From NCBI GenBank assembly GCA_042570545.1, contig JBHPGJ010000002.1, positions 31,741-95,740 of the forward strand: a stretch of 64,000 bases of DNA, read 5' to 3'. This DNA comes from Patescibacteria group bacterium (GTDB lineage Bacteria > Patescibacteriota > Patescibacteriia > JBHPGJ01). The notes under the pieces were generated by a model. That model was not told the origin of the DNA. It saw nothing but the letters and a program-made list of their open reading frames with translations, and did not search any database. This document shows positions 1 through 64,000 of this stretch, piece by piece; positions within the stretch are counted from its first letter, which is position 1, and every line of letters begins with the position of its first letter. Position numbers and translations under genes: made by a program.

Positions 1-1
1 A

Positions 2-3000
2 GCTAATACCATTACCACTAATGGTGATTTTAATAATGAGAATACTTTCTCTAATTCCGGCGGTACCTTAGTGATGAATGGTGCGGGAACGCTGACCTCA
101 AATGCTTCTACCCTTAACAACCTTACTATCTCCGGCGTTGTCACACTGGCGGCTGCCACCCATACAGTAGCTGGCAACCTAGACTTATCCAGTAGCACTA
201 TTACCGCCGCCGGCTCGACCGTGGTGATGACCGGTACTTCAAATACCGTCGTGGGCGGTGATCAAACTTTGGCCAATTTCCAGATAAACCCAGCATCACC
301 TGGCACCATAACCCTCCAAACATCAGATCTAACATCAACCGGAACGCTTAATGTCTTTGCTGATGATACACTTACAATAGACACAGGCAGAATTATGACG
401 GCAAATAATATGGCGCTCAATGGTACCATTGATGGCGCGGGACTTCTCGACTTCAACCAAAATTCCGCTTTTCCATCTACTGGCACGCTCGATGCCGATC
501 TGCGTTTGTCTGGCACTGGCGCCCAAACTTTACCCGACCGGACATATGGTGGCAATGTCGAGATTTATAATGACTCAGCATCACCAAGTCGGACGGTAAC
601 GCTTGCCAGTGGCTCGCCTGTATATTCTGGCAATTTCACAGTGAATGCCACCAATGCTAACGACATTATAGTCGATGGAGCAACCAATAGCCCGACCATG
701 GACATTACCGGCAGTATCAGCTTTCCCGGCGCCGGCGGCGGTACTGATACTATAACTACCGGTACCAATACCTGGTTCGTCGGTGGGAGCGCTGACTTTA
801 CCAACGGCACATTTACCCATACGGCTGACGGAACTTTGGATATGGACGGCTCGGGCACACTGACCACTGCTAGCAATAACATTAAGAACCTCACTCTCTC
901 TGGAACAATAATACTAGCGGCGGCTTCCCATACAGTAAGCGGCAACCTAGACATGTCCAGTGGAGCAGTAACCGCTACCGGTTCAACTGTATTTATGAAT
1001 GGAGTTACAAAAACCATCGATGGCGGCGGCAACACCTTAAATAATCTATGGTTTACGCCGGCCGGACCGACAGCATACACGCTACAAAACACTGACCTGA
1101 CAGTCGGAGGTACGCTTGATATTGGTGATTTTGCACAAGTTAATATTAATGTTAACCGCACCCTTACCCATTCAGGAACGTTGAATTTAAACAGTACCGG
1201 CGCGACTGGTGGAGCTGGCCGCTATACTTATCAGTCATCTACCGCTCTCCCCACCGGCGGCACCATTGGCTCAATTCTCAGAATGGATTCATCGAGTAAT
1301 GACCAAAGCATGAATGCCCGCACTATTGGCGGTGCCTTAGAGATCTATAATAATAGCGCTAGTATCAGGACGGTGACACTGAATGCCGGCACCCAAGACT
1401 TTAATAGTACGTTATCTCTCGAAGCGCCGAGCTCTGGCACTTTGAACCTGACCGGCTCAGGTACTAATCCTACTATCGATCTGGAAGGGGACCTATCTTG
1501 TGTGGCTGGGGGTGCAACCAAGACTATCACCACTGGTACCGGCACCTGGAATGTCGCTGGCCTTGTTACGCTTACCAACTGCACATTAAGCGCTACGGCT
1601 GGCAACACTTTCAATTTTGATAGCGATGACGCTGCCACGCTTACCTCAGCCAGCGAAACATTTGATAATGTCGATATTTCCGGCACACTTACTTTAGCCA
1701 ATGAAACGCATACCGTTAGCGGGGCACTTGATCTTACTGGCAGTACGTTAACCGAAGGCACATCGACAGTATTGATGACCGGCACAGCTAATCTTACCGG
1801 TGGTGGGGAGACGTTGAATGATCTCACGATCGACGGCACGACAAATACTGTCACCATGGCGACGTCTAACCTCACTGTTGGCGGTACGCTCAATGTCGCA
1901 TCGGGCGATACCTTAACCATTGGTGACGGTTTGACGCTGACCCATTCTGGAGCAACGCTAACGCTCGCGGGAACCATCAATGAGGGGGGCGCCACTACTG
2001 GATTACTGGTGTATCAGTCAACTACGGCATTTCCTACAACGGGGTCCATTACAGCGGACCTTCGCATGGATGGAGCATCCGGCAACCAGATTCTGGGCGC
2101 AAGAAATGGTGCTAATAACTTCGGTGGTGACGTCGAGATTTACAACAACTCAGGCGTAGCAAGGACATTTACTCTCGGTACGGCTGGCGCACAAACACTG
2201 GACGTTGCTGGTGCGCTCACCCTGACGGCGAGCTCGGGAACTATCGAGTTAAAAGGAGAGACGTGGGATCCGACACTGAACGTGACTGGTGCGCTCACCT
2301 GCGACGTCAGTGCTGCGACCGAGACCATCACTGCGCCAGATGCCGTCGCCACCTGGACGTTTTCTAATAATGTGAATTTAACGAACTGCACTTACACAAA
2401 GAGTGCAGAAACCTTGGTCATGGATACTACCGGCACCCTAACCTCAGCTTCCCAGACTTTAAATAATTTAACCTTATCCGGCGTAATAACTTTAGCAGGG
2501 GCTACCCATATTGTTTCCGGCAACCTGAACATGACCGATGGCACCATCACCGCTACCGGCTCTACTGTCTCCATGGGCGGCACCTCTAAGACCATCACTT
2601 CTGATGGCGATTCTCTAAATAACCTTACTGTTACTGGCGGCTCCATCAGCAACGCTGATGCCATGACCGTGGCTGGCAACTTCACTCTCTCGGCTGGTGA
2701 TTTCTCACAACATGCAACTGCCAATGTGACCATTACCGGTGACACTATTCTTATCTCTGACGGAGCTACCTTCACTAAATCCGGTACTAGTGGAACGTTA
2801 ATACTAGACGGTATCTCAGATAATCAAACCTACCAAGACTTAAGTTCTGGAGCCAAACAGAACCTAGGCTCTGTCCAGATCGGCGCCAGTCCTGGCACTA
2901 CCAAACTGAAAAGCGACTTTGCCGCCGATGACCTGACTATTGTTGACGGTGACAGACTAGAGACCCACGGCTGGGAAGTAGACTTAGTTAATTTCTTTGA

Positions 3001-4828
3001 CTGCCAAGGGGCATGTATTCTTGATCTGGTTGATGATCCACCAAGTCAAGAGAGTAACGGCACCATTATTACCTTTGGCACTGACTTTACGATGTCTGGA
3101 ACCGGCACGGTGATCGTCTCGGGCAACGATTCTAGAATTGAACCAGACGGCACGGTAGACCAGATCGTCACTACTGGCGGTAAGATCTATGACACCTTTT
3201 ATGTTAATAATACCGGTGCCACTGACGCCGTTGATGACGTCATCATCTCCGGTGCCCTTGATCTAACCACCGATCTAATAATAAACGATGGTGAGCTAGA
3301 CTTAGATGCCAATGATCCGGCTGTTACTATAGAAAAAGATATGACCATCAACTCCGGTGGCGATATATTGCCCTCAGATACAAATGGCATAACCTTTGAC
3401 GGTTCAGCTACGGCCGGTACCTACACTGACTCTAGCTCTGGTGGCCCATTAAACATCGGTGATGTCACAGTAAACAAATCCTCCGGCACTCCGGCCACTG
3501 ACACCGTTACTCTGGCTTCCAGCATGCTAGCCGATACGGTAGTGATTAGTGCCGCCGACACTCTCGACCTGGTCGATTCAGGCTTTACCCTAGAACTAGC
3601 TAATAATGCTGCTACCGGAACAGTACTAACCACTACCGGTACCTTAGATGTTGGAACTAACTCCTTAGTTAAATACTCAGCTATTAATACAGTTGGTCAA
3701 GTAACCGTAGATAACACCGGTTACCACGACATTCAGTTCTCCGGAGCCGAGATCTACGATCTGGGCGGCAACCTGACCACCACTGACGATATTGACGGTA
3801 ACCTGACCATTGATTCTGGCGCCACTCTAGATGTTACCGCTACTAACTACAACATCGATCTGGCCGGTAACTGGACCAACAACGGTGACTTTACTGACCG
3901 GGCTGGTACCGTAACCCTTGACGGAGCCGCTACCCAGACCATGTCCGGACAGATGACTGGTGCCAGTGATCAATTTTATAACTTAAATATTACTAATACC
4001 TCTGGCTCGGCCACTACTTGTGAAGGCGCCTTTACCCCTGGTGTAGACTTCGCGGCGGCTGCTCAAACGGCCAATACTATGGACATCAGTCCCGGACCTA
4101 ACTATGTCCAGTTTCAAGATAGTGCTACCTATACCTTCCAGAACATTGATTGGCAGGGGACGGCTGGCAATCTGGTTTACTTAAGGAATTCTAATTTGAC
4201 CGGCGGAAGCTGGACACTAACTGTAGCCGGCACCCAAGCAGTAACATACGTCAACGTGGCCCGATCAAATGCCACCAGCACCATCGATGCCACCCAGATC
4301 TACAACGAAGACTGTGGTAATACTACAAATTGGGATTTTGATTCTCTTCAGTTCAGTATTACTGATATCGATATAGGCTTTGGATCACTGAGCACTGGCA
4401 TATCCAGATTTGCCACTGGTAACGGTATCGGAGCTGATGGGCCTACGCCAACCAGCGCTCATGACCTGACTGTCCTGACCGGCGCAGAGGGCGGCTATGC
4501 TCTGACTTATTACAGTACCCAGACACTTACTAGCGGTTCTGATGACATTAATGCCGCCACCATAACAGGTGATGGTGACGGAGATCCAGGATCTGAGCAA
4601 TTTGCTATCAGCTTTGCTACTGACGGCGATGCTACTATAGCGGTTCCATATCGTCAGAGTAGCAGTAACTATAAATATGAAACTTCGAGCACGGTTTCCA
4701 TTGCCACGGAGTCAGGGCCAACAGCTCTGGAGACTATTAGTGCGTATTACCTTGGGAATATGTCTACAGTGACAGCCGCCGGCACTTATACTACGACTAT
4801 TATATATGTAACTACCGGTACGTTTTAA
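2..4828 (+). CDS. Giant repetitive surface/adhesin-like protein. It is N-terminally truncated by the window edge. The Thr/Gly/Asn-rich tandem repeats suggest a beta-helix.
   Basis: The frame is open from position 2 through the ORF-track ORF 71-4828, with no stop upstream. The translation shows about four tandem repeats of roughly 265 aa (for example 'TLTSASxTLNNLTLSGVITLAxATHxVSGNLD...'). The C-terminal ~150 aa are homologous to the C-terminus of the next gene. Confidence 0.75.
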   Translation, partial: ANTITTNGDFNNENTFSNSGGTLVMNGAGTLTSNASTLNNLTISGVVTLAAATHTVAGNLDLSSSTITAAGSTVVMTGTSNTVVGGDQTLANFQINPASPGTITLQTSDLTSTGTLNVFADDTLTIDTGRIMTANNMALNGTIDGAGLLDFNQNSAFPSTGTLDADLRLSGTGAQTLPDRTYGGNVEIYNDSASPSRTVTLASGSPVYSGNFTVNATNANDIIVDGATNSPTMDITGSISFPGAGGGTDTITTGTNTWFVGGSADFTNGTFTHTADGTLDMDGSGTLTTASNNIKNLTLSGTIILAAASHTVSGNLDMSSGAVTATGSTVFMNGVTKTIDGGGNTLNNLWFTPAGPTAYTLQNTDLTVGGTLDIGDFAQVNINVNRTLTHSGTLNLNSTGATGGAGRYTYQSSTALPTGGTIGSILRMDSSSNDQSMNARTIGGALEIYNNSASIRTVTLNAGTQDFNSTLSLEAPSSGTLNLTGSGTNPTIDLEGDLSCVAGGATKTITTGTGTWNVAGLVTLTNCTLSATAGNTFNFDSDDAATLTSASETFDNVDISGTLTLANETHTVSGALDLTGSTLTEGTSTVLMTGTANLTGGGETLNDLTIDGTTNTVTMATSNLTVGGTLNVASGDTLTIGDGLTLTHSGATLTLAGTINEGGATTGLLVYQSTTAFPTTGSITADLRMDGASGNQILGARNGANNFGGDVEIYNNSGVARTFTLGTAGAQTLDVAGALTLTASSGTIELKGETWDPTLNVTGALTCDVSAATETITAPDAVATWTFSNNVNLTNCTYTKSAETLVMDTTGTLTSASQTLNNLTLSGVITLAGATHIVSGNLNMTDGTITATGSTVSMGGTSKTITSDGDSLNNLTVTGGSISNADAMTVAGNFTLSAGDFSQHATANVTITGDTILISDGATFTKSGTSGTLILDGISDNQTYQDLSSGAKQNLGSVQIGASPGTTKLKSDFAADDLTIVDGDRLETHGWEVDLVNFFDCQGACILDLVDDPPSQESNGTIITFGTDFTMSGTGTVIVSGNDSRIEPDGTVDQIVTTGGKIYDTFYVNNTGATDAVDDVIISGALDLTTDLIINDGELDLDANDPAVTIEKDMTINSGGDILPSDTNGITFDGSATAGTYTDSSSGGPLNIGDVTVNKSSGTPATDTVTLASSMLADTVVISAADTLDLVDSGFTLELANNAATGTVLTTTGTLDVGTNSLVKYSAINTVGQVTVDNTGYHDIQFSGAEIYDLGGNLTTTDDIDGNLTIDSGATLDVTATNYNIDLAGNWTNNGDFTDRAGTVTLDGAATQTMSGQMTGASDQFYNLNITNTSGSATTCEGAFTPGVDFAAAAQTANTMDISPGPNYVQFQDSATYTFQNIDWQGTAGNLVYLRNSNLTGGSWTLTVAGTQAVTYVNVARSNATSTIDATQIYNEDCGNTTNWDFDSLQFSITDIDIGFGSLSTGISRFATGNGIGADGPTPTSAHDLTVLTGAEGGYALTYYSTQTLTSGSDDINAATITGDGDGDPGSEQFAISFATDGDATIAVPYRQSSSNYKYETSSTVSIATESGPTALETISAYYLGNMSTVTAAGTYTTTIIYVTTGTF
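83..3200 (+). repeat. Protein-level tandem repeats with a period of about 795 nt (about 265 aa), four copies. They are diverged at the DNA level.
   Basis: The recurrent motif block 'GTLTS(N/A)S.TLNNLT(I/L)SG...LA.A.H.V.GNL.' starts near residues 5, 253, 516 and 783 of the translated ORF. Confidence 0.5.
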
Positions 4829-4891
4829 TTAATGGATAAATGCATACCCAACTTTGACATATTATGATAAAGTTGCTATACTATAGGAAGA

Positions 4892-6034
4892 TTGAGGGAC
4901 GTCGAACCTCAAACCATGATAAAATCAACAAATAATAGAAATAATTTAATTATTACGAATATGATTAGAAAATTATCAACACCTTTATTAATAGCGGCCA
5001 TGTTGGCCTTTTTTGTGTTTCCGGTCAATACTACTCACGCGGCTAACCTGACCAGTCTTAAGGACGTGATGTCCATCTTGACTGACTCAGCTGAGGCAAA
5101 CCACACTATATCGTTTGTCGCCCCGTCTGCAGTAGCTAACAATACTTCCATGACTATTACGTTTGGCACTGGTTGGGATCTGTCTGACCCGATCGATGAA
5201 GACGATATTGACGTTGCTGGTAGCACTGAAGGTGAATTAACTACCGCGGCAGACTGCACTGGTGCGGAAAATGCCGGTGTTAGCGTAGCTGGTCAGGTCA
5301 TAACGATTGAGCTTTGCGACACTGATGGCGGTGATTTTACCGGCTCTGAAACGATTACTGTAGAGATCGGTCTTCATGCCACCTCTTCAGGATCCGGCGC
5401 AAACCAGATCACTAACCAGACTGTTGCCCAAAACAACACCGATCCAACTATTGTTGTTGCCACGGCTAGTGATAGCGGCACATTAGCAACAGAAATAATC
5501 ACTGATGGTGATGTCACTGTAACTGCCACCGTAGATCCGTCAGTAACTTTCTCCATAACTGATACGACAGTCGGTTTTGGTCCGCTTGATGCTGCCCAGG
5601 AATGTTGGGCCATGGGTACCGCACCGGCATCTTGTAACTCAACCAAGCAAACTGCCCACACCATGAGTGTGGGAACTAATGCTACTGGCGGTGTGAGTTT
5701 GACATATTCTGGTCCTTCTATGACCAGTGGTGGAGATACAATTAACGACGGTACTATGACCGATGCTGACGGCACTCCCGGTACGGAAGAGTTTGGCCTT
5801 GGTATAGACGATAACGCTGCCACCCTTACCATAACAGCGGCTTATGATGAGAACACCGATAATTATAAGTTCGACTCGGCTAGTGATACCACGCCAATTG
5901 AAATTGCCACCTCCGGTGGTAATCCGGTAACCAGCACCACTATGGATACACACTACATGGCCAACATCGCTGCTGATACTGAAGCCGGCAGCTATAGTAC
6001 CGATATCATCTACGTCGCCACCGGAACCTTCTAA
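4892..6034 (+). CDS. Secreted protein with an N-terminal signal peptide. Its C-terminal domain is shared with the upstream giant protein. The start may instead be the internal ATG near 4916.
   Basis: There is a hydrophobic signal-like segment 'LSTPLLIAAMLAFFVFPVNTTHA'. The C-terminus aligns with that of ORF 2-4828 ('SITD..GFG.L...AH..V.T.A.GG..LTY...TSG.D.IN...D.PG.E.F...NYK...IATS.G...AG.Y.T.IIYV.TGTF'). Confidence 0.7.
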   Translation: MRDVEPQTMIKSTNNRNNLIITNMIRKLSTPLLIAAMLAFFVFPVNTTHAANLTSLKDVMSILTDSAEANHTISFVAPSAVANNTSMTITFGTGWDLSDPIDEDDIDVAGSTEGELTTAADCTGAENAGVSVAGQVITIELCDTDGGDFTGSETITVEIGLHATSSGSGANQITNQTVAQNNTDPTIVVATASDSGTLATEIITDGDVTVTATVDPSVTFSITDTTVGFGPLDAAQECWAMGTAPASCNSTKQTAHTMSVGTNATGGVSLTYSGPSMTSGGDTINDGTMTDADGTPGTEEFGLGIDDNAATLTITAAYDENTDNYKFDSASDTTPIEIATSGGNPVTSTTMDTHYMANIAADTEAGSYSTDIIYVATGTF

Positions 6035-6086
6035 GACATAGTTACCAGAGAATTACCATAGAGGGTAGTCTTGCCTATATTAGTTA

Positions 6087-7097
6087 ATGCTTGAAAATTA
6101 TTACAAAAAAATGCTGAAATCATTAAATCGTTTATTGTTACTTAGCGCTTTGATGGTCGGCATTTTTTTTGTAGCCGAAAGTGCTCAGGCCCTAACCTTG
6201 ATCCCGCCCTCAACAGAAATAGGCGCCGTGCCAGGCCAGAAGATCGATGTTGAGATAAAATTGTTTAACGAAGAGCAAGTACCGAAGATCGTATTTTCTG
6301 ATGTGACCAACTTTACCGCCTCAGGTGAGACCGGCAGTCCGACCTATAGTTTTGATGCTGAGCCATTTGGTATTGCCACTTGGTTTGAGGTGCTTGAAGG
6401 TCCGCTGTCAATAGAGCCTGGCCAAAGAGTAACCATACCCGTAACAATAAACGTACCGGCCGATGCAGAACCGGGCGGTCATTATGCCGCTTTGTTCTTC
6501 GGCAGTGATCCAGATAAAGATAATAATAACGAGGCCCCCCAACTGGCTATCGGTCAAAAGTTGGGCACCCTATTCCTAGTACGGGTCGATGGTGACATTG
6601 TTGAAGGCGGCGCTATTGCCACCTTTGGTCTAGCCGAGGGCAAAAAGAAATTATCTCACTTACCGGCAACTTTTGAGGTTCGTTTTGGTAATACTGGCAA
6701 CGTCCATCTTAGACCGCAGGGGAGTGTAGTGGTGAAAAATATGTTTGGCGGACAAAGTGCTAACCTGGTAATCAATGAAAGCCGGGGCGCTACTTTGCCG
6801 GAAACAATAAGGAAGTATGAAACCATCTGGGAGAAAAATGCTGTCAACGAAGGCGGTTTCTTTACCCAGTTGGGTAATGAGTGGAAGAACTTTGCTTTTG
6901 GTAAATATACCGCTACGGTAAATCTTCAGTACGGTACGGAAAATCCTACTCAAACAAGCGATAGCTTCAGCTTCTGGGTGATCCCCTGGCGGTTAATAAT
7001 TACATTTATAGTCCTGCTGGCTGTCGTTGTACTGCTGCTGATTGTCTTTATTAAAAGATACAACGCTTGGGTTATAAAAAAAGCCCAAGGTCAATAA
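6087..7097 (+). CDS. Cell-surface protein with an N-terminal signal sequence and a C-terminal transmembrane anchor. It may be DUF916-like.
   Basis: N-terminal hydrophobic segment. The C-terminus 'WVIPWRLIITFIVLLAVVVLLLIVFIKRYN' is a TM helix followed by basic residues. The motif 'VPADAEPGGHYAALFF' resembles the DUF916 family; this is recalled from memory, not searched. Confidence 0.55.
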   Translation: MLENYYKKMLKSLNRLLLLSALMVGIFFVAESAQALTLIPPSTEIGAVPGQKIDVEIKLFNEEQVPKIVFSDVTNFTASGETGSPTYSFDAEPFGIATWFEVLEGPLSIEPGQRVTIPVTINVPADAEPGGHYAALFFGSDPDKDNNNEAPQLAIGQKLGTLFLVRVDGDIVEGGAIATFGLAEGKKKLSHLPATFEVRFGNTGNVHLRPQGSVVVKNMFGGQSANLVINESRGATLPETIRKYETIWEKNAVNEGGFFTQLGNEWKNFAFGKYTATVNLQYGTENPTQTSDSFSFWVIPWRLIITFIVLLAVVVLLLIVFIKRYNAWVIKKAQGQ

Positions 7098-7112
7098 TCA
7101 CCCACCAATATT

Positions 7113-7967
7113 GTGATTAAATTCCACTGGCGATGGATAAGTTATGCGATACTTCTCCCGGTGCTTGTTTTGGCACTTGGAGTTCATTTAGTATCGGCTA
7201 TTGATGTGTCGGTATCAGCCACTGTGCCGAGTGATCCACCAATCATCCCTGATACCATAGTTCAATTTAGCGGCTATGCTTATCCCGGAGCTGATATTAC
7301 CATCAGGCAAAATGGTTCAGTGCTGGCCACTACGGTTGCCAATCCACAAGCAAATTTTAATGTGTCTAAAAAAATAAATCCCGGTACTTATACTTTCGCT
7401 ATATTTGGCGAGGATGACAATGGCTTAACGGGACGGGTCTTTAATATTACCCTAAGTATCACCGAAGGAGCGACAACAACCATAAGCGGCATATTCTTAG
7501 GACCAACCATCGATGCTGATAAAAGCACGATTGAAATTGGCGAAACAATTACCATTTTGGGTACCACCGTGCCCAATAGCACGGTGCTGATCACGGTAAA
7601 TTCAAATGCCCAAATTTCCTCACTAGTAACGGCCTTAAATGACGGTAGCTACTCTGATCAATTTATTGGCGGTCTAGGTGGTCTGGATATTGATACCCAC
7701 TCAGCTCGGTCCAAGGCCACGGCTCCGGATAATTCCATATCAGAAAATAGCAATACCATCTCCTTTGCCGTAGTTGATCAGGATGTTTGCGCTACGGCCT
7801 CGCCCGGTGATATAAACTGTGATGGCTTTGTAAACTTGGTTGATTTTAGTATTTTCTTGTTCTATTGGGGCTCAACTAATCCGGCCGAACCACGAGCTGA
7901 TATTAATAATGACGGCCGAGTTGATATCATCGACTTTAGTGTCATGTTGTTCTACTGGACGGGATAA
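7113..7967 (+). CDS. Secreted protein carrying a C-terminal type-I dockerin-like module (a duplicated Ca-binding segment).
   Basis: N-terminal signal/TM segment. The C-terminus reads 'GDINCDGFVNLVDFSIFLFYW...ADINNDGRVDIIDFSVMLFYW', two 'DxNxDGxVNxxD' loops each followed by a hydrophobic helix. Confidence 0.75.
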   Translation: MIKFHWRWISYAILLPVLVLALGVHLVSAIDVSVSATVPSDPPIIPDTIVQFSGYAYPGADITIRQNGSVLATTVANPQANFNVSKKINPGTYTFAIFGEDDNGLTGRVFNITLSITEGATTTISGIFLGPTIDADKSTIEIGETITILGTTVPNSTVLITVNSNAQISSLVTALNDGSYSDQFIGGLGGLDIDTHSARSKATAPDNSISENSNTISFAVVDQDVCATASPGDINCDGFVNLVDFSIFLFYWGSTNPAEPRADINNDGRVDIIDFSVMLFYWTG

Positions 7968-7971
7968 ATAT

Positions 7972-9096
7972 ATGAAGAAATTTATTTGGCCATTATCATT
8001 AACACTACTTATAACTGGATTTGTATTGGCGGCAAAACCAGCCACTGCCGCTCGAGTCTTTGCCTATCCAGCAGAGATGGAAGCGGCCATCAATGAGACT
8101 TTTGTGATTGATATTCGGCTTGATAGCGAACAGGAAATAATTAATGCTGTCCAAGCCCAAATTAATTTCCCAGCTGACTTATTGGAAGTGGTGGATGTTG
8201 ACCGGGGCAACTCCTTTTTAGAATTATGGGTGGAAGAACCGCAGATAGACAATAAGACCGGCCAAGTTAGTTTTGTCGGCGGCATACCTCAGGGTAGCTA
8301 TGTGGTTGAAGGCAACCTGCTGACCTTAACTTTTAGGGTGAAATCAGCCGGCTCGGCTATTGTTAGTTTTAATGGGCAAAATACCAGTGTACATCTAAAT
8401 GATCCTTTAGGCACCGCCGCAGAGATAAGTTTTGAGAATGGATTATATGCTTTGGGTAATCCAATGGCCTTGAATATTGTGATCAATTCCTCAACCCATC
8501 CGGACGAAGATCAGTGGTATCAGAATAATTTTGTAGAGTTTGATTGGAATACCAGAGAAGAAGCCGCTTATAGCTATACATTATCTATTAATCCCACCGC
8601 CGAACCTGATGAGACTTTTGATACCAATGAGGGTCAAGCCAGTTTTGAAGAAGTAAATGATGGTACACATTACTTTATATTAAAAGAAATATTACCGGGT
8701 GATGACTGGGAATTAGTTGGTCGTCGTCGGGTAAAGATTGATAAAACCCCGCCGCTGCCGATTACTACTAACTTTGGACAACACCAAAATATCGCTGAGG
8801 GAAAAATATTTCTAGCTTTTTCAACCACTGATGTCGGTTCAGGTGTAGATCGATATGAATTGACTGAGGGTGATGATATATATACTGATGTTACCAGTCC
8901 GTATGTTTTGGCCGATCAAAACAGAACCAGCGATATTGTCATTAAAGTCATAGATAAAGCCGGTAATATCAGGACTACTACCTTGCCGGCTCAGAATCAA
9001 ACCACTAAACAAGCACTACCGTTATGGGTTATAATTGTTATTGCGGTAATTGCCGTGGTCGCTATAACTACTTATATACTTAAAAAATCTAAATAA
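7972..9096 (+). CDS. Membrane-anchored protein with an N-terminal cohesin-like module and a C-terminal TM anchor.
   Basis: The start was moved to the ATG at 7972 (MKKFIWPLSLTLLITGFVLAAKPATAA, a signal peptide), because the ORF-track start at 7840 overlaps the upstream gene. The ~130-aa N-terminal region has a cohesin-like alternating hydrophobic/Gly pattern. The C-terminus 'LPLWVIIVIAVIAVVAITTYILKKSK' is a TM anchor. It is a paralog of the next gene. Confidence 0.7.
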   Translation: MKKFIWPLSLTLLITGFVLAAKPATAARVFAYPAEMEAAINETFVIDIRLDSEQEIINAVQAQINFPADLLEVVDVDRGNSFLELWVEEPQIDNKTGQVSFVGGIPQGSYVVEGNLLTLTFRVKSAGSAIVSFNGQNTSVHLNDPLGTAAEISFENGLYALGNPMALNIVINSSTHPDEDQWYQNNFVEFDWNTREEAAYSYTLSINPTAEPDETFDTNEGQASFEEVNDGTHYFILKEILPGDDWELVGRRRVKIDKTPPLPITTNFGQHQNIAEGKIFLAFSTTDVGSGVDRYELTEGDDIYTDVTSPYVLADQNRTSDIVIKVIDKAGNIRTTTLPAQNQTTKQALPLWVIIVIAVIAVVAITTYILKKSK

Positions 9097-9101
9097 CCAT
9101 T

Positions 9102-10385
9102 TTGATGATTCGTCGCGCTATTATTATTGCCAGTCTAATAATCTTGGTTATACCATTATTTCCCCGTCCAGCTCTGGCTGCGGGTTCGATGTTTTTAGCG
9201 CCTAATTCCGGTAATTTTTCACCCGGCTCGACTATAACTATGAGTGTGGTGATCGGTACCGGCGGCCAGGCCATTAATTCAGCTCAAGCAACGATTGCTT
9301 ATTCGGATGATACTTTGGATTTACTAAGCGTTTCCCGCGGTGGTTCGATATTTACCCTCTGGCCGGTAGAGCCTAGCGGCGGTGGTGGACAGATAACATT
9401 TGCCGGCGGCTTGCCTACGCCCGGATACAACGGCAACGGTGGTTTAATCATATCAGCCACTTTTCGGGCGGCTGCTTTAGGCACGGCTACGGCTAGAGTG
9501 ACCAGTGGACAGTTATTATTAAATGACGGCTCAGGTACAAATATTCTAACCGGTTTTGGAGCTGCTACCTGGTCGATAACCGAAACGCCTGAACCGCCAC
9601 CCCCGACTGAAGTTATTGAGCGTTTACCAGCACCCGAGGTAAGTTCGGAAACGCATCCCAATCAAGATACTTGGTATAATGAGGAACTGATAAAATTGAA
9701 ATGGAATAAATTAGAAGGGGCGCTTGATTTTAGCTATGTGTACGATGATCAAGAAGGCACTACTCCAGATGATAATCCAGAGGGCAGTGATAGTAGCATC
9801 GAAATAAAAGATACCAGTGATGGTATTGCTTATTTTCACATCAAGGTCAGAAATGAAGGTGGCTGGAGCGATACGGCTCACTTTAGAGTAAAAATTGACA
9901 CCACACCGCCTAAAAAATTTACTATTAGACTTGAGGGAGAGAATCCAACCGGCATATTGAGACCCTATATACATTTTAGGACAACTGATGCACATTCAGG
10001 CATTAAAACCTACCAGGTATATATAGATGGAAACAAAGGTACAACGGTTAAATCAGGAAAAACCACCCCCTACCGTTTAAGTGAACTGAGTCTGGGTGAG
10101 CATGAAATCCAAGTAGAAGCCACCGATAATGCTGAAAATAGCCGATCAGCAAAATTAATGATTACGGTTGTCGATCGTGGCGATGATGGCGGGGTACAAT
10201 ATATAACCAAATATGTAGGCGAAGGCTCAATTTTCCGACAATTTGTATTTTGGTTAATGTGGATATTATTACTGCTGCTGTTAATAATAATCATGTTCTT
10301 TATCTTGTGGAAACGGAAAAAGAAGAAAGAAGACGACGAAAAATACCGGGGTATTCCCAGTAATTATAGCCAACCAAAAAGTTAA
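9102..10385 (+). CDS. Membrane-anchored cohesin-like domain protein; a paralog of 7972-9096.
   Basis: Signal peptide, then the cohesin-like block 'GSTITMSVVIGTGGQAINSAQATIAYSDDTLDLLSVSRGGSIFTLWPVEP...GLIISATFRAAALGTATARV'. The shared middle motifs are 'HPNQDTWY' and 'TTDAHSGIKTY'. The C-terminal TM 'FVFWLMWILLLLLLIIIMFFILW' is followed by KRKKKKE. Confidence 0.7.
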   Translation: MMIRRAIIIASLIILVIPLFPRPALAAGSMFLAPNSGNFSPGSTITMSVVIGTGGQAINSAQATIAYSDDTLDLLSVSRGGSIFTLWPVEPSGGGGQITFAGGLPTPGYNGNGGLIISATFRAAALGTATARVTSGQLLLNDGSGTNILTGFGAATWSITETPEPPPPTEVIERLPAPEVSSETHPNQDTWYNEELIKLKWNKLEGALDFSYVYDDQEGTTPDDNPEGSDSSIEIKDTSDGIAYFHIKVRNEGGWSDTAHFRVKIDTTPPKKFTIRLEGENPTGILRPYIHFRTTDAHSGIKTYQVYIDGNKGTTVKSGKTTPYRLSELSLGEHEIQVEATDNAENSRSAKLMITVVDRGDDGGVQYITKYVGEGSIFRQFVFWLMWILLLLLLIIIMFFILWKRKKKKEDDEKYRGIPSNYSQPKS

Positions 10386-10386
10386 T

Positions 10387-11358
10387 CTAATCTAATGTTT
10401 GCGGTGGGTATATTTCTGGCTGATTTTTTATTATTACCTTAATAACGGCTTTCTGTTTTCTTAGAGAATCTTTTTTATCTGTGATCGGCGTAGTAAAATA
10501 CCTTTTTAACAGACCGATATAAGTAAGGCCGTATATAACCCAGAGCAAGCCGATAAATGATATCTTACTGGCCCAATAGTCTCCTGACTGGCCAAATTTT
10601 TTATAGTATCTAAACAGTGACGAATAATATTCCTGCTTGGTCCAATAAGGATCAAGCCGGGTGGTGCTTTGTCCCCTAAGGTGAACTATATCAGTGGTCG
10701 GAACCAAATAAATATTTTTTTGTTTATTAATTATCCGCCTGGCCAGATCAACATCATTGAAAAATATGGGGAAATTCTCATCTAACAATCCTCTGATTTC
10801 ATCAATAACCGACCTTCTAAGCATCAGACAAGTGCAGGCCGCCTGCTCAATTATTTTTTCCTGATCAAACTTGTCTTTTATCATCAGGAACTTCTTCGCT
10901 GATGGAGTAGTGATCTTGGCAAAATGATGTAGGCCAGAGGCTAGCATTCGCATTACAGTCGGTAGTTGCCGGTGGTAACCGTATTGGATACTGCCATCAC
11001 TATTTAGAAATCGGCAGGTTACTCCGGCAGCTGATGAATTTCGATCTAAATAACCGCTTAGCTCGGTCAAGGTGTTTTTCTCTAAAATCACATCGTCATT
11101 AAGCATCAATACATAATCACCTGTGGCCTGTGCGTAGCCCTGGTTATTGCCGGCGGCGAAGCCGATATTATTTTTATTGATAGTTAATAACGCATTTGGG
11201 AATTCTTCTTGAATAAGTTTTACTGTGTTGTCCGAGGAAGCGTTGTCGATGATAATTAATTCAAAACCATCGGCAAAATCAGATCGACTGATCGACTGCA
11301 GACATTCTTTAATACGCCCCTCGCTGTTCCAGGTGACAATGATTATTGAAATTTTCAT
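10387..11358 (-). CDS. Glycosyltransferase family 2.
   Basis: N-terminus 'KISIIIVTWNSEGRIKECLQSI...LIIIDNASSDNT' is a GT2 signature; a DxD-like motif is also present. Confidence 0.8.
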   Translation of the reverse strand: MKISIIIVTWNSEGRIKECLQSISRSDFADGFELIIIDNASSDNTVKLIQEEFPNALLTINKNNIGFAAGNNQGYAQATGDYVLMLNDDVILEKNTLTELSGYLDRNSSAAGVTCRFLNSDGSIQYGYHRQLPTVMRMLASGLHHFAKITTPSAKKFLMIKDKFDQEKIIEQAACTCLMLRRSVIDEIRGLLDENFPIFFNDVDLARRIINKQKNIYLVPTTDIVHLRGQSTTRLDPYWTKQEYYSSLFRYYKKFGQSGDYWASKISFIGLLWVIYGLTYIGLLKRYFTTPITDKKDSLRKQKAVIKVIIKNQPEIYPPQTLD

Positions 11359-12422
11359 TCTGGCGGTTGTATGGCATCAAGAAAGCGATTAGCTGTTTTA
11401 TGCCAGTCAAAATGTTTGGCAAAGTGACCAGCCTTATGACCCATAAGCTTTCTCAGATTCTTAAATTTAATAAGTTTTAACATAGCGGCTGCTAAATCAT
11501 GAGGCCGAGCAGTTACGCACAGGCCGGTTTGATCGTGTTCAATTGATTCGGCCAGCCCCGGCAGGTTATAGACGATAGACGGTGTCTTATAATTAGCAGC
11601 GTCGTATATAGGCGCATTCCAGCCGCGACTAGGAGCAGTTGATATTATGGCCCAGGCTCGTTGATACTGTTCGGCCAGTTGAGCTGGACTTAATTTGCTA
11701 TACCAACGGATGTTGTTGTTTATCCCTAACTGAGCAGCTTGGGTTACAATTTTTTGTCTGTATGTTGGCCCCTCGTTGTTTATTACCCACAACGTTGACG
11801 TCGGGTATTGGGGCAGCGTCTGGGTAAAGGCATCTAAAATATCCTCAAAATTATTTTCGGCCTTAAGTGAGCCGTGATACAACCAAGTTGGATTTACAGT
11901 CTTGGGGACATTAACCTGATCAACATTAGTAACCAATCCGGGGGGTAATATATAAAGACGCCCAAAATCAGATGAATTTAGTTGATCGTAGATATGTGGA
12001 GAGGTTGTGAAAACCAAATCATGACGATGGGGCTTGAGTTGTTTGTTTGTTATCTGCTTGTCAAGTGAGGATTTAGCATTATATTTTTGATGCACAAATA
12101 TAATTCGAGAATTTGCCGGAACATAAGAAGAGGTGGCGAATGACTTATGGTTTACGGTCTCGGCCACATAATCGGTAGTACCTGAGGCTTTATCGTTCCA
12201 AAATTGTCGAGCTTGACTACTGATATTATTTTCACCACCGCGGCGAATATAAGTAATACCGTTTTGGGCCGATATATCATGACCTTGGTGGTGCTGGCTG
12301 GACAAACAAGTTACTTGATGCCCACGGGCAGCAATTTTCTCAGCTAAGGCGGCAACAAAATGCTCTGGCTCGCCAGCTAATGGATGACTGGTATCTCTGA
12401 TATTTAAAAATAAGAAATTCAT
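11355..12422 (-). CDS. Glycosyltransferase group 1 (GT4-like).
   Basis: Rossmann-like N-terminus 'FLFLNI...AALAEKIAARGHQVTCLS' and a C-terminal GT1-like region. Its stop overlaps the next gene's start, so the two are likely co-transcribed. Confidence 0.7.
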   Translation of the reverse strand: MNFLFLNIRDTSHPLAGEPEHFVAALAEKIAARGHQVTCLSSQHHQGHDISAQNGITYIRRGGENNISSQARQFWNDKASGTTDYVAETVNHKSFATSSYVPANSRIIFVHQKYNAKSSLDKQITNKQLKPHRHDLVFTTSPHIYDQLNSSDFGRLYILPPGLVTNVDQVNVPKTVNPTWLYHGSLKAENNFEDILDAFTQTLPQYPTSTLWVINNEGPTYRQKIVTQAAQLGINNNIRWYSKLSPAQLAEQYQRAWAIISTAPSRGWNAPIYDAANYKTPSIVYNLPGLAESIEHDQTGLCVTARPHDLAAAMLKLIKFKNLRKLMGHKAGHFAKHFDWHKTANRFLDAIQPPE

Positions 12423-12488
12423 ATTTTTATATGTTGAGTATAGCAGAATATTAATAAATGGTTACCAAGCTGATAAGATTTTCATAAC

Positions 12489-12516
12489 TTGATTTTTATC
12501 GCATTTTTGCTATAAT
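12489..12516 (+). promoter_or_regulatory. Candidate sigma70-like promoter (TTGATT, 16-nt spacer, TATAAT) upstream of tRNA-Val, in a divergent intergenic region.
   Basis: The hexamers were read directly from the sequence: ttgatt at 12489-12494 and tataat at 12511-12516. Confidence 0.3.
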
Positions 12517-12601
12517 TTCTCTACTTATTATCTAATCTTAGCCAAAATCTTAACTTAATAGGCCTTATATAGTTAAGTTTGAATTATGAAAGTCACTTGT
12601 G

Positions 12602-12678
12602 GGGTGATTAGCTCAGCCGGTTAGAGCGCTATCCTCACACGATAGAGGCCCCTGGTTCAAGTCCAGGATCACCCACCA
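12602..12678 (+). tRNA. tRNA-Val (anticodon CAC) with an encoded CCA.
   Basis: Manual cloverleaf: acceptor GGGTGAT/ATCACCC, D-arm GCTC..GAGC, anticodon stem CTATC/GATAG with loop CTCACAC, T-arm CCTGG-TTCAAGT-CCAGG, discriminator A, CCA. Confidence 0.9.
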
Positions 12679-12692
12679 AAGAAATTTATTTC

Positions 12693-13358
12693 ATGGAAAA
12701 ATCAAGTACTAATTCAGATAAAAAAAGTCCTAAAGCAAAACCGGGATACAAATCCCAAGCTCGACTTACCAAACCAGAAGAAATAGCCCCGCCCTTTAAA
12801 ACTTCAGTGCGTGATTTTGTTATCGAAGTAGTTAAGGTCGTGGTGATCGCGCTGGCCATCATAATCCCAGTCCGTTATTTTCTGGTCCAGCCTTTTTATG
12901 TCAAGGGAGCGTCAATGGAGCCAAATTTTCAGGATCATGAATATTTGATAATTGATGAGATTAGTTATCGTTTTCGCGAACCAAATCGCGGCGAAGTGAT
13001 TGTAGTTAGAAATCCTCAACAGCGTAAAGAATTTTTTATAAAACGAATAGTTGGACTGCCGGGTGAGACAGTGGAAATTACAAATGATCGTATAAAAATT
13101 TCATCAGATCTCTACCCCACAGGTATAATCATAGATGAGTCTAGTTATTTGCCGGAAAATATAATAACCAAAGGTAACTTAGTAACCGTACTGGGGGACA
13201 CGGAATATTTTATCATGGGTGATAATCGCAACGCCAGTCTTGATTCCCGCATTTTTGGACCAGTAAACGATAGGGATATTATTGGCCGAGCCTGGCTAAG
13301 AGCCTGGCCAATAACCGAATGGCGCAGTTTTTCATCACCAGTTTATAATTATCCCTAA
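12693..13358 (+). CDS. lepB: Signal peptidase I.
   Basis: N-terminal TM segment; the motifs 'GASMEPNF', 'IKRIVGLPGETVEI' and 'YFIMGDNRNASLDSR' are S26-family boxes. Confidence 0.85.
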   Translation: MEKSSTNSDKKSPKAKPGYKSQARLTKPEEIAPPFKTSVRDFVIEVVKVVVIALAIIIPVRYFLVQPFYVKGASMEPNFQDHEYLIIDEISYRFREPNRGEVIVVRNPQQRKEFFIKRIVGLPGETVEITNDRIKISSDLYPTGIIIDESSYLPENIITKGNLVTVLGDTEYFIMGDNRNASLDSRIFGPVNDRDIIGRAWLRAWPITEWRSFSSPVYNYP

Positions 13359-13365
13359 GGAATAA

Positions 13366-14778
13366 ATGCCTACTAAAAAAAACGCCAAGGACAAACAAAC
13401 CCTACAATTACTTCGCGGATTTAAAGATATAATGCCCGATGACCAGCCAGCCTGGCTTTGGGTGCGGCAGCTAGTGAAGCAGATCGCTGCCAGCTACGGC
13501 TACCGGCGCCTGGACACGCCAATATTGGAAATGGAAAATTTGTTTGCCCGTACTATTGGTGAAGAAAGTGACATAGTCGAGAAAGAAATGTTTGTCTTCA
13601 CTGACCGTGGTGGTAATAAAGTAACCTTACGTCCAGAAACAACGGCCAGCTTTGCCCGCGCTTACGTAGAGCATGGACTGGTCAATCGTCCGCAACCGGT
13701 AAAGATGTATTATTTTGGCCCGCAATTTAGATATGACCGTCCGCAAGCCGGACGCTACCGTCAATTTCACCAGTTTGGCTTTGAATCTTTTGGTGAACAA
13801 GACGCCATTAATGATGCCCAACTTATTCAATTAGCACACTCGTTGTTGACCTATGAATTGAAGTTGCCTATCTCTTTACAAGTAAACAGTATTGGCGACA
13901 AACAATGCCGACCGCAATATATAAGATCATTAAACGATTACTACAAATCCCGTAAAAATGCCCTTTGTGACGAATGCAAGATCAGATTGAAAACTAATCC
14001 ATTGCGATTGCTTGACTGCAAAGAAAAAGATTGTCAGGAACTGGCGTCGTCAGCTCCACAGACAGTTGACCATCTTTGTGAAGAATGTCGAGATCATTTT
14101 GTAAGGTTGTTAGAATATCTTGATGAGTTGGAGTTGGGTTATGAACTTAATCCCAAATTAGTTCGTGGTCTGGACTACTATACCAAAACAGTATTTGAAA
14201 TTTGGCCAGCTAATGATCCCGAAGGATCCCAGTCGGCCTTGATCGGCGGCGGTCGCTACGATAATCTAGTGGCCCTGGTCGGTGGCCGACCAACGCCAGC
14301 TGTCGGTTTTGCTGCCGGCGTTGAGCGTATTATCAGCCAACTACACAAAAATAATGTTGTTATTCCCAAGGCTGATCAGGCAGATGTTTTCTTAACCCAA
14401 CTGGGCGACAAGGGAAGAAAGAAGAGCTTAAAATTATTTGAAGATATGAGACGTGCCGGTATTAATGTTTCTGAGAGCTTGTCCAAAGACAGTATCAAAT
14501 CACAATTAGAGATTGCTAACAATCTGGCCTGTAAGTTTAGTATCATCTTAGGTCAGAAAGAAATAATGGACGAAACAATTCTAATACGAGATATGGAAAA
14601 TGGCATCCAAGAAGTTGTTGATTTTGCTAAAGCAATACCAGAAATAAAAAAACGCCTTGATAAATATCAGAGCAGCAGCATTTCAAATCATGAAATAGAA
14701 CATCCAGCCGAAGAGAAAGGACCAGAAAAGAGAGGATCCGAAGAGAAAGAATCTGAAGAGAAAAAATCAAATGACTGA
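13366..14778 (+). CDS. hisS: Histidyl-tRNA synthetase with a Lys/Glu-rich C-terminal tail.
   Basis: Class II aaRS motifs and the HisRS-specific 'YYFGPQFRYDRPQAGRYRQFHQFGFESFG'. Confidence 0.9.
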   Translation: MPTKKNAKDKQTLQLLRGFKDIMPDDQPAWLWVRQLVKQIAASYGYRRLDTPILEMENLFARTIGEESDIVEKEMFVFTDRGGNKVTLRPETTASFARAYVEHGLVNRPQPVKMYYFGPQFRYDRPQAGRYRQFHQFGFESFGEQDAINDAQLIQLAHSLLTYELKLPISLQVNSIGDKQCRPQYIRSLNDYYKSRKNALCDECKIRLKTNPLRLLDCKEKDCQELASSAPQTVDHLCEECRDHFVRLLEYLDELELGYELNPKLVRGLDYYTKTVFEIWPANDPEGSQSALIGGGRYDNLVALVGGRPTPAVGFAAGVERIISQLHKNNVVIPKADQADVFLTQLGDKGRKKSLKLFEDMRRAGINVSESLSKDSIKSQLEIANNLACKFSIILGQKEIMDETILIRDMENGIQEVVDFAKAIPEIKKRLDKYQSSSISNHEIEHPAEEKGPEKRGSEEKESEEKKSND

Positions 14779-15112
14779 TTGTATTTTCTGTAAAATCATT
14801 ACTGGAGAAATTGAATCGAATAAATTATACGAAGACAACAAAGCTGTTGTTGTTAAAGATATCAAACCACAAGCGCCAGTACATTTATTAGTAGTCCCAA
14901 ATAAACATATACCGACCTTAGACGACACTACAAAGGAAGATGATAAGCTGCTTGGTCATCTAATTGGCTTGGCTCGAGATTCGGCGCGAGAAAACAACAT
15001 TTCCACTAATGGCTATCGGGTGGTAATAAACTGTCGTCAGCATGGTGGACAAGAAGTAGACCACCTACATGTGCATATACTGGGCGGCAAACAACTTGGG
15101 CAAATTGTGTAA
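14771..15112 (+). CDS. HIT-family (histidine triad) hydrolase.
   Basis: 'DHLHVHILGG' histidine-triad motif; the size matches the family. Confidence 0.85.
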   Translation: MTDCIFCKIITGEIESNKLYEDNKAVVVKDIKPQAPVHLLVVPNKHIPTLDDTTKEDDKLLGHLIGLARDSARENNISTNGYRVVINCRQHGGQEVDHLHVHILGGKQLGQIV

Positions 15113-15131
15113 AAGTGCTTAAAAGGGCAGT

Positions 15132-15160
15132 TTGACGTAGCCCGCTAAAGTTGTTATAGT
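15132..15160 (+). promoter_or_regulatory. Sigma70-like promoter (TTGACG, 17-nt spacer, TATAGT) upstream of rpsU, followed by the RBS AGGAGGTG.
   Basis: ttgacg at 15132-15137 and tatagt at 15155-15160; 'caggaggtg' lies just before the GTG start at 15212. Confidence 0.5.
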
Positions 15161-15211
15161 AAATTTGAAATTTAATTCATATTATCTACACCAGGAGGTG
15201 AATTCAATCAA

Positions 15212-15487
15212 GTGGTCGAAGTCAGGAAGAAGGAAGGAGAATCGGGCGAATCATTAATTCGTCGCTTCAATAAACGAGTTCAACAAAGCGGCGTCCTTAT
15301 TCAAGCCAAGCGTGGACGGTTTTTTGAAACACCAAAGAATAAAAGACAAATGAGAGAAGATGCCCAAAGACGAAGCGAAATAAAAGAACAGAAAGAATTA
15401 TTGCGCAAAATGGGTAAACTTGAAGAAAATTACGGTTCGCGTGGACGACGTCGAACAAGTTCTCGACCCCTCCCTAGAGTAAAATAA
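15212..15487 (+). CDS. rpsU: 30S ribosomal protein bS21 (GTG start).
   Basis: 'VEVRKKEGESGESLIRRFNKRVQQSGVLIQAKRGRFFETPKNKRQ' is typical S21; the C-terminus is basic. Confidence 0.9.
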   Translation: MVEVRKKEGESGESLIRRFNKRVQQSGVLIQAKRGRFFETPKNKRQMREDAQRRSEIKEQKELLRKMGKLEENYGSRGRRRTSSRPLPRVK

Positions 15488-15506
15488 ACGATTATCACAG
15501 CTTGTC

Positions 15507-15977
15507 ATGTCACTAAAAGATAGAATCGAGGCTGATTATCGTAAAGCCTTTAAAAGTAAACAGACCGAAGTCATGTCAGCTTTGCGCCTGCTTAAAGCAG
15601 CTGTAAAAAATGCGGAAATCGCGAAACGTAAAGATTTTGAAGATGATGAAGTAGAAAAGGTAATTAACCAAGAGGCTAAAAAAGTAAGGGATAGTATCGA
15701 AGCTTACCAACAGGGAAATCGTCAAGATCTGGTCAAGCAAGAAGAAGCTCAACTTAAGGTAATGGAAGACTATCTGCCCGAGCAGTTAAGCCCGGAAGAG
15801 TTAAAGGATATTGTTCACGACGTAATAAATCGATTACAAGCTAGTCGGCCCCAGGATATGGGACGAGTGATGAAAGAGATAATGTCTGTCACCGAGGGAC
15901 AAGCTGACGGTAAGCAAGTAAAAGAACTGGTCCAATCATTTCTAACATCAAATCAGGATAATTCTCAAAACCCATGA
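15507..15977 (+). CDS. GatB/YqeY-domain protein.
   Basis: Matches the YqeY family pattern 'LKDRIEADYRKAFKSKQ...LRLLKAAVKN...LKVMEDYLPEQLSPEEL'. This is the conserved rpsU-yqeY neighbourhood. Confidence 0.8.
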   Translation: MSLKDRIEADYRKAFKSKQTEVMSALRLLKAAVKNAEIAKRKDFEDDEVEKVINQEAKKVRDSIEAYQQGNRQDLVKQEEAQLKVMEDYLPEQLSPEELKDIVHDVINRLQASRPQDMGRVMKEIMSVTEGQADGKQVKELVQSFLTSNQDNSQNP

Positions 15978-18900
15978 GTAAAAGGCGCAAGTCTAACAAG
16001 ACCAACGTCTTAGTTATTATCGCTGCCCTAACCGCTGCAGTTTCAGTTGGTGGATTTTTTAGTCTGGTAAGCGTATCGGCTCAAACCTCATTTTCAATTG
16101 AAGATATTGGCAGCTCGATTGGTCTAGGCTCGGCTGACCTCAAAGATGTAGTTATAAATGTAATTAAGTGGGCGCTGGGTATACTAGCCCTAGCGGCGGT
16201 GGCCATAATGATCTACGGCGGTTTTCTATGGATTACAGCTCGGGGCCGGGAAGAACAAATTGAAAAAGCCAAGAAAGTAATCATTGGCGCCCTGATCGGC
16301 GTGGTCATTGTATTGCTATCGTGGGCAATTGTACTGTTTGTGGAGCGGTTTATATCAGGCAGTACCCAGACGGGGGGTACGGTTTGTACACCGGGCGACC
16401 AGATACCGCCAATACCCGCGACTGCTTGTTTTGTCTGTAATGCCACTGGTACGTCCTGGGTGCCGACAGGTGATCCAGCGTGTATACCAGGTCCGTCAGT
16501 ATTTACTTTGACTGACGTTGAGACTTCTAATAATGGCGATGCTACCGATGTACATCTTTGCAGTAATGCCAACAGTATCTTTAATCATAGACTTAATGCT
16601 CAAACGATCCTTGATGCTGATACCCTGGGCGATCTGGGGATTTATGAAAATCCCAACACACCCGGTGAGATTGAAGTGCTCGGATCTTTCATACCGCTAA
16701 CTAACTCAGCTACTTGGAAACACCAGCTGCATTGTTCAAATGATCGTACTCAATCATGCAATAATGATGCTGATTGTGGCGGTGCGCCAAATACTTGTGA
16801 CAAATTATTTGCAGCCAACACTGACTATGAAGCGCGATTTCCCCAAAGTATAGAAAATTTTTCAGGTGATTTTCTCCAAGCCTGTAGTGCCTTACCCGGC
16901 TGCAGCTTTAATAATATTACTAATAATTTTGAATTTGACTTTCACGTCGGCGTTACCACCGATATAGTGGAACCAACCATTGTCTCGGCTGATCCTATGC
17001 TGCCAGGCAATCCCGGCTACCCCGACCGCACCATTTCTCGATATCCGATCATTGATGTAAGTTTTAATGAACCGATTGATATGACGACGGTAGCTGCTCT
17101 TGATGTGATGGGAGTGGCCCGGCCAATACCGGCTAATGTAAAAATTGAACAATGGGATAATGATCCAGACGCTGGTGGTGCTTATGTGGTCGATGTCGAT
17201 CCAAATATAATTCAAGTTCAGGCCAAGCCGCAAGGCTTTAAACTAAGTTTAGATGGCGGTCATCTATTAGAACCCTTTACCTGGTATAAGATTATTGTTG
17301 ATAATGTTGAGGACCTGTGCGGCAACAGTATGGTAGCCCAAGTTGATTGGAATTTCCAAACTACCGATGCCGTACCCGGTGTGGTTGGTGTTTATCCGCC
17401 GGCTGGCAGCTCAAATGTTTGTCCTGATACTAAAATAGTAGTTACTTTTGGCACCACGATGTTTAATAGCGATGTCACTTTTCAGGTAACTGGAGGGTCA
17501 GTCCCTATAGTGATTACTCTGCCAGCAGCGTCAACAATGTTTCCCGGTCCTTATACTTGGACTGATGGAGGCGGCAATACGATTAGAGTAGTTGATCCAG
17601 GGCCAACGGCTGATAACAATTTCCGGGTTTATGAAGTTACGCCCGGTGTGCCGTTAGATATTAATACTACCTATGACGTGGCAATAACTACTACCCTCCA
17701 AATTGATGTTAACGGCACTACCTTAAGTCATAACTGGCAGTTTGCTACTTCTACACCCGAACTATGTGCTTGCACGCCGTTTGTGGCCACTGTTCAGCCC
17801 AATCAGGGCCCGCGTGGTATGTGTGTATCAATAGTTGGCGAGTGTTTTGACGGCACCGCAGCTCATCCGGCAACGGTTAGCAACGTGGAATTTGACGTCG
17901 ATTATGGCAATCCACCTCCACCAGCCCCTTGGACCTCGGGTGAAGTTACATACAATATTTTATTACCGGATATTATCGGTACCAGTATACCGCTGATAAA
18001 TACCAACGATGGCAATAATCCAATATTCTTTAACGGTGACTGGCCGCGAGCCCGGGTTACTATAGCTTATGCCGACCCTGCATATGGATCGCATAGCTCT
18101 GATCCGGCCACTAATTCCTTCTTTGTCAATTCAGATAATCTGGCTGACGGGCCGTGCTTATTCTCACTAAATCCTGGTGCCGGTATTGCCGGTACCACAG
18201 TTAATGCTAAGGGTATTAGATTTGGTGATCCGCCCCCAGCACAAACAACGGCTGAAATTCACTTTGAGGATGGCTCCGGCGGAGCCAACGCCGGCTGGCT
18301 GCCCGGCGGCTGGTCACAGACCGATATACTAACAAGCGTTCCCGGTTGGGCCATAGATGGCGATGTCTTTGTCCGTAACGACGCCGGTGATTCTAATAAA
18401 ATTTACTTTGATGTCATACCGCCGGCCCCAACAAGTCCAATGGTACTGGGACATTGGCCAATTTGTGCCTCAGCCTGCCTGAATGCCGGTATGGGCGCTG
18501 ATTTTAATCTAAATGTTGAAATGGATCCGACCACGATAGATGGCAATACTATCAACGTCTGGAAATGTACTGATGGACCGACATGTAATGTTTTTGATCC
18601 GATACCAGTAGCCATAACCGTGCCGTCATATGTTTTCAATCCAATAATTCCTATGAACCGGGCTGAGTGGTTTGGTCAAAACGACTTTGATCCTATTGAG
18701 TATTATCGAGTGATTATGAGTAATGGTATTTTAGCTCTGAGCGACGGCACGCCGATCACCAATCTAAATTACGATGATCCAAATAACGCCATCAACGGTC
18801 TGGATAGCTTCAGCTGGATATTCCAAACCGGCGCCTCAGCTTGTGATATAGATACTATTAATACACTGCCTGATGCAGTTACCATGACCTTTGCCAATCA

Positions 18901-21900
18901 GCAGGTTGGTTTTGTCAGTACCCCGTATGGTCCGTCTGATGCCTGCAGCGGCGGCGGTCAAATATTAAATCCCAACAACAACAGCTGGTTCTGGGATGAT
19001 CTGGGTACACCAAACTTTACCGTTAATCCAACCGGTCCTGGCTTTGGTCTAAATCAGACAGTTGTCCAAGCCGTAAACGAAAATCTGGCAGTTGCTCCTG
19101 AACAATTATGTACCGAAGCAGCACGAATAGATCCACAACCGGCCCGGGACTGCTCTGATATTACCATTGATTATGCTCATTGTGTTGATAATCTTGATTG
19201 TCAGGACTATGACGGTATCCCGGCTACAATTGAATGTCCGGCAGCCACTTGTGATGATGTGACAAATCGCTGTAATCCGATCGTTTTTGGCCTGACGCCA
19301 AACAATGGTCCGTTAGGCACCTGGACAAGTGTCAATGGTTGCTATTTAGGCGGTTATCAATCTCCGACTTGCTTTAATCCCACCCAACCCGAACACGGCA
19401 ATCCCTGTAATTTTGATTCCCAATGCGGTATCGGCGGTGAGTGCCGCGGCAGCCGGGTAATATTCCATAATCAGGTTCCAGCCAAGTGGCCAGCGGTTTG
19501 CGGAGCGCCGGGTTCAACTTGGAGCGATACATCCATCATCGTGGAAGTACCGGACAAGGACACACCGCCTGGGGATGATGCTGTTACCGGACCGGTGGAA
19601 GTGTTTAGGTCCATCGATAATTTCTCAGCTATGTCGCCGGCTGACTTCACTGTCAATGCTAATCCGTTAGCGCCGGGCTTGTGCTGGGCGATACCAAATC
19701 AAGGACCAGAGCAAACGCTGGTGACTCTAATAGGGGATAATTTTGGCTTCCCCCGCGATATAGCCAACGACAAGGTCTACTTTTACAGCTCGACAGCTCC
19801 TGGCAATAGAGTTGAAGTAGCATCGTATATTGATTGGCAAAATCAGCAGATTCAAGTACGAGTACCAGCAGGTGCAGAAACTAATTTGGATATAGCTCAT
19901 ATCTGGTATCCCAATGAAGTAGCTGTCTTTAAGAGTTTATTACAGAGCAACCCGGTCAAGTTTGATGTTAATGCTAACGCTTGCGGGGCTACCTGTTCTA
20001 ATGACGCCGAGTGTGTAGCAGTCGGTCCAAATCTCGGCTGTGATGCTACCGGTTGTTGCGGTACGGCGCCTGATGTTGATTTTGTAAATACTTATCCGGG
20101 TATAAATGAAGTTAATGTTTGCCGTAATACATTAGTTACTGTTAGCTTTGATATGGCGATGATCCCCAGTACGTTAAATGCTAATAATATTACATTAGAG
20201 AATCTTACTGCTGGCGGCATTGTTTCACCCACCTCACTTAATCGCGGCAGTCAAGTTATTAAACTTTCCTATGGCTTATTGGATGCCGGCACCGATTACC
20301 GGATTACCGTTACAACCAATGTAGCTAACTCCCAAGGCGTGCATATGCTCAACAATAGGTCTTGGACATTCCAGACTAGGGCCCAAACACCACAAGAATC
20401 TGGTATTTGTAACATAGCGTTTGTAAATGTAACACCTGGTAATCATGATTATACCGCTTTGAATGAAAATATGACGTTCAATGCTCAGGCGCTTGATGCC
20501 ACCGGACAACCCATAATACCTATCCCCGGTGTCTTAGATTGGGCCTGGCTGTGGGAGAGCACTGATACTAATATTGTAAATCTGTTAGGACCCGTAGATA
20601 CTGACACAGTGAATACCGATGCCCTGGCTAATGGCTCGGTCCTGATCAGGGCTAACGCTAATGCCACCGTCGGCTGGGTAGGCACGGTAATCGGCCAGGC
20701 GACAGCTAATGTAAGATTCTGTGAAAATCCCTGGAGCTATACTGATGTACCAGGCTGTGCAATTGGGACGTGTAATGAGAATTATAATTTTACCACCGGT
20801 TATTGTCGTGGTAATGCCCCACCTTTACTGCCGGTACTGGATACCAGCATTCCCAATCGGGGCTGGTTGACGCAAAATGCCGTTCTAAGAAAACAATACT
20901 TGTTCAGGATCCCCAACACTGAGGACGGTATCGGCATACGAGTATTTGCAAATCCGGGACTGTTGTCAGTCCAAGAATGGTATAACCAAGAGGTGCCGAA
21001 TCCCGGAACGATCCAAGCCCTGACGGTAGATGGTTATGACGCAATTCGTGATGGTACCAGTGTCTATGTTGGGGCTACCAACTATACTGCTGCTACAGGG
21101 TTAAATGGTCGCATCTTCTTGTTTTCTTATAATAGCGACGCTGGTCCGGAAACGGTTAATATATTTAATCAATTGTTAGACTATATTAGTTTTAATACTA
21201 ACATTACAACCAGTACCTGTCTGGCCGTGCCAGCGGTACCGGACAAGGTATGTATTGCGCGAGATCTGAAACGGGTAAATGGAGTTAGGACAGTGGCTGG
21301 ACTACTGAATGGCTATCGAGCGGGTGGCCAAGGCGGCGGTGGTAGTAATCTGGTGAAAAATAAGGGTTTTGAAGTCGACGATAGTACCAATTATGATACA
21401 GCTGCCGGCTATGACAATGCCGTGGCAGGCGACGATCGGCCAAATGGCTGGTCAGAACCGCCGGCAACAGGTACACGAGATAGCGTGGTCAAAAGAGGTG
21501 GAGCCTTCTCAGTAAAAATCGAAACTAATGGCAATCAACGTTATGTTTATCAGGATATTCAGATTGAACAAGGTAAGAAATATATCGTCTCGGGCTGGAT
21601 CAGGACCGATCTGGAAATAGTTGGTGGCAGTAAAGCGGCCCTAACAACCGATTGTGTTGATGGCGGTCATAGTGTTAACAATGCCGGTTGTAACTTATAT
21701 CATCCCGCTGGCGTGGGCTTATCTGGTATAAGCGAATGGACTAGACAAAGTTTCATTGTTGAGGCTAATATGCCGACCAGTTCTCGACCCTACCTAAGAG
21801 TTAATTGCTATAACGGTCCCAATGCTGCCAGTACCGGTAAGATCTGGTGTGATGACATATCAGTTGTTGAAGGTACATCAATTTATCCTGATTTGGCTTC

Positions 21901-22276
21901 GGGCAGTTTTATCACCGGTATGACCACCAGTAGCTGGCCGACCTCTTGGCGCGGTAACTTCGCCAATCAACTGGGTTCCAATCAGTTGCCGGTTGATCCC
22001 TTGAATGTGTTTGATAATTGTCCGGTCGGATTTGATCAGACAGCTTGCTGGGATGATTCGATCAAACAATTTATATGCAATCAAGAAAGCCACATTTATG
22101 GTTATAAAACCGATCAAGGCTCCGACTATGACTTGTACGCCAATTTGGAATATGAAGGCTTGGGTGCCTGGACCAATTTTAATACGGCCACCGATATCTG
22201 TGCTGACGCTAGTGTCCAGACAGTTGCGCCAGGATCTCGCTGTGGCTGCTTTGACTATCGATTACAAAGTCCTTAA
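15974..22276 (+). CDS. Giant (2100 aa) Cys-rich extracellular protein with an N-terminal VirB2/TrbC-pilin-like two-helix membrane domain.
   Basis: N-terminus 'VINVIKWALGILALAAVAIMIYGGFLWITARGREEQIEKAKKVIIGALIGVVIVLLSWAIVLFV' has two hydrophobic helices separated by a basic loop. The remainder is Cys-, Gly-, Asp-, Asn- and Pro-rich with Ig-like stretches. The start uses an ATGA overlap with yqeY. Confidence 0.8.
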   Translation: MSKRRKSNKTNVLVIIAALTAAVSVGGFFSLVSVSAQTSFSIEDIGSSIGLGSADLKDVVINVIKWALGILALAAVAIMIYGGFLWITARGREEQIEKAKKVIIGALIGVVIVLLSWAIVLFVERFISGSTQTGGTVCTPGDQIPPIPATACFVCNATGTSWVPTGDPACIPGPSVFTLTDVETSNNGDATDVHLCSNANSIFNHRLNAQTILDADTLGDLGIYENPNTPGEIEVLGSFIPLTNSATWKHQLHCSNDRTQSCNNDADCGGAPNTCDKLFAANTDYEARFPQSIENFSGDFLQACSALPGCSFNNITNNFEFDFHVGVTTDIVEPTIVSADPMLPGNPGYPDRTISRYPIIDVSFNEPIDMTTVAALDVMGVARPIPANVKIEQWDNDPDAGGAYVVDVDPNIIQVQAKPQGFKLSLDGGHLLEPFTWYKIIVDNVEDLCGNSMVAQVDWNFQTTDAVPGVVGVYPPAGSSNVCPDTKIVVTFGTTMFNSDVTFQVTGGSVPIVITLPAASTMFPGPYTWTDGGGNTIRVVDPGPTADNNFRVYEVTPGVPLDINTTYDVAITTTLQIDVNGTTLSHNWQFATSTPELCACTPFVATVQPNQGPRGMCVSIVGECFDGTAAHPATVSNVEFDVDYGNPPPPAPWTSGEVTYNILLPDIIGTSIPLINTNDGNNPIFFNGDWPRARVTIAYADPAYGSHSSDPATNSFFVNSDNLADGPCLFSLNPGAGIAGTTVNAKGIRFGDPPPAQTTAEIHFEDGSGGANAGWLPGGWSQTDILTSVPGWAIDGDVFVRNDAGDSNKIYFDVIPPAPTSPMVLGHWPICASACLNAGMGADFNLNVEMDPTTIDGNTINVWKCTDGPTCNVFDPIPVAITVPSYVFNPIIPMNRAEWFGQNDFDPIEYYRVIMSNGILALSDGTPITNLNYDDPNNAINGLDSFSWIFQTGASACDIDTINTLPDAVTMTFANQQVGFVSTPYGPSDACSGGGQILNPNNNSWFWDDLGTPNFTVNPTGPGFGLNQTVVQAVNENLAVAPEQLCTEAARIDPQPARDCSDITIDYAHCVDNLDCQDYDGIPATIECPAATCDDVTNRCNPIVFGLTPNNGPLGTWTSVNGCYLGGYQSPTCFNPTQPEHGNPCNFDSQCGIGGECRGSRVIFHNQVPAKWPAVCGAPGSTWSDTSIIVEVPDKDTPPGDDAVTGPVEVFRSIDNFSAMSPADFTVNANPLAPGLCWAIPNQGPEQTLVTLIGDNFGFPRDIANDKVYFYSSTAPGNRVEVASYIDWQNQQIQVRVPAGAETNLDIAHIWYPNEVAVFKSLLQSNPVKFDVNANACGATCSNDAECVAVGPNLGCDATGCCGTAPDVDFVNTYPGINEVNVCRNTLVTVSFDMAMIPSTLNANNITLENLTAGGIVSPTSLNRGSQVIKLSYGLLDAGTDYRITVTTNVANSQGVHMLNNRSWTFQTRAQTPQESGICNIAFVNVTPGNHDYTALNENMTFNAQALDATGQPIIPIPGVLDWAWLWESTDTNIVNLLGPVDTDTVNTDALANGSVLIRANANATVGWVGTVIGQATANVRFCENPWSYTDVPGCAIGTCNENYNFTTGYCRGNAPPLLPVLDTSIPNRGWLTQNAVLRKQYLFRIPNTEDGIGIRVFANPGLLSVQEWYNQEVPNPGTIQALTVDGYDAIRDGTSVYVGATNYTAATGLNGRIFLFSYNSDAGPETVNIFNQLLDYISFNTNITTSTCLAVPAVPDKVCIARDLKRVNGVRTVAGLLNGYRAGGQGGGGSNLVKNKGFEVDDSTNYDTAAGYDNAVAGDDRPNGWSEPPATGTRDSVVKRGGAFSVKIETNGNQRYVYQDIQIEQGKKYIVSGWIRTDLEIVGGSKAALTTDCVDGGHSVNNAGCNLYHPAGVGLSGISEWTRQSFIVEANMPTSSRPYLRVNCYNGPNAASTGKIWCDDISVVEGTSIYPDLASGSFITGMTTSSWPTSWRGNFANQLGSNQLPVDPLNVFDNCPVGFDQTACWDDSIKQFICNQESHIYGYKTDQGSDYDLYANLEYEGLGAWTNFNTATDICADASVQTVAPGSRCGCFDYRLQSP

Positions 22277-22287
22277 ATTTATGTATT

Positions 22288-22758
22288 ATGACTAACGGCA
22301 CAAACATCCCACCAACTCAACCGGTCGAATCATCAAGCCGCTTTAATAAATGGTGGCTAATAATTATTATCTTAATTTTAGTTGTTGTGGGAGTAGTATT
22401 TGGAATTTCATATTATACTCGCGACACGTCGACAGATACCGATACTAGTAATGCTACCCAGAATGTAAACGGCATCATCTTTCCGATGGATGTTCATCAA
22501 CCACCCGATCAAGATCGTGACCGTCTGACAGATAATGAAGAAGCTACTTATGGTACCGATCCGCTAAAAAGCGATACTGATGGCGATAGTTTAAGCGACT
22601 ATGATGAGATAGCTATTTATAAAACTGATCCCAACGATCAGGATACCGATAAAGATGGCCATCTAGATGGTGACGAAGTAAAGGATGGATTTGATCCCAA
22701 CGGTCCCGGTGAGATATTAAATATTAATAATTCGTTATCCAACCAAACCCCCAATTAA
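22288..22758 (+). CDS. Single-pass membrane protein with thrombospondin type-3-like Ca-binding Asp repeats.
   Basis: TM segment 'WWLIIIILILVVVGVVFGI'; repeats 'TYGTDPLKSDTDGDSLSDYDE...KTDPNDQDTDKDGHLDGDEV'. Confidence 0.6.
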   Translation: MTNGTNIPPTQPVESSSRFNKWWLIIIILILVVVGVVFGISYYTRDTSTDTDTSNATQNVNGIIFPMDVHQPPDQDRDRLTDNEEATYGTDPLKSDTDGDSLSDYDEIAIYKTDPNDQDTDKDGHLDGDEVKDGFDPNGPGEILNINNSLSNQTPN

Positions 22759-22762
22759 AAAT

Positions 22763-24184
22763 ATGGCAAAACAAAAAACTGAAACAACTGACGTCCGTCC
22801 GCAACATAAAGTATATTCTATGCCTGACCGGTTTATGCCTAAAGAATCGGGTGGAGGCAACAGCTTCTTAACCATAATACTGATCTTAGTTGTTATTGCC
22901 TTAATTGCTGGTGGGGCAATATTTTATTTTATGCGAACACCAGCCAATGAGAATACGAATACTTTGCCTAACACCAACGGTATCGATTTAACTAATAGTA
23001 TTAGCAACACCAACACAGCCCAAGAACTAAACTTGGCTGAGCACCAAATAGTAAACGATGGTTCGACAATTAATATCCCAGATAATTGGCAAATAACCGC
23101 CAATGTTCAAGATGATGTTATTTTAACCGTGGCCAGTACCCAACAGGATACTACCAGCGATGGCAATAGTATCGCTGCCCTGATTACCGTAGCCCGACGA
23201 ACAGTGGAAACAAACACCATATCCGCTTTTGTAAACGAATTCTTAGTAGAGCAGGAAAGACGTTTCCCTGATCTGGAAGTAATTACTCAGAATACTGTCA
23301 CCGTAGCTGGACGAGAAGCAATAGTAGCCGATTACACATACAGCAGCCTACAAACTAAACTACAAGTGCGAACTTTATATATAATTATTGGTCAAACTGC
23401 ATATTTGGTGAACTTCACGGCTATTGAAGAGCAGTGGCAAAAATATGACCAAGATGCTACCAAGATCCTGACATCAATAAGGCCTGCAGCTCAGCAGACG
23501 ACTAATATAAATACCAATGCTAACAGCAATAATAATACTAATTCATCAGTAAACACGAATAACAATACTAATTCAAATGTGACTCCCATCCCGTTGACTA
23601 ATGATGATGATCTGGATGGCCTGACCTTAGATGAGGAAACCTTATACGGGACCGATCCCCAGGCCAGAGACACAGACGCCGATGGATTCATTGACGGCTA
23701 CTCTTTGTCATCAGCCGGCGTGGTCAGTGGTGAATTAGCACTCGGTTATAATCCTAATGGCGACGGCCTGATGAAGGATACTAACCTGGTACGTGGTTAT
23801 ACCAATCAAGACTTTAGTTATTCAATTATTTACCCGACCAGTTGGATAGTAGAATCGATTGTTCCTGACAACGCTAACATTATGTTTACCTCGCAACCCA
23901 GCACTGGAGAATTTGTTCAAGTAATTATTCAGGATAATCCGAGTGAATTAACGGCCAAGAACTGGTATCTTAATTTAAATCCGACAACAAATCCAAGTTT
24001 GATAAAAACCATATCGGTTAATGGTCTTGAAGGTGTTCGTAGTTTGGACGGACAAACAGTTTATTTATCAAAAGCCGATAAGATTTATATTTTAGTTTAT
24101 AATGTGGGTAATTTAGAAACGGCAAATTTTCGCGCAACTTACGAAATGATGTTGCAGAGTTTTAAATTAACCGGGAGCAGCTAG
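22763..24184 (+). CDS. Single-pass membrane protein with an Asn/Thr low-complexity linker and a TSP3-like repeat.
   Basis: TM segment 'FLTIILILVVIALIAGGAIFYF'; 'DDDLDGLTLDEETLYGTDPQARDTDADGFIDG'; an N-rich segment around nt 23500-23590. Confidence 0.6.
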   Translation: MAKQKTETTDVRPQHKVYSMPDRFMPKESGGGNSFLTIILILVVIALIAGGAIFYFMRTPANENTNTLPNTNGIDLTNSISNTNTAQELNLAEHQIVNDGSTINIPDNWQITANVQDDVILTVASTQQDTTSDGNSIAALITVARRTVETNTISAFVNEFLVEQERRFPDLEVITQNTVTVAGREAIVADYTYSSLQTKLQVRTLYIIIGQTAYLVNFTAIEEQWQKYDQDATKILTSIRPAAQQTTNINTNANSNNNTNSSVNTNNNTNSNVTPIPLTNDDDLDGLTLDEETLYGTDPQARDTDADGFIDGYSLSSAGVVSGELALGYNPNGDGLMKDTNLVRGYTNQDFSYSIIYPTSWIVESIVPDNANIMFTSQPSTGEFVQVIIQDNPSELTAKNWYLNLNPTTNPSLIKTISVNGLEGVRSLDGQTVYLSKADKIYILVYNVGNLETANFRATYEMMLQSFKLTGSS

Positions 24185-24192
24185 GGTTATCG

Positions 24193-24642
24193 ATGGCGGT
24201 AAAGTTTTTTGGACATTTGCCAGAAAATCCAACCAAGCTGAAGGCGATAGTCAAATACTGTCTCCGCTCGTATCGGGCACTACCAAGACAAGTCAATATA
24301 ATATTTGTCAGTCAAAAAGTAATCCAGCAACTCAATCGACAATATCGCCAGCACAATAAACCGACAACAATACTTAGCTTTAATTTTGATTTGATAAATC
24401 TGTCGAAGGATCAGCAATCGATCGGGGAAATATATTTAAGCTCAGCTGAAATTAGACTAGCAGCCAAAAAATCAAAGCTGGCTTATCAATCAATGCTATA
24501 TCACCTAGTAATTCATGGCTGTCTGCACTTAGCCGGCTTCCATCATCAGAAAATGCAGTCGGCTAATACTATGCACAAGGAAGAAAAAAAATTAGCCGAA
24601 AAATTCACTCCAAATATTTTACCATCACATGTCATTCATTAA
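24193..24642 (+). CDS. ybeY: rRNA maturation endoribonuclease YbeY.
   Basis: The 'HLVIHGCLHLAGFHH' H-x3-H-x5-H zinc motif near the C-terminus; appropriate size. Confidence 0.75.
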   Translation: MAVKFFGHLPENPTKLKAIVKYCLRSYRALPRQVNIIFVSQKVIQQLNRQYRQHNKPTTILSFNFDLINLSKDQQSIGEIYLSSAEIRLAAKKSKLAYQSMLYHLVIHGCLHLAGFHHQKMQSANTMHKEEKKLAEKFTPNILPSHVIH

Positions 24643-25000
24643 TATTAAATCATTTGTAAAAAGTGTCAGCTATGCCTGGAGGGGCATTAGGCAAGCGTAC
24701 AAAAGTGAACAAAATTTTCGCCTTGATACGTTTGCCGCTGTTATAGTTGTGGCCTTAATGGTATTTTTCCGACTTACTTGGGGCGAAGTGATCGTGTTAA
24801 CTTTAATGATTATACTGGTTATGGTTTTAGAGCTGGTCAATACTAGTGTCGAAAAGATGACCGATTTATTTAAACCTCGCATGCATCATTATGCCGAGGC
24901 CGTAAAAGATATTTTAGCCGGAGCGGTATTAATTGCCTCATTAGGAGCCCTATTTGTAGGTTTTCTAATATTTTACCCTTATATTTTGGGGCAAAAATAA
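24629..25000 (+). CDS. dgkA: Diacylglycerol / undecaprenol kinase.
   Basis: Three TM helices and the 'EKMTDLFKPRMHHYAEAVKDILAGAVL' DAGK_prokar motif. Confidence 0.8.
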   Translation: MSFINIKSFVKSVSYAWRGIRQAYKSEQNFRLDTFAAVIVVALMVFFRLTWGEVIVLTLMIILVMVLELVNTSVEKMTDLFKPRMHHYAEAVKDILAGAVLIASLGALFVGFLIFYPYILGQK

Positions 25001-25067
25001 CTTTTCAAATATCAATATCTCGTATATAATAGACGAAGATTACTATAAATCCTAAAAAATAAATAAA

Positions 25068-26306
25068 ATGGCAAAAGAGGAATTTATTTGCGGCATTGAT
25101 GTCGGCTCGGCAATGGTCCGAGTGGCCATTGGGCAGCAACCAACTGAAGAAAATACAGCTGCTCATATTGTTGGTGCCGCAGAGCATCCGGCAGAAGGAG
25201 TTTCTAAGGGATCTATAAGCAGTATTGAAGATACGGTTAGTTCAATATCTCAAGCTTTGGAACAAGCCGAAAGAATGACTGGCGTGCCGATAGAGCAGGC
25301 CTTTGTTGGCGTCAATGGCACTCATGTAGTATCACAGGATAGTCATGGTGTAATTGCTGTTGCTAAGTCAGATGGCGAAATCAGAGAAGAGGACGTCAGT
25401 CGGGTGATTGAAGCAGCTCAAGCGGTGGCCACCCCAGCCAACTATGAGATTTTACATGTTATCCCGCGCAGCTTCACGGTTGATAATCAGAAAGGGATAA
25501 AGGATCCGATCGGTATGACCGGTATCCGCCTTGAAGTGGATGCGCAGATTATTCAAGCCCTATCAAGTCAAATTAAAAATTTAACCAAATGTATATATCG
25601 GACTTCTGTCGATATTAATGATTTAGTATTGGGGCTGTTAGCGGCGGCCGAATGTACGCTTAATCACCGGCAAAAAGATTTGGGAGTTACTTTAATTAAC
25701 ATCGGTTCTAGTACAACGGGCGTAATGGTCTTTGAAGAAGGTGATGTTCTACATACCAAGATCCTACCGGTGGGCTCAGCTCATCTGACCAATGACATAG
25801 CTATCGGTCTAAGGACCTCAATAGATTTGGCTGAACAAGTTAAGTTAAATTATGGTACCGCCTTGCCTGAAGCAGTGAATAAGAGAGATGAGGTGAATCT
25901 CGGTGAACTTGGCGGAGACGAAGGAGTCATTTCTCATAAACACATTGCCGAAATTATTGAGGCCCGAGTTGAAGAAATATTTACTATGGTCGACAAAGAA
26001 TTACAGTCGATCGATCGTTCGGGCTTGCTACCGGCTGGAGTGGTGCTGATCGGGGGTGGAGCAAAATTATCCGGAATGGTAGAGGTAGCTAAAAGGGTAT
26101 TCCGACTGCCGGCGGTGATTGGTACGCCACAGAGTGTCACCACGGCCATTGACAAGGTTAAAGATCCGGCCTTTGCTACATCAGTCGGCTTGGTAAAGTG
26201 GGGCACCGGATTCGACAATCAAACCGGATTTTCACTGAGTAATCTCTCATCGGTAAAGGATGTAACCAAAAAAATGAGAGGCTGGTTTAAGTCTTTGATG
26301 CCTTAG
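25068..26306 (+). CDS. ftsA: Cell division protein FtsA.
   Basis: Actin-like ATPase N-terminus 'FICGIDVGSAMVRVAIGQ'; length and position immediately upstream of ftsZ. Confidence 0.9.
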   Translation: MAKEEFICGIDVGSAMVRVAIGQQPTEENTAAHIVGAAEHPAEGVSKGSISSIEDTVSSISQALEQAERMTGVPIEQAFVGVNGTHVVSQDSHGVIAVAKSDGEIREEDVSRVIEAAQAVATPANYEILHVIPRSFTVDNQKGIKDPIGMTGIRLEVDAQIIQALSSQIKNLTKCIYRTSVDINDLVLGLLAAAECTLNHRQKDLGVTLINIGSSTTGVMVFEEGDVLHTKILPVGSAHLTNDIAIGLRTSIDLAEQVKLNYGTALPEAVNKRDEVNLGELGGDEGVISHKHIAEIIEARVEEIFTMVDKELQSIDRSGLLPAGVVLIGGGAKLSGMVEVAKRVFRLPAVIGTPQSVTTAIDKVKDPAFATSVGLVKWGTGFDNQTGFSLSNLSSVKDVTKKMRGWFKSLMP

Positions 26307-26463
26307 GGCTAATAAACCCCATAAATAAGGGTGTTGGTAAGGCTTTACAAACTTAAATAGGCCAGTTACACTAGGTAATAGACAAAAACAAAGGCAAAAA
26401 AACAAAAATTACCCCAAGGTTTTAGCTTGGCGGTTAATACGTTTTAATACTCTACAAAATCAT

Positions 26464-27669
26464 ATGATTCAAAAAATATCTCGTCGCGGTCCAGTAGAAG
26501 TAAAACCAGATATTGAAACACTTGCTAAGATAAAAGTCGTCGGAATTGGCGGTGGCGGCAACGCTGCAGTCAATCGGATGATTTCTTCTAATCTACAAGG
26601 TGTTGAATTTGTCTCAATTAATTCAGATGCCCAAGCCCTACATCAGTCTGATGCACCACATAAGCTGCACATTGGTAAGACTACCACTCGCGGACTTGGT
26701 GCCGGCATGGATCCAGAATTGGGACGAAAAGCAGCTGAGGAAGCACAAGACGAGATTCATGATCTGTTAAAAGGATCAGATATGGTTTTCCTTACTTATG
26801 GTCTCGGCGGTGGTACCGGCACTGGTGCTACACCGATTATTGCCGAGGTTGCTAGAGATGTCGGTGCGTTAACGGTGGCGGTAGTTACAAAACCATTTGC
26901 TTTTGAAGGTGCACAACGTGCGGCCATTGCCGATGCTGGACATGAAGACATCGCCGATAAGGTTGATACAATTATTACAATTCCTAATGATCGCCTACTG
27001 CAGATAATTGATAAAAAAACATCACTGCTTGATGCTTTCTCGGTGGTTGATGATGTATTACGTCAAGGCGTGCAGGGTATTTCAGAATTAATTACCATTC
27101 CCGGTTTAATCAATGTCGATTTTGCTGACGTCAAAGCGATCATGGAAAATACCGGTTCCGCCTTAATGGGTATTGGCCAAGCTTCCGGTGAGAACAGGGC
27201 AGTTAATGCCGCTAAGGCTGCCATTGATAGTCCGTTATTAGAGCTATCAATTGAAGGAGCTAAGGGTATCCTATTTACAATTACCGGCGGACCTGATCTG
27301 GGTATGCATGAAGTTAACGAAGCTGCCCGAGTTATTACCGGTGCCGCTGATGGTAATGCTAAAGTAATATTTGGCTCAGTTATCGATGACGCTCTAGAGG
27401 GCGAGGTAAAGGTTACCGTTATTGCCACCGGTTTTGGTAAAGGAGCCGCTCCTAGTCGGACAGCAAAGAAAATAATAGCACCGAAAGTAACCCCTTTTGA
27501 AGAACCTGAGCCAGCAGCTATGGTATCAGAACAAGTTGAGGTGCCAATGCCTGAGCCGGTAACTACAGCACCTCCCGAGCCATTACCTAAAGTTGAAGTA
27601 TCTGAAGAACCAACCAAAGAAGAAGAGGATTTAGAAATTCCTGCTTTTATCAGGAAGAAAATGATGTAG
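26464..27669 (+). CDS. ftsZ: Cell division GTPase FtsZ with a Pro/Glu-rich C-terminal tail.
   Basis: '[13 protein letters not shown]', 'GLGAGMDP' and 'GGGTGTGA' are tubulin/FtsZ signature motifs. Confidence 0.95.
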
Positions 27670-27748
27670 CCTGCTTGGCTATGGCTTCAATATGTATTTA
27701 TTTATAGTGACCTGGACTAAAAAGGTGCTTTTTACGTAAATTATATTT

Positions 27749-28225
27749 ATGAAATGTCCAGCCTGTCATCATAGCGATACCAAGGTAACTGATTCTCGTT
27801 TGACCAGAGAGGGTTTGGCTATTCGTCGACGTCGAGAATGTTTGAAATGCTCATTCCGGTTTACCACAGCTGAGGAGGTAGAAATTTTAAACTTAGCCGT
27901 AGTTAAGCGTGATGGCCGATCTGAACCATATAACCGAGATAAGCTTGAAGCCGGATTAAGAAGAGCACTTGAAAAAAGACCAGTAACTGTCGAGGAATTT
28001 AAAAGATTGGTTAGTCGCATTGAGCATGATATACAAAAAAAGGGACGACAGGAGATTAAAACACGTGAGATCGGCGAAATTGTTATGAAAAACTTAAGAC
28101 GACTTGATGCGGTAGCTTATATAAGATTTGCTTCGGTTTATCGGTCTTTTAAAGATGCTAAGACTTTTCAGCAGGAACTTAATCAGTTACTGGGCAAGAA
28201 GAGAAAAAGTAAAAATAAAAGCTAA
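27749..28225 (+). CDS. nrdR: Transcriptional repressor NrdR.
   Basis: 'MKCPACHHSDTKVTDSR...RRRECLKCSFRFTTAE' zinc ribbon plus an ATP-cone. Confidence 0.9.
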   Translation: MKCPACHHSDTKVTDSRLTREGLAIRRRRECLKCSFRFTTAEEVEILNLAVVKRDGRSEPYNRDKLEAGLRRALEKRPVTVEEFKRLVSRIEHDIQKKGRQEIKTREIGEIVMKNLRRLDAVAYIRFASVYRSFKDAKTFQQELNQLLGKKRKSKNKS

Positions 28226-28309
28226 AGTTAGTAATAAGCAAAAAGCGGTGTTTGATGATTATTTGAAAACGTTTTAAAATGACCCAATACTCAATATTAA
28301 CTTAATAAA

Positions 28310-29179
28310 TTGGCTAATTATCAACAATATCAACAATATCGTCTCCAACGCCAATCATCGCGATCACGGAAATGGCGCTGGGTAATAATAATAGCAATAA
28401 TCATCATTTTTATCTGGTGGCTAAGAAATTCGGTCTCAAATGATACTGAAGAAGCTAATGTTAACACGGCTGATAATACAAATGCAGCAGAAGAAGTTAC
28501 TGATGACAATATCAATACCAATAGCACGCCGGATGTTAATCTGGTCAGCAGCTTTGATCTGGATACTTGTACTAGAAGCATATCGCGTGGCAACAGTGAA
28601 GCGGCCAATATCAATTTAACTTTCAATAGCGTCAGCTCAGCCGGCACAACCGATCAGATCTTAGAGATTTTAACTAACAAAGAAATAAAGGCAGATTTCT
28701 TTGTAACTGGCGTTTGGTTAGAGAATAACGGTGAGCTGGGAAAGCAAATATTGGAAAAAGGCCATGGTATCTATAGTCTGGGCTACGAATATGAAAGCTT
28801 TACTACCAAAACTGATGCGGAGGTTCAATCTGACCTAGAGAAAACCGATGATATCTTTAATAGTGCTTTAGAACAGAGTGCCAAGCCTTTTTTCCGACCA
28901 CCGTTCGGATCAATTAATGATGAAATCTTCACGGCGGTAAAACAATATGGCTACTGTCCGATTGTTTGGACCTTTGACTCTCTTGATTGGAGTGCTGATT
29001 TGTCTAGTGAGGAAGTAAAGCAACGAATATTAGAAAAAGCTACCAACGGCGCGATAATAGTAATGCAAACAAGCAATTCAGTTGTACCGGAAATATTGAA
29101 TGAAGTTATTGATAGTTTGAAAGAAAATAGTCTTAATTTTGTATCTTTAATAGAGCTAGTGAATCAAAGAGGGGAATAA
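28310..29179 (+). CDS. Membrane-anchored polysaccharide deacetylase (NodB-type).
   Basis: TM segment 'WVIIIAIIIIFIWW'; NodB-like motifs 'ADFFVTG', 'GHGIYSLGYEYESF' and 'RPPFGSIND'. Confidence 0.65.
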   Translation: MANYQQYQQYRLQRQSSRSRKWRWVIIIAIIIIFIWWLRNSVSNDTEEANVNTADNTNAAEEVTDDNINTNSTPDVNLVSSFDLDTCTRSISRGNSEAANINLTFNSVSSAGTTDQILEILTNKEIKADFFVTGVWLENNGELGKQILEKGHGIYSLGYEYESFTTKTDAEVQSDLEKTDDIFNSALEQSAKPFFRPPFGSINDEIFTAVKQYGYCPIVWTFDSLDWSADLSSEEVKQRILEKATNGAIIVMQTSNSVVPEILNEVIDSLKENSLNFVSLIELVNQRGE

Positions 29180-29240
29180 ATTTGACATAATAATAACCTA
29201 CTACTACAATATGTAGTAAGTAATTAATTTTCTACAAATT

Positions 29241-30452
29241 ATGGAACTTGATAGTAATAAGCACAATTCACTTGGCAAAACGACAGCGATACTTTTACTG
29301 TTAAGTTTTATCGTTGGTGGCTTAGGCGGTGGTATCGTCAGTGCGCTGATAAATAATGACTCTTGGGACCAATGGTGGGACAAAATCGTTGGCAACAATC
29401 AGGCAAGTTCAAATACTAACCTTGTTAACCAAACTCAAACCATTTCAATTGAGGAAGATTCGGCTACGGTTGAAGTGGTCAAATCTGTACAACCGTCAGT
29501 AGTCAGCGTGATCGGAACCCAAGATTTGTCTGAATTGCAACAAAGCCCGTTTAATTTTTTCTCCTTTGGTAATAACCCACAAGGCGAACAACAAGTATCC
29601 GGAGGAAGTGGATTTATCATCAGGTCTGACGGGTTGGTACTTACTAATAAGCACGTAGTTAGTCGCGAAGGGGTCGATTATTCGGTGGTATTAGACGACG
29701 GTACCAGTTACGAAGCGACAGTATTGGCTCTGGATCCAACTAATGATATTGCCTTTATCGATATTGAAGCGGATAATCTGCCAGCTGTAACATTGGGCGA
29801 TTCGGATGCTTTGGCAGTCGGCCAGACTGTAATTGCAATCGGTAATGTCTTAGGCCGATATGAAAATTCAGTGACCCGCGGAATTATTTCCGGTCTATCT
29901 CGGACCATACAAGCGGGTGGTTCCTCTGGCGCACCGGAAACCTTAGAAGATACCATTCAGACGGATGCGGCAATAAACCAAGGCAACTCGGGTGGACCAC
30001 TTTTAAACATCGCCGGTCAGGTGGTTGGTGTGAACACTGCAATTTCAGCTAGCGGACAGTTAGTTGGCTTTGCTATTCCCATAAATCAGGTAAAATCAGA
30101 TATTGCCAGTATTGAAAACAACGGCAAAATTGTCCGACCATTCCTAGGTATACGTTATCTGCTGATAAATAAACAGATACAAAATGCCAATGAATTATCA
30201 ATTGATCACGGTGCTCTTGTTATCAGAGGCAGCAGCGACGATCAGCTAGCTGTGGTACCAGGCAGTCCAGCTGATATTGCCGGCCTGGTTGAAAATGATA
30301 TAATTTTAGAAATCAGTGGACGTGAAATATCAGAAGATCAAAGTCTAGCGCGTATACTAGCTGAGCACCAGCCGGGAGATGTGGTGTCTATAAAATACAT
30401 TCATGATGGAGTAGAAAAAGTATCTGAGACAACTCTATCAACAAGAGAATAA
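29241..30452 (+). CDS. HtrA/DegP-family serine protease with a C-terminal PDZ domain.
   Basis: Catalytic triad context 'TNKHVV' (His), 'DIAFIDIE' (Asp), 'GNSGGPLLN' (Ser); PDZ region 'GALVIRGSSDDQLAVVPGSPADIAGL'. Confidence 0.85.
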   Translation: MELDSNKHNSLGKTTAILLLLSFIVGGLGGGIVSALINNDSWDQWWDKIVGNNQASSNTNLVNQTQTISIEEDSATVEVVKSVQPSVVSVIGTQDLSELQQSPFNFFSFGNNPQGEQQVSGGSGFIIRSDGLVLTNKHVVSREGVDYSVVLDDGTSYEATVLALDPTNDIAFIDIEADNLPAVTLGDSDALAVGQTVIAIGNVLGRYENSVTRGIISGLSRTIQAGGSSGAPETLEDTIQTDAAINQGNSGGPLLNIAGQVVGVNTAISASGQLVGFAIPINQVKSDIASIENNGKIVRPFLGIRYLLINKQIQNANELSIDHGALVIRGSSDDQLAVVPGSPADIAGLVENDIILEISGREISEDQSLARILAEHQPGDVVSIKYIHDGVEKVSETTLSTRE

Positions 30453-31578
30453 ATGATGATCGAAGAACTGCATACAAGAATATCTAAACTGCACCAGAAA
30501 ATTGTGCAGGCACGGGGGTCACTTTGACCTGACCGGCACACAAAAAGAGCTGGTCAAAATTGAAGCCGAAATGAATCAACCGGGTTTTTGGGACGACCGA
30601 AAACACGCTGTTTCAGTATCGGCCGCCGCCGAAGAATTGCGAGAAGAACTAAATATTTGGGACAATATTGAGAAAAGAGTTAACGATGCGTTAGCAATCG
30701 TTAAAGAAGCCATAAAAGAAAAGGATTCTTCACTGGCCGGGGAGATTGAGAAAGATACCATTGAATTAGAAAAAAAATTTGCCAAACTAGAGTTTAAATT
30801 ATTACTTGGGCATCCTTACGATAGCCGCCCAGCCATACTAGCCATTCATGCTGGTACGGGTGGAATAGACGCCCAAGATTGGTCAGAAATGCTGTATCGG
30901 ATGTATCTTCGATTTTGTGAAAAGCGAAGCTGGCAGGTCGAAGTAATTCATCATTCGGCTGGCAATGAAGCTGGTCTCAAGAGTGTCATGATCGCTATCA
31001 ATGGCCGTTATGTATTTGGTAATTTAAAATCCGAAGCCGGGGTACATCGATTGGTTAGAATCTCACCCTTTGATGCCGAAAAAATGCGTCACACTTCTTT
31101 TGCATTAGTTGAAGTGATCCCGGACCTGGGCGATGCACCGCCAGTAGAAATTAACGAAAATGATTTACGAATTGATGTTTTTCGGGCTTCCGGTCATGGT
31201 GGTCAAAGTGTCAATACTACTGATTCAGCTGTTCGTATAGTACATCAGCCAACAGGGATCACGGTATCGTGCCAAAATGAGCGCTCACAGGCGCAAAATA
31301 AAGCCACCGCTTTAAAGATATTAAAATCAAAATTAGCTCAGCTACAAGAGACTGATAGGTTAAATGAAGAGCAAAAATTAAGGGGTGAATATCAATCAGC
31401 CGAATGGGGGAATCAAATAAGATCTTATGTACTCCAGCCATATAAAATGGTCAAGGATCATCGAACCAAGTTTGAAACGGCAAACGTTGACGCAGTTTTG
31501 GACGGCGAGCTGGGTGATTTCATTGAGGCTTACTTAAAGTTACAAGCTGAGAAAAAAAACCACAACCAAGCCGATTAA
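30453..31578 (+). CDS. prfB: Peptide chain release factor 2, translated via a programmed +1 ribosomal frameshift at CTT TGA C (30522-30528).
   Basis: Frame 0 reads 'MMIEELHTRISKLHQKIVQARGSL' then TGA, preceded by an SD-like GGGGG. The +1 frame continues 'DLTGTQKELVKIEAEMNQPGFWDD' into a full RF2, including the 'SPF' and 'GGQ(S)VNTTDSAVRIVHQPTGI' motifs. Confidence 0.85.
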
Positions 31579-31624
31579 TTTTGACATTTTAGCGGTGATT
31601 AGTTAAGCTAAAGTCAGATTAATT

Positions 31625-33142
31625 TTGGTGGTTTGCCATGAGCAAACCATGTTTTTAAATCCCAAAGTTTCACCGGCTAGAATCTTTTTGTGGTCATTGT
31701 TTGGCGTGATTTTGGGTGTAGCATTAGGACCGTATATATATTTCCCAAACGAAATAATCACTTTAGCGGTAATTATTTGTTTGATCACTGTTTGGCTAGT
31801 ACCAACAAGTTACAGGATAATTATATTGCTTATCTTGTGCTTCGGCATTGGAGGGTGGCGTTATTCGATAACTAACAATAATACTGCCAGCACAGCATTT
31901 GATAGCTTGGATAAATATTCTGAAGTTATTGGCACGGTAGTGGCCGAAGAGGACAGGCGAGTCGATCACAATAAATTGACTGTGACGGTGGAAGAAATAA
32001 ATGGGCAGACTAGTCGAGGTAAAATATTAATTAGAGGTCCACTTTATCCGGAGGTTACGTACGGCGACACCATTAAAACCAGCTGCTATATCAGAAAGCC
32101 AGAACCAATTGAAGATTTTCGTTATGATCGTTATCTAGCCCTGTCCGGGATAGAAGCCTTATGCAGCAGTCGTTATATAAATATCATCGAACATGACCAG
32201 GGAAATATAATTTATAGCAGTATCTACAAGCTTAAAAGAAATATTATTGAAAGAATTAACCAACTCTTGCCGGAACCACAAGCCTCGTTTTTGGCTGGCT
32301 TATTAGTTGGTGCTCGGCGAGGGATACCGGCTGATCTGCAAGAGGCCTTTAACCGGACGGGCACCACTCATATTATTGCTATCTCAGGTTACAACATCAC
32401 CATAATTGCCACCATTTTACTGGCCATGTTTAAATCGATAATCGGACGTAAAAAGGCCTTTTGGGTTATTATTTTTGCTTTAGGTATTTTTGTTATATTA
32501 ACGGGCGCCCAGGCGTCGGTCATGCGAGCAGCCATCATGGGAGTCTTAGTTTTACTGGCCCGTCAATTGGGCCGACAAAGCCGAATAACCAATGCTTTGA
32601 TATTAGCCGGAGTATTGATGGTCATGATAAATCCGCTTGTGCTGAGGGATGATAAAGGATTCCAACTTTCTTTTTTAGCAACTTTGGGTCTGGTCTATCT
32701 GTCACCACGAATTGAAAAATATTTTCGCTGGGTACCAGCCAATTTTGGCTTACGAGAAAGTGTAACGGCCACTCTATCAGCTACCGTGGCTACCCTGCCG
32801 TTGATTGTTATGACTTTTGGGCGACTGGCCGTAGTATCTCCCTTGGCCAATGTATTAATATTATCAGTTATACCAATTACCATGGCTATTGGTTTTATGG
32901 CGGTAATAATCTCGCTGATATTCTTGCCTTTAGGATATCTTTTGGCTTGGCTGGCCTGGTTGTTTCTAACTTATATCGTAATCGTGGTGAAGTGGCTATC
33001 TCAATTGAGCTGGAGCGCCATAGACATTCCATCATTGCATTGGTTGTTGGTATTGGCTCTTTTCATATTATTGGCCCGTCTGGTACTGCCGGCGATGGAC
33101 ATTATAAGACCGGCAAAAAAAGGATTTCGTTATGAAAACTAA
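31625..33142 (+). CDS. comEC: ComEC/Rec2 DNA-internalisation channel protein (DUF4131 plus competence TM domain only).
   Basis: Polytopic membrane protein; 'GTTHIIAISGYNITII' is the ComEC competence-domain motif. The MBL domain is absent and lies in the next ORF. Confidence 0.8.
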   Translation: MVVCHEQTMFLNPKVSPARIFLWSLFGVILGVALGPYIYFPNEIITLAVIICLITVWLVPTSYRIIILLILCFGIGGWRYSITNNNTASTAFDSLDKYSEVIGTVVAEEDRRVDHNKLTVTVEEINGQTSRGKILIRGPLYPEVTYGDTIKTSCYIRKPEPIEDFRYDRYLALSGIEALCSSRYINIIEHDQGNIIYSSIYKLKRNIIERINQLLPEPQASFLAGLLVGARRGIPADLQEAFNRTGTTHIIAISGYNITIIATILLAMFKSIIGRKKAFWVIIFALGIFVILTGAQASVMRAAIMGVLVLLARQLGRQSRITNALILAGVLMVMINPLVLRDDKGFQLSFLATLGLVYLSPRIEKYFRWVPANFGLRESVTATLSATVATLPLIVMTFGRLAVVSPLANVLILSVIPITMAIGFMAVIISLIFLPLGYLLAWLAWLFLTYIVIVVKWLSQLSWSAIDIPSLHWLLVLALFILLARLVLPAMDIIRPAKKGFRYEN

Positions 33143-33998
33143 GATTAACAGATCACTGCTAAGTATATTGGGAATTATATTTATTATGGCAGTGTTATTA
33201 GTGATCACGTTTACCGGGCAGGCAGATAATCTGAAAGTTGTTTTCCTTGATGTTGGACAGGGAGATGCTATCTATATTAGAACTCCGCAGGCTCAAGATA
33301 TATTGATAGACGGCGGGCCCGGCTCTTATGCGGCTGAACAGATCGGACAGCATATGCCTTTTTATGACCGCGATATTGAATTGGTTATATTAAGTCATGG
33401 GCACTCAGATCATGTATCCGGACTGGTAGAGATTCTTAAGCGCTATCAGGTGAAGCAAATTATCTACTCCGGGCAAGTAAATCACTCGGCGCCTGACTAC
33501 CAGCGGTTTCTTGAGCTGACAGATGAGAAAAATATTCCTTTAAATTCAGTTACTCATGGCCAGCAAATAAAACTTAGCTCTGATATCAGACTGGATATTT
33601 TATATCCCAACCAGGATTATACCGGAAAAACTTTGGATGATCTAAATGAAACATCAGTGATTGCACGGTTGAATTATGGTCAAAATGTATTTCTGTTTAC
33701 CGGTGATGCCGGACAAGAGATTGAAGAACAATTATTAGCTTTAGAACTAAATCTAGCCTCAGAAGTGTTAAAAATTGGACACCATGGCAGTAAATATTCG
33801 TCATCCCGGGCTTTTATTGAAGCCGTCAGCCCTGATTATGCTGTTATTCAATCAGGCGAGGATAATAGTTTTGATCACCCGCATGAAGAAACGCTGGACG
33901 TACTTAATAAGCTGAATATAAAGACATTGAGAAATGATCAGCTCGGGGATATCGTCTGTACTGGTAATGGTGTTGAAATAGATTGCCAGGACTCTTGA
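33132..33998 (+). CDS. Membrane-anchored metallo-beta-lactamase-fold protein; the stand-alone nuclease-like C-terminal domain of ComEC.
   Basis: N-terminal TM segment; MBL motifs 'VVFLDVGQGDAIYI', 'LILSHGHSDHVSGL' and 'GDAG'. It overlaps the previous gene by 11 nt in a different frame. Confidence 0.8.
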   Translation: MKTKINRSLLSILGIIFIMAVLLVITFTGQADNLKVVFLDVGQGDAIYIRTPQAQDILIDGGPGSYAAEQIGQHMPFYDRDIELVILSHGHSDHVSGLVEILKRYQVKQIIYSGQVNHSAPDYQRFLELTDEKNIPLNSVTHGQQIKLSSDIRLDILYPNQDYTGKTLDDLNETSVIARLNYGQNVFLFTGDAGQEIEEQLLALELNLASEVLKIGHHGSKYSSSRAFIEAVSPDYAVIQSGEDNSFDHPHEETLDVLNKLNIKTLRNDQLGDIVCTGNGVEIDCQDS

Positions 33999-34160
33999 CA
34001 TTTCTTAGTTTTTGTGTTAGTTTTAGCGGTCAAATTTGTCGTTTGACAAACGTGATATAGCTGCGCGGAAACGCTCAGCTTTTCACCATAAATGACAGGA
34101 AAAGAATCAATCGGATAGGTCTGTAGTTTTCGGAAACAACTCCTACGAAAGGGGAATATC

Positions 34161-35504
34161 ATGTTTTTGATCACCCTACTCATACTGACGGCCGCAATGA
34201 CGGTCGCTATGGTGTATGGTACGCGTTTTGTGCTTCGTTTGGGTGGCGTCAGCTTCACTGAGTTGCTTTCGCCTTTCGATAACGAAGACAACCTCGACTG
34301 GTACCTGGTTGGTATCATTCTGATGATCGCCGTAGCGGTAATAGCGGCGTTGTTGATACTGATTCTGTCAGTTTTCAACATCCTGTACAGCGTCATGGGC
34401 ATCATCTTGCTCTGCGCGCTGGTGCTGCCTAACCGAGACAGGTTCTACGTCGCGGTGCCGCCCAACCACGCTGCCTTTATCATGGCCTTCAAGGGCTTGG
34501 TAAAGGTAGCTATCACGCCACGCAACTCAACACAGCCTGGTTTTTATCTGATTGGGTTGTGGCCGCTGTGGCATCTTCATACCTTCGTCATGGAGGATGT
34601 GGAGATAACCAATAGGAACACACCACAGATGGACACGGTATTCAGACGCAAAAAGCAGACTCTGCTGTTCTTGGGAGAGCAAGTAGCCGAGTTTTCTTCC
34701 GGCATCTTGAATACCGGCGACCCCGTTCAAGTGAAGTTGCTGTATGCAATTCACTTTACGATCGACGATGGACGTTCCAGAAAGCCTTTAGAACCCGTCG
34801 ACGGTAGCGAGCCCAAAGAGATTCTGGATCCCTCCAGAAATGTGCATGTTACTGGTGACAGACTCGAGGAGAATGCTCGTCGAGCCGTCTTCAACGTGGA
34901 GAACTTCTATGGCTCCATGCGGGATCTAACCGACATGAGCCTTCGTCCGATCTGCGCCAGAAAGGGATACGAAGATCTTATCACCAAAGATACGACATTC
35001 CTTTCGGAAGAGGGCGACATTCGAAATGATCTTCAGAAGCGCACGGATGCCTGGGGCGTTTTCTTTTTCCAGGTTGGTGTCCAGGAGATCGTCCCGATGG
35101 ATGATGAGGTCACCAAGGCTCTGACCGAAAAGCTGAAAGCCAAGAAGGAGATGGAAGCGATCAAACAGCGAGCCGAGGGTGAGGCCTACCGCGTAGATCA
35201 GGTGTACGGTATTATCCGTAAGCACGGGGGCACTGACATCAAGCAGCTCGAAGTGCTGGAGAAAATGTCTACCTCCGACAACAAGGTCTTCTTCTCACTG
35301 CCTGAGCTGGCACACGCCCTCAGTGGTTTCGGTACTTTTGCCGAAGGTGCTAAGGGTCAGAAGATGGACTGGGCGGATATCCTGCACAAGGCCTTCCACC
35401 TGCCCAAGGACTTGGCTAAGAAGATCGCTGAAGAGATCGAAACGACGGCCAAGGCCGGTGAAACCAAAAAGACAGTCAAAGACGAGGGAGAGCCGACGTC
35501 GTAA
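34161..35504 (+). CDS. SPFH/band-7 (stomatin/flotillin-like) membrane protein, encoded in a compositionally distinct (about 50% GC) island.
   Basis: N-terminal TM helices. The SPFH-like core is 'VQVKLLYAIHFTIDD...WGVFFFQVGVQEIVPMDDEVTKALTEKLKAKKEMEAIKQRAEGEAYRV'. A strong RBS 'AAAGGGGAA' is present. Third codon positions are G/C-rich, unlike the flanks. Confidence 0.65.
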   Translation: MFLITLLILTAAMTVAMVYGTRFVLRLGGVSFTELLSPFDNEDNLDWYLVGIILMIAVAVIAALLILILSVFNILYSVMGIILLCALVLPNRDRFYVAVPPNHAAFIMAFKGLVKVAITPRNSTQPGFYLIGLWPLWHLHTFVMEDVEITNRNTPQMDTVFRRKKQTLLFLGEQVAEFSSGILNTGDPVQVKLLYAIHFTIDDGRSRKPLEPVDGSEPKEILDPSRNVHVTGDRLEENARRAVFNVENFYGSMRDLTDMSLRPICARKGYEDLITKDTTFLSEEGDIRNDLQKRTDAWGVFFFQVGVQEIVPMDDEVTKALTEKLKAKKEMEAIKQRAEGEAYRVDQVYGIIRKHGGTDIKQLEVLEKMSTSDNKVFFSLPELAHALSGFGTFAEGAKGQKMDWADILHKAFHLPKDLAKKIAEEIETTAKAGETKKTVKDEGEPTS

Positions 35505-35537
35505 ATGACGCTGGGACCCTGAAAGGAGCTGAAAAAG

Positions 35538-36893
35538 ATGATAGACCTTATCATTTTGCTAGCGGCCATTACTAGCGTTCCCTTCTTGATGAAGAAGGCG
35601 CTAAAGCCGAAACCGGTCGAAGACGAAGAGACCACGGTAGAGCCGGAATTCAAACTTCCGCTGTGGGTCAAACTGACGACTGCTGGTATGTACGTCATCG
35701 CCCTGATGCAGCAGTACAAGATCATCAAGAAGCATGGCGTGAGCTGGTTCTCAGCCGACCATGTGGTGACCGGACTACTAGTGCTTGGCATCATCTTGAC
35801 CGTTTTGACGGTGGTTCTTCACCAGGTCAAGCTGCAAGCACAGCGTAGCGGCAAGATCGAGGTCAAACGCGGACTGGCTACCGGTCGTCCGGGCATGTTG
35901 AGAGTCGGCGTCTACGCCGCTTTCATCTGGGCGCCACTGGCCCTGTATGTGTTACTGCCAACGGTAGCCCTGAACCAGTTCTTACACTGGTTGTCGGATA
36001 TCGGCTGGGCTGGTCAAGGTATGCTGTTTATGGTCCTGACGTTCATCTACAGCCTGGTATACAGAAAAGCAACAGGCGAGTCGACGGGACCGCTAGTTGG
36101 TGCCATGACCTTTCTGTACTTCTTCCTGCTGATCATTGGCTTCAATCCGACAGAGCTGATGGCGGCGACTACGGAGTTCACACCGGAGCACGTTACCTGG
36201 ATGACCCACCATGGCTGGGGTTGGTGGTTTCTGATCACATTGTCGATCAGTGCCATCTTCTTTCTCTGGTATGGTAAGCGCAAAAAGTGGCATTGGGGCT
36301 ACACCTTTCTCGGTGCTCTGCCTATCTGCCTGGTGCTATTGGGTGGGACCTACGCTCTGAAGATCTTCCCACCTGGTCATCTGCCCAATCACTACACCAA
36401 AGGACAAACGGTGCTGGATAGTCTGCCGCCTGAACTACCTGACGGCGAGGACCGGCTGTTGCGGGTGACCACCTACAACGACCAGAACTACGGTCTGGCC
36501 AAAGCAGGGGATGTACTCAAGTTTGGCGACAGATTTGAGGGCTTTGCCAGGGTATTTACCCACGAGTCTAAAGGCTTAAGGCCTGACGACTGGGAGGTGG
36601 TATCACTGGCCAGCCCGACGCCACTGCCTAAAGACCTGGGCTTTGAAGCCTATCGTTGGCCCTGTCCCAACGACCCGGTCTGTTGGCCGGTGCTGATGGT
36701 CAAGCGTCTGTCCAAAGGGATGAGTCGCAATGACCAAACTCAGTATGAGGCGGTTTGGCCGGGCAAGGTGGTCCGGATCGAGTACGACGGTGAGCTTATA
36801 CTCAGTACCAATAAGCCCGAACCGTTCACTTGGATCTGGAAAGTTCGTTCCTGCTGGATCTTTGACATGAAGCACTATCGTGTAACTGCCTGA
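35538..36893 (+). CDS. Polytopic membrane protein with a C-terminal soluble beta-rich domain. It is the operon partner of the SPFH gene and may be NfeD-like.
   Basis: About eight predicted TM helices, then 'VWPGKVVRIEYDGELILS'. RBS 'AAAGGAG' is present. It has the same elevated GC as the upstream gene. Confidence 0.55.
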   Translation: MIDLIILLAAITSVPFLMKKALKPKPVEDEETTVEPEFKLPLWVKLTTAGMYVIALMQQYKIIKKHGVSWFSADHVVTGLLVLGIILTVLTVVLHQVKLQAQRSGKIEVKRGLATGRPGMLRVGVYAAFIWAPLALYVLLPTVALNQFLHWLSDIGWAGQGMLFMVLTFIYSLVYRKATGESTGPLVGAMTFLYFFLLIIGFNPTELMAATTEFTPEHVTWMTHHGWGWWFLITLSISAIFFLWYGKRKKWHWGYTFLGALPICLVLLGGTYALKIFPPGHLPNHYTKGQTVLDSLPPELPDGEDRLLRVTTYNDQNYGLAKAGDVLKFGDRFEGFARVFTHESKGLRPDDWEVVSLASPTPLPKDLGFEAYRWPCPNDPVCWPVLMVKRLSKGMSRNDQTQYEAVWPGKVVRIEYDGELILSTNKPEPFTWIWKVRSCWIFDMKHYRVTA

Positions 36894-36912
36894 GATCTAG
36901 CGAAGTTTCGAT

Positions 36913-36950
36913 GGGGTCATGATGCGCAAGCGTCGTGACCCCTTTATTTT
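36913..36950 (+). terminator. Rho-independent terminator closing the GC-rich two-gene island.
   Basis: GGGGTCA (36913-36919) ... TGACCCC (36936-36942), followed by TTTATTTT. Confidence 0.7.
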
Positions 36951-37034
36951 ACTTAAATTTTTTCAATCATAAACGGTTTTAGCCAAACTATATAAACAAA
37001 CTACCAGTATCGATATGATGTTGGTTGTTGTTAG

Positions 37035-37112
37035 TGGCGGACCCGACCGGATTCGAACCGGCGATCTTCTCCGTGACAGGGAGACGTGTTAACCGGGCTA
37101 CACTACGGGTCC
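37035..37112 (-). tRNA. tRNA-Asp (anticodon GTC) with an encoded CCA.
   Basis: The reverse complement folds as: acceptor GGACCCG/CGGGTCC, anticodon stem TCTCC/GGAGA with loop CTGTCAC, T-arm GCCGG-TTCGAAT-CCGGT, discriminator G, CCA. Confidence 0.9.
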
Positions 37113-37170
37113 CAAATAAATAAGGCCACAGTTAATAATTCAGATGATATACTAGCATTGCTTTGCTAAA

Positions 37171-37578
37171 ATGTCTAGTATGAAAATGCTTAGAAAAATA
37201 CTGATCTATTGGCTACCGCCGATTCTATGGGCAGTGATAATATATAAAATATCATCGGTTCCTAATTTAAAAAGCGGTTTGGTTGATGCAATAGATTTAA
37301 TTTTGCGAAAGCTGGCCCATTTTGCCGAATACGGGCTTCTGTCAATATTAGTTTATCGAGCCTTCAGCCTAAATAGACCCAACCGCAAGTCAATAATCTT
37401 GATTGCCTGGATTGTTGCCAGCTTATACGCGATTACTGATGAATGGCATCAAACATTTGTGATCGGACGCCAAGGCAGCGCTGTTGACGTTATGATAGAT
37501 AGCGCTGGTGCCTTATTCGGTGTATTGATTTGGTATTTATTTTGGCAACACAAAAAGATCAAAAATCAAAAAACCTGA
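37171..37578 (+). CDS. VanZ-like family membrane protein.
   Basis: 'RKLAHFAEYGLLSILVYRA...DEWHQTFVIGRQGSAVDVMIDSAGALFGVL' is the VanZ pattern. Confidence 0.7.
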   Translation: MSSMKMLRKILIYWLPPILWAVIIYKISSVPNLKSGLVDAIDLILRKLAHFAEYGLLSILVYRAFSLNRPNRKSIILIAWIVASLYAITDEWHQTFVIGRQGSAVDVMIDSAGALFGVLIWYLFWQHKKIKNQKT

Positions 37579-37584
37579 GCGGTA

Positions 37585-37932
37585 TTATTTTGCTTTGACT
37601 TTGGCAACAACCGCGGTGAACGTCTGGGGTTCGTTAGCTGCCAGCTCAGCAAGCGTTTTACGGTCCAGCTCAATCTTTTGTTTTTTCAAGGCGTCAATTA
37701 ACTGGGAATAAGTAAGTCCGTTTATCCGGGCTCCAGCATTGATATTAATATTCCATAAACGACGGCGATCTCTTTTTTTACGTCGCCGATCCACATAAGC
37801 ATGAGCACCAGCTTTTAAAACAGCTGTCTTGGCTAGCTTGGTCTTATTTTTACGACCCCACTTAAATCCTTTAGTATGGGCTAGCAGTCTTTTACGCTTG
37901 GTCGTTCTTAAATTACCCCTTGTTACTCGCAT
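37585..37932 (-). CDS. rplT: 50S ribosomal protein bL20.
   Basis: 'MRVTRGNLRTTKRKRLLAHTKGFKWGRKN...AHAYVDRRRKKRDRRRLWNINI' is typical L20. Confidence 0.95.
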   Translation of the reverse strand: MRVTRGNLRTTKRKRLLAHTKGFKWGRKNKTKLAKTAVLKAGAHAYVDRRRKKRDRRRLWNININAGARINGLTYSQLIDALKKQKIELDRKTLAELAANEPQTFTAVVAKVKAK

Positions 37933-37938
37933 GATTAG

Positions 37939-38133
37939 TTAGATATGGATTACTTTTTTAATTGCTTTGTGTTCGCTTTTTGAAACCTGTTGATCACGTC
38001 TTTTTCTGGTGGTTAGCTTGCCCGATTGGCGGGAATTAAAATGATCCTGTCCGCCGTGGCGAATTAATAACTTTTTCTTACCCGTAATTTTAAAGCGTTT
38101 ACTGGTTGCCTTATTGGTTTTTAATTTGGCCAT
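37939..38133 (-). CDS. rpmI: 50S ribosomal protein bL35.
   Basis: 'MAKLKTNKATSKRFKITGKKKLLIRH'; conserved infC-rpmI-rplT order. Confidence 0.9.
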   Translation of the reverse strand: MAKLKTNKATSKRFKITGKKKLLIRHGGQDHFNSRQSGKLTTRKRRDQQVSKSEHKAIKKVIHI

Positions 38134-38134
38134 A

Positions 38135-38650
38135 TTATTTTTTAGTCAAAATAAGAAAATATTTATGTCCTTGACGTCCCATGTCTTGTTCGACTTTTGC
38201 GATGTCAGACAAACTTTCGGAAAATTGGTTAAGCATTTGTTTACCGCGTTCACCGTGAGCCCGCTGTCGACCCATCAGTAGCATCTCAATTTTTACTTTA
38301 TGTCCTTGTTCGAGAAATTTTCTCGATCGACCGATTAACATATCCCGATCATGATCGCCGATATTAAAAGTTAATCTTATGCCTTTGACGTCGGTCTTTT
38401 TTTGTTTAGCCTTTTGCTTACGCTCTGTTTTTTCCTGATGGTAGATGTACGAACCGTAATCAACAATGCGGCACACTGGTGGCTGAGCTTGTGGTGCCAC
38501 CTCTACCAAATCAAATCCTCGCTCCTCCGCCAAACGACGGGCTTGGTCGAGTGATACGACCCCGATTCGTTCATTATTCTCATCGATCACGAATACTTCA
38601 CTGGCTCGTATCTGTTGGTTAACGCGATAACGTTTTGATTTACTTATAAT
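38135..38650 (-). CDS. infC: Translation initiation factor IF-3. The true start is probably the non-canonical AUU/AUA at 38645-38650, upstream of the in-frame GTG (38588-38590) reported by the ORF track.
   Basis: The in-frame extension upstream of the GTG reads 'IISKSKRYRVNQQIRASEVFV', which aligns with the conserved IF-3 N-terminus (INxEIRAxEVRLI). The stop TAA lies just upstream at 38657-38659. The remainder of the protein is typical IF-3. Confidence 0.85.
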   Translation of the reverse strand: MISKSKRYRVNQQIRASEVFVIDENNERIGVVSLDQARRLAEERGFDLVEVAPQAQPPVCRIVDYGSYIYHQEKTERKQKAKQKKTDVKGIRLTFNIGDHDRDMLIGRSRKFLEQGHKVKIEMLLMGRQRAHGERGKQMLNQFSESLSDIAKVEQDMGRQGHKYFLILTKK

Positions 38651-38672
38651 ATTATATTAATTAGTTAAGCCT

Positions 38673-39080
38673 TGGTGGAGATGAGGGGTAATACTCCCCT
38701 GTGTAGATGAGATTCCAAATAGTGTGTACACGCTTATTCACCGTTGGGTATGATTAGCTGAGGCTTAAACGATGACAAAAAACTTCAACTAATATCTTCT
38801 GGTGTCATCCGTTATTCACCGACAGAAGATAATCAGTGAATACTTACCTGATAATTGACACCCATGATAGTCTATCAGGTATTGACTATCTGGATGGTTG
38901 TTACGTTTTAGGCAACAACAGAAGCAAGCTTAGGAGCCGCAAAAGCGTTGGCTAATGTGGTCTTAAACTTACTGAATGTAGATTTGACACTTATCGTTTC
39001 CGGAAGGGATTTACAAGTCATCCGGAAGACTTGACGTGCACTGATTTGAAAAGATCATTCTATCGACTATAAACATCCCC
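38673..39080 (-). ncRNA. ssrA: tmRNA (ssrA), about 408 nt. Candidate tag reading frame encodes ANAFAAPKLASVVA then stop (plus-strand 38908-38952).
   Basis: ORF-free 470-bp gap adjacent to smpB. On the minus strand the 5' end is GGGGATG and the 3' end is ...AGGGG-AGTATTA-CCCCT-CATCTCC-A-CCA. The acceptor stem has the G3:U70 wobble and A73, which are tRNA-Ala identity elements. The 5' region 'GGGGATGTTTATAGTCGATAG' parallels the E. coli tmRNA 5' end. An internal short ORF begins GCC-AAC and ends in UAA. Confidence 0.8.
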
Positions 39081-39117
39081 AGGTATTATCGATTATATCG
39101 GTAATATCTGCAGCCGT

Positions 39118-39594
39118 CTATGTTTTTTGTCTAAGTACCCTTCTGATTTTGCGATCAGTGTCTCGTTTCTTTATTTCTTCTCGGCGATCCCGTTTTTTCT
39201 TACCGGTCACTAAAGCGACCTCGATTTTTACGAGACCGCCCTTAGTATAAACAGTTATTGGTATCATTGTCAAGCCAGGGGTTTTGGTCTTACCGATAAG
39301 AGTTTTTATCTCAGATTTGTTTAATAATAGGCGACGATCACGATCAGCTTGGTAATCAACTTGCCTGCCCTTGGCAAAGCGATAGGGGGCAATACGGGAC
39401 TGTTTGAGCCAGGCTTGTTCATTATCTATGCTAATATAAGCACCCTTGAGATCAATATCTCCTAATTTAGCGCTTTTTACCTCAGCCCCAGTTAAAGCAA
39501 TACCGGCCTCATATATTTCGAGGATTTTGAATTGGGCTTTGGCTTTTCTATTGTTAGCTAATTGTGGCACGACATAAGTATACTTTTGTTTCAC
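39118..39594 (-). CDS. smpB: SsrA-binding protein SmpB.
   Basis: 'AYISIDNEQAWLKQSRIAPY...LLLNKSEI' and the basic C-terminal tail are typical of SmpB. Confidence 0.9.
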   Translation of the reverse strand: MKQKYTYVVPQLANNRKAKAQFKILEIYEAGIALTGAEVKSAKLGDIDLKGAYISIDNEQAWLKQSRIAPYRFAKGRQVDYQADRDRRLLLNKSEIKTLIGKTKTPGLTMIPITVYTKGGLVKIEVALVTGKKKRDRREEIKKRDTDRKIRRVLRQKT

Positions 39595-39648
39595 AATTTC
39601 ATAAAGACTTTTTCTTTTACCATTTTTTTCGTATACTAAAAACTCAAT

Positions 39649-41292
39649 ATGACACTAAAAAGTAGATTAAAATCAATTCTTGATAAGCGGTTGAAAGATG
39701 TTTATGGTGCCGAACAGGCTGAGCATCTGCCGCAGTACATCATTGAGCGTCCTCGTGAACTAAGATACGGCGAGTATTCGACTAATGTAGCCATGCAGCT
39801 AGCGCCGATTGTGAAAGAAGATCCAATGATAATTGCTCAGTCTCTTATTAACCAGACCAGATGGCCGGCAGCTGTTGGTAAGGTTTTGGTAGTGGCGCCG
39901 GGTTTCATAAACTTTTATTTAGGCGATGAGTGGCTCAGAAGACAGTTGCCGTCTATCGTTGAAACTAGATTTGGTCAGTCTGATATTGGTCGTAAGCGAA
40001 GAGTGTTAATTGAATTTATCTCAGCTAATCCGACTGGACCCCTGCATCTTGGTAATGGACGAGGAGCCTTCTTGGGTGACGTTTTAGCCAATGTCATGAG
40101 CTTGGCTTCATATAATGTAAAGAGAGAATATTATATAAATGATATTGGTAAGCAAGTACAAGTATTGGCCGAATCTGTCACGCGACGTTTTTTTCAGTCT
40201 CATGGAGTAGCAGTTCCTTATCCTGAGCACTGCTATCAGGGAGCATATATTTATGATCTAGCTAAACGTCTGGACAGCAGACTTAATAGTTATAAGCTTC
40301 AGGATATTCAAAAAGTGAGAGATAGAATAACCAGCCGGGTGCTTAAACTGATGTTAGATGATCTTAAGATATTTGTTGAAAAAGATTTACGAATTAAATT
40401 TGACCGCTGGTTTAGCGAATCCAGCCTGCATAAAAGCCCTACCGTCAAACGAATGCTTAATCATCTGCATAAACAGGATCTTCTTTATATTAAAGATGAT
40501 GCTTTATGGATGAAGACTTCTGGTTTTGGCGATGACAAAGACCGAGTTTTGGTTAAATCAGACGGCAATCAAACGTACTTTTTATCAGATATAGCTTATC
40601 ACTGGAATAAATTGGGTATGAGAAAATACGATATGGTCATTGATATACTTGGTGCTGATCATCATGGTTACATTGATCGCCTGCAAGCTGCGGTAGCAGC
40701 CATGGGCTATGCCGGGCAACTAGAAATAATTATTGTCCAATTAGTAAGATTGATTGAGAATAATAAAGAAATAAAGATGTCTAAGCGGGGCGGCACCTAT
40801 GTTACTCTGGAGGAGCTGATTGATCAGGTGGGCGTCGATGCCGTACGCTTTTTCTTTTTGATGCATAGCGCTGGCCGGCATATGGAATTTGACTTAAACT
40901 TAGCTAAAAAGAAATCAGATGAAAACCCGGTTTACTACGTACAGTATGCTCATGCTCGGATACGCAGTATAATAAAACAGGCCTCACCACTTTTAAAAGA
41001 CAAGAAAAAGCATAACAGTTCTAAGCTGACAGCCAAACAAAGTTTCCGCTTGATTAAAAAATTGCTCGAATATCCCGAGATTGTTGAAGAAGTTGCCCAA
41101 AATTACGAAACTCAACGTTTGCCTTTTTACGCCATTGATTTAGCTGAAAGCTTTCATGAATTTTACCAGAATGTCAGAGTAATAGATGGTGATGAATTAT
41201 TCATAAAAAGATTTGAACTTATTAAGGCCACTGGTAAAGTACTAAAAGACACTCTAAGTCTTATGGGCATCAGTGCACCAACTAAAATGTAA
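39649..41292 (+). CDS. argS: Arginyl-tRNA synthetase.
   Basis: 'SANPTGPLHLGNGRGA' (HIGH-like motif) and 'KMSKRGG' (KMSK); the length fits ArgRS. Confidence 0.9.
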   Translation: MTLKSRLKSILDKRLKDVYGAEQAEHLPQYIIERPRELRYGEYSTNVAMQLAPIVKEDPMIIAQSLINQTRWPAAVGKVLVVAPGFINFYLGDEWLRRQLPSIVETRFGQSDIGRKRRVLIEFISANPTGPLHLGNGRGAFLGDVLANVMSLASYNVKREYYINDIGKQVQVLAESVTRRFFQSHGVAVPYPEHCYQGAYIYDLAKRLDSRLNSYKLQDIQKVRDRITSRVLKLMLDDLKIFVEKDLRIKFDRWFSESSLHKSPTVKRMLNHLHKQDLLYIKDDALWMKTSGFGDDKDRVLVKSDGNQTYFLSDIAYHWNKLGMRKYDMVIDILGADHHGYIDRLQAAVAAMGYAGQLEIIIVQLVRLIENNKEIKMSKRGGTYVTLEELIDQVGVDAVRFFFLMHSAGRHMEFDLNLAKKKSDENPVYYVQYAHARIRSIIKQASPLLKDKKKHNSSKLTAKQSFRLIKKLLEYPEIVEEVAQNYETQRLPFYAIDLAESFHEFYQNVRVIDGDELFIKRFELIKATGKVLKDTLSLMGISAPTKM

Positions 41293-42445
41293 GAAAATGC
41301 GTATTGGTATAGATTGCCGCACAATATTAAATCCAGAACTTGGCGAAAAGGCCGGGGTAGGGCACTATACCTATTACTTGGTAAAAAATTTATTAAAAAT
41401 TGACCACCGCAATGAATATGTCTTGTTTTTTACTAGTCGCTTAAATCCCTTTAGCGAGTTTGAGCAGGCCAATGTGACGATGAAAGAATTTCCATTTGGT
41501 CGTTATAAAAAATTCTTACCTTTCAGCTATTCACATATGCTGATTGCCGCTTTAGTTAAACAGGCTAAACTTGATTTATTTCACTCGCCGGCAAATATAT
41601 TACCCCTGAGCTTGACCGGTAAGGCAGTAATTACCATTCATGATTTGGCGATTTATAAAAACCCTGATTGGTTTCCCAGTCAGGTTTTTTCTACCAAATT
41701 GCTGGTACCGCAATCAGTTAAGAAGGCTAAAAAAATAATAGCTGTTTCCCAAAGTACAGCTAATGATCTACGAGAGATTTTTAATGTACCAGCTAAAAAG
41801 ATCCATGTTATTCATGAGGGCGTGGCCATTGATTACCTAAAATTAAAAGATCGTCAGGTTGATATTAAAAAGAAGTTTAAATTACCCAAGCATTATTTAT
41901 TGTTTGTCGGCACTTTAGAACCCAGGAAAAATTTAATGATGTTAGTAAAAGTGTTTGCCGAAATACGTAAAGTGATTGATACAAAATTCAGCGATATCGA
42001 ATTAATATTGGCCGGTGCACCAGGCTTTCAAGCCGATGAATTATTCCGCCTGATTGAAGATTTGAAAATAAAAAAATATGTTCGCCATATAGGATATATA
42101 ACTCAAAATGAGAAATTCAAGTTAATGAAACAAGCCTGGGCCTTTGTCTTCCCGTCTTTGTATGAAGGTTTCGGCCTGCCCGTACTAGAGGCAATGAAGC
42201 TGGGTACGCCAGTATTGACCAGTCGGGCTTCCTCATTGCCAGAAGTAACCGGTACCAGCGCTCTAACGATAAATCCAAATGACGAACAAGCCATGTTCAA
42301 GGCGTTGGTAAAAATCATTCAGAATACTTCATTGAGATCCCGTTTGAAGATAACCGGCCGTCATCGTGCCGATCAATTTACTTGGGAAAAAACAGCTAAA
42401 AAAACTTTAAAGATATATAACACCGTTGTCGGTACTAACCGGTAG
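41273..42445 (+). CDS. Glycosyltransferase family 4 (group 1).
   Basis: 'EGFGLPVLEAMKLGTPVLTSRASSLPEV' is the GT4 E-x7-E region. Confidence 0.8.
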   Translation: MHQLKCKKMRIGIDCRTILNPELGEKAGVGHYTYYLVKNLLKIDHRNEYVLFFTSRLNPFSEFEQANVTMKEFPFGRYKKFLPFSYSHMLIAALVKQAKLDLFHSPANILPLSLTGKAVITIHDLAIYKNPDWFPSQVFSTKLLVPQSVKKAKKIIAVSQSTANDLREIFNVPAKKIHVIHEGVAIDYLKLKDRQVDIKKKFKLPKHYLLFVGTLEPRKNLMMLVKVFAEIRKVIDTKFSDIELILAGAPGFQADELFRLIEDLKIKKYVRHIGYITQNEKFKLMKQAWAFVFPSLYEGFGLPVLEAMKLGTPVLTSRASSLPEVTGTSALTINPNDEQAMFKALVKIIQNTSLRSRLKITGRHRADQFTWEKTAKKTLKIYNTVVGTNR

Positions 42446-42511
42446 AGGTATAAAACTGAAAAGCCGCTGATAATACTTGTCAAACTTAATGATTTTACTT
42501 AAAATTACCGT

Positions 42512-42531
42512 GCTCAATTGAGCGCTTTTTA
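42512..42531 (+). terminator. Possible terminator or attenuator hairpin (GCTCAATTGAGC plus a T-run) immediately upstream of ileS.
   Basis: Perfect palindrome at 42512-42523 followed by TTTTT. Confidence 0.35.
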
Positions 42532-42533
42532 AT

Positions 42534-45422
42534 ATGAGTCATAAAAAAATTAATAATAACAAGCCAAATTTCCCCAAACTAGAAGAAGACATTCTAAAGT
42601 TTTGGAGAGATAAGAAAATATTTTCAAAAAGTTTAAAAAAAACTGCCTCCGGTAAGCGGTTTGTTTTTTTTGAAGGACCACCTACGGCTAATGGCCGACC
42701 AGGAATCCATCACATAGAAGCCCGAGCATTCAAAGATTTGATTCCGCGTTTCAAAACCATGCAAGGATATTTTGTCGAACGCAAAGCCGGCTGGGATACT
42801 CAAGGCCTACCAGTCGAGCTGGAAGTGGAAAAGCAAATTGGTGTCTCGGGTAAGTTGGATATTGAGAAATATGGCGTAGACAAGTTTAATAAAAAATGCC
42901 GAGACAGTGTCTGGAAGTATAAAGATGAGTGGGAGAAAATGACAGAAAGAATTGGCTTTTGGATTGATTTAGAAGACCCATACATTACTTATACTAATGA
43001 ATATATTGAAACACTATGGTGGATACTAAAACAAGTATGGGACAAGAAGCTACTTGAGCAGGGGTATAAAGTGGTGCCTTACTGTCCACGCTGTGGTACC
43101 TCATTGTCATCACACGAAGTAGCTCAAGGATATGAGGACGTGACCGAAGACTCGGTCTATATAAAATTTAAGCTGGTAGATCAACCGGATACATTCATAT
43201 TAGCCTGGACAACAACCCCTTGGACCTTGCCGGGTAATGTTGCTTTAGCAGTCAATCAGAAAATCAAATATCTTAAAGTCAAACAGGATAATGAGTATTA
43301 TATTTTAGCTGAAGACTTGGTGGATCTTCTAGAGGGGGACTATAAAAAAGTAGCTGAAGTTAAAGCTAAGGATCTGATAGGTCAGCGCTATGAGCCGCTT
43401 TTTCCTTTTGTTGATTTGGAAAAAGAGACTGGTCAGAAGGCCTACTATATCACACCAGCTGACTTTGTAACTACCGAGGAAGGTACGGGTGTCGTTCATA
43501 CAGCTGTAATGTATGGCGAAGATGATTTTAATTTAGGCCGGAAAATTAAATTGCCAGAGTTTCATACGGTAGATGACAAAGGCCAGTTTAAACCTATCGT
43601 AAAACCATGGGCTGGTAAATTTGTAAAAGAAGTTGAATCGGAAATTGTTGACTGGCTGAAGGCGAACAATAAATTATACAAAGTTCAACCAAATACTCAT
43701 GCCTATCCATTTTGTTGGCGTTGTCATACTCCATTGCTATATTATGCCAAGACCACCTGGTTCATCCGGATGACGGCCCTCCGGGATAAGTTGATAAAAA
43801 ACAATAAAAATATTAATTGGGTTCCTGCTCATTTGAAAGAGGGACGTTTTGGCGAGTGGTTAAATGAAGTAAAAGATTGGGCGGTCGGGCGCGAACGGTA
43901 CTGGGGGACGCCCATTCCAGTATGGGAATGTAGAAAATGCCAGCGTCAAGAATGCCTGGGCAGTTATGAAGAACTAAAATCTAAGGCCAAAGAACCAGAG
44001 CTGATCAAAGATGATTTTGATCCCCACCGGCCTTATATTGATAATATTCATCTTAAATGTGATTGCGGCGGCCAAATGCAGCGAGTGCCAGAAGTAATGG
44101 ATACCTGGTTTGATTCTGGCTCTATGCCATTTGCACAATGGCATTATCCGTTTGAAAACAAAGATCGGATTGACGAGGGCATCAGCTATCCGGCCGATTT
44201 TATCGCTGAAGCAATCGATCAAACCCGTGGCTGGTTTTATACCCTGCTAGCAATATCCACTTTGCTAGATAAAGGTGAACCATTTAAAAATGTTATTTCT
44301 ATGGGCCATGTACTTGATGCCAAGGGACAAAAAATGTCCAAACATTTAGGAAATGTGATCGCCCCCAATGAAGTTATTGATAAATATGGTGCTGATTCTG
44401 TCCGCTGGTTTTTATATGCTGTCAATCAGCCGGGTGATAGTAAGAATTTTGATGCCCGAGCGCTTGAAGATATGGTTAAAAAACATTTTATGATTTTATG
44501 GAACGTGCTGTTGTTCTATAAACTATTTGCTGGCGATAAGCCAAAAGAATCAGACAGCCAGCATGTGCTTGATCGCTGGATTTTATCACTGAGCAATAAG
44601 CTAATTAAAGACGTAACTGACAGCTTAGAAAAATTCCAAATAACCAATGCCGCCAGAGCTATCAGCGCCTTTATAACCGATTTATCTACCTGGTATGTCC
44701 GCCGAAGTCGGGATCGCTTTAAAGGAGATGATAAAGAAGACATGAATGATGCTTTGACTACCTTGAGACAAGTTTTATTAACTATGGCAAAAGTATCGGC
44801 ACCCTTCACGCCGTTTATTTCAGAACATATTTATCAAGAAATTAATGGCGATCAGGAATCAGTTCATCTTGATAGCTGGCCGGCAGTTGGCAAAATTGAC
44901 GAAGAACTACTTTCTGGTATGGGACAAGTCAGAAAAATAGTTGAATTAGGCCATAGTTTGAGAGCTGAATCAGAAATAAAAGTAAGACAACCTTTGCCCC
45001 AAGTGGCCTTCACCGGAGTTCAGATTACCAAAGAACTAACCGAACAAATAGCTAAAGAGCTCAATGTTACCGAAGTTCATAGTACCCAAACTATACCAGC
45101 CGGATCTGATTGGACAACCAGATCCGAAGGCTCTTTGACGGTTGGGCTCGATACTACCATAACTGATGAATTAAAGGAGCTGGGATACATTCGGGAAATA
45201 AGCCGCTACGTGAATGCCCTACGCAAACAGGCCGGCCTAACGCCCAGCGACAGCATTACCCTGATGTACGAAACCGATGATGAGTCGAGTAAAAGGTTAT
45301 TTACTCACTACCAAGCAATATTATTAAAAGAAACACGGGCCAATAAGATTGTTGCCGGCCGCGGCAAGCAGGTCAAAGAAATCTTTCTCGACGAAAAAAA
45401 AGTAGTACTTTCATTTAAATAA
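42534..45422 (+). CDS. ileS: Isoleucyl-tRNA synthetase.
   Basis: 'PPTANGRPGIHH' (HIGH region), 'WTTTPWTLPGN' (IleRS-specific motif), 'KMSKHLGN', and a Cys-x2-Cys zinc cluster. Confidence 0.9.
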   Translation: MSHKKINNNKPNFPKLEEDILKFWRDKKIFSKSLKKTASGKRFVFFEGPPTANGRPGIHHIEARAFKDLIPRFKTMQGYFVERKAGWDTQGLPVELEVEKQIGVSGKLDIEKYGVDKFNKKCRDSVWKYKDEWEKMTERIGFWIDLEDPYITYTNEYIETLWWILKQVWDKKLLEQGYKVVPYCPRCGTSLSSHEVAQGYEDVTEDSVYIKFKLVDQPDTFILAWTTTPWTLPGNVALAVNQKIKYLKVKQDNEYYILAEDLVDLLEGDYKKVAEVKAKDLIGQRYEPLFPFVDLEKETGQKAYYITPADFVTTEEGTGVVHTAVMYGEDDFNLGRKIKLPEFHTVDDKGQFKPIVKPWAGKFVKEVESEIVDWLKANNKLYKVQPNTHAYPFCWRCHTPLLYYAKTTWFIRMTALRDKLIKNNKNINWVPAHLKEGRFGEWLNEVKDWAVGRERYWGTPIPVWECRKCQRQECLGSYEELKSKAKEPELIKDDFDPHRPYIDNIHLKCDCGGQMQRVPEVMDTWFDSGSMPFAQWHYPFENKDRIDEGISYPADFIAEAIDQTRGWFYTLLAISTLLDKGEPFKNVISMGHVLDAKGQKMSKHLGNVIAPNEVIDKYGADSVRWFLYAVNQPGDSKNFDARALEDMVKKHFMILWNVLLFYKLFAGDKPKESDSQHVLDRWILSLSNKLIKDVTDSLEKFQITNAARAISAFITDLSTWYVRRSRDRFKGDDKEDMNDALTTLRQVLLTMAKVSAPFTPFISEHIYQEINGDQESVHLDSWPAVGKIDEELLSGMGQVRKIVELGHSLRAESEIKVRQPLPQVAFTGVQITKELTEQIAKELNVTEVHSTQTIPAGSDWTTRSEGSLTVGLDTTITDELKELGYIREISRYVNALRKQAGLTPSDSITLMYETDDESSKRLFTHYQAILLKETRANKIVAGRGKQVKEIFLDEKKVVLSFK

Positions 45423-45424
45423 AG

Positions 45425-46177
45425 ATGTCCAGTTATCGCCGCAGTATAGCTCTTACCTTGCGTCGCGAAAATATTGGCGAATATGACCGCCGATATACTT
45501 TTTATACTAAGCGTTATGGTAAGGTAGTGGCTATCGGCCGGGGAACTCATAAGATATTAAGTAAATTAGCTGGTACTCTAGAACCCTATCGAGTGATTGA
45601 GATTAATCTAGCTAGTGGAAAAACAAATAATACGATAATTGCCGCTGAGACCATAAATGGCCGTAATGGTCTGTGGTCAGGTGAGACAACGCTGGTCCAG
45701 GCGGCCTTTATCAGTGAAATTGTTGATACTTTAATACAGCCGGAGCAAGCTGATAAAAATGTATGGCAACTGATAACGCAAGTTTATGGTGAGCTATATA
45801 AACCTTCGATGGTATCAAATATTTTAGGATCATTTTTCATAGTCCGATTATTGACCATCCTAGGGTTTGGTCCAGAATTACATAATTGCATTAATTGCCA
45901 CCAGCGCTTGAAATCTGAACCGGCAACCATGGTTATTTCTCGTGGATTGGCTTGTCAGCAATGTAAAATCAGAGGGATTAGAATCACAACTAACGTTATA
46001 AAAATAATTCGATTAATGCAGCGGGGTAACTGGCCCTTGGTTAAAAAGCTCTCAGCCAGCAATGAAGACATTACTCTGTTATCGTCAGTGACGTATAAAT
46101 TGTTAGGTCAACACTTAGCAAAACCACCAGCCACATTGAAATTACTTAATTATCTGGCGCGTAGAGTTAATGGTTAA
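45425..46177 (+). CDS. recO: DNA repair protein RecO.
   Basis: N-terminal OB-fold pattern 'IALTLRRENIGEYDRRYTFYTKRYGKV'; C-terminal 'CINCHQRL...CQQC' zinc finger. Confidence 0.85.
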   Translation: MSSYRRSIALTLRRENIGEYDRRYTFYTKRYGKVVAIGRGTHKILSKLAGTLEPYRVIEINLASGKTNNTIIAAETINGRNGLWSGETTLVQAAFISEIVDTLIQPEQADKNVWQLITQVYGELYKPSMVSNILGSFFIVRLLTILGFGPELHNCINCHQRLKSEPATMVISRGLACQQCKIRGIRITTNVIKIIRLMQRGNWPLVKKLSASNEDITLLSSVTYKLLGQHLAKPPATLKLLNYLARRVNG

Positions 46178-46198
46178 TAATTGCTATAATATAGGCAT

Positions 46199-48097
46199 AT
46201 GGCCAGAAAAATAAGTAAAAAAGTTAGAAAAGTCATCGTCACTCAAGATAAGTCAGATTCTATTGCCCCGCCGACTGATAAAGCTCAAGCTGAGCAATTT
46301 TATAGTCAACAAAAATCAAAAAATAAATCTCAATTTGAACGTGCTAAAAAAAGAAAATGGTCGGCCAAATGGATAATCATATCTATTGTGGCCTTAGTCT
46401 TTATAGTATCGCTGCTGGGATTTTTTGTCTTTCAATGGGGAGCCAATCAATTTACTGGTGATTTGGTTAATATCAGTTTTGAAGGCTCACAGAATGTTTC
46501 CTCTGGTGATACGGTTACCATAAAAATTAATTACCAAAACAACGAATCAGTACCCCTGGGTAACGCCAGCTTGGTGATGCAATTTCCCACTGGCTTTACC
46601 GTGCGTCAAACGTCAATGGAGCCAGTCAATCAGGCGGGTAATAGTTGGGATATTGGGAATTTGTCTAGCGGTAAGAGTGGCTCGCTTACCATCACTGGTC
46701 AATTGGTGGGCGAAATTGATTCAACCCACACCTTCAATGCCAAGCTTGTTTATAAACCGGCAAATTTTAATGCCACTTTTGAAACTGATGATGATTTTGT
46801 GGTTACTATTACTACTTCAATAATTAATTTGGAACTTGATGGTCCGACAAAAATTGCTCCCGATATTGAAGCTAAATATAAACTTACTTATATAAGCACC
46901 AGCGAAAGTGTGTTAGAAAATATTAGAATATCACCCCAGCTGCCGACAGCATTTGAATTAATATCTAGCAGTCCTGAGTTGAATGAAGAAAAAAGCTGGA
47001 CGGTGGAAAGATTAACAAAGAGCGAAAGCGGGTCTTTTGAAATCACTGGCAAGTTTACCGGTGATATTGGCGACACGGTAGAATTAGTTTTTGATGTAAG
47101 CATAATTGATGATGAGGGATTTGCTCAGAAACAATTGACATACACTCAGCTTATCTTGTTGGTTGGCGGTGACTTGTCATTGAGTTTTAAAGTCAATGAT
47201 TCGGATGTCAATAATGTAGTTGAGCACGGCGATGACCTGACCTATCAATTAATATATGCTAATAATACAGAATTCGTGTTAGAAAATGTTAGCTTTTCGG
47301 TTGAATTTGATGAGGCAATATTGGCTTGGGATGAGTTGATTGATTCAAACGGTGGTAATTTAGACGGTAAAAAAATAAATTGGAATAAGGACAACATATC
47401 GGCCTTAACCGATCTTAAACCGGGGGCCGAGGGGACGATAGAGTTTACTATACCCATAAGAACTAACCTAACTATTGATACCGAAAAAGACATAAACTTT
47501 TCTGTTGTCAGTATGGCCAGCGGCAATGTTGGTGGTGTTAAAGACGGAGCCGGTCTGACAATATCTGTGCCCACCAGTACAATTGAAAGTAAGATTGCTT
47601 CAAATTTTAATCTATCAGCTGAAGCAAGGTATTATACCGAGGAAAAAGAAAAATTGGGTGCTGGTCCAATACCACCACAAGCCGGTAAAAAAACAACTTA
47701 TCGCATAATATGGTTGATCAGCAATAATAGTAATGACGTCAGGGATGTATCGGTATCAGCCGAGCTGCCAAGTGATGTAAAATGGGCGGGCGAAAAGGAA
47801 CTAAGTGCCGGTAATCTAACTTATAATGAGTCAAAACGAACAGTTACTTGGACTATAAACGAAGCTCCAGCCGGTAGTGGTTATTACCTATCTTCTTTGT
47901 CAGCCAGCTTTGAAGTATCAATAACACCGACCACCAAAGATGTAGGCGACATAATGCTACTGACAGATGTAATAACTGCTGAGGGAACTGATGTCTATAC
48001 TCAAACGACCAGAAAATCGACCGTATCAAAATTAACAACAGAATTAACAACTGATACTTTTGGCCAGGGTAAAGGCGTAGTCGTTGATGGATCATAA
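46199..48097 (+). CDS. Membrane-anchored extracellular protein with repeated beta-rich (DUF11-like) modules; hypothetical.
   Basis: N-terminal basic region plus TM segment 'WIIISIVALVFIVSLLGFFVF'; several repeated ~100-aa Thr/Ser/Glu-rich segments. Confidence 0.55.
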   Translation: MARKISKKVRKVIVTQDKSDSIAPPTDKAQAEQFYSQQKSKNKSQFERAKKRKWSAKWIIISIVALVFIVSLLGFFVFQWGANQFTGDLVNISFEGSQNVSSGDTVTIKINYQNNESVPLGNASLVMQFPTGFTVRQTSMEPVNQAGNSWDIGNLSSGKSGSLTITGQLVGEIDSTHTFNAKLVYKPANFNATFETDDDFVVTITTSIINLELDGPTKIAPDIEAKYKLTYISTSESVLENIRISPQLPTAFELISSSPELNEEKSWTVERLTKSESGSFEITGKFTGDIGDTVELVFDVSIIDDEGFAQKQLTYTQLILLVGGDLSLSFKVNDSDVNNVVEHGDDLTYQLIYANNTEFVLENVSFSVEFDEAILAWDELIDSNGGNLDGKKINWNKDNISALTDLKPGAEGTIEFTIPIRTNLTIDTEKDINFSVVSMASGNVGGVKDGAGLTISVPTSTIESKIASNFNLSAEARYYTEEKEKLGAGPIPPQAGKKTTYRIIWLISNNSNDVRDVSVSAELPSDVKWAGEKELSAGNLTYNESKRTVTWTINEAPAGSGYYLSSLSASFEVSITPTTKDVGDIMLLTDVITAEGTDVYTQTTRKSTVSKLTTELTTDTFGQGKGVVVDGS

Positions 48098-48100
48098 AAA

Positions 48101-50012
<1,912 letters not shown>

Positions 50013-50117
50013 GTTGACAGACCGATTATTACGTGAGAAATTGAGGGCAGTACACAACACTGAACTCTTTTTCTGAATTTACTGCCAGTTCGTTGGCAAC
50101 CTAAGGGGGAATCAAAA

Positions 50118-50306
50118 ATGAAGCACCTGAAAGATACCAACGACAAACCGGTCAAGGGACGGGAGATGATCGCCAATTGCGGACAGAAAGGGACTTACAT
50201 CGGTCCAATGACCGCCCACGGCGACGACAAGGACACCTGCAATGACTGCGTAGCTATTCATTGGCGTGAGCCGATGCACATGGAGGTGGTAGTCTTCGAG
50301 ACCTAG
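50118..50306 (+). CDS. Small (62 aa) Cys/His-containing hypothetical protein in a short GC-rich islet.
   Basis: Strong RBS AAGGGGG 7 nt upstream; followed by a terminator. Local GC is about 52%, against about 40% in the flanks. Confidence 0.5.
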   Translation: MKHLKDTNDKPVKGREMIANCGQKGTYIGPMTAHGDDKDTCNDCVAIHWREPMHMEVVVFET

Positions 50307-50330
50307 CCGGTCGATCTTTTTGGATTATGG

Positions 50331-50365
50331 CCCGCTTGTTCAGGATCAAGCGGGTTTTATTTTAT
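50331..50365 (+). terminator. Rho-independent terminator.
   Basis: CCCGCTTG (50331-50338) ... CAAGCGGG (50347-50354), followed by TTTTATTTTAT. Confidence 0.65.
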
Positions 50366-50388
50366 CTAAAATAATGTAAACTAAATTT

Positions 50389-50826
50389 ATGGATAAAAAA
50401 ATCGAAGTTACTGCCACCGCCCTGCTTAGAAAAAAAGATAATAATATTTTTTTGCACCAGAGTCCAAAATGGCAAGACAAGTGGGTAGCACCAGGTGGCC
50501 GTTTAAATTATGGAGAAACAATAGTAGCCGGAGTAAAACGAGAAACCAAAGAAGAAACAGGGTATGAAATAAATCCATTAAGTATTGTTAATGTGATCGG
50601 CAGTATTAATCCTCCAAAATATAATCGTCCCGCCCACTTTATACATATACATTTTTTATGTGAATTAATTGGTGGTAATTACCGACCAGATAAGAAAGAA
50701 GTTATAAATGGCCGCTGGTTTTCAATTGAAGATGCACTAGAAATTACCGACGGATCAATGAGAAAAAGCATATTAAATCTAAAAGAGGGCAAATACCTGG
50801 ATATAGTAGATTTGGATAGTATATAG
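50389..50826 (+). CDS. NUDIX hydrolase.
   Basis: Nudix box 'GGRLNYGETIVAGVKRETKEETGYE'. Confidence 0.8.
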   Translation: MDKKIEVTATALLRKKDNNIFLHQSPKWQDKWVAPGGRLNYGETIVAGVKRETKEETGYEINPLSIVNVIGSINPPKYNRPAHFIHIHFLCELIGGNYRPDKKEVINGRWFSIEDALEITDGSMRKSILNLKEGKYLDIVDLDSI

Positions 50827-50944
50827 CCCAAATAATCTGATATATCACGACCGGCTATTGATAAAATGGCGGCTTTGTGGTGGTAAGGTTTCAACTATTA
50901 ATAATTCATTTTGACCGGTATTAATGGTATAATGTTAAAAACTA

Positions 50945-51340
50945 TTGACTATTATGAGCCAAAATATATTTGTCAAATCTTCAACTTTTATCTTCCGTGA
51001 ATTAATTTTTGATGTGGTCCGTTTTCCCTGGTGGTGGTATACCCGCGGTACTATGAACGCTGCTTTTTTTATAAGTCGGGAAATGTCTGATTGGGCCAAT
51101 CGGTTGAGTTTACGTATCTTACTGCGCAATATGTTTAAGCCCATGTATGGTGATTATACCCGCAGTGGCCGGGCCATCAGCTTTTTTATCAGGGTGATAA
51201 TGTTTTTCGTAAAATCAATTGTCTTTGTACTCTGGTCAGTTTTATTGATCGCCCTATTATTGTTATGGCTACTTGTACCGCTGGCGATTATTTATATGAT
51301 TTATTTGAACATTACCGGTGATAAAATAATCGGAACCTAA
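50945..51340 (+). CDS. Hypothetical membrane protein, overlapping and probably co-transcribed with the downstream Clp-like ATPase.
   Basis: C-terminal hydrophobic helices 'IVFVLWSVLLIALLLLWLLVPLAIIYMIYL'; its stop overlaps the start of the next ORF. Confidence 0.5.
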   Translation: MTIMSQNIFVKSSTFIFRELIFDVVRFPWWWYTRGTMNAAFFISREMSDWANRLSLRILLRNMFKPMYGDYTRSGRAISFFIRVIMFFVKSIVFVLWSVLLIALLLLWLLVPLAIIYMIYLNITGDKIIGT

Positions 51341-51341
51341 A

Positions 51342-54110
51342 ATGGCAGAAGAAGAAATACTACCAGATCTGTTACTACTTGAATGCAATACCTGCAAAGG
51401 TCGGGGCCGCTTAGCCGAGGACAAACAGACAAAAGCGTGTCCCAGTTGTCATGGTCTTGGATTAGCCGCCTGGCTTGATGGACAGTTCTGGCACTGGGGT
51501 AAAACATTTTCCATCCTGCGCATATTAAGCGACCGGGCCGAGCAGCTGGGCCGGGCGGTTATAAATGGCATCTTAATGGCCTTGGCACTGGTCGGGTTTG
51601 CCAGCGGGGTCTGGCAATTTTATCAGCGCTGGCAGGTTGATACTGACGTAGTCGGCTGGCTAAACACTCGCAATACCGGCATGATATTATTTTGGATCGG
51701 TTTGCTTATCGGTTTATATATTTTCTTTCGTTTAGAGCGTGAGCGGTCATCACACCCGGTTATAAAACGCAAAAGTATTGGTAATTTATTAATCCCGCCA
51801 CCGGCTGGATTGACTTATGATGATTACCAAAAAAATAAATTACAGTCACTTGAAATATCTCAGTATCTTGACTGGCAGGCCAAACAATCAGTTGAGAAGG
51901 CCTGGCTACTGGCTCATCGTCTTGATCACCCACAGGTAGAACCAATTCATTTATTGGCCTCACTTTATGATGCTCCGCGGGTTAAAGTTATCATGGCCCG
52001 CTTAGGTGTTGATTCGAGCAAGTTAGTACAAAAAATAAAAAGACGTTTTAGTGAACTGCCAAAAATAAAGGGTGGCGAACCCATTGTGTCCGCTAATGTG
52101 CTGGAGCTTTATTATCAGGCTTTTGCTTTTGCTTATAAAGAAAGGAATCCAGTGATTGATGCTCCAGATCTTTTTCTAGCTGTCACTAAGGTAGAGGCTG
52201 TGGCCAAAGAGATCTTATATGATATGGAGGTTGATGAAAATAAACTGACAAATGTCGTCAAGTGGGTAGATTTGCAGCAGCGTGTAAGCAAACAGTGGCA
52301 ACGTTTTCGGTCCCGAGCGGCTCGCAAACCCAAAGGTGCCATGGATCGGGCCATGCTAGCCCAGGCCACTCCCGTACTTGATCATTATAGTCGCGATTTG
52401 ACCCAGTTGGCCAGGATTGGCGGTTTACCCCTGACCATTGGTCGTGATGATGAAGTGGAAGAGATATTTAGAGTATTAGAGAGTGGCCGCGGTAATGCCT
52501 TAATCGTCGGTGCCGCTGGAGTCGGCAAGGATATGTTGCTTAACGCCATTGCCGACCGGATGGCTTCGGAAGAAGTTCCCGAGAGCCTACAAGATAAAAG
52601 GTTTGTATCACTTAATATTTCTTCACTAGTAGCCGGCGCTGGTGCAGTCGGGGAGCTGGAAGAAAGACTGCATGAACTGCTGGATGAGGTGGTGAGATCG
52701 GGCAATATAATAATAGCAATAGAGAATCTCCACACCATGGTCGGTGTTTCTTCAGCTGGTGGACAAAGCATGGACTTGTCCGAGGTCCTGGCCCAGGCTA
52801 TTGCTACCAATAAGATAATTGTTGTCGGTACATCGACACCAAATGAATTTCGAAAGTATATCGAACCGCGTGGCAGTCTGATGACGCACTTTCAACCGAT
52901 AAGGATCAATGAGGTCGATGAAAATACTTCCATTCTGATATGTGAAACTAAAGTCGGCCCGATAGAATATCATCACCGAGTATTTTTTGCTTATGAAGCG
53001 ATAGAAAGATCGGTCAAATTAGCTAAACGTTATTTGACCGAATTAATGCTGCCAACTTCAGCCATCAATTTAATGGAGGAAGTAGCGGTAATGGTGAAAA
53101 AGACGAAAGGGGTCAATAGCTTTGTAACCGGTGAAGATGTGGCTCAGTTGGTATCACAGCGGGCAAATGTATCCGTCACAAAAATAACTGAGGACGAGAC
53201 GGAAAAACTGCTTAATCTAGAAAATATAATTCACCAGCGTTTAATCGACCAGAATGAGGCTGTCAATGCTGTTGCCTCGGCGCTACGCCGGGCCCGAGCC
53301 GAGCTAAGAGATACCAAAAGGCCAATAGCTAATTTACTGTTCTTAGGTCCAACCGGAGTGGGTAAGACCCAACTGGCTAAAACAGTCGCTGACGTATATT
53401 TTGGTTCCGAAGAAAACATGATCCGTCTGGACATGTCGGAATATCAAGACCAATATTCTATCTACCGGTTGATCGGCACTCCCGAAGGAGCCGGTGGCGG
53501 TTACCTGACCGAAGCCGTCAGACGTAATCCATTTTCACTGGTGCTGCTGGATGAAATTGAAAAAGCCCACCCCGATGTTTTAAACGTATTTTTACAAGTT
53601 ATGGACGATGGTCGTTTGACTGATTCATCAGGACGGACAATAGATTTTACCAACGTTATATTGGTTGCTACCTCAAATGCAGCTACACCAATTATTCAAG
53701 CCCGAGTTAGTGAGGGTGTTGATGTTCAGCATATTAAAGATGAAATGATGACTGGCGGTCTGGCCAAATATTTCCGGCCAGAATTTCTTAACCGTTTTGA
53801 TAACATAGTTGTCTTCAAACCACTCAGCCTAAGCGATATATTTGCAATTGCCAAATTGCTGCTTAAGGACGTAGAGAAACGACTGCAGAAAAAGGGCATT
53901 ATACTTGAGGCGACCGATGGGGCAATAGCTGAGCTGGCCAAAGCCGGTTATGACCCCATTTATGGTGCTCGACCATTACGGCGGGTGATCCAAGAGAGGG
54001 TTGATGATGCGTTAGCTAAACATTTACTTCAGGGCAAGATCGGTCGACGCGATATTGCTGTATTAGAAACCGGTGGTCGGATTACGGTCAAACAAGCCAA
54101 GGAATTATAA
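51342..54110 (+). CDS. Membrane-anchored ClpC/ClpB-like AAA+ protein with an N-terminal CxxC zinc ribbon, two TM helices, Clp_N repeats, a degenerate D1 and a canonical D2.
   Basis: N-terminus 'CNTCKGRGR...CPSCHG'; TM helices around residues 75-125. D1 Walker A reads 'GAAGVGKD' and Walker B 'IIIAIENLHT', both non-canonical. D2 reads 'GPTGVGKT', 'LVLLDEIEKAHPDV' and 'RPEFLNRFD'. Confidence 0.8.
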   Translation: MAEEEILPDLLLLECNTCKGRGRLAEDKQTKACPSCHGLGLAAWLDGQFWHWGKTFSILRILSDRAEQLGRAVINGILMALALVGFASGVWQFYQRWQVDTDVVGWLNTRNTGMILFWIGLLIGLYIFFRLERERSSHPVIKRKSIGNLLIPPPAGLTYDDYQKNKLQSLEISQYLDWQAKQSVEKAWLLAHRLDHPQVEPIHLLASLYDAPRVKVIMARLGVDSSKLVQKIKRRFSELPKIKGGEPIVSANVLELYYQAFAFAYKERNPVIDAPDLFLAVTKVEAVAKEILYDMEVDENKLTNVVKWVDLQQRVSKQWQRFRSRAARKPKGAMDRAMLAQATPVLDHYSRDLTQLARIGGLPLTIGRDDEVEEIFRVLESGRGNALIVGAAGVGKDMLLNAIADRMASEEVPESLQDKRFVSLNISSLVAGAGAVGELEERLHELLDEVVRSGNIIIAIENLHTMVGVSSAGGQSMDLSEVLAQAIATNKIIVVGTSTPNEFRKYIEPRGSLMTHFQPIRINEVDENTSILICETKVGPIEYHHRVFFAYEAIERSVKLAKRYLTELMLPTSAINLMEEVAVMVKKTKGVNSFVTGEDVAQLVSQRANVSVTKITEDETEKLLNLENIIHQRLIDQNEAVNAVASALRRARAELRDTKRPIANLLFLGPTGVGKTQLAKTVADVYFGSEENMIRLDMSEYQDQYSIYRLIGTPEGAGGGYLTEAVRRNPFSLVLLDEIEKAHPDVLNVFLQVMDDGRLTDSSGRTIDFTNVILVATSNAATPIIQARVSEGVDVQHIKDEMMTGGLAKYFRPEFLNRFDNIVVFKPLSLSDIFAIAKLLLKDVEKRLQKKGIILEATDGAIAELAKAGYDPIYGARPLRRVIQERVDDALAKHLLQGKIGRRDIAVLETGGRITVKQAKEL

Positions 54111-54136
54111 AAGAGCAGACCGATCTGATCTGCTCA
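54105..54136 (-). terminator. Hairpin terminator between the convergent Clp-like and Gam-like genes; the T-tract is on the minus-strand side.
   Basis: GAGCAGA (54114-54120) ... TCTGCTC (54130-54136); the minus-strand reading gives the stem followed by TTTTATAA. Confidence 0.5.
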
Positions 54137-54162
54137 GTAAGAAACTATTAGCGGACCTTGGC

Positions 54163-54708
54163 TCAGGTCAGCTTTTTCAGCTTGTCTACGCCGGCGGCGA
54201 TCTCAGCGTCGGTTTTGTCTGGCTTGACGAAGAATTCTTCGTGCTGACCAATCTTAACACCTTTGACTTGGCCAGCCGCCCCCGGCTCCTTGAGCATGGC
54301 CTCCTTATCGACCGTTTTCTTGACTCGGATGAAGCGGGTAAGACGTTTTTCCCGGAGCTGTTTCAGGACAGCGTCAACATTGCGGAGGGTTACCGCCGGA
54401 GGTGTTAAACGCCAGCCGAAAGTGCCAACCGGCAGATCAACCGATTTCTTCTTATCGCTATCGGTAAGCTCAGTACGGTTGGCTTGAGCAAAAGCAAACA
54501 AACCAGTCACCAGATCGTCGATCCGCCTTTGCCGCACTTGCACTTTTTCGGCCGCCTCTTCTTTCAACCGGTCCAGTCTGGAGTTGAGTCGGGTGTTGAC
54601 CGCATCAATAGCACGTTGTTCGACGGCAATGTCGGCGATAAATTTGGCGGCGGCGGCTAGATCCTGCGGTACAGCAACTACTGATCTTTTCAGCGTTTTC
54701 TTAGTCAT
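54163..54708 (-). CDS. Bacteriophage Mu Gam-like DNA-end-binding / host-nuclease inhibitor protein.
   Basis: 'AQANRTELTDSDKKKSVDLPVGTFGWRLTPPAVTLRNVDAVLKQLREKRLTRFIRVKKTVDKEAMLKEP' closely parallels the Mu Gam core '...ANRDELT...SWRVRPPSVSIRGMDAVMETLERLGLQRFIRTKQEINKEAILLEP', which is recalled from memory. RBS AAGGGGG is present. Local GC is about 55%. Confidence 0.75.
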   Translation of the reverse strand: MTKKTLKRSVVAVPQDLAAAAKFIADIAVEQRAIDAVNTRLNSRLDRLKEEAAEKVQVRQRRIDDLVTGLFAFAQANRTELTDSDKKKSVDLPVGTFGWRLTPPAVTLRNVDAVLKQLREKRLTRFIRVKKTVDKEAMLKEPGAAGQVKGVKIGQHEEFFVKPDKTDAEIAAGVDKLKKLT

Positions 54709-54802
54709 GACAAATCCCCCTTGAGCTATGTGACAGAACGCGAATTTATTTGAATTTTCATTATTCTTTTAGCAGTTATATAGATTGATGTCAACTCAAG
54801 TC

Positions 54803-54831
54803 TTGACTTATTATAAAAATTGAATTATCAT
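54803..54831 (+). promoter_or_regulatory. Sigma70-like promoter (TTGACT, 17-nt spacer, TATCAT) with an overlapping inverted repeat (GTCAAC..GTCTTGAC), in the divergent Gam / small-ORF intergenic region.
   Basis: ttgact at 54803-54808; tatcat at 54826-54831; inverted repeat 'gtcaactcaagtcttgac' at 54790-54807. Confidence 0.4.
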
Positions 54832-54921
54832 ATCTACTCACATAGTCACTTGGTATGAATACGAGGCGCTTTGATTTGCTTAAGCGGTTGACGTTTGTCT
54901 CACCCTCGAGGAGGATTTCTA

Positions 54922-55119
54922 ATGTACGATATGCCCCACCGTACCTGTGTAGGCTGCGGACACATCAGGCCGGCTTCCAGTCCTGACACCTTCCATTGTT
55001 TACTGATAACTGCCGGCTCCAATTGTGTGTTCGGCAAAGACAAAGACGTCGCCACTGCGGAACTCAGTCAGATCAAACCGGGTAACCGTGTCGACCGAAG
55101 CGAAGCCACCAATGGCTAG
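54922..55119 (+). CDS. Small (65 aa) Cys-rich hypothetical protein, possibly a zinc-ribbon; divergent from the Gam-like gene.
   Basis: Perfect SD GAGGAGG 7 nt upstream of the ATG; 'CVGCGH...HCLLITAGSNC'; followed by a terminator. Confidence 0.45.
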   Translation: MYDMPHRTCVGCGHIRPASSPDTFHCLLITAGSNCVFGKDKDVATAELSQIKPGNRVDRSEATNG

Positions 55120-55132
55120 CACGATCATTATG

Positions 55133-55170
55133 ACCATGCTGTGACATCTCGCAGCATGGTTTATCTTATT
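55133..55170 (+). terminator. Rho-independent terminator.
   Basis: ACCATGCTG (55133-55141) ... CAGCATGGT (55152-55160), followed by TTATCTTATT. Confidence 0.6.
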
Positions 55171-55220
55171 GCCAAACAATAAAAAATAGCTATACTAAGC
55201 ACATAAAAATCATACGTTTT

Positions 55221-56024
55221 GTGGCTCAGGAGTATAAAAATAATAATTTGAAAATTGTAATACTAACTTCATACAAACACATATATGCTGATATAGTAAT
55301 TAGGAAATTGTTTTCAGCGCTTCCTGATCATCAGTATCTAATTATTTATCAGAAAGCTTTAGTAGCCGGTAAATCTAAGATAAGTGGGCTGCAATATTAT
55401 TGGCGAAAGAGTGGTGCCAGATATGTGATGGCTCAAGTAATTAAGCAATTAATTATTTTATTATTCTATCGATTTTTAAAGCCTGATAAAAACATTCAGA
55501 CAGAAATTTGGGAAAACCATAAACTGGATGATATTGAAAAAATAATTAGTGATTATCAGCCCGATGTAATCTTATCAATTTATTCAAAGTATAAATTATC
55601 TGACAACATTCTGTCAGCGGCCAGCAAGTACTCAATAAATATTCATCCGTCGCTATTGCCGGCTTATAAAGGCGTCAGTCCCACGTTTTGGGTTCTGGCA
55701 AACGACGAAAAAGAGACCGGAGTATCTATCCATAAATTAACCAAATCTTTTGATGAAGGAAGTATAGTTGCTCAGAAGAATATTTACATAGATAAAAATG
55801 ATAGCGAGCATAGTTTATACCTAAAATGTTCTATGCTGGGATCTGGTTTGGTGATCGATACATTAAATATTATAAATACCAACCAGCCGCTTACTAAACT
55901 GTCAGAAAATAAATCGTCATCATACTTTTCTCTACCTGATCGATCAGCAGTTCGGAAGTTTAAAAATAATGGGCGGTCGTTTTTTAAATTATCAGAGTTG
56001 TCAAAAAAACCTGTACTTAACTAA
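55221..56024 (+). CDS. Formyltransferase (Fmt / ArnA N-terminal-domain-like).
   Basis: 'INIHPSLLPAYKGVSPTFWVLANDEKETGVSIHKLTKSFDEGSIV' is the formyl-transferase active-site region. Confidence 0.8.
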   Translation: MAQEYKNNNLKIVILTSYKHIYADIVIRKLFSALPDHQYLIIYQKALVAGKSKISGLQYYWRKSGARYVMAQVIKQLIILLFYRFLKPDKNIQTEIWENHKLDDIEKIISDYQPDVILSIYSKYKLSDNILSAASKYSINIHPSLLPAYKGVSPTFWVLANDEKETGVSIHKLTKSFDEGSIVAQKNIYIDKNDSEHSLYLKCSMLGSGLVIDTLNIINTNQPLTKLSENKSSSYFSLPDRSAVRKFKNNGRSFFKLSELSKKPVLN

Positions 56025-56045
56025 TATTATGTATATAATATAACC

Positions 56046-56798
56046 ATGTCAGCTGAATACGAAAAAGATTTCAGCCTAATATTGCCTATATATAATGAGG
56101 GCATAAAATTATCAAAAAACTTAGATAATATATCGCGTACTCTTGGTATTGCTGGTATTAATTATGAAATAATACTAATTGACGATGCCAGTCAGGACGA
56201 TAGTGCTCAGCGGGCAAAGAATTTTGCTCAGTCTAATGATAGGGTGGTTTTTTATCAGCATGAAAAAAATATGGGTCGCGGTCGGACGGTCATGGATGGT
56301 TTTTCTAAAGCCAAGGGACAAATAATAAGTTTTATTGATGTCGATTGTGAGGTGTCGCCAATATATTTGTTAGAATTTGTGAATGATATGCTTAATAATA
56401 ATAAAGTTGATGTAATAACCGGCCGCCGGATTTATACATTCTCAATAAGTAAAATGCTCCGACCGTTATTTAGCATGATTTATCGAGTGTTGATACGGGT
56501 GATGCTGGGAGTAAAACTGCTAGATACGGAAACGGGTTATAAATTATTTCGTAATTCTTCCTATCAAAGTATAGCTTCATTTTTAAAAAATAACGACTGG
56601 TTCTGGGATACTGAGGTGATGACAGTCTCGGCATTAGCTGGTCTTAAGATACAAGAGAGAAATGTATTATTTGTCAGAGATCATGACAAAAAATCATCAG
56701 TTCGTCTGATCCCGGATATTATAAAGTACTTAAAAGCCATGATGAAATTTCGACGTACTATTCCGCAATTAAAGAGGGATCTGAAAAATAATGGATAA
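56046..56798 (+). CDS. GT2 polyprenyl-phosphate sugar transferase (ArnC/DPM1-like).
   Basis: 'LSLILPIYNEGIKL...EIILIDDASQDDS' is a GT2 signature. Confidence 0.8.
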   Translation: MSAEYEKDFSLILPIYNEGIKLSKNLDNISRTLGIAGINYEIILIDDASQDDSAQRAKNFAQSNDRVVFYQHEKNMGRGRTVMDGFSKAKGQIISFIDVDCEVSPIYLLEFVNDMLNNNKVDVITGRRIYTFSISKMLRPLFSMIYRVLIRVMLGVKLLDTETGYKLFRNSSYQSIASFLKNNDWFWDTEVMTVSALAGLKIQERNVLFVRDHDKKSSVRLIPDIIKYLKAMMKFRRTIPQLKRDLKNNG

Positions 56799-57966
56799 AC
56801 TGAAAAATTTTATACCCTTTGGCGCTCCCAAATTTGACAAGCATACCGAACAGGAGGTCATAAAAACTTTACGCAGTGGCTGGATCGGTACCGGACCGCA
56901 AACAGAAAAGTTTGAAAAGAAAATTGCCGAGTATCTGGGTGTAGAAAACGCAGTGGCCGTATCATCATGTACGGCTGGTCTGCATTTGAGTTTATTGGTT
57001 TCGGGGATCAAGCAGGGTGATGAAGTAATAACCAGTCCTATGACCTATATTGCCACCGCCAGCGCCATTATGCAGGCTGGTGCCAAAGTAAAATTTGCGG
57101 ATATTGATTTAGCCACTTATAATATTAAATCTGATGAAATCGGAAAAAATATAAGCAAAAAGACAAAAATAATCCTGCCGGTTCATTTTGGCGGCTTACC
57201 GGCTGATCTAGCAGCAATCAAAAAGATTATCGGACGAAAGAAAATAAAAATCATTGAAGACGCAGCTCATGCTATTGGTGCCCGGTATGATGGTAAAAAA
57301 ATCGGTAAAAGTGATAATTTAGTCTGTTTTAGTTTCTACCCAAATAAAAATATCACCAGTTGCGAAGGGGGAATAATAGCAGTACCTGATAAGAAGTTGG
57401 CTGATAAAATACGCGTACTAAGCACGCACGGATTAGACGCCGATGCCTGGAAACGATATCATCGCCGTTCTTTGCGGGTTAGCCTGGCGGTAATGCCTGG
57501 ATATAAATATAATCTGACCGATTTAAATTCCACCATTGGCTTGCAACAGCTAAAAAAAGTCGAGAAATGGCAGCGGCTGAGAGAAAATTATGCAAAGATT
57601 TATGATAAATTTTTTAGTGATATTCCCGGCGTTTATATACAGAAAAGACCCAAGAATATCAGACGCAATCGGCACTCATTGCACCTGTACAGTTTAAGGT
57701 TGGATGAAGAAGTATTTAAACATGGTACCAGGGATAGGGTAGTCAAAAAATTATTAGCTAAAAATATTGGTGCCAGCGTTCATTACTATGCCATACATCT
57801 ACATCCGTTATTTCGCAAATTAGGTTATAAAAAAGGAGATTTTCCAATCGCTGAAAAAGTAAGCCAAGAGATTTTTTCCCTGCCGTTGACCCCCCATCTG
57901 ACTACTAATGTTATCAGAACCATTGCCGGCATTACTAAAGAAACGATAAAGAATAACCTTTCATAA
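56791..57966 (+). CDS. DegT/DnrJ/EryC1/StrS-family PLP-dependent sugar aminotransferase (ArnB-like).
   Basis: 'FGAPKFDKHTEQEVIKTLRSGWIGTGPQTEKFEKKIAEYLGVENAVAVSSCTAGLHL' is the family N-terminus; an active-site Lys region is present. Confidence 0.85.
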   Translation: MDKLKNFIPFGAPKFDKHTEQEVIKTLRSGWIGTGPQTEKFEKKIAEYLGVENAVAVSSCTAGLHLSLLVSGIKQGDEVITSPMTYIATASAIMQAGAKVKFADIDLATYNIKSDEIGKNISKKTKIILPVHFGGLPADLAAIKKIIGRKKIKIIEDAAHAIGARYDGKKIGKSDNLVCFSFYPNKNITSCEGGIIAVPDKKLADKIRVLSTHGLDADAWKRYHRRSLRVSLAVMPGYKYNLTDLNSTIGLQQLKKVEKWQRLRENYAKIYDKFFSDIPGVYIQKRPKNIRRNRHSLHLYSLRLDEEVFKHGTRDRVVKKLLAKNIGASVHYYAIHLHPLFRKLGYKKGDFPIAEKVSQEIFSLPLTPHLTTNVIRTIAGITKETIKNNLS

Positions 57967-57970
57967 TTTA

Positions 57971-58711
57971 GTGGATCAATCTACACATAATACAGTTAGA
58001 CGTGAGGGTACCAAACACTGGTGGTTTGTCGGACGTAAACAAATTTTTGCCAAATTATTAAAAAATTATCTTCCCAAATCGAATCTTAATATACTTGATC
58101 TCGGCTGCGGATCGGGCAATATGTATTCGGTATTAAGTAAATATGGAAAACTGACAGGGGTCGATAATAGCGGGGAAGTGCTGGCCTACGCCCAAAAAAT
58201 TGGTTACGAAAAAATTGTCAAAGCCAACGCCCTTGATCTTCCGTTAAATAATAATGAATATGATTTGGTAGTCGCTGTTGATCTGATTGAACATATCGAC
58301 GATGAAAATAAATTTATAAATGAGATATTTCGGGTGATGAAACCCGGTGGCTACTTATTTATTACCACCGCTGCCTTTGATTCTCTGTGGAGCCGATTAG
58401 ATGAGCTGTCTCATCATAAGCGTCGCTATACCAAGGTCTCGTTAATGAAAAGTTTAAGCCGGCCGGGCTGGCAATTGGAAAAAATAAGATATTATAATGT
58501 ATTTCTTTTTTGGCCCATAGTGATAAAACGCATGATTGATAAGATGTTATCAAACAAATCAAATGACGCCAGTGATTTGTATGATCTAAGAACACCGCCG
58601 GCCATAATTAATAATCTTTTGGAAAATATTTTAATCAGCGAAAAGTATTTTATCGGTATCCCGTTCCCAGCCGGTGTATCGTTAATGGCAATAGTTAAAA
58701 AAAATGGATAA
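57971..58711 (+). CDS. Class I SAM-dependent methyltransferase.
   Basis: 'ILDLGCGSGNM' motif I; 'VVAVDLIEH' motif II. Confidence 0.7.
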   Translation: MDQSTHNTVRREGTKHWWFVGRKQIFAKLLKNYLPKSNLNILDLGCGSGNMYSVLSKYGKLTGVDNSGEVLAYAQKIGYEKIVKANALDLPLNNNEYDLVVAVDLIEHIDDENKFINEIFRVMKPGGYLFITTAAFDSLWSRLDELSHHKRRYTKVSLMKSLSRPGWQLEKIRYYNVFLFWPIVIKRMIDKMLSNKSNDASDLYDLRTPPAIINNLLENILISEKYFIGIPFPAGVSLMAIVKKNG

Positions 58712-59333
58712 AAAACTGGCCCTAAACAATTTAAAACTAATATATTCTGGTAAATCAAATTTATATATTCAGCTGCGGACTAGATTATTTTGGTCACGAT
58801 TTGAGAAGTTAGTTAATTTATTACCAGACCAGGGCCGTCTTGTCGATATCGGCTGTGGCCAAGGGCTATTGTTGAATTTAATATCAGTATATCGACCCAG
58901 TCTGACATTAGTTGGCGTTGACACGGACAGTGAGCGTATCAGTGAAGCAGAGAAAACCATAAATGGCCGAACAAATATTAAGTTTTATAACTCTGACGCC
59001 AGAGAATTTAACTTTCAAACAGGTGATAATATTCTTTTTGTGGATTCACTCCATCACATACCGTATAACGATCATCGGCCACTACTGCAAAGACTGGCAC
59101 AGCAAGTTAAGCACGAGGGTAGATTGATAATATCTGAAGTTGAAAAAAACCCCCGCTGGAAATACGCGCTGTCTTATTTGAGTGATACACTACTGTATCC
59201 TAGTAGTACCAGGTGTCAGTTTTATAGTGTTACAGAAATGATGGCCTTGCTCAAAAGCACAGGCTGGAACGACCAAAGCATAACCAAGGTTCATAATATA
59301 TTTCCAACAGTGATTTATGAATGCCAAACTTAG
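58704..59333 (+). CDS. Class I SAM-dependent methyltransferase.
   Basis: 'LVDIGCGQGLLL' motif I. Confidence 0.7.
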   Translation: MDKKLALNNLKLIYSGKSNLYIQLRTRLFWSRFEKLVNLLPDQGRLVDIGCGQGLLLNLISVYRPSLTLVGVDTDSERISEAEKTINGRTNIKFYNSDAREFNFQTGDNILFVDSLHHIPYNDHRPLLQRLAQQVKHEGRLIISEVEKNPRWKYALSYLSDTLLYPSSTRCQFYSVTEMMALLKSTGWNDQSITKVHNIFPTVIYECQT

Positions 59334-60849
59334 TCTAATACCCAAAAGTTGGAGCCGGCGTACGGTCATGATCATAATGGTCTTGGTTGTTCTTGTTTTA
59401 CTTTTTTATCAATTAGATATATATCCACTTGCCGGGCCCCAAACTGATGAACATTTTTACCTTAGGTTTGCTAATGAGAGAATAAATAATTATAACTTTC
59501 CGGGATCATTAAAATATTTCACATCAGTATCGCCACAGCTGCCGATGACTGAACTGTATCTTATAATTACTTCAGGGTATTTGAAAATTGCCGGACTAAA
59601 CTTTGTAGCCGCAAGATCTTTTTCAATTATCTTTACGCTGGCCACCTTAATAATATTGTGGTTATTGGCAGCGGCGATCGGCAAACGGTCGGTTGTTTTT
59701 TTTACGTTCATGAGTTTGATATCGACGACCTACTTTTGGAAAATATCAAGAGAATTCATTCCTCACGTGGTCGTGATGTTTGCCATCTTTGGGTCGGTAT
59801 ATTTTTTATATAAATGGCGGCAGAGTAATAAGTCATATTTTTATTATATTAGTTTGCTTTTAGCAATTCTGGCACCATTCATTTCTTACTGGGCCCTATT
59901 TTTTATACTACTATTTCCTTGGTTAGTATACCAAAGAACAAAAAAATTAACTTTTTGGTTAAGTTGGTTGCCCATCAGCCTATTATTTTTATATTGGTCG
60001 ATTAAATATTATGCACTGGGAGAAATATTCTTAATGGATTTATATGAATTATTTAATTGGCAGCAAACTGGTGGCTTATTAGGTGATTCTGATCTATTAA
60101 ATCAATTTATTTACGGTCTAAAAAAATTCGTGTTTTTTTTGGGCAGCAATTTTACATTGTTACCCGGATTATTAGGCTTACTATTAATTAAAGATCGGTG
60201 GCTTAGAAACAGCTTGCTGGCCATTGTTATTATTGGCGGTGTGTTTATTTTCCGCACCCGAGATTATATATTTAGTCAATACTTAACAATAATTCTTATA
60301 CCATTTCTGGCGCTGGGCGCTGGAGTGATATTGGCAGGACTTTTCAGCTGGCTTAAAAAGATGTTAAATAATCTTAAGATAAATATTTTATTTTATTATT
60401 TAATACTAGCATCATTTATTATGATAATGTTAGTTGGAACAATTTTCAGGTACGTAGATATTCAGCAGATAAGAAATGAGACAGTTAATTACTATCATAA
60501 AATTTATGATACAAGTGATTTTGTCAATAGCATGATCACTCCAATGGATTATATTATCGCCCCGTCCGAGATATATTGGCGTATTCATTCAGATGCTATG
60601 GTCGAGTCGGGTGTATACGCCAGAGAATTTGGTCGTATTAATGATAATTTTAGAGCGAATTATCGGACCGAAGATAAATACTTTAATTGGGACACAGATG
60701 TAGCTAATGCCAAATTCGTAGTACGGCGATCGCCAAAAATGTTAAAGTATAATCATATGGATGATTATATAGTAGAGCAGACTACTGATTGGCCTTTAGT
60801 ATTTTCCAATGATTACTACTTAGTGTATAAGAACGAAGCTATTGATTAA
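59317..60849 (+). CDS. GT-C fold membrane glycosyltransferase (ArnT/PMT, GT83/GT39-like).
   Basis: At least 10 predicted TM helices; a first-loop 'DE' motif 'GPQTDEHFYLRFA'; a large C-terminal soluble domain. Confidence 0.7.
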   Translation: MNAKLSLIPKSWSRRTVMIIMVLVVLVLLFYQLDIYPLAGPQTDEHFYLRFANERINNYNFPGSLKYFTSVSPQLPMTELYLIITSGYLKIAGLNFVAARSFSIIFTLATLIILWLLAAAIGKRSVVFFTFMSLISTTYFWKISREFIPHVVVMFAIFGSVYFLYKWRQSNKSYFYYISLLLAILAPFISYWALFFILLFPWLVYQRTKKLTFWLSWLPISLLFLYWSIKYYALGEIFLMDLYELFNWQQTGGLLGDSDLLNQFIYGLKKFVFFLGSNFTLLPGLLGLLLIKDRWLRNSLLAIVIIGGVFIFRTRDYIFSQYLTIILIPFLALGAGVILAGLFSWLKKMLNNLKINILFYYLILASFIMIMLVGTIFRYVDIQQIRNETVNYYHKIYDTSDFVNSMITPMDYIIAPSEIYWRIHSDAMVESGVYAREFGRINDNFRANYRTEDKYFNWDTDVANAKFVVRRSPKMLKYNHMDDYIVEQTTDWPLVFSNDYYLVYKNEAID

Positions 60850-60852
60850 CCA

Positions 60853-62349
60853 ATGAAAAAATTGATTTTTAACCGGTCAAATCTAATATTTATCGCTATT
60901 TTTATTATTGCTGCTGCTCTCCGATTAGTTTACCTCAGCGATACACCTCCTTGGTATACCGACGAAGGATTTTATCTGAATGTTTCCTGGGAAATAATTC
61001 ACGGAAATTATGAGATAATGGGTGTCGGCGACTGGACCTTTATCTCGCCCTACTTTACTACACCGCCGTTGTACTTATATATTATTGGATTGCTTAGTGT
61101 GGTGTTTGGCAAGACATTGTTAGTAACCAGATTGTTCTCAGTGGTAATCGGATTGGCAACCATTTTTTCTTTGTATGTGATCGGCAAAAAAATATTTTCA
61201 CCCAAACACGGTTTATTAATAGCAGCCGTATATGCACTGCTGCCTGAATTTATTTTAAATAACCGTTGGGCTTTCCCTCACGGTCTGGCCGGTTTATTGG
61301 TGCTATGGTGGATATATTTATTTTGGCGGTATCTGCAAAATAATGAACAAAAATATCTACTTTGTTCAATATTATTATTAGCCACTGCCAACCTGGTGAC
61401 CTATTGGACTTGGCCGCTGTTTATAGTGATGCCTTTTATATTGTGGCGCCGAATAAGAATTAAATCCATATTTTATAGTTTACTTAGTTTGCTGCCATTG
61501 CTGCTGTTGATCAGCTGGCGCTTGGCGGTCATACCGGAGATCTTTATAAGCGATTTACGAAGCTTAGTAAGCGGTGATGTTGTTCTGGATCCACATCCTT
61601 CAATCTTAATTGGTTTTATAAAATTTTATACCATGGATGTTTTGTTTTTTCTGTCGTTTATCGGACTGTTTTTAATTAAAGATAAAGTATTAAAGTGGCT
61701 AATCTTATCGGTCTATCTAATGACCAGTCTGCCGATATTAATTTATCGATGGAATCCAGTAGATCATTTTTATCCAAATCTTATATTTACGCCGGTTTTA
61801 CTGATTGGAGTGGGCGCGATATTTTTGCGGTTAGGCGATACTAAGAAAATATTTAATATTAAAATCACGAAAATATTATTACCGTTATTGATAGCTTATC
61901 TGTCGATCTGGACACTGATCAGTGGCGCTATGCTGGCTGACAAATCTCTAGCTAGGATAATTTCCGACCGGCCTTTTATCGTCGCCCAATCAGTGGGGGA
62001 AATGAAAGAGGTAGCGTCATATATTAATAACAGATCAAGTTCGGAAGACTATGTAATTGCTCCCAACAATCTCAATTGGCAATTAAAGGCCAGAACCACG
62101 ACCTTAGTATGGACAGCCTGTTATGAAAATATGGATGATTTTAATTTTATCTGGCCGGAAAGATATAGTTGGCAGCCATCAATTGCCGAGGCGAAATATT
62201 ACGTACATGATCGGTATTTTGGCGGTGATGCCAGTGTGTGCAAGCCGTATCGACAAGAAATAATCGATACTATGGTTGAGCAAAATTGGTCGGTAGTATA
62301 TAGTACCGAGCGCTTTGATGTTCATGCTAATCCACAACTAGCCGAATAA
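60853..62349 (+). CDS. GT-C fold membrane glycosyltransferase; a paralog of 59317-60849.
   Basis: Polytopic; 'PPWYTDEGFYLNVSWEI' is the DE-loop; C-terminal soluble domain. Confidence 0.7.
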   Translation: MKKLIFNRSNLIFIAIFIIAAALRLVYLSDTPPWYTDEGFYLNVSWEIIHGNYEIMGVGDWTFISPYFTTPPLYLYIIGLLSVVFGKTLLVTRLFSVVIGLATIFSLYVIGKKIFSPKHGLLIAAVYALLPEFILNNRWAFPHGLAGLLVLWWIYLFWRYLQNNEQKYLLCSILLLATANLVTYWTWPLFIVMPFILWRRIRIKSIFYSLLSLLPLLLLISWRLAVIPEIFISDLRSLVSGDVVLDPHPSILIGFIKFYTMDVLFFLSFIGLFLIKDKVLKWLILSVYLMTSLPILIYRWNPVDHFYPNLIFTPVLLIGVGAIFLRLGDTKKIFNIKITKILLPLLIAYLSIWTLISGAMLADKSLARIISDRPFIVAQSVGEMKEVASYINNRSSSEDYVIAPNNLNWQLKARTTTLVWTACYENMDDFNFIWPERYSWQPSIAEAKYYVHDRYFGGDASVCKPYRQEIIDTMVEQNWSVVYSTERFDVHANPQLAE

Positions 62350-62417
62350 TCAGTATTGGTTGCTTATAACCATTAAAATAAGTATAATTGAAATAGTTTA
62401 GAAAAAAATATATTCTT

Positions 62418-63776
62418 TTGCTTATTCAAATCAGCAGCCATAGCATGACAAACCAAAATAATTTAATGGAAGATATCATCTCGCTAGCCAAACGGCGGGG
62501 TTTTATTTTTCAGTCATCGGAAATGTACGGTGGCTTGGGTGGTTTTTATGATTACGGCCCGCTGGGGGTTGAACTAAAAAGAAAAGTAGAAAGCCAGTGG
62601 TGGAAAATATTCGTGGAAGAACGGGAAGACGTGGTTGGCCTGGCCAGCTCAATAATAATGAATCCTAAGGTCTGGGAAGCCAGCGGTCATCTTGAGCATT
62701 TTTCTGACCCCTTGGTAGAATGCAAAAAATGTCATCAACGATTCCGGGCTGATCAAGAAGCGGAAATCAAAGAACATCAGCACCAGGAATTTACCGAACC
62801 GCGGTCTTTTAATACTTTGTTTAAGACTTATGTTGGACCGACCGAGGATGATGCCAATGTGGCTTACTTACGGCCGGAAACTGCCCAAGGTATGTTCGTA
62901 AACTTTGAAAACGTCCTTAATTCTACCCGAGCCACTGTGCCTTTTGGTATTGCGCAGATTGGTAAATCGTTCCGCAACGAAATAACTTACCGGAATTTTA
63001 TTTTTCGCGTGCGTGAATTTGATATTGCCGAAGTCGAGTACTTTGTAAAACCCGGTGAGGACGACCAGGCCTTTGCTGACTGGTTGAAATTTATGGAGCG
63101 GGCATTGACTGAGGGCTTTGGATTAGATAAGAAAAAATTAAAACATTTTGAGCATCCTAAGGAGAAACTAGCTCATTATAGCAAACAGACTATTGATATC
63201 ATGTATCAGTACCCCTGGGGCTGGGATGAATTATGGGGCCTGGCCAACCGGACTGATTATGATCTAAAACAGCATGAAAAATTTTCGGGGCAAAAATTAG
63301 CTTATCGTGATCCAAAATCCGGCGAAACCTATACGCCTTATGTTATTGAGCCGACCGGGGGTATAGACCGCTTATTGCTGGCCATATTAGCGGAATCTTA
63401 CTCCAAGGTAAAAGGCGGTCGTACTACCACCACTAAAGCAACCAAGGATGAAGAAGTAGTACTAAAATTACCAAAAAATCTTGCCCCATTTCAGGTGGCC
63501 GTATTGCCGTTAACCAAAAAAGAAAGTGTAACCAAAGTGGCTCGCCAAATTTATGATGAATTACGGCTGAAGCTGGCTATTGATTATGATGAAGTTGCCT
63601 CGGTAGGCCGCCGCTATCGGCGTCAGGATGAAATTGGTACACCTTATTGCGTGACTATAGATTTTGACTCACTAGATGATAAGCAGGTAACTATTCGTGA
63701 CCGGGATACAATGAAACAGGATCGGATACCGATTGATAATTTGGCCGACGAGCTAACTAGGAGATTAGCTGACTAA
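62418..63776 (+). CDS. glyQS: Glycyl-tRNA synthetase, alpha2 (GlyQS) type.
   Basis: 'RRGFIFQSSEMYGGLGGFYDYGPLGVELK' is typical of class II GlyRS; the anticodon-binding C-terminus is also typical. Confidence 0.9.
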   Translation: MLIQISSHSMTNQNNLMEDIISLAKRRGFIFQSSEMYGGLGGFYDYGPLGVELKRKVESQWWKIFVEEREDVVGLASSIIMNPKVWEASGHLEHFSDPLVECKKCHQRFRADQEAEIKEHQHQEFTEPRSFNTLFKTYVGPTEDDANVAYLRPETAQGMFVNFENVLNSTRATVPFGIAQIGKSFRNEITYRNFIFRVREFDIAEVEYFVKPGEDDQAFADWLKFMERALTEGFGLDKKKLKHFEHPKEKLAHYSKQTIDIMYQYPWGWDELWGLANRTDYDLKQHEKFSGQKLAYRDPKSGETYTPYVIEPTGGIDRLLLAILAESYSKVKGGRTTTTKATKDEEVVLKLPKNLAPFQVAVLPLTKKESVTKVARQIYDELRLKLAIDYDEVASVGRRYRRQDEIGTPYCVTIDFDSLDDKQVTIRDRDTMKQDRIPIDNLADELTRRLAD

Positions 63777-63777
63777 A

Positions 63778-64000
63778 ATGAAATTCGCTGGAGTTATCAT
63801 CGTAATATTAGTTGTCGTGGTAATAATAAGCGGCATTTATTATTTTGGCGTTGAGCAAACCACTAACGTTACCGAAAATAACAATACTGCTATTAATACC
63901 ACTACCGACGTGATTGCCGTGAACACCAATACAAACAATTCAAACACAGCGGTAAGCAACACAGCGGTAAGCAACGTCAACACGACCCTTACTAATATTA
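63778..64000 (+). CDS. Start of a membrane protein with an Asn/Thr-rich low-complexity region, truncated by the window end.
   Basis: ATG at 63778, then a TM segment 'FAGVIIVILVVVVIISGIYYFG' and an N/T-rich tail; the frame is open to the window end. Confidence 0.4.
   Translation, partial: MKFAGVIIVILVVVVIISGIYYFGVEQTTNVTENNNTAINTTTDVIAVNTNTNNSNTAVSNTAVSNVNTTLTNI

Follow-up and report, generated by a model that had tools for sequence, protein, structure and literature searches.

Gene content of the locus and the shared C-terminal domain

The window (the whole 64-kb stretch of DNA that was analysed) carries an operon of six genes at its 5' end, all on the forward strand, with the following features.

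2-4828, + strand: giant T/G/S/N-rich repeat protein, proposed tip adhesin (1,608 aa or more, its 5' end lying beyond the window)
4343-4825, + strand: C-terminal Pam-pilin-type (acceptor) domain of the giant (NF058581 46.5 bits; 41% identity to the pilin domain)
4961-6034, + strand: shaft pilin of two domains (357 aa when started at the annotated ATG; NCBI ACFL04_00530)
5504-5539, + strand: pilin linker DGDVTVTATVDP, between the two pilin domains, proposed donor strand
5540-6031, + strand: C-terminal Pam-pilin (acceptor) domain of the shaft pilin (BLASTP, NF058581, AlphaFold2 strands)
6111-7097, + strand: membrane-anchored two-Ig protein, proposed pilus chaperone (PamC/D-like, WxLIP-like)
7113-7967, + strand: secreted dockerin protein, proposed donor-only terminator and anchor adaptor
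7972-9096, + strand: type I membrane protein, proposed dockerin-binding membrane anchor
9102-10385, + strand: further membrane protein, built like 7972-9096 (cohesin-like N-terminal part, Big_13-type domain, C-terminal transmembrane helix)

The reading frame of the giant was open from window position 2 and ran off the 5' end, so that its length of 1,608 aa is a lower bound. Threonine accounted for 18% of its residues, the motif 'THxV[SA]G[NA]L' occurred three times (residues 53, 569, and 835; spacings of 516 and 266 aa) and its N-terminal part had no match in Pfam or NCBIfam. For the pilin, an alternative start at TTG 4892 gives a 380-aa ORF. The C-terminus of the giant ORF matched this 380-aa ORF colinearly (BLASTP; 69/168 identities or 41%, 59% positives, E 5e-29) up to the final residue of both, each ending in ...TGTF-stop. 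This confirmed the common C-terminal block described in the original prediction, and the N-terminal parts of the two proteins were unrelated, as had also been claimed. The ends of the earlier coordinates (nt 4364-4825 and 5564-6031) were retained whereas their starts were 7-8 codons late: the shared block begins at SLQFSITD (nt 4343) in the giant ORF and at SVTFSITD (nt 5540) in the 380-aa ORF, thus giving domains of 161 and 164 aa, respectively. These were the only two copies found when the domain HMM was run against the six-frame translation of the whole window.

The 357/380-aa protein matched the NCBIfam model NF058581 "CPR_Pam_pilin_C" with 71.8-72 bits, above the curated cut-off of 55 bits, and so did all of its sampled homologues (55/55, best E 8e-25). 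The tail of the giant remained below this cut-off (E 3.9e-12) and the full-length giant had no NCBIfam match; its assignment to the Pam-pilin domain family is based on its identity to the pilin domain. NF058581 represents the C-terminal domain of Pam pilins, which in the Pam pilus is a truncated Ig-like domain accepting the donor strand of the neighbouring subunit (2026 preprint, bioRxiv 10.64898/2026.03.03.709456). What the giant and the adjacent pilin have in common is the domain that joins subunits in the Pam pilus, a structure recently described from ultrasmall CPR bacteria; the domain had been suspected to be undescribed, but both NF058581 and this preprint already define it.

A profile search, as suggested in the original prediction, recovered this known family: clustered at 50% identity, the proteins with the domain form about 1,185 groups and range from about 190 to 3,574 aa. 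The domain was single-copy per protein, stood at the very end of the chain in 266 of the 268 proteins checked and had an invariant end (...ATGTF), in agreement with the earlier view of a portable C-terminal module carried by otherwise unrelated secreted proteins. The pilin itself had 306 full-length homologues; among the 120 listed, every given source was Patescibacteria, a CPR candidate lineage or plain 'bacterium', and the named close relatives among the matches listed were Kerfeldbacteria, Nomurabacteria or plain 'Patescibacteria group'.

Subunit build, chaperone-like protein and conserved gene order

The pilin is composed of a signal peptide, an N-terminal β-sandwich, a linker and the C-terminal domain. 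Its AlphaFold2 model (mean pLDDT 86) contained two β-domains (residues 28-176 and 195-355, most strands of the latter with pLDDT above 90) joined by an unpaired linker (residues 181-194), which is the two-domain build with inter-domain linker of Pam pilins. With the whole model as query, Foldseek retrieved only generic two-Ig adhesins (ClfA, SdrG, and Cna; TM about 0.2) from targets that did not include PamA or PamB. The linker, DGDVTVTATVDP in the window and DDSVNVTATVDP in the family consensus (the conserved form being given as "DDSVxVTATVDP"), was found directly upstream of the domain in 174/186 two-domain pilins, and its site was the top match in the window to the position-specific scoring matrix (PSSM) of the pilin linker. 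In the monomer model this segment was an unpaired coil of lower confidence (pLDDT 73); in Pam pilins the donated strand is the inter-domain linker (bioRxiv 10.64898/2026.03.03.709456). The linker motif was not present upstream of the domain of the giant, where 'TNWDFDS' stood in its place, and this domain aligned to the domain HMM from position 4. Profile positions 1-2 were likewise missing in 48/55 large domain-bearing proteins, and many of these, mainly giants, displayed an 'N..CW.F'-type motif at the domain start. The giant was the acceptor-only protein of the operon.

[quoted passage not shown] Its best PDB fold matches were the Enterococcus faecium WxLIP structures 9i25_C and 9i1y (Foldseek, E 6e-10), one of these entries showing EfmWxLIP1 together with a WxL domain. 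Next came the chaperones CsuC, CfaA, and DraB (E 5e-8 to 1e-6). At the level of fold, this protein is a PapD/FimC-like putative chaperone with a C-terminal transmembrane helix, like PamC/PamD. The Pfam family PF06030 (WxLIP_PGBD) was matched by 24/55 homologues of this protein, although not by the window's own copy, in which neither PF11797 (DUF3324) nor any NCBIfam Pam model was detected. The only PDB sequence hit by the family profile was EfmWxLIP1, and the match was weak (E 0.07).

Behind its signal peptide, the dockerin protein carries the motif 'IDVSVSATVPS' (nt 7197-7232) at the mature N-terminus; a Pro-rich linker then leads to two Big_6 Ig domains (Pfam, 31.8 bits) and a C-terminal dockerin at nt ~7803-7946 (Pfam Dockerin_1, 33.4 bits; cut-off 22.9). 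The following gene, 7972-9096, specifies a signal peptide, a cohesin (nt ~8080-8379; Pfam Cohesin, 32.6 bits; cut-off 24.1), Ig-like domains and a C-terminal transmembrane helix. No Pfam Cohesin match was obtained for the 9102-10385 protein, which matched Big_13 (E 1.3e-4), whereas the proteins at its position in a related locus, L001, did match Cohesin. The C-terminal hydrophobic helices of both membrane proteins were seen in their sequences.

Four independent related loci (L001, L003, L006, and L007) also contained one giant plus one to three domain-bearing proteins of ~360 aa, and maintained the order giant, pilin(s), chaperone, dockerin protein and cohesin/transmembrane protein(s), including the position of the 7972-9096 protein, at 40-60% protein identity. 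Orthologous giants of 2,540 to 7,020 aa occupied the same position in these loci and in L008. The donor-like N-terminal motif of the dockerin protein was kept in the orthologues of the four loci, and hence in all five with the window. Scored with the pilin-linker PSSM, it ranked 3rd of 44,787, 4th of 24,696, 2nd of 17,358, and 2nd of 18,447 six-frame positions in four of these five loci; the motif is short and degenerate in L007, and in the window one unrelated cytoplasmic ORF outscored it.

Alternative readings of the domain

As an incomplete Ig-like domain that accepts the β-strand of the next subunit, the domain is most likely a polymerisation or docking module and not a sorting signal. The original prediction was right in giving it the role of placing host proteins in a surface structure; an anchoring or sorting signal read by a sorting enzyme is most likely not what a folded, incomplete strand acceptor represents. 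A strict C-terminal signal of this kind (like LPXTG, the T9SS C-terminal domain or PEP-CTERM), read and perhaps removed by a dedicated enzyme, would fit the strict C-terminal place on many unrelated secreted proteins and the invariant ...ATGTF end. We consider it very improbable, however, since, far from being a short motif that ends in a hydrophobic stretch, the domain is a folded β-domain of ~165 aa with high model confidence. Neither an LPXTG-like motif nor a C-terminal transmembrane segment or hydrophobic tail was found in the sequence, sorting-domain models (LPXTG, T9SS C-terminal domain, PEP-CTERM, and SLH kinds) gave no Pfam or NCBIfam match, and a Pfam scan of the six operon ORFs plus eight further large ORFs of the window detected no enzyme of the sortase, exosortase, rhombosortase or PorU type, the nearest protease being an ordinary signal peptidase I. 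The terminal position is itself accounted for by the truncated fold: lacking its final strand, with the groove filled by the β-strand donated by the next subunit, the domain must come last in the protein. The presence of the domain in two adjacent genes might also be attributed to local duplication of a structural repeat without modular role, for which we see practically no chance. Restriction to two proteins, or a merely duplicated repeat, was refuted by the distribution of the single-copy, terminal domain over 1,185 clusters and hosts of such different sizes, and the pairing of giant and small protein was kept across loci only 40-60% identical.

The comparison with WxL proteins made in the original prediction proved apt, the next gene encoding a WxLIP relative and the three-gene logic being that of a WxL cluster. 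[quoted passage not shown] 2023, PMC10599100; PDB 9I25, 9I1Y). The locus, with at least two proteins sharing a C-terminal domain of ~160 aa and a WxLIP (family-level kinship) within a few genes, has the same architecture. A non-polymeric complex of WxL type could therefore be envisaged, in which a diverged WxL domain (Tyr for Trp) binds the wall non-covalently and is stabilised by the WxLIP-like protein, small and giant proteins forming a wall-bound platform that displays the binding region of the giant, and no fibre being made. Besides the PF06030 matches and the EfmWxLIP1 fold matches of the neighbour protein, this is favoured by the colinear alignment of the domain with WxL profiles over 127-150 columns (hhalign score 22.3), which exceeded 100/100 column shuffles (10.7 ± 1.7), 100/100 block shuffles (15.6 ± 1.5) and the reversed profile, and by the correspondence of motifs from domain to WxL (GY.IT to GW.VT; AGsYsT.ITYiATG to aGtFta.LTW.L.aGP). 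The hhalign probability was nevertheless only 2-5% (P 0.009-0.02), none of the 55 family members matched Pfam WxL (PF13731) even at E ≤ 1, and both Trp-x-Leu motifs were absent, the corresponding positions reading GY.IT and ITYIA. Moreover, beyond the shared domain the small protein includes a second, conserved one plus a linker, which is just the build of the Pam pilins of solved structure, and it is classed as a Pam pilin in NCBIfam. We thus regard an assembly without fibre as unlikely, and WxL and Pam readings may even be compatible, as WxL clusters themselves may be donor-strand assemblies. A Pam-type fibre with a giant tip, a chaperone and a dockerin/cohesin tether, predicted here from the gene content, is probably the best explanation of the operon, whose genes can be read as a complete set of pilus parts.

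Proposed assembly and comparison with known systems

In a Pam-type fibre, all operon proteins would be exported by Sec, and the open groove of the newly exported subunits would be capped by the 6111-7097 protein, in the manner of PapD-like chaperones and WxLIP. The giant, having an acceptor domain and no linker motif, could only accept a strand, which would place it at the distal tip, probably as an adhesin analogous to FimH/PapG or PamT. The 357-aa pilin, with both the donor linker and the acceptor domain, would polymerise head-to-tail into the shaft, and would thus be a fibre subunit rather than just another cargo protein. The conserved linker motif, with its presence or absence according to protein class, supports such donor-strand exchange indirectly. 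The dockerin protein, whose mature N-terminus resembles the donor strand of the pilin and which has no acceptor domain, would end the fibre; its dockerin would then bind the cohesin modules on both membrane-anchored proteins, thereby tethering the pilus to the cell. The domain seems here to fix a giant adhesin to a fibre whose attachment to the cell is of a kind not described before.

The Pam pili of Ca. Mycosynbacter amalyticus comprise PamA, PamB, PamE, PamT, PamC/D, and PamR (bioRxiv 10.64898/2026.03.03.709456; NCBIfam NF058581, NF058579); the PamA and PamB filaments of this Saccharimonadia species were solved by cryo-EM (PDB 25PZ, 25QA), and on the tree of the same paper Pam pilins occur mostly in Saccharimonadia and Microgenomatia (bioRxiv 10.64898/2026.03.03.709456). 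The window operon shares with Pam the C-terminal domain family (with the pilin above cut-off), the two-domain pilin with inter-domain linker, a tip subunit with acceptor domain and without linker (its tip place here being proposed), a PapD-like chaperone with a C-terminal transmembrane helix, a proposed terminator inserting an N-terminal strand, the lack of an usher or envelope-spanning machine, and a CPR host. In contrast, the tip in Pam is the 241-aa single-domain PamT, whose model (NF058579 equivalog, cut-off 240 bits) gave only weak partial matches of about 21 bits, whereas here it would be a giant repeat protein. Three shaft pilins and two chaperones in Pam face one of each in the window, and the hosts differ, the named close relatives here being those listed above. 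A PamR-type terminator, which unites an N-terminal strand, a pair of FnIII domains and a C-terminal transmembrane helix in a single chain, was not found in the operon, where the dockerin lies on the proposed terminator and separate cohesin proteins carry the helices. ATP-synthase genes, absent from the eight large ORFs scanned, are a further difference. The Pam paper does not mention giant adhesins, dockerin/cohesin or WxL (bioRxiv 10.64898/2026.03.03.709456), so that the proposed giant tip, the dockerin/cohesin tether and the suggested kinship to Firmicute WxL clusters would be new relative to it. Overall, this is a known domain in a previously undescribed version of the known Pam system.

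Chaperone-usher pili of Gram-negative bacteria are built from two-domain tip adhesins (FimH/PapG), rods (FimA/PapA) and terminators (FimI/PapH) with the help of PapD/FimC/CsuC/CfaA chaperones. They have in common with the window the two-Ig chaperone fold and, as proposed here, donor-strand exchange, an acceptor-only tip adhesin, donor-plus-acceptor shaft subunits and a dedicated terminator. Unlike them, the window system has no outer membrane and no usher (no operon protein had an usher-type Pfam match), its chaperone is membrane-tethered, its pilin is two-domain, sequence similarity between the systems is not detectable, and the donor strand would be internal, between domains, instead of an N-terminal extension. 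With the cellulosomes of Clostridia the operon shares a secreted protein with a type I dockerin of two Ca-binding repeats, and cohesins on cell-bound proteins encoded by adjacent genes. It differs in containing neither enzymes nor a carbohydrate-binding scaffoldin, in the anchoring of cohesins by a transmembrane helix vs. SLH or sortase, and in that the dockerin-cohesin pair would tether the base of a pilus.

As in WxL clusters, a small anchored protein is also encoded and an adjacent two-Ig membrane protein would insert a strand into the domain; among solved structures, WxLIP is the closest relative of the CPR neighbour protein. WxL domains carry Trp-x-Leu motifs and PF13731, both lacking in the window domain, for which the profile-profile similarity is only suggestive, and they are described as peptidoglycan binders and not as pilus subunits. 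The small protein here has an additional N-terminal domain as compared to small WxL proteins, and the proposed anchoring is by dockerin-cohesin vs. LPXTG. In WxL clusters, a conserved strand of the form '(S/T)xGxIxF' opens the small WxL and LPXTG proteins and leads into a Pro-rich linker. We tentatively suggest that CPR Pam pili and Firmicute WxL/Csc clusters might represent the same ancient donor-strand system of bacteria with a single membrane, working with a chaperone but no usher; of this system the lineage of the window would hold a complete modular adhesion organelle, with a giant acceptor-only adhesin, a pilin shaft and a base subunit bearing a pilin-like strand on a dockerin-cohesin tether. 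If this were true, the long-puzzling WxL clusters would be strand-exchange assemblies as well.

The shared C-terminal domain

Six proteins are encoded by the operon studied in the window:

2-4828 (+; stop codon 4826-4828): giant protein, frame open from position 2, at least 1,608 aa
4892-6034 (+): pilin, 357 aa from the NCBI start at ATG 4961; locus tag ACFL04_00530, 'Patescibacteria group bacterium'
6111-7097 (+): chaperone-like protein with a signal peptide and a C-terminal transmembrane helix
7113-7967 (+): dockerin protein with a signal peptide, two Big_6 Ig domains and a C-terminal type I dockerin (33.4 bits; Pfam cut-off 22.9)
7972-9096 (+): first cohesin protein, a type I membrane protein with a cohesin module (32.6 bits; Pfam cut-off 24.1)
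9102-10385 (+): second cohesin-like protein, a type I membrane protein; cohesin matches were found on its counterparts in the related CPR locus L001 and none on itself

The C-termini of the giant and the pilin presented 69 identities over 168 positions (41%; BLASTP, E 5e-29) and aligned colinearly through the final residue, both ending in ...TGTF, which bears out the original prediction of a domain common to the two proteins. The shared block begins at SLQFSITD (nt 4343) in the giant and at SVTFSITD (nt 5540) in the pilin, a few codons upstream of the boundaries first proposed, and when all six frames of the 64-kb window were scanned with an HMM of the block, no third copy came to light. Searching 1.84 billion representative proteins exhaustively with a profile recovered the domain in 1,185 clusters at E <= 1e-3 (525 at E <= 1e-10). 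Among 268 proteins analysed locally, which ranged from about 190 to 3,574 aa, it ended two residues or fewer from the C-terminus in 266. The portable C-terminal module that had been predicted was thus recovered, and it is neither limited to the giant and the pilin nor an internal repeat, two outcomes that the original prediction had named as refuting. Its strict terminal position is predicted by a fold lacking its last strand.

The domain had also been taken as undescribed, which did not hold. The pilin matched NCBIfam NF058581 ('CPR_Pam_pilin_C, Pam pilus system pilin subunit'; release 20) with 72 bits (cut-off 55), and 55 of 55 sampled homologues also matched it (best 8e-25); this model was built from a 2026 preprint (10.64898/2026.03.03.709456), where cryo-EM was used to solve two filaments from Ca. 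Mycosynbacter amalyticus, a parasitic member of the Saccharimonadia. The small protein is therefore a Pam-type pilin, a member of the family published in 2026. The full-length 1,608-aa giant gave no match to NF058581 at E <= 0.1 and its last 199 residues scanned alone gave 46.5 bits (E 3.9e-12; cut-off 55), presumably because the Thr/Gly-rich repeats incur a correction for composition or bias. As the model stays silent on the full-length protein, automatic annotation will overlook giant pilus-linked adhesins; at present, NCBIfam models recognise the pilin and pass over both the giant adhesin and the chaperone-like protein. No Pfam model matched the shared domain in the six operon proteins, and 55 pilin homologues searched at E <= 1 displayed no WxL match and just scattered weak Ig-like matches. 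As to the proposed role as a sorting signal, no sorting motif or hydrophobic tail was found in the domain, nor any sorting enzyme among the window ORFs scanned; most likely, the domain acts as a polymerisation and docking module instead.

Pilin, giant and chaperone-like protein

Full-length homologues of the pilin number 306 and span 340-390 aa. In the 120 homologues listed, annotation was 'hypothetical' throughout and the sources named were Patescibacteria, CPR candidate lineages (e.g. Kerfeldbacteria, Nomurabacteria) or plain 'bacterium'. The AlphaFold2 model (55 homologues; mean pLDDT 86) comprised a signal peptide, a beta-domain (28-176), an unpaired stretch of lower confidence (181-194; pLDDT 73) and a second beta-domain (195-355; pLDDT mostly >90). 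The unpaired linker was the most conserved part of the family, with consensus DDSVNVTATVDP and DGDVTVTATVDP in the window (nt 5504-5539). The mature N-terminus (ANLTSLKD...), also conserved, was discarded as a candidate donor strand, since it forms a confidently modelled part of the N-terminal domain and Pam structures use the inter-domain linker instead (10.64898/2026.03.03.709456). Foldseek of the whole-pilin model against the PDB was uninformative (only generic two-Ig MSCRAMM adhesins, TM about 0.2), and neither the pilin nor the domain profile retrieved anything meaningful from the PDB sequences searched, a set lacking the PamA/B entries 25PZ and 25QA.

Carriers of the domain fell into two classes. 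The linker DDSVxVTATVDP lay directly upstream of the domain in 174 of 186 two-domain proteins (300-420 aa), whereas its start was absent from 48 of 55 large ones (>420 aa), many of which, mainly giants, have a conserved ...N..CW.F.. at this position (TNWDFDS in the giant of the window). With the linker motif missing, giants possess the acceptor, the truncated fold that would take a neighbour's strand, and apparently not the donor. Acceptor-only subunits such as FimH and PapG form the tips of chaperone-usher pili, and the combination in the giant is apparently the signature of a tip subunit. In the Pam system the tip is occupied by PamT, a small subunit with an acceptor domain and no linker (10.64898/2026.03.03.709456). 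Upstream of the domain, the giant consists of a Thr/Gly/Ser/Asn-rich repeat region, typical of fibrous adhesins, with the motif THxV[SA]G[NA]L at residues 53, 569 and 835 and no family match in Pfam or NCBIfam. Placed at the pilus tip, as we infer, the giant would be the obvious candidate for host recognition, borne as a multi-thousand-residue adhesin on a fibre of one pilin.

The model of the chaperone-like protein (pLDDT 92.5) displayed two Ig-like sandwiches followed by a helix (293-325). Its best Foldseek matches in the PDB were 9i25_C ('WxLIP from Enterococcus faecium locus A bound to long WxL') and 9i1y (E 6e-10); next came CsuC, CfaA and DraB, all pilus chaperones (E 5e-8 to 1e-6), and then RbmA. 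Pfam PF06030 (WxLIP_PGBD, formerly DUF916) was matched by 24 of 55 homologues (best 1.5e-7). A PDB sequence search with the protein itself returned nothing meaningful, that with the family profile against all PDB sequences a sole weak match, EfmWxLIP1 (E 0.07), and no NCBIfam Pam chaperone model matched the family. Given this fold and the PF06030 matches, the protein both fits the description of PamC and PamD, PapD/FimC-like chaperones of the Pam operon with a C-terminal membrane helix, and is a relative of the Firmicute WxL-interacting protein (WxLIP); neither WxL nor DUF916 appears in the Pam preprint (10.64898/2026.03.03.709456).

A candidate dockerin-cohesin tether

The mature N-terminus of the dockerin protein, IDVSVSATVPS, precedes a Pro-rich linker, and its orthologues begin with IDISVTATVPS (L001), DVVSISATVGA (L003), QVTVTATVPE (L006) and TLSVSAVVEA (L007). 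With a PSSM from 164 pilin linkers, scored over the six-frame positions of each locus, these N-termini ranked 3rd of 44,787 in the window, 4th of 24,696 in L001, 2nd of 17,358 in L003 and 2nd of 18,447 in L006; that of L007 was outside the top six. A chance-level match, VDQVNVPKTVNP (11889-11924, - strand), in the unrelated minus-strand ORF 11355-12422 outranked that of the window, so the 12-residue motif alone is weak evidence. [quoted passage not shown]

The Pam terminator, PamR, is membrane-anchored and inserts an N-terminal strand (10.64898/2026.03.03.709456). Going by motifs and domain content alone, the dockerin protein would most simply be read as the functional counterpart of PamR, donating its strand to the last pilin. 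Having no acceptor domain, it would not allow extension of the fibre beyond it, and the tether would come from dockerin-cohesin binding and not from a membrane helix of its own. Literature searches for dockerin or cohesin in CPR pili returned nothing relevant. For the lineage of the window, we hypothesise donor-strand exchange, the subunit order and this tether.

The order giant, pilin(s), chaperone(s), dockerin protein and cohesin/transmembrane protein(s) was found in four independent loci (L001; L003, complete genome CP060230; L006; L007, CP060223), with pilins 42-60% identical to that of the window. These loci encode one to three pilin paralogues (up to three in tandem at L007:7735-11071), one or two chaperones (309 and 333 aa in L006) and giants of 2,540 to 6,592 aa; as annotated, the giants of L006 (L006:1-9854; 6,592 aa) and of the further related locus L008 (L008:1-8722; 7,020 aa) both extend past the fetched locus. 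From these paralogue numbers, the system varies as PamA/B/E and PamC/D do.

Several neighbouring genes were also observed. Between the operon and a signal peptidase I (12693-13358, +; Peptidase_S26, E 2e-43; 2.3 kb downstream of the operon), two ORFs (10387-12422, -) look glycosyltransferase-like by translation; their place beside a pilus operon is notable, as a Ser of PamA is post-translationally modified (10.64898/2026.03.03.709456). A 2,100-aa protein (15974-22276, +) with an N-terminal Pfam T4SS_pilin match (E 4e-8), Big_5 (E 1e-23) and small ORFs on its flanks is probably part of a CPR type IV secretion/conjugation-like surface apparatus.

Attachment to host cells is the presumed lifestyle of CPR bacteria, and their means of holding on are largely unknown; the operon offers a concrete, testable picture of this attachment. 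The dockerin-cohesin tether, if true, would be a new pilus anchor and a new biological use of this protein pair.

Comparison with Pam pili and Firmicute WxL clusters

Three elements go beyond the Pam description: the putative acceptor-only giant adhesin, the proposed dockerin/cohesin tether that would stand in for PamR, and a connection to Firmicute WxL clusters through the chaperone and possibly through the domain as well. To our knowledge, how such clusters work has been a puzzle for some twenty years, and the chaperone-WxLIP kinship ties a new CPR pilus family to enterococcal, listerial and lactobacillar surface-protein clusters. Literature searches for a WxL-pilus link returned nothing relevant. 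A hairpin strand of WxLIP is predicted by AlphaFold to enter the WxL domain (PMC10599100), PDB 9I25 being that complex.

Narrow profiles of the domain and of WxL were not significantly similar (hhalign, E 0.48). When 262 CPR domains were aligned with 14 diverse WxL domains, a colinear match of 127 columns was obtained (score 22.3, P 0.009, probability 4.5%). Its score lay beyond every one of 100 column shuffles (10.7 ± 1.7) and 100 block shuffles (15.6 ± 1.5, highest 21.2) and beyond that of the reversed profile (14.9), although the probability stayed short of convincing; both Trp-x-Leu motifs aligned with GY.IT and ITYIA of the CPR domain. This is suggestive of a relationship between the profiles but no proof of it, and membership of the WxL family is not claimed, as none of the 55 homologues of the domain family matched Pfam PF13731 (WxL) at E <= 1. 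The WxL comparison drawn in the original prediction was apt, given the kinship of the chaperone-like protein with WxLIP and the shared three-gene logic.

Genuine WxL loci of Enterococcus, Bacillus, Listeria, Lactococcus and Melissococcus were drawn on for the profile comparison. In those serving as controls (L005:309-989, 2118-2462; L009:2204-4609; L010:3932-4645; L011:5565-6723; L012:3908-4624; L014:3374-4630), a strand-like (S/T)xGxIxF followed by a Pro-rich or low-complexity linker (e.g. SKGDITFTEPTN, SSGTITFYDLSPVP and SDGKVVFEPDTTP) was present directly after the signal peptide in seven of eight small WxL proteins inspected (L009 contributing one of its three) and in all four small LPXTG proteins. 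Judged by its sequence, this motif looks like an N-terminal donor strand. WxL clusters, which share the three-gene logic of the window, would then mirror the CPR operon, in that the anchor only donates, the small protein both donates and accepts, and the large protein only accepts.

Follow-up and report, generated by a model that had tools for sequence, protein, structure and literature searches.

How bacteria of the Patescibacteria, or CPR, fasten fibres to their surfaces is the question raised by three adjacent genes in the window, a 64,000-nucleotide stretch of contig JBHPGJ010000002.1 from a Patescibacteria group bacterium. These bacteria account for a large part of bacterial diversity and live on host cells, to which they attach, and to our knowledge both the construction of CPR surface fibres and their hold on the cell are barely known. 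An earlier note on the window read the three genes as a dockerin-tailed secreted protein and two membrane-anchored cohesin-like paralogues, forming a non-cellulosomal display or attachment system. Attachment survives in spirit, as does the non-cellulosomal character, but the pilus context went unseen: the evidence better supports a more specific reading, in which these genes close a Pam-type donor-strand-exchange pilus operon and the system tethers a pilus or giant adhesin to the membrane.

All three open reading frames lie on the forward strand where they had been placed, encoding protein A (7113-7967; 284 aa, GTG start), protein B (7972-9096; 374 aa, ATG start 4 nt past the A stop) and protein C (9102-10385; 427 aa, TTG start 5 nt past the B stop), and these spacers of 4 and 5 nt bear out the operon-like packing proposed for them. 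The giant proteins said to flank the locus are likewise present, one (>1585 aa) with its end at 4828 and another (2100 aa) at 15974-22276, and the suspected CPR origin agrees with the attribution by NCBI of the exact A and B sequences to 'Patescibacteria group bacterium'. The cohesin and dockerin domain names in A and B had already been given by NCBI.

The pilus context comes from the upstream genes. The first giant (71-4828, forward strand) is a secreted protein whose reading frame is open to the window edge, hence its length is a minimum, and no Pfam or NCBIfam families were found in it. Homology to the Pam pilin, specifically to its acceptor C-terminal domain (CTD), was found in the last ~150 aa of the giant (BLASTP, E=6e-21, 38% identity), in an alignment that covers pilin aa 217-366 only and begins directly after the linker strand; a pilin HMM also matches the extreme C-terminus of this giant and of other giants. 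From its sequence, it is a candidate distal tip adhesin. The next gene (4892-6034, forward strand) encodes a Pam-type pilin of 380 aa, which matches the NCBIfam model CPR_Pam_pilin_C (NF058581) over aa 241-380 at 71.8 bits against a cut-off of 55. Its architecture, assigned after the preprint 10.64898/2026.03.03.709456, comprises an N-terminal domain (NTD), a linker or donor strand (VTVTATV, aa 208-214, nt 5513-5533, forward strand) and the acceptor CTD, and the linker columns are conserved among the pilins of related loci. Upstream of the pilin gene lies a promoter-like site (4854-4882, forward strand; TTGACA, 17 nt, TATACT, with an upstream TG) that matches 11 of 12 consensus positions; it is a consensus match only, and such sites were no more numerous across the region than in shuffled sequence.

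Between the pilin and A, the gene at 6087-7097 (forward strand) encodes a candidate PamC/PamD-like membrane-anchored pilus chaperone, with a signal peptide and a C-terminal TM helix. The protein itself has weak Pfam matches only, and its homologues match WxLIP_PGBD (PF06030), two of them above the cut-off of 27.3 (29.5 and 28.3 bits) and most with scores near or below it. This PF06030 match, the signal peptide and the C-terminal TM anchor are shared with the DUF916/WxLIP proteins of Firmicutes WxL loci, although the relation is weak and no WxL-domain proteins were found here. The locus does not look like that of a sortase-assembled pilus: the pilin ends in ...IYVATGTF, an LPXTG tail is missing from the giant and from A alike, and no sortase was found among the annotated neighbours.

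Protein A opens with a signal peptide (aa 1-29), after which come a free and conserved N-terminal strand (IDVSVSATVP, aa 30-39, nt 7200-7229, forward strand), a pair of Ig domains (aa 49-128 and 139-221) and, at the C-terminus, a type I dockerin (aa 231-284, nt 7803-7964, forward strand); it also matches Pfam Big_6 above the cut-off, at 31.8 bits. Type I dockerins are duplicates of a ~22-residue segment, a 12-residue Ca2+ loop followed by a helix (the F-hand), with three helices overall. The duplicated strings quoted as evidence for such a domain are indeed present, DINCDGFVNLVD at aa 233 and DINNDGRVDIID at aa 263, with two Ca2+ loops of the form D-x-[DN]-x-[DN]-G-x-x-[DN]-x-x-D (aa 233-244 and 263-274), and A alone has dockerin loops among the genes of the window. 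Pfam Dockerin_1 (PF00404), which the earlier note had proposed as a check, matches aa 231-278 at 33.4 bits, above the gathering cut-off of 22.9 (E=5.4e-8), and nearly all listed A homologues carry a precomputed match to the same family. In the AF2 model (overall pLDDT 90.3), the C-terminus forms a loop-helix, a short helix and a second loop-helix (helices at 242-250, 260-262 and 272-283; pLDDT >92), as expected of an F-hand duplicate. Foldseek with the whole model was uninformative on the dockerin fold because the Ig domains dominated its matches, which were mostly tandem Ig/FnIII pairs; a PDB sequence-profile search was substituted, and matched type I dockerins (e.g. 2y3n_B at 3.4e-5). All 58 unique A-family proteins terminate in a dockerin-like duplicate, and none of them has a TM helix. 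A was also considered as an orthologue of the essential Southlakia dockerin protein SEML1_0315 (PMC10633639), and this was rejected, the latter being a 927-aa stand-alone gene in a different context.

Protein B has an N-terminal signal peptide (AF2 helix at aa 6-19), a cohesin (aa 27-162, nt 8050-8457, forward strand) recognised by both Pfam and Foldseek, two Ig/FN3-like domains (aa 171-256 and 265-338) and a TM helix (aa 351-373, nt 9022-9090, forward strand), also helical in the AF2 model, followed by a KKSK tail. In protein C, a signal peptide precedes a cohesin-like module assigned by homology to B (about aa 27-160); two Ig-like domains follow, then a TM helix (about aa 381-403, nt 10242-10310, forward strand) and a charged cytoplasmic tail. 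The hydrophobic segments of both proteins, read from sequence, agree with the signal peptide, and the C-terminal TM helix followed by Lys/Arg, that had been described. The search with Pfam Cohesin (PF00963) suggested for these proteins gave a divided answer, matching B at 32.6 bits against 24.1 (E=1.1e-7) and returning nothing for C at E<=1. Close relatives of C, 33-36% identical and taken as its likely orthologues, nevertheless pass this model (L015 at 35.0, L014 at 28.2 and L009 at 27.9 bits). The claimed paralogy of B and C was upheld by 28% identity over 340 aa, N-terminal module included (BLASTP, E=4e-35), and both contain the motifs picked out beforehand, HP[DN]xDxWY and TTD..SG..Y, which occupy alignment positions that hardly vary within the family (H176, P177, W182, D287, G291 and Y295). 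C is a divergent B paralogue with a cohesin-like module.

The suggested structural comparison came out in favour of a cohesin in B. The best PDB matches found by Foldseek for its AF2 model (pLDDT 89.1) were all cohesins (2w1n, E=1.8e-10; 6kgf_C, TMt 0.76 and rmsd 2.5 A; 2vn5, 1g1k and 4dh2), with TM values of 0.72-0.77 and rmsd of 2.5-3.0 A against many solved cohesins, in line with the nine-stranded beta-sandwich, or jelly-roll, that defines the cohesin fold. Pfam Cohesin matches 20 of 25 B-family members at E<=0.01, and short B paralogues of ~300 aa (cohesin, Ig, TM) occur in many loci. Database matches of 735-950 aa, considered as Rosetta-stone fusions of A and B, were rejected as such, each being a single ORF made up of two B paralogues, with a TM helix in its interior and two signal peptides.

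What links A to the pilin is its N-terminus. The mature end of A, VSVSATV, resembles the pilin donor strand VTVTATV, and the strand that follows the signal peptide is the most conserved stretch of the A N-terminus (A36, V38 and P42 are conserved at >=90%), though it is unpacked in the AF2 model, in which aa 23-48 are coil (pLDDT 54-68). Long A homologues have a whole pilin N-domain and donor strand, then Ig domains and the dockerin. One of these (P0099; 452 aa, with dockerin) aligns to the signal peptide, NTD and linker of the window pilin at E=2e-13, the alignment ending at VQVSATV/VTVTATV, another (P0138) aligns to this pilin at E=1e-8, and four long A forms in the loci match the pilin HMM columns up to the linker. 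For the shorter A of the window, a motif defined post hoc, [VI]x[VI][ST]A[TS][VI], has just two occurrences in the window genes (18,697 aa in all) against 0.086 expected, one at aa 208 of the pilin and the other at aa 32 of A. A pilin-linker PSSM scores window A at 10.2 bits, with control 90th percentiles of 4-7 bits and control maxima of 12-13 bits, and has its best match upstream of Ig1 in only 26 of 57 A-family proteins; it moderately backs the similarity of the strands. A strict donor-strand regex matched just 6 of the 58 A-family proteins, and in a scan of short B paralogues, chaperones and A forms with the Pam-named NCBIfam models the pilins alone matched. A appears to be a subunit of pilin descent and not a free docking ligand.

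Hence it may well be, and we hold this with middling confidence, that A is a pilin-derived terminator, the dockerin of which plugs into the cohesins of B and C and tethers the pilus to the cell. Assembly from tip to base would follow the gene order. The giant would be the tip subunit, as its C-terminus is a pilin acceptor domain only, and the 380-aa pilin would form the shaft, its linker VTVTATV filling the acceptor domain of the preceding subunit. A, with a donor-type strand but no acceptor domain, would be able to cap the last pilin and halt growth as a terminator or adaptor, with two Ig spacers and a C-terminal Ca2+-type dockerin in place of the acceptor domain. B and C, as type I membrane proteins, would lift a cohesin about three domains above the membrane, where it would receive the dockerin of A in a non-covalent tether for the pilus, or for the giant adhesin directly, without usher, sortase or outer membrane. 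Computation gives this model its domain identities, paralogy, conserved gene order, pilin family, and the homologous NTD and linker shared by the pilin and long A forms; from there we infer that the A strand would insert into the pilin CTD, that dockerin and cohesin would bind, and that the fibre would have a role in host contact.

The closest known system is the CPR-specific Pam pilus, first described in 2026 from an operon of Candidatus Mycosynbacter amalyticus (bioRxiv 10.64898/2026.03.03.709456). The model in that preprint comprises a CTD-only tip subunit, NTD-linker-CTD shaft pilins, the PapD/FimC-like chaperones PamC and PamD, anchored by a C-terminal TM helix, and the terminator PamR (QHN43270.1), a proposed tether in which two FnIII domains lie between an N-terminal strand and a TM helix; cohesins and dockerins are not mentioned in it. 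This locus shares the pilin with NTD, linker and truncated-Ig CTD, the TM-anchored chaperone candidates, the CTD-only distal subunit, and a candidate terminator with an N-terminal strand and two Ig/FnIII domains, the likeness of A to PamR being one of description only. It differs in three respects. Firstly, PamR ends in a TM helix, whereas A ends in a dockerin. Secondly, anchoring would here be delegated to 2-4 separate cohesin-TM proteins, and no TM-anchored protein with a free N-terminal strand, of the PamR type, was found at the locus. Thirdly, the distal subunit is fused to a protein of >1,500 aa. Terminators and adaptors of the PapH type in chaperone-usher systems donate a strand to the last pilin, cannot accept one, and end polymerisation cell-proximally, as is proposed for A; in contrast, there is no usher or outer membrane here, anchoring would be through dockerin and cohesin, and the sequences are unrelated.

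The arrangement is widespread. Across Patescibacteria the genes appear repeatedly in the order giant, chaperone, pilin, chaperone, A, B, B', and at least 137 species genomes contain a B relative. Of the 83 non-duplicate loci analysed, 64 have A (10 of the 19 loci without it have <1.5 kb of upstream sequence), which stands directly upstream of the first B in 47; most of the loci have 2-4 cohesin paralogues, and our own HMMs detect pilins in only 27 and chaperones in 45. The strongest competitor of the terminator model, unlikely but to be taken seriously, is that B and C are scaffolds presenting A, as an Ig-domain adhesin, in a stand-alone surface display through cohesin and dockerin, with the pilus genes merely co-located. 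The domain identities and the adjacency of A and B hold for this as well, the A-B module also occurs in loci without a detected pilin or chaperone, and non-cellulosomal cohesin-dockerin pairs are described as widespread (Peer et al. 2009, as cited in PMC2930009 and PMC6030884). However, the gene order is fixed, with a chaperone-family gene directly upstream of A in 41 of the 83 loci, the long A forms bear a true pilin NTD and linker, and simple display leaves the conserved, unpacked N-terminal strand of A without a role.

Decidedly less probable is that the homologies are real but the partnership is not, the dockerin being a Ca2+-stabilised module for host glycans or cell wall, and the cohesins beta-sandwich spacers or binders of other ligands. 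B is just 13-18% identical to characterised cohesins in the Foldseek alignments, the dockerin helices of the A family bear a motif of their own, DFSI..W, which differs from the recognition residues in cellulosomal dockerins, and an essential dockerin-domain protein of a Saccharibacterium was read as glycan-targeting (PMC10633639). Against this, one dockerin gene is strictly paired with 2-4 cohesin genes in 64 of 83 loci, and the dockerin is kept by every member of the A family. The same operon family also includes single proteins of ~250 aa with cohesin and dockerin both above cut-off (e.g. L071, 29.2 and 28.2 bits), the architecture expected of a working cohesin-dockerin network.

It is very improbable that B and C are themselves PamR-like terminators or tethers inserting their own N-terminal strand, with A an accessory docked subunit (an adhesin or regulator at the pilus base), since, close as the description of PamR (N-terminal strand, two beta-sandwich domains, C-terminal TM helix, 32.8 kDa) is to the short B paralogues, the first B strand (aa 27-32) is packed in the cohesin sandwich of the AF2 model with no free extension, the V-x-V-x-A-x-V motif is absent from the B N-terminus, and B, C and the short paralogues match no Pam NCBIfam model.

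Outside pili, the terminator model has its nearest counterpart in the anchoring scaffoldins of cellulosomes, the cell-bound cohesins of which bind the dockerin of a secreted scaffold, as in Acetivibrio/Clostridium thermocellum and with ScaE of Ruminococcus flavefaciens. Here too a cell-anchored cohesin of the same fold would capture a secreted dockerin and so hold a large extracellular assembly, whereas the anchor is a TM helix, not SLH or sortase, the cargo would be a pilus or adhesin, and identity is at the low level given above. A cellulosome itself was rejected: there are no carbohydrate-active enzymes, no CBM, one cohesin per protein and a single dockerin in the window. The earlier assignment as non-cellulosomal accordingly stands, with only Ig domains and a dockerin in A, and one cohesin each, and no CBM, in B and C. 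The cohesin-dockerin pairs of Clostridium perfringens toxin complexes also lie outside cellulose degradation, with their modules on secreted glycoside hydrolases. One of these, GH84C (2w1n), is the best structural match of B and likewise has a cohesin followed by an FN3-like domain, but its modules are neither on TM-anchored stalks nor in a pilus operon.

A search of the literature for cohesins or dockerins together with donor-strand pili or Mycosynbacter returned nothing relevant, and a fibre-anchor job for the pair was not reported in the papers searched. If A is a terminator, and B and C the membrane socket, cohesin and dockerin gain a role as fibre anchor rather than enzyme scaffold, and this would explain how a donor-strand-exchange pilus is tethered without outer membrane, usher or sortase. 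It would also provide a small, conserved pair of soluble proteins testable in vitro, despite the organisms being uncultured. More tentatively, and with the balance somewhat against it, cohesin-dockerin may be the standard fastening of donor-strand-exchange pili and giant adhesins across much of Patescibacteria, A capping the fibre and docking, reversibly and in a Ca2+-dependent manner, on a hetero-oligomeric base of 2-4 ancient cohesin-TM paralogues. Such a fastening would take the place of the usher, the sortase or the TM terminator used by other bacteria, and with it fibres for host contact could be shed or exchanged in a regulated way. At E<=1e-30, the B profile matches some 3,658 clusters (50% identity), giant Ig-repeat proteins and merged gene calls being counted among them. 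With a family of this size, and so many species genomes with a B relative, the result would apply widely. One subgroup of A has an N-terminal domain and FN3 instead, and lies behind giants without a detectable pilin CTD, hence the module is broader than Pam pili.

The domain identities proposed in the earlier note for the three plus-strand genes A, B and C are largely borne out by profile searches. In A (7113-7967, 284 aa), Pfam Dockerin_1 covers aa 231-278 with 33.4 bits (gathering cut-off 22.9), and Big_6 scores 31.8 bits (27.6). The ATG of B (7972-9096, 374 aa) lies 4 nt past the stop of A, and Cohesin matches B over aa 37-136 with 32.6 bits (24.1). C (9102-10385, 427 aa), starting 5 nt past the stop of B, is where the expectation failed, as it did not match Pfam Cohesin even with E≤1. 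Judged by its alignment, C is a full-length paralogue of B (BLASTP: 28% identity across 340 aa, E=4e-35, both from residue 19). Ten cohesin paralogues in second or third place were sampled in related loci; each matches Pfam Cohesin at E≤0.0032, and five exceed the cut-off, among them close relatives of C (33-36% identical) from loci L015 (35.0 bits), L014 (28.2 bits) and L009 (27.9 bits). The best matches of B are first paralogues and those of C later ones, which places the two proteins in different lineages; the motifs quoted from them at first reading lie on nearly invariant family columns. The exact sequences of A and B are present in NCBI on a 105-kb contig, under the names 'dockerin type I domain-containing protein' and 'cohesin domain-containing protein [Patescibacteria group bacterium]'. 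Hence the domain-level identification is correct, but not new. The NCBI model of A (P0032, 265 aa) begins 19 codons downstream at a TTG, losing the signal peptide (window 7113-7170); the longer GTG start is backed by homologues.

The AF2 model of B (25-sequence alignment, mean pLDDT 89.1) comprises a signal helix (aa 6-19), a beta module (27-162), Ig-like domains (171-256 and 265-338) and a TM helix (351-373). Compared with the PDB by Foldseek, it aligns best with genuine cohesins, in agreement with the fold originally suggested: the C. perfringens GH84C cohesin-FN3 construct 2w1n (E=1.8e-10), 6kgf_C (TMt 0.76, rmsd 2.5 Å), and further 2vn5, 1g1k, 4dh2, 4uyq and 5m2o. The model of A (34 sequences, mean pLDDT 90.3) has an unpacked coil at aa 23-48 (pLDDT 54-68), Ig domains at 49-128 and 139-221, and C-terminal helices at 242-250, 260-262 and 272-283 (pLDDT >92), the long ones each preceded by a Ca2+-type loop. 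The A-family profile matches solved type I dockerins among PDB sequences (2y3n_B at 3.4e-5, then 4fl4_A, 5nrm_B, 1daq, 2mte and 2vn5_B); Foldseek returned nothing but tandem Ig/FnIII pairs for the A model.

The context missed by the earlier note is that of a Pam pilus operon. The directly upstream neighbour (4892-6034, plus strand) scores 71.8 bits with the NCBIfam family CPR_Pam_pilin_C, NF058581 (cut-off 55), a family that goes back to a preprint of 2026 about Ca. Mycosynbacter amalyticus (10.64898/2026.03.03.709456). There, a linker strand joins the N-terminal domain of a Pam pilin to a C-terminal acceptor domain (CTD) of truncated-Ig type, and the linker of one pilin occupies the CTD of its neighbour by donor-strand exchange. 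PamT is a CTD-only subunit at the pilus tip; PamC and PamD are chaperones with a TM anchor; and PamR (QHN43270.1 / WP_260763282.1), in which two FnIII domains lie between an additional N-terminal strand and a C-terminal TM helix, is predicted to serve as both cap and tether of the fibre. Neither 'cohesin' nor 'dockerin' appears anywhere in that preprint. In the window, the giant protein encoded by the plus-strand ORF ending at 4828 matches the pilin only over its CTD (BLASTP: E=6e-21, pilin aa 217-366, beginning directly after the linker), the pattern to be expected of a tip subunit. The 336-aa product of 6087-7097 (plus strand), with a signal peptide and C-terminal TM helix, fits the chaperone slot, making it a candidate chaperone; its homologues match WxLIP_PGBD, two of them above cut-off. 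WxLIP_PGBD is the DUF916 of Firmicute WxL loci, and the slot (also occupied at L001 4515-5450 and L019 7255-8205) hints that CPR Pam chaperones may be related to WxL-locus proteins. The A, B and C genes have gaps of 4-15 nt, a promoter-like site precedes the pilin gene and the intergenic gaps contain no terminator-like sites, which is weak evidence for a single transcription unit.

A resembles a pilin-derived subunit. Directly after the signal peptide, the close A family has V-x-V-(T/S)-A-T-V-P and then a Pro-rich linker, with A36, V38 and P42 at least 90% conserved; this segment is nonetheless unpacked in the AF2 model. In the pilin, VTVTATVDPS (aa 208-217) sits exactly between the N-domain and the NF058581 match, and is the linker strand; pilins from related loci show V-x-V-[ST]-A-[TS]-V in the corresponding columns. 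The motif [VI]x[VI][ST]A[TS][VI], defined post hoc, has just two occurrences in the 18,697 aa encoded by window genes, one at pilin aa 208 and one at A aa 32, where 0.086 would be expected. A PSSM built from 30 pilin linkers scores 10.2 bits at aa 30 of A, higher than the control 90th percentile (4-7 bits) but lower than the control maxima (12-13 bits), and its best match falls upstream of the first Ig domain in only 26 of 57 A-family members. Longer homologues are more informative. P0099, a dockerin-bearing protein of 452 aa that is 49% identical to A, aligns with the window pilin over signal peptide, N-domain and linker (E=2e-13), stopping at VQVSATV/VTVTATV; P0138 also matches this pilin (E=1e-8); and in four long A forms from the loci the match to the pilin HMM ends at the linker, after which come Ig domains and a dockerin. 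Hence A is probably a pilin-derived subunit, in a family that appears to retain the donor half of a pilin, the acceptor half having been swapped for Ig spacers and a dockerin. The strand-to-Ig1 region is highly variable in A homologues (L030, L041, L046, L050, L057 and others), containing Cys-rich CGNG..E.GE.CD.GN repeats (DUF4215-like), long poly-Gly, FN3 or a full pilin N-domain.

The gene order of the cluster would then match the order of assembly from tip to base. The giant protein would be the tip adhesin, a strand acceptor only; the pilin would form the shaft, as both donor and acceptor; and A, with its two Ig domains and dockerin, would be the terminator, a donor but not an acceptor. 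As TM-anchored stalks, B and C would receive the dockerin of A in their cohesins. Whereas PamR ends in a TM helix, A ends in a dockerin, which would leave anchoring to the TM helices of B and C, so that A-B-C would be a functional analogue of PamR with a non-covalent joint in place of the helix. Both contacts, of the A strand with the pilin and of dockerin with cohesin, are presumed, as is any role in host attachment. This pilus-tether hypothesis, drawn from sequence and single-chain models, would apply to a conserved, phylum-wide system and is directly testable.

Relatives of B were found in at least 137 genomes, scanning one per species. The best 80 loci were retained, nearly all titled Patescibacteria or CPR, with four 'uncultured Gammaproteobacteria' and several merely 'bacterium'; counts from iterated ORF-level HMMs cover 83 non-duplicate loci. 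The recurring one-strand order is a giant protein with pilin C-terminus, chaperone, pilin, chaperone, A, B, B' and sometimes B''. A is present in 64/83 loci; of the 19 others, ten have <1.5 kb of sequence upstream and several further ones contain sub-threshold short A-like ORFs. The first B is directly preceded by A in 47/83, and A by a chaperone-family gene in 41/83. Loci encode two (48), three (20), one (11) or four (4) cohesin paralogues, and every B-family paralogue keeps the cohesin module. All 58 unique A-family proteins terminate in the dockerin-like duplicate (...DLNxDxRVNLVDFSI...W...DxNxDGxVDLxDFSIMxYxWTG), and none has a TM helix. Against 1.84 billion cluster representatives, the B profile retrieved 3,658 proteins at E≤1e-30, a count that takes in giant Ig-repeat proteins and merged gene calls. 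Five proteins of 735-890 aa (P0155, P0159, P0163, P0176 and P0178) contain two B paralogues in one ORF, with an internal TM helix and then a second signal peptide; these may be genuine fusions or two gene calls merged into one.

The locus HMMs detected pilins in only 27/83 loci and chaperones in 45/83, and one A subgroup, with an N-terminal domain and FN3, follows giants in which no pilin CTD is detectable. Therefore the dockerin-cohesin module is more general than Pam pili, the constant set seeming to be a giant surface protein, then A, then two to four cohesin-TM proteins. Less probable than the pilus tether is that A, B and C are a stand-alone display module. One subgroup of loci adds, downstream of the B paralogues, a ~250-aa protein in which a hydrophobic N-terminal segment accompanies a single cohesin and a single dockerin (L057 12376-13122, L065 12913-13668, L071 12957-13712, L076 11827-12612 on the minus strand, L087 12883-13638), both domains being above cut-off in, for example, L071 (29.2 and 28.2 bits) and L076 (25.1 and 23.6 bits). 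An adaptor within a true cohesin-dockerin network would be built in this way. The reading in which cohesin and dockerin are homologous to their namesakes, but are not mutual binding partners, is improbable. That B and C are themselves the true PamR-like terminators is very improbable, a reading weakened by the first strand of B, which is packed inside the cohesin sandwich in the AF2 model.

Non-cellulosomal cohesin-dockerin pairs have long been known. For the pilus tether, the parts already known are the NCBI domain names of A and B, and the Pam pilus (10.64898/2026.03.03.709456); in the literature searched, no paper ties cohesin-dockerin to donor-strand-exchange pili or the Pam system.

Related clusters include a Wzy_C and TPR gene (O-antigen-ligase or PglL-like; L001 5633-7999, L004 9200-11470), possibly serving pilin O-glycosylation, in place of which the window has two glycosyltransferase genes convergent with C (10387-12422, minus strand). 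G+C content is 0.47-0.50 across the giant protein and pilin genes (window 1-6000), compared with ~0.40 in most of the window, with a second high-GC patch at 34-36 kb. Rfam identifies a tmRNA at 38673-39080 on the minus strand (72.8 bits against a gathering score of 47) that ARAGORN did not report. Finally, the 2100-aa protein of 15974-22276 (plus strand) has at its N-terminus a T4SS pilin domain (PF18895, 33.6 bits with a cut-off of 26.6), also recognised as an NCBIfam Mbov_0395-like pilin, fused to ~2000 aa including Big_5, an unusually large 'pilin'.

Follow-up and report, generated by a model that had tools for sequence, protein, structure and literature searches.

A T4SS-pilin-type module fused to a giant cysteine-rich ectodomain at a conserved housekeeping locus in Patescibacteria

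We found that a patescibacterial gene encodes a 2100-residue protein in which an N-terminal type IV secretion system (T4SS) pilin-type module is joined to a predicted ectodomain of about 1970 residues, and that giant fusions of this kind, in the 12 loci compared, occupy a conserved housekeeping locus free of T4SS genes, even where relatives share only the module. Our literature search found no paper describing such pilin-module/giant-ectodomain fusions. We give about an even chance to the reading that the product is a fibrillar surface adhesin with a conserved hairpin anchor of the T4SS-pilin type and a swappable ectodomain.

The gene starts with ATG and lies in a 64-kb stretch of DNA, all of which was analysed and which we call the window. 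Its product is identical to an NCBI protein (P0001) named 'Ig-like domain-containing protein [Patescibacteria group bacterium]', and three peptide strings quoted in the initial annotation were all found in the translation. That annotation described a Cys-rich extracellular protein behind a VirB2/TrbC-pilin-like membrane domain. Our analysis supports it in essentials, with three qualifications that concern the PF04956 family, the T4SS context, and the second of two supposed TSP3-repeat neighbors. The features are listed in Table 1.

Table 1. Features of the giant fusion gene and its neighborhood (window coordinates; residues are those of the 2100-residue protein)
Feature	Position	Strand	Basis or remark
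Signal peptidase I (S26)	12693..13358	+	PF10502 E 2e-43; first gene of the syntenic block
yqeY	15507..15977	+	PF09424 E 4.8e-44; ATGA overlap with the giant gene
Giant fusion gene (pilin module and ectodomain)	15974..22276	+	ORF list, translation, identity to P0001
Signal peptide (predicted Sec), residues 1-36: basic N-terminus and hydrophobic helix	15974..16081	+	Hydrophobicity 10-36, AF2 helix 9-32
Extracytoplasmic N-terminal segment QTSFSIEDIGSSIGLGSADLKDVV, residues 37-60	16082..16153	+	Conserved in 53-module alignment
T4SS_pilin (PF18895) hairpin, residues 61-122: TM1, basic loop TARGREEQIEKAKK, TM2	16154..16339	+	Pfam, NCBIfam, AF2
Membrane-proximal Cys-rich region, residues ~135-330, 11 Cys, behind Gly/Thr linker	16376..16963	+	Cys positions
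Two Big_5 bacterial Ig-like domains, residues 355-592	17036..17749	+	Pfam 300-aa segments, E 5e-11 and 1e-11
Weak IPT/TIG-like stretch, residues ~1241-1306	19694..19891	+	PF01833 E 0.026-0.033, below cut-off
Third Big_5 domain, residues 1369-1468	20078..20377	+	Pfam
Cap first half, residues 1590-1784: conserved alpha/beta domain and long helix	20741..21325	+	AF2, conservation
CBM-like beta-sandwich, residues ~1844-1966, inserted in cap	21503..21871	+	Foldseek, weak Pfam
C-terminal domain, residues 1969-2100, 6 nearly invariant Cys, cap second half	21878..22273	+	Conservation, AF2
156-aa TSP3 membrane protein gene	22288..22758	+	PF18884 (TSP3_bac) 36.3 bits, cut-off 25; Ca-binding type repeats
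473-aa single-pass membrane protein gene	22763..24184	+	Two weak DcrB/PsbP-like regions; one TSP3-like motif
ybeY, dgkA, ftsA, ftsZ	24193..27669	+	Downstream boundary of the conserved block

The N-terminus had been described as two hydrophobic helices separated by a basic loop, and two methods agreed with this. A Kyte-Doolittle scan of the whole protein gave hydrophobic stretches at residues 10-36, 56-90 (two overlapping windows), and 96-130, and none from residue 130 to the protein end. AlphaFold modeled a signal helix and then a hairpin of helices 56-88 and 93-131, with a block-mean pLDDT of 89-94 across residues 61-120. A36 is kept in at least 90% of 38 relatives, at a conserved ...SA|QT site, within which the signal peptide is predicted to be cleaved. 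PF18895 was the only family above its cut-off for the N-terminus (33.6 bits for the whole protein and 38.4 bits for the first 140 residues; Pfam gathering cut-off, 26.6 bits), and the 38 aligned relatives each gave a match to it, at best with E 2.4e-14. The independent curated NCBIfam model NF045849 reached its cut-off of 40 with the isolated 142-residue N-terminus (40.3 bits, E 1.9e-10), the full-length protein scoring 28.8 bits, under that cut-off; the aligned N-termini of the relatives also match it (38/38, best E 9.4e-12). What the N-terminus presents is a hairpin with a T4SS-pilin profile match, and not a signal peptide plus one transmembrane helix with no pilin profile. The protein's own module did not match TrbC/VirB2 (PF04956) at E<=10; the modules of 7 of the 38 relatives match PF04956, with a best E of 1.4e-5.

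The ectodomain was said to be Cys-rich and to contain Ig-like stretches, and both statements were borne out. The protein has 62 Cys (2.95%), an even number, every one located after residue 137 and outside the pilin module, and 41 are kept in at least 80% of 25 collinear homologues. C152, C170, C196, C304, and C310 are conserved in the membrane-proximal region (residues ~135-330), for which Pfam gives no family. Pfam detected three separate Big_5 domains (84 bits over the whole protein; residues 355-463, 468-592, and 1369-1468), boundaries being taken also from scans of 300-residue segments. A 6-Cys knot at residues 1337-1362, with Cys conservation of 0.80-0.88, precedes the third domain, and many homologues carry a precomputed TIG annotation. 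Within the 64-kb window no enzyme for disulfide formation was seen; CPR are enriched in a disulfide system of the MdbA/VKOR type (bioRxiv 10.1101/335083).

The protein ends in a conserved cap. For model residues 1-190 of the cap, the AF2 block-mean pLDDT was 85-97, with the helix at residues 1757-1784, and the block 1651-1700 is conserved at 49% identity. The alpha/beta domain and helix also occur as stand-alone proteins of about 320 residues (P0195 and P0198). The helix and C-terminal domain showed weak T2SSG (PF08334) similarity in 7 of 15 homologues (best E 4.4e-4), which was the sole recurrent signal in family and fold searches of the conserved cap; these gave no fold family. The sandwich inserted in the cap matched CBM4, CBM16, and CBM22 in a Foldseek search of the PDB (E 9e-5 to 1e-3, probability 1.0), phage tail and receptor-binding proteins in BFVD, and, weakly, Pfam CBM_4_9 (E 0.009). 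Sandwiches of this type are used by phages and glycosidases for glycan binding. Only the nearest relatives carry the insert, with an occupancy of 0.11-0.15 across 25 homologues (roughly 4 of 26 collinear ones), and it thus cannot be the conserved function.

Recurrent fusion of the module to very large proteins, as the initial annotation had proposed, was evident in two comparisons. PF18895 is carried by 51 of the 53 whole-protein homologues (1272-3651 residues). Among the best 150 module representatives, 57 are at least 1000 residues long, and the module starts at residue 10-66 in all 57. Some relatives (P0033, P0039, P0050, and P0052) cover just 3-19% of the query, essentially the module alone.

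We compared 12 giant loci (L001/L002, L003-L008, and L009-L012), eleven of them complete. The same flanks were observed in every locus, including those of the four module-only sharers. In the complete loci the order is signal peptidase, HisRS, S21/YqeY, giant, TSP3 protein (not in L004), membrane protein of about 350-470 residues, YbeY in some, DAGK and/or FtsA, and FtsZ. The signal peptidase gene lies upstream of the giant in 12/12 loci, and YqeY directly or one to two genes upstream in 11/12, none being recorded in L008. In the window, the predicted overlap of yqeY and the giant gene was confirmed ('acccATGAgt', with the yqeY stop at 15975-15977), and gene spacing ranges from this 4-nt overlap to 11-nt gaps. 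Profile searches found no T4SS gene in the 64-kb window, which also lacks a second pilin module, and no T4SS gene lies near the giant in any of the 12 loci.

The two genes downstream of the giant had both been taken to encode TSP3-repeat membrane proteins. This holds by profile for the 156-residue protein, which has one transmembrane helix and whose gene follows the giant after 11 nt, but not for the 473-residue protein encoded 4 nt further on, which had no TSP3_bac match at E<=0.01. The latter has one transmembrane helix, a single TSP3-like Asp-rich motif recognized by eye, and sole, weak matches to DcrB (E 1.1e-4) and PsbP (E 1.9e-3), both under cut-off. In 10 of the 11 related loci that are complete, the gene next after the giant encodes either a TSP3 protein or a homologue of the 156-residue protein by phmmer; in L004 an unannotated gene for 82 residues takes its place. 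A protein of 345-431 residues occupies the position of the 473-residue one in every complete related locus, as a phmmer homologue in L009, L010, and L012. The giant gene and the two membrane-protein genes are probably co-transcribed, and the two single-pass proteins, with TSP3-type or PsbP/DcrB-like ectodomains, are likely partners of the giant at the membrane. Judged from these comparisons, the locus appears to have been inherited vertically and to have kept its fixed place among housekeeping genes, with exchange of the encoded ectodomain, as would be expected if a core device for attachment were adapting to different hosts.

In the reading that we favor, the product would be a fibrillar surface protein of monoderm Patescibacteria, in which the hairpin anchor replaces a sortase motif or a single transmembrane helix. 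After Sec export and removal of the 36-residue signal peptide, residues 37-60 would stay outside, TM1 would run inward, the basic loop would be cytoplasmic, and TM2 would cross outward, so that the whole C-terminal part of about 1970 residues would be extracellular; this topology was predicted from hydrophobicity, from the way charges are distributed, and from the hairpin in the AF2 model. Ig-like domains (Big_5 and TIG-like), strung in a chain and stiffened by up to 31 disulfides of mostly conserved Cys, would carry the distal cap, into which the CBM-like sandwich is inserted in this lineage, and the protein may bind a polymer on the surface of a partner cell, the host. It is solely the domain types that suggest adhesion. 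The module may also contact small pilins or a T4SS; the proposed function does not need such contact. CPR genomes have been noted to encode large extracellular proteins that are rich in Cys and were proposed to serve attachment (PMC4736985). Because every related genome examined has the fusion to a pilin-type anchor at one and the same place among housekeeping genes, the fusion qualifies well as a candidate for a core structure of host attachment. An ultra-small bacterium would thereby hold a disulfide-rich giant surface protein in its membrane by a module otherwise known as the small subunit of conjugation-type pili.

It is possible, though rather doubtful, that the protein is instead incorporated into a VirB2-type pilus as a minor pilin or pilus-borne adhesin. 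The hairpin would then be extracted by the patescibacterial T4SS and co-polymerised with small PF18895 pilins, and the ectodomain, on the outward-facing C-terminus, would be shown at the tip or sparsely along the pilus. The topology allows a C-terminal fusion, and stand-alone pilins of about 120 residues are 50-68% identical to the module over its whole length, the extracellular N-terminal segment included. The module core (residues 51-100) is the most conserved 50-residue block of the protein, with 63% identity compared with about 30% in the ectodomain, and the invariant positions of the module (G83, G91, A99, K100, G109, and I119) include small and basic residues. Such conservation, far above the need of a passive transmembrane anchor, suggests specific interactions, possibly in pilus assembly. 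VirB4 is reported for 2,407 of some 3,030 Patescibacteria assemblies and small VirB2-like pilins near virB4 for 1,135 (PMC12102498), and a pilin array is essential in Southlakia (PMC10633639, PMC12857230). However, the window and the 12 giant loci are free of nearby T4SS genes, and the small-pilin arrays nearest to the module (L013, L015, and L016) adjoin genes for solute-binding proteins, not T4SS genes. As 72% of the TraA subunit surface is buried in the pilus, an appendage of 1970 residues would be tolerable only on rare or terminal subunits. Moreover, no such pilus has yet been seen in any Patescibacteria, for which only a 'potential to elaborate conjugative pili' was stated (PMC12857230).

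We consider it unlikely that the protein is a structural component of the envelope, that is, a wall-spanning scaffold or S-layer-like coat for envelope integrity or division, with the hairpin anchoring it in the lipid and the TSP3 proteins acting as partners that depend on Ca. The fixed core-genome position, from rpsU-yqeY to ybeY-dgkA-ftsA-ftsZ in every locus examined, and the tight packing with housekeeping genes would fit such a role, and S-layers are reported to be prevalent in Patescibacteria (bioRxiv 10.1101/2024.05.28.596244). However, the locus stays while the ectodomain is replaced wholesale between lineages, which would be unusual behavior for a structural protein that builds a lattice. 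S-layer proteins do not typically contain 3-6% Cys, Pfam and NCBIfam found neither SLH nor another known S-layer domain, and the distal CBM-like domain resembles receptor-binding modules.

That the N-terminus is a signal peptide with generic transmembrane helices, matched to pilins through hydrophobicity, is very improbable: weak matches to unrelated membrane families do occur (7TM_GPCR_Srsx, BrkB, and Cyt_bd_oxida_II; E 1e-3 to 1e-2), Foldseek against the PDB could not distinguish the hairpin from any other helical hairpin, and a profile search of PDB sequences recovered neither VirB2 nor TraA, but the PF18895 and NF045849 results already contradict this idea, phmmer with the 94-residue module retrieved 2,962 representative clusters at E<=1e-10, and conserved polar motifs ('GLGxxDLK', 'YGGFLWMTAxGNEExIEKAKK', and 'SWAIV') lie outside the transmembrane cores.

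Among known systems, the small VirB2-like pilins of Patescibacteria (PF18895; arrays of Southlakia epibionticum and Nanosynbacter lyticus; PMC12102498, PMC10633639) have the same sequence module, with a signal peptide, a short conserved segment on the outside, and a hairpin of two helices joined by a basic loop. They are about 100-200 residues long, and their genes often form arrays of 2-11 and often lie close to virB4, whereas the giant has its C-terminal ectodomain, is a single copy in the window, and belongs to a housekeeping block. The TrbC/VirB2/TraA pilins of diderm T4SS (PF04956; F/pED208 pilus, PMC5018250) share the long signal peptide, the hairpin of two hydrophobic helices with a basic loop, and the location of both termini on the non-cytoplasmic side, which is predicted for our module. 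The giant differs from them in lacking a match to their family or to the sequences of solved pilins, the fold search being non-discriminating. To our knowledge, no VirB2-family pilin has a large natural C-terminal fusion. The Mbov_0395/MMCAP2_0565 pilin-like conjugal transfer proteins of Mycoplasma ICEs, the family of NF045849, match at the cut-off; they are about 80 residues long and ICE-encoded, whereas the giant is chromosomal and housekeeping-linked. Both Mycoplasma and Patescibacteria lack a wall or are monoderm, and their T4SS fall in the MPF-FATA class or branch within it (PMC12102498). Finally, with CPR fibrillar adhesins and large Cys-rich proteins (PMC4736985) the giant shares an anchor, an Ig-like stalk, and a distal binding-type domain, as well as large size, high Cys content, and a predicted extracellular location. 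It differs from them in that its anchor is an N-terminal pilin-type hairpin, not an LPXTG/sortase motif, a lipobox, or a plain transmembrane helix, and in that stalk and tip are exchanged between relatives that keep both the anchor and its place in the genome.

The initial annotation had assigned a VirB2/TrbC-pilin-like N-terminus to the 2100-aa protein (the giant; its large relatives are also called giants). The assignment holds for the T4SS_pilin family: PF18895 scored 33.6 bits with the whole protein and 38.4 bits with the first 140 aa, above its gathering score of 26.6 bits. It does not hold directly for PF04956 (TrbC/VirB2), which gave no match to the giant N-terminus at E ≤ 10; since 7 of 38 relatives match PF04956 (best E 1.4e-5) and the giant does not, homology to TrbC/VirB2 has transitive support only. 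All 38 aligned N-termini of the relatives match PF18895, and all 38 match NF045849, an independent curated NCBIfam model for a protein found in Mycoplasma ICEs, the 'Mbov_0395 family pilin-like conjugal transfer protein'. With NF045849, for which the equivalog cut-off is 40 bits, the full-length giant scored 28.8 bits and the isolated 142-aa N-terminus 40.3 bits (E 1.9e-10); the N-terminus is homologous to this family but, as size and context differ, not an equivalog.

The hydrophobic segments of the giant are confined to its first 130 residues, where AlphaFold2, with a 38-sequence alignment, predicted three helices (Table), the first being the signal sequence; the block-mean pLDDT of the hairpin formed by the other two was 89-94 (residues 61-120). 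The layout of PF18895, a signal sequence followed by two hydrophobic helices with a short basic loop (here TARGREEQIEKAKK), is thus present in the giant. In a Foldseek search of the PDB, the N-terminal model found only generic helical hairpins, none at E ≤ 1e-3, and a profile of the 38 N-termini found no solved pilin among the PDB sequences, only spurious repeats in designed 'Pizza' proteins. Therefore, the fold is compatible with a VirB2-type pilin and is not proof of one. The whole giant had no phmmer match to PDB sequences at E ≤ 1. Both the extreme N-terminus and the loop are basic, and residues 37-60 between them are acidic; this charge distribution fits a predicted topology with a cleaved signal peptide, the N- and C-termini outside, and the loop in the cytoplasm. 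A36 stands just ahead of a conserved 'QT' and is kept in at least 90% of the relatives, and we infer that the signal peptide is cleaved after this residue. The module covers residues 37-130 only (the outside segment of residues 37-60 together with the hairpin); its core shows 63% identity, with G83, G91, A99, K100, G109, and I119 invariant.

When residues 37-130 were compared by phmmer with 1.84 billion cluster representatives, 31,069 matches reached E ≤ 1e-3, and 2,962 reached E ≤ 1e-10. The best 150 matches comprised 57 giants of at least 1000 aa, in which the module always starts at residue 10-66, 72 chains of 200-820 aa with 2-8 tandem modules, 17 small stand-alone proteins (less than 200 aa) that are 50-68% identical to the module, and 4 mid-sized proteins with a single module. 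The small proteins have an extracellular 'SFSIEDIG..GLG..DLK' segment in common and end soon after the second transmembrane helix. These forms bear out the earlier statement of recurrent fusion between the domain and very large proteins, and they indicate that giants and free pilins contain one and the same module. The chains, among them P0054-P0062, are encoded outside the window, with P0054 (606 aa, 7 modules) and P0055 (820 aa, 8 modules) as examples; our literature search found no description of such tandem-module 'polypilins'. A tblastn search of 72,556 plasmids with the module gave no match.

The gene itself was as first described: its ATG overlaps the TGA of the preceding gene, which encodes YqeY (PF09424, E 4.8e-44), and all three peptides quoted in the initial annotation are present in the translated ORF. 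The gene had previously been called without interpretation, as an identical NCBI entry, 'Ig-like domain-containing protein [Patescibacteria group bacterium]', exists on a 105-kb contig, and the domain combination is already visible in precomputed Pfam annotations. Two minus-strand ORFs inside the gene (Table) were dismissed as shadows because the plus frame has more than 50 full-length homologues. The G+C content at 16001-22000 is 46-48%, against 40-41% in the flanking housekeeping genes, which may only reflect the Gly/Ala/Pro/Thr-rich composition of the protein. Counts in a promoter and terminator scan of 12400-28300 were not above those of shuffled sequences.

Table. Coordinates of features in the giant, in the window, and at related loci
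Feature	Location	Remark
Giant ORF	window 15974-22276 (+)	6303 nt, 2100 aa
Minus-strand ORFs	window 16213-16572, 16892-17233	dismissed
Hydrophobic segments	giant residues 10-36, 56-90, 96-130	hydrophobicity scan
Helices	giant residues 9-32, 56-88, 93-131	AlphaFold2
PF18895 T4SS_pilin	giant residues 61-122	
Big_5 domains	giant residues 355-463, 468-592, 1369-1468	Pfam on 300-aa segments, above cut-off
TIG	giant residues ~1241-1306	Pfam on 300-aa segments, weak
CBM_4_9	giant residues 1792-1878	Pfam on 300-aa segments, weak
Alpha/beta domain	giant residues 1590-1756	AlphaFold2, confident
Long helix	giant residues 1757-1784	AlphaFold2
Linker	giant residues 1786-1843	AlphaFold2, low confidence
Beta-sandwich	giant residues 1844-1966	AlphaFold2
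Small C-terminal sheet domain	giant residues 1969-2100	AlphaFold2
Two halves of the cap	window 20741-21325, 21878-22273	around the beta-sandwich
Predicted surface-protein genes	window 71-4828, 4892-7097, 7113-9096, 9102-10385	run of genes
rpsU-yqeY ... ybeY-dgkA flanks	window 15212-25000	
ComEC and metallo-beta-lactamase-fold genes	window 31625-33998	
recO	window 45425-46177	
Arn-like sugar-modification cluster	window 55221-62349	
Medium PF18895+Big_5 genes	L005:7157-9559, L006:6427-9387, L007:8151-9995, L008:7264-9888	giant loci
Arrays of 6-10 small PF18895 genes	L013:7461-11493, L015:685-8385, L016:1661-9867	small-pilin loci

The giant gene lies in a compact same-strand block with the order signal peptidase I–HisRS–HIT–S21–YqeY–[giant]–156-aa TSP3 membrane protein–473-aa membrane protein–YbeY–DAGK–FtsA–FtsZ, and is separated from its neighbours by distances ranging from a 4-nt overlap to 11-nt gaps. 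We examined 12 giant loci, which included those of P0007, P0010, P0029, P0033, P0050, P0039, and P0052 and four from GTDB species representatives (in one of the latter, L011, the contig ends inside the giant gene). One orthologue is encoded in the complete genome CP060223.1. The arrangement recurs in every other giant locus read, and all 12 sit in the housekeeping block from signal peptidase/HisRS to FtsA/FtsZ with minor variations: in L004, YbeY is missing and an unannotated 82-aa gene takes the place of the TSP3 gene, L008 has no match to YqeY, FtsA, or FtsZ, and L006 and L008 have a RelA/SpoT gene inserted upstream. The arrangement is kept even at the loci of P0033, P0039, P0050, and P0052, which have only the module in common with the query (3-19% coverage). 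At these four loci, which belong to more distant lineages, a second, 'medium' PF18895 protein of 614-986 aa is encoded directly upstream of the giant. Its module is 59-65% identical to that of the neighbouring giant in L005 and L008; for L006 and L007, alignments of a longer N-terminal stretch gave 31-44%. These identities suggest a putative duplication within the locus. We rejected the possibility that the giant of the window is the counterpart of the medium protein, as only the module aligns.

The small pilins occupy other places. Seven small-pilin loci taken from the same scan had none of the neighbours of the giant block, except for a distant TSP3-like match in L017, and six of the seven contained arrays of 2-10 module genes. 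In the three listed in the Table, a solute-binding-protein gene (SBP_bac_1/8) stands directly ahead of the array, and no T4SS families were found in the large neighbouring ORFs scanned. This synteny, together with the separate small-pilin loci, indicates that the giants form an orthologous, vertically inherited locus that is distinct from the pilin arrays. Judged from these comparisons, the giant locus is one with a conserved anchor and an exchangeable ectodomain.

Other features of the window were observed as well. The flanks of the giant recall rpsU-yqeY-...-phoH-ybeY-dgkA-era-recO, the gene order of Firmicutes such as Bacillus subtilis; the surface-protein cassette occupies the place of other genes in this ancient block, and recO lies elsewhere (Table). 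Among the predicted surface-protein genes that form a run (Table), a 1585-aa ORF had no match in Pfam or NCBIfam, and others encode a weak Big_13 protein and adjoining dockerin (PF00404) and cohesin (PF00963) proteins; a dockerin protein is also encoded upstream of the block in L004. The Arn-like cluster encodes a formyltransferase, a GT2 protein, a DegT-type aminotransferase, two methyltransferases, and two PMT_2 (ArnT-like) membrane glycosyltransferases, and it might serve the glycosylation of surface proteins or lipids. ComEC (Competence + DUF4131), which is typical of Patescibacteria as a channel for DNA uptake, is encoded ahead of a metallo-beta-lactamase-fold gene.

The ectodomain contains all 62 Cys residues of the giant (2.95%, an even number), which are found only after residue 137. 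In a MAFFT alignment with 25 collinear homologues, 41 of the 62 are kept in at least 80% of the sequences, which argues for a fixed, predicted disulfide pattern. The distal part from residue 1590 was modelled by AlphaFold2 with 16 sequences (pLDDT 78.5, pTM 0.75). Its beta-sandwich matches CBM4, CBM16, and CBM22 modules (E 9e-5 to 1e-3, probability 1.0) as well as the sandwiches with which phage tail and receptor-binding proteins bind sugars; it is an insertion found in the nearest relatives only (alignment occupancy 0.11-0.15). The alpha/beta domain, the helix, and the Cys-bearing terminal domain, which surround it and form the cap, are the best-conserved part of the ectodomain, and the cap also occurs as stand-alone secreted proteins of about 320 aa (P0195, P0198). 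The cap matched no PDB sequence, and its only recurrent family signal was PF08334 (T2SSG): of 15 cap sequences, 7 matched it, all below the cut-off, with a best E of 4.4e-4. The idea that the cap is a type IV pilin head was set aside, as this signal is weak, hhalign against one T4P pilin gave a probability of 0.3%, and a prepilin leader is lacking: no class III prepilin motif was found anywhere in the window, and the stand-alone cap proteins have ordinary signal anchors.

As to function, we give about an even chance to the proposal that the giant is a hairpin-anchored, Sec-exported fibrillar protein with a tip that binds partner cells. The protein would be exported by Sec, its signal peptide would be cleaved, and the hairpin would hold it in the membrane, from which a chain of Ig-like domains stiffened by disulfides would project. 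By rough estimate, not computation, the approximately 1970 residues might form 15-18 domains and, when extended, reach some tens of nanometres. The ligand of the tip would be a surface polymer of the partner cell, and the two co-conserved single-pass membrane proteins, the first with TSP3 repeats and the second with PsbP/DcrB-like regions, would be membrane-proximal partners.

In the main alternative, the hairpin would be a functional pilin and would bring the adhesin into a filament of the VirB2 type. The two ends of the pilin point outward in the F/pED208 pilus (PMC5018250), so that a C-terminal fusion is geometrically possible, and the unusual conservation of the module core favours specific assembly contacts. 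However, the greater part of a subunit's surface lies buried in such pili, and the giant genes stand in a non-T4SS context; in the 64-kb window, none of the ORFs with 110 aa or more gave a T4SS family, and none of the 572 six-frame ORFs a second pilin module. We regard this alternative as rather unlikely. It is unlikely, too, that in Patescibacteria a VirB2-type pilin has become a general handle, which would be lifted from the membrane and would then put the giant adhesin onto a filament that contains lipid and touches the host. The lifting would be done by a T4SS or by an unknown machine involving the co-conserved TSP3 and PsbP/DcrB-like membrane proteins, and the hairpin would exist as a free subunit, in 2-8 tandem copies, and fused to adhesins of 1000-3600 aa at one conserved locus linked to division genes. 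We consider it quite improbable that the giant is an envelope scaffold or an S-layer-like protein: the core-genome address beside ftsA/ftsZ speaks for it, but the ectodomain is replaced wholesale, the Cys content is high, not low, and the distal domain is of a receptor-binding type, and no S-layer/SLH-type domain was found in the giant in Pfam or NCBIfam scans. The reading of the N-terminus as only a signal peptide plus a transmembrane segment is hardly credible and was rejected.

The giant locus is a concrete candidate, recognisable genome-wide, for host attachment or host choice in Patescibacteria, with a conserved pilin-type anchor, a fixed chromosomal address, and an ectodomain exchanged between lineages. 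Work on attachment in this group has so far centred on type IV pili and on arrays of small VirB2-like pilins from a few cultivated Saccharibacteria. If the hairpin is a handle that enters a pilus, the picture of what VirB2-type filaments can carry would change; the VirB2 family would then have its first natural fusion of a pilin with an adhesin, and the host-attachment organelle of CPR lineages other than Saccharibacteria would have a defined molecular candidate. Censuses of 'VirB2 pilins' based on PF18895 without a length filter may also count giants and multi-module chains, the genomic context of which is not that of a T4SS; we draw this possible overcount from the inclusion criteria in PMC12102498, not from its tables.

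PF18895 has served to describe the small VirB2-like pilins of Patescibacteria and their arrays (PMC12102498), such arrays are essential in Southlakia (PMC10633639), and a review that covers them speaks only of a 'potential to elaborate conjugative pili' (PMC12857230), polymerisation into a pilus being so far not known for any PF18895 member. Large Cys-rich extracellular CPR proteins were noted in 2016 (PMC4736985), and the enrichment of the MdbA/VKOR disulfide system in CPR in 2018 (bioRxiv 10.1101/335083). A full-text literature search found no paper on pilin-giant fusions, their fixed locus, or tandem multi-module chains. Compared with these systems, the giant is by sequence a member of the PF18895 family that fails two defining features of T4SS pilins, namely the small subunit (~100-200 aa) and the context of a pilin array, virB4, or a T4SS. 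Compared with fibrillar adhesins, it has the Ig-like stalk, with three Big_5 domains and weak TIG-like stretches collinear in 25 homologues, and the distal binding-type domain is provided, in the predicted model, by the lineage-specific CBM-like sandwich.
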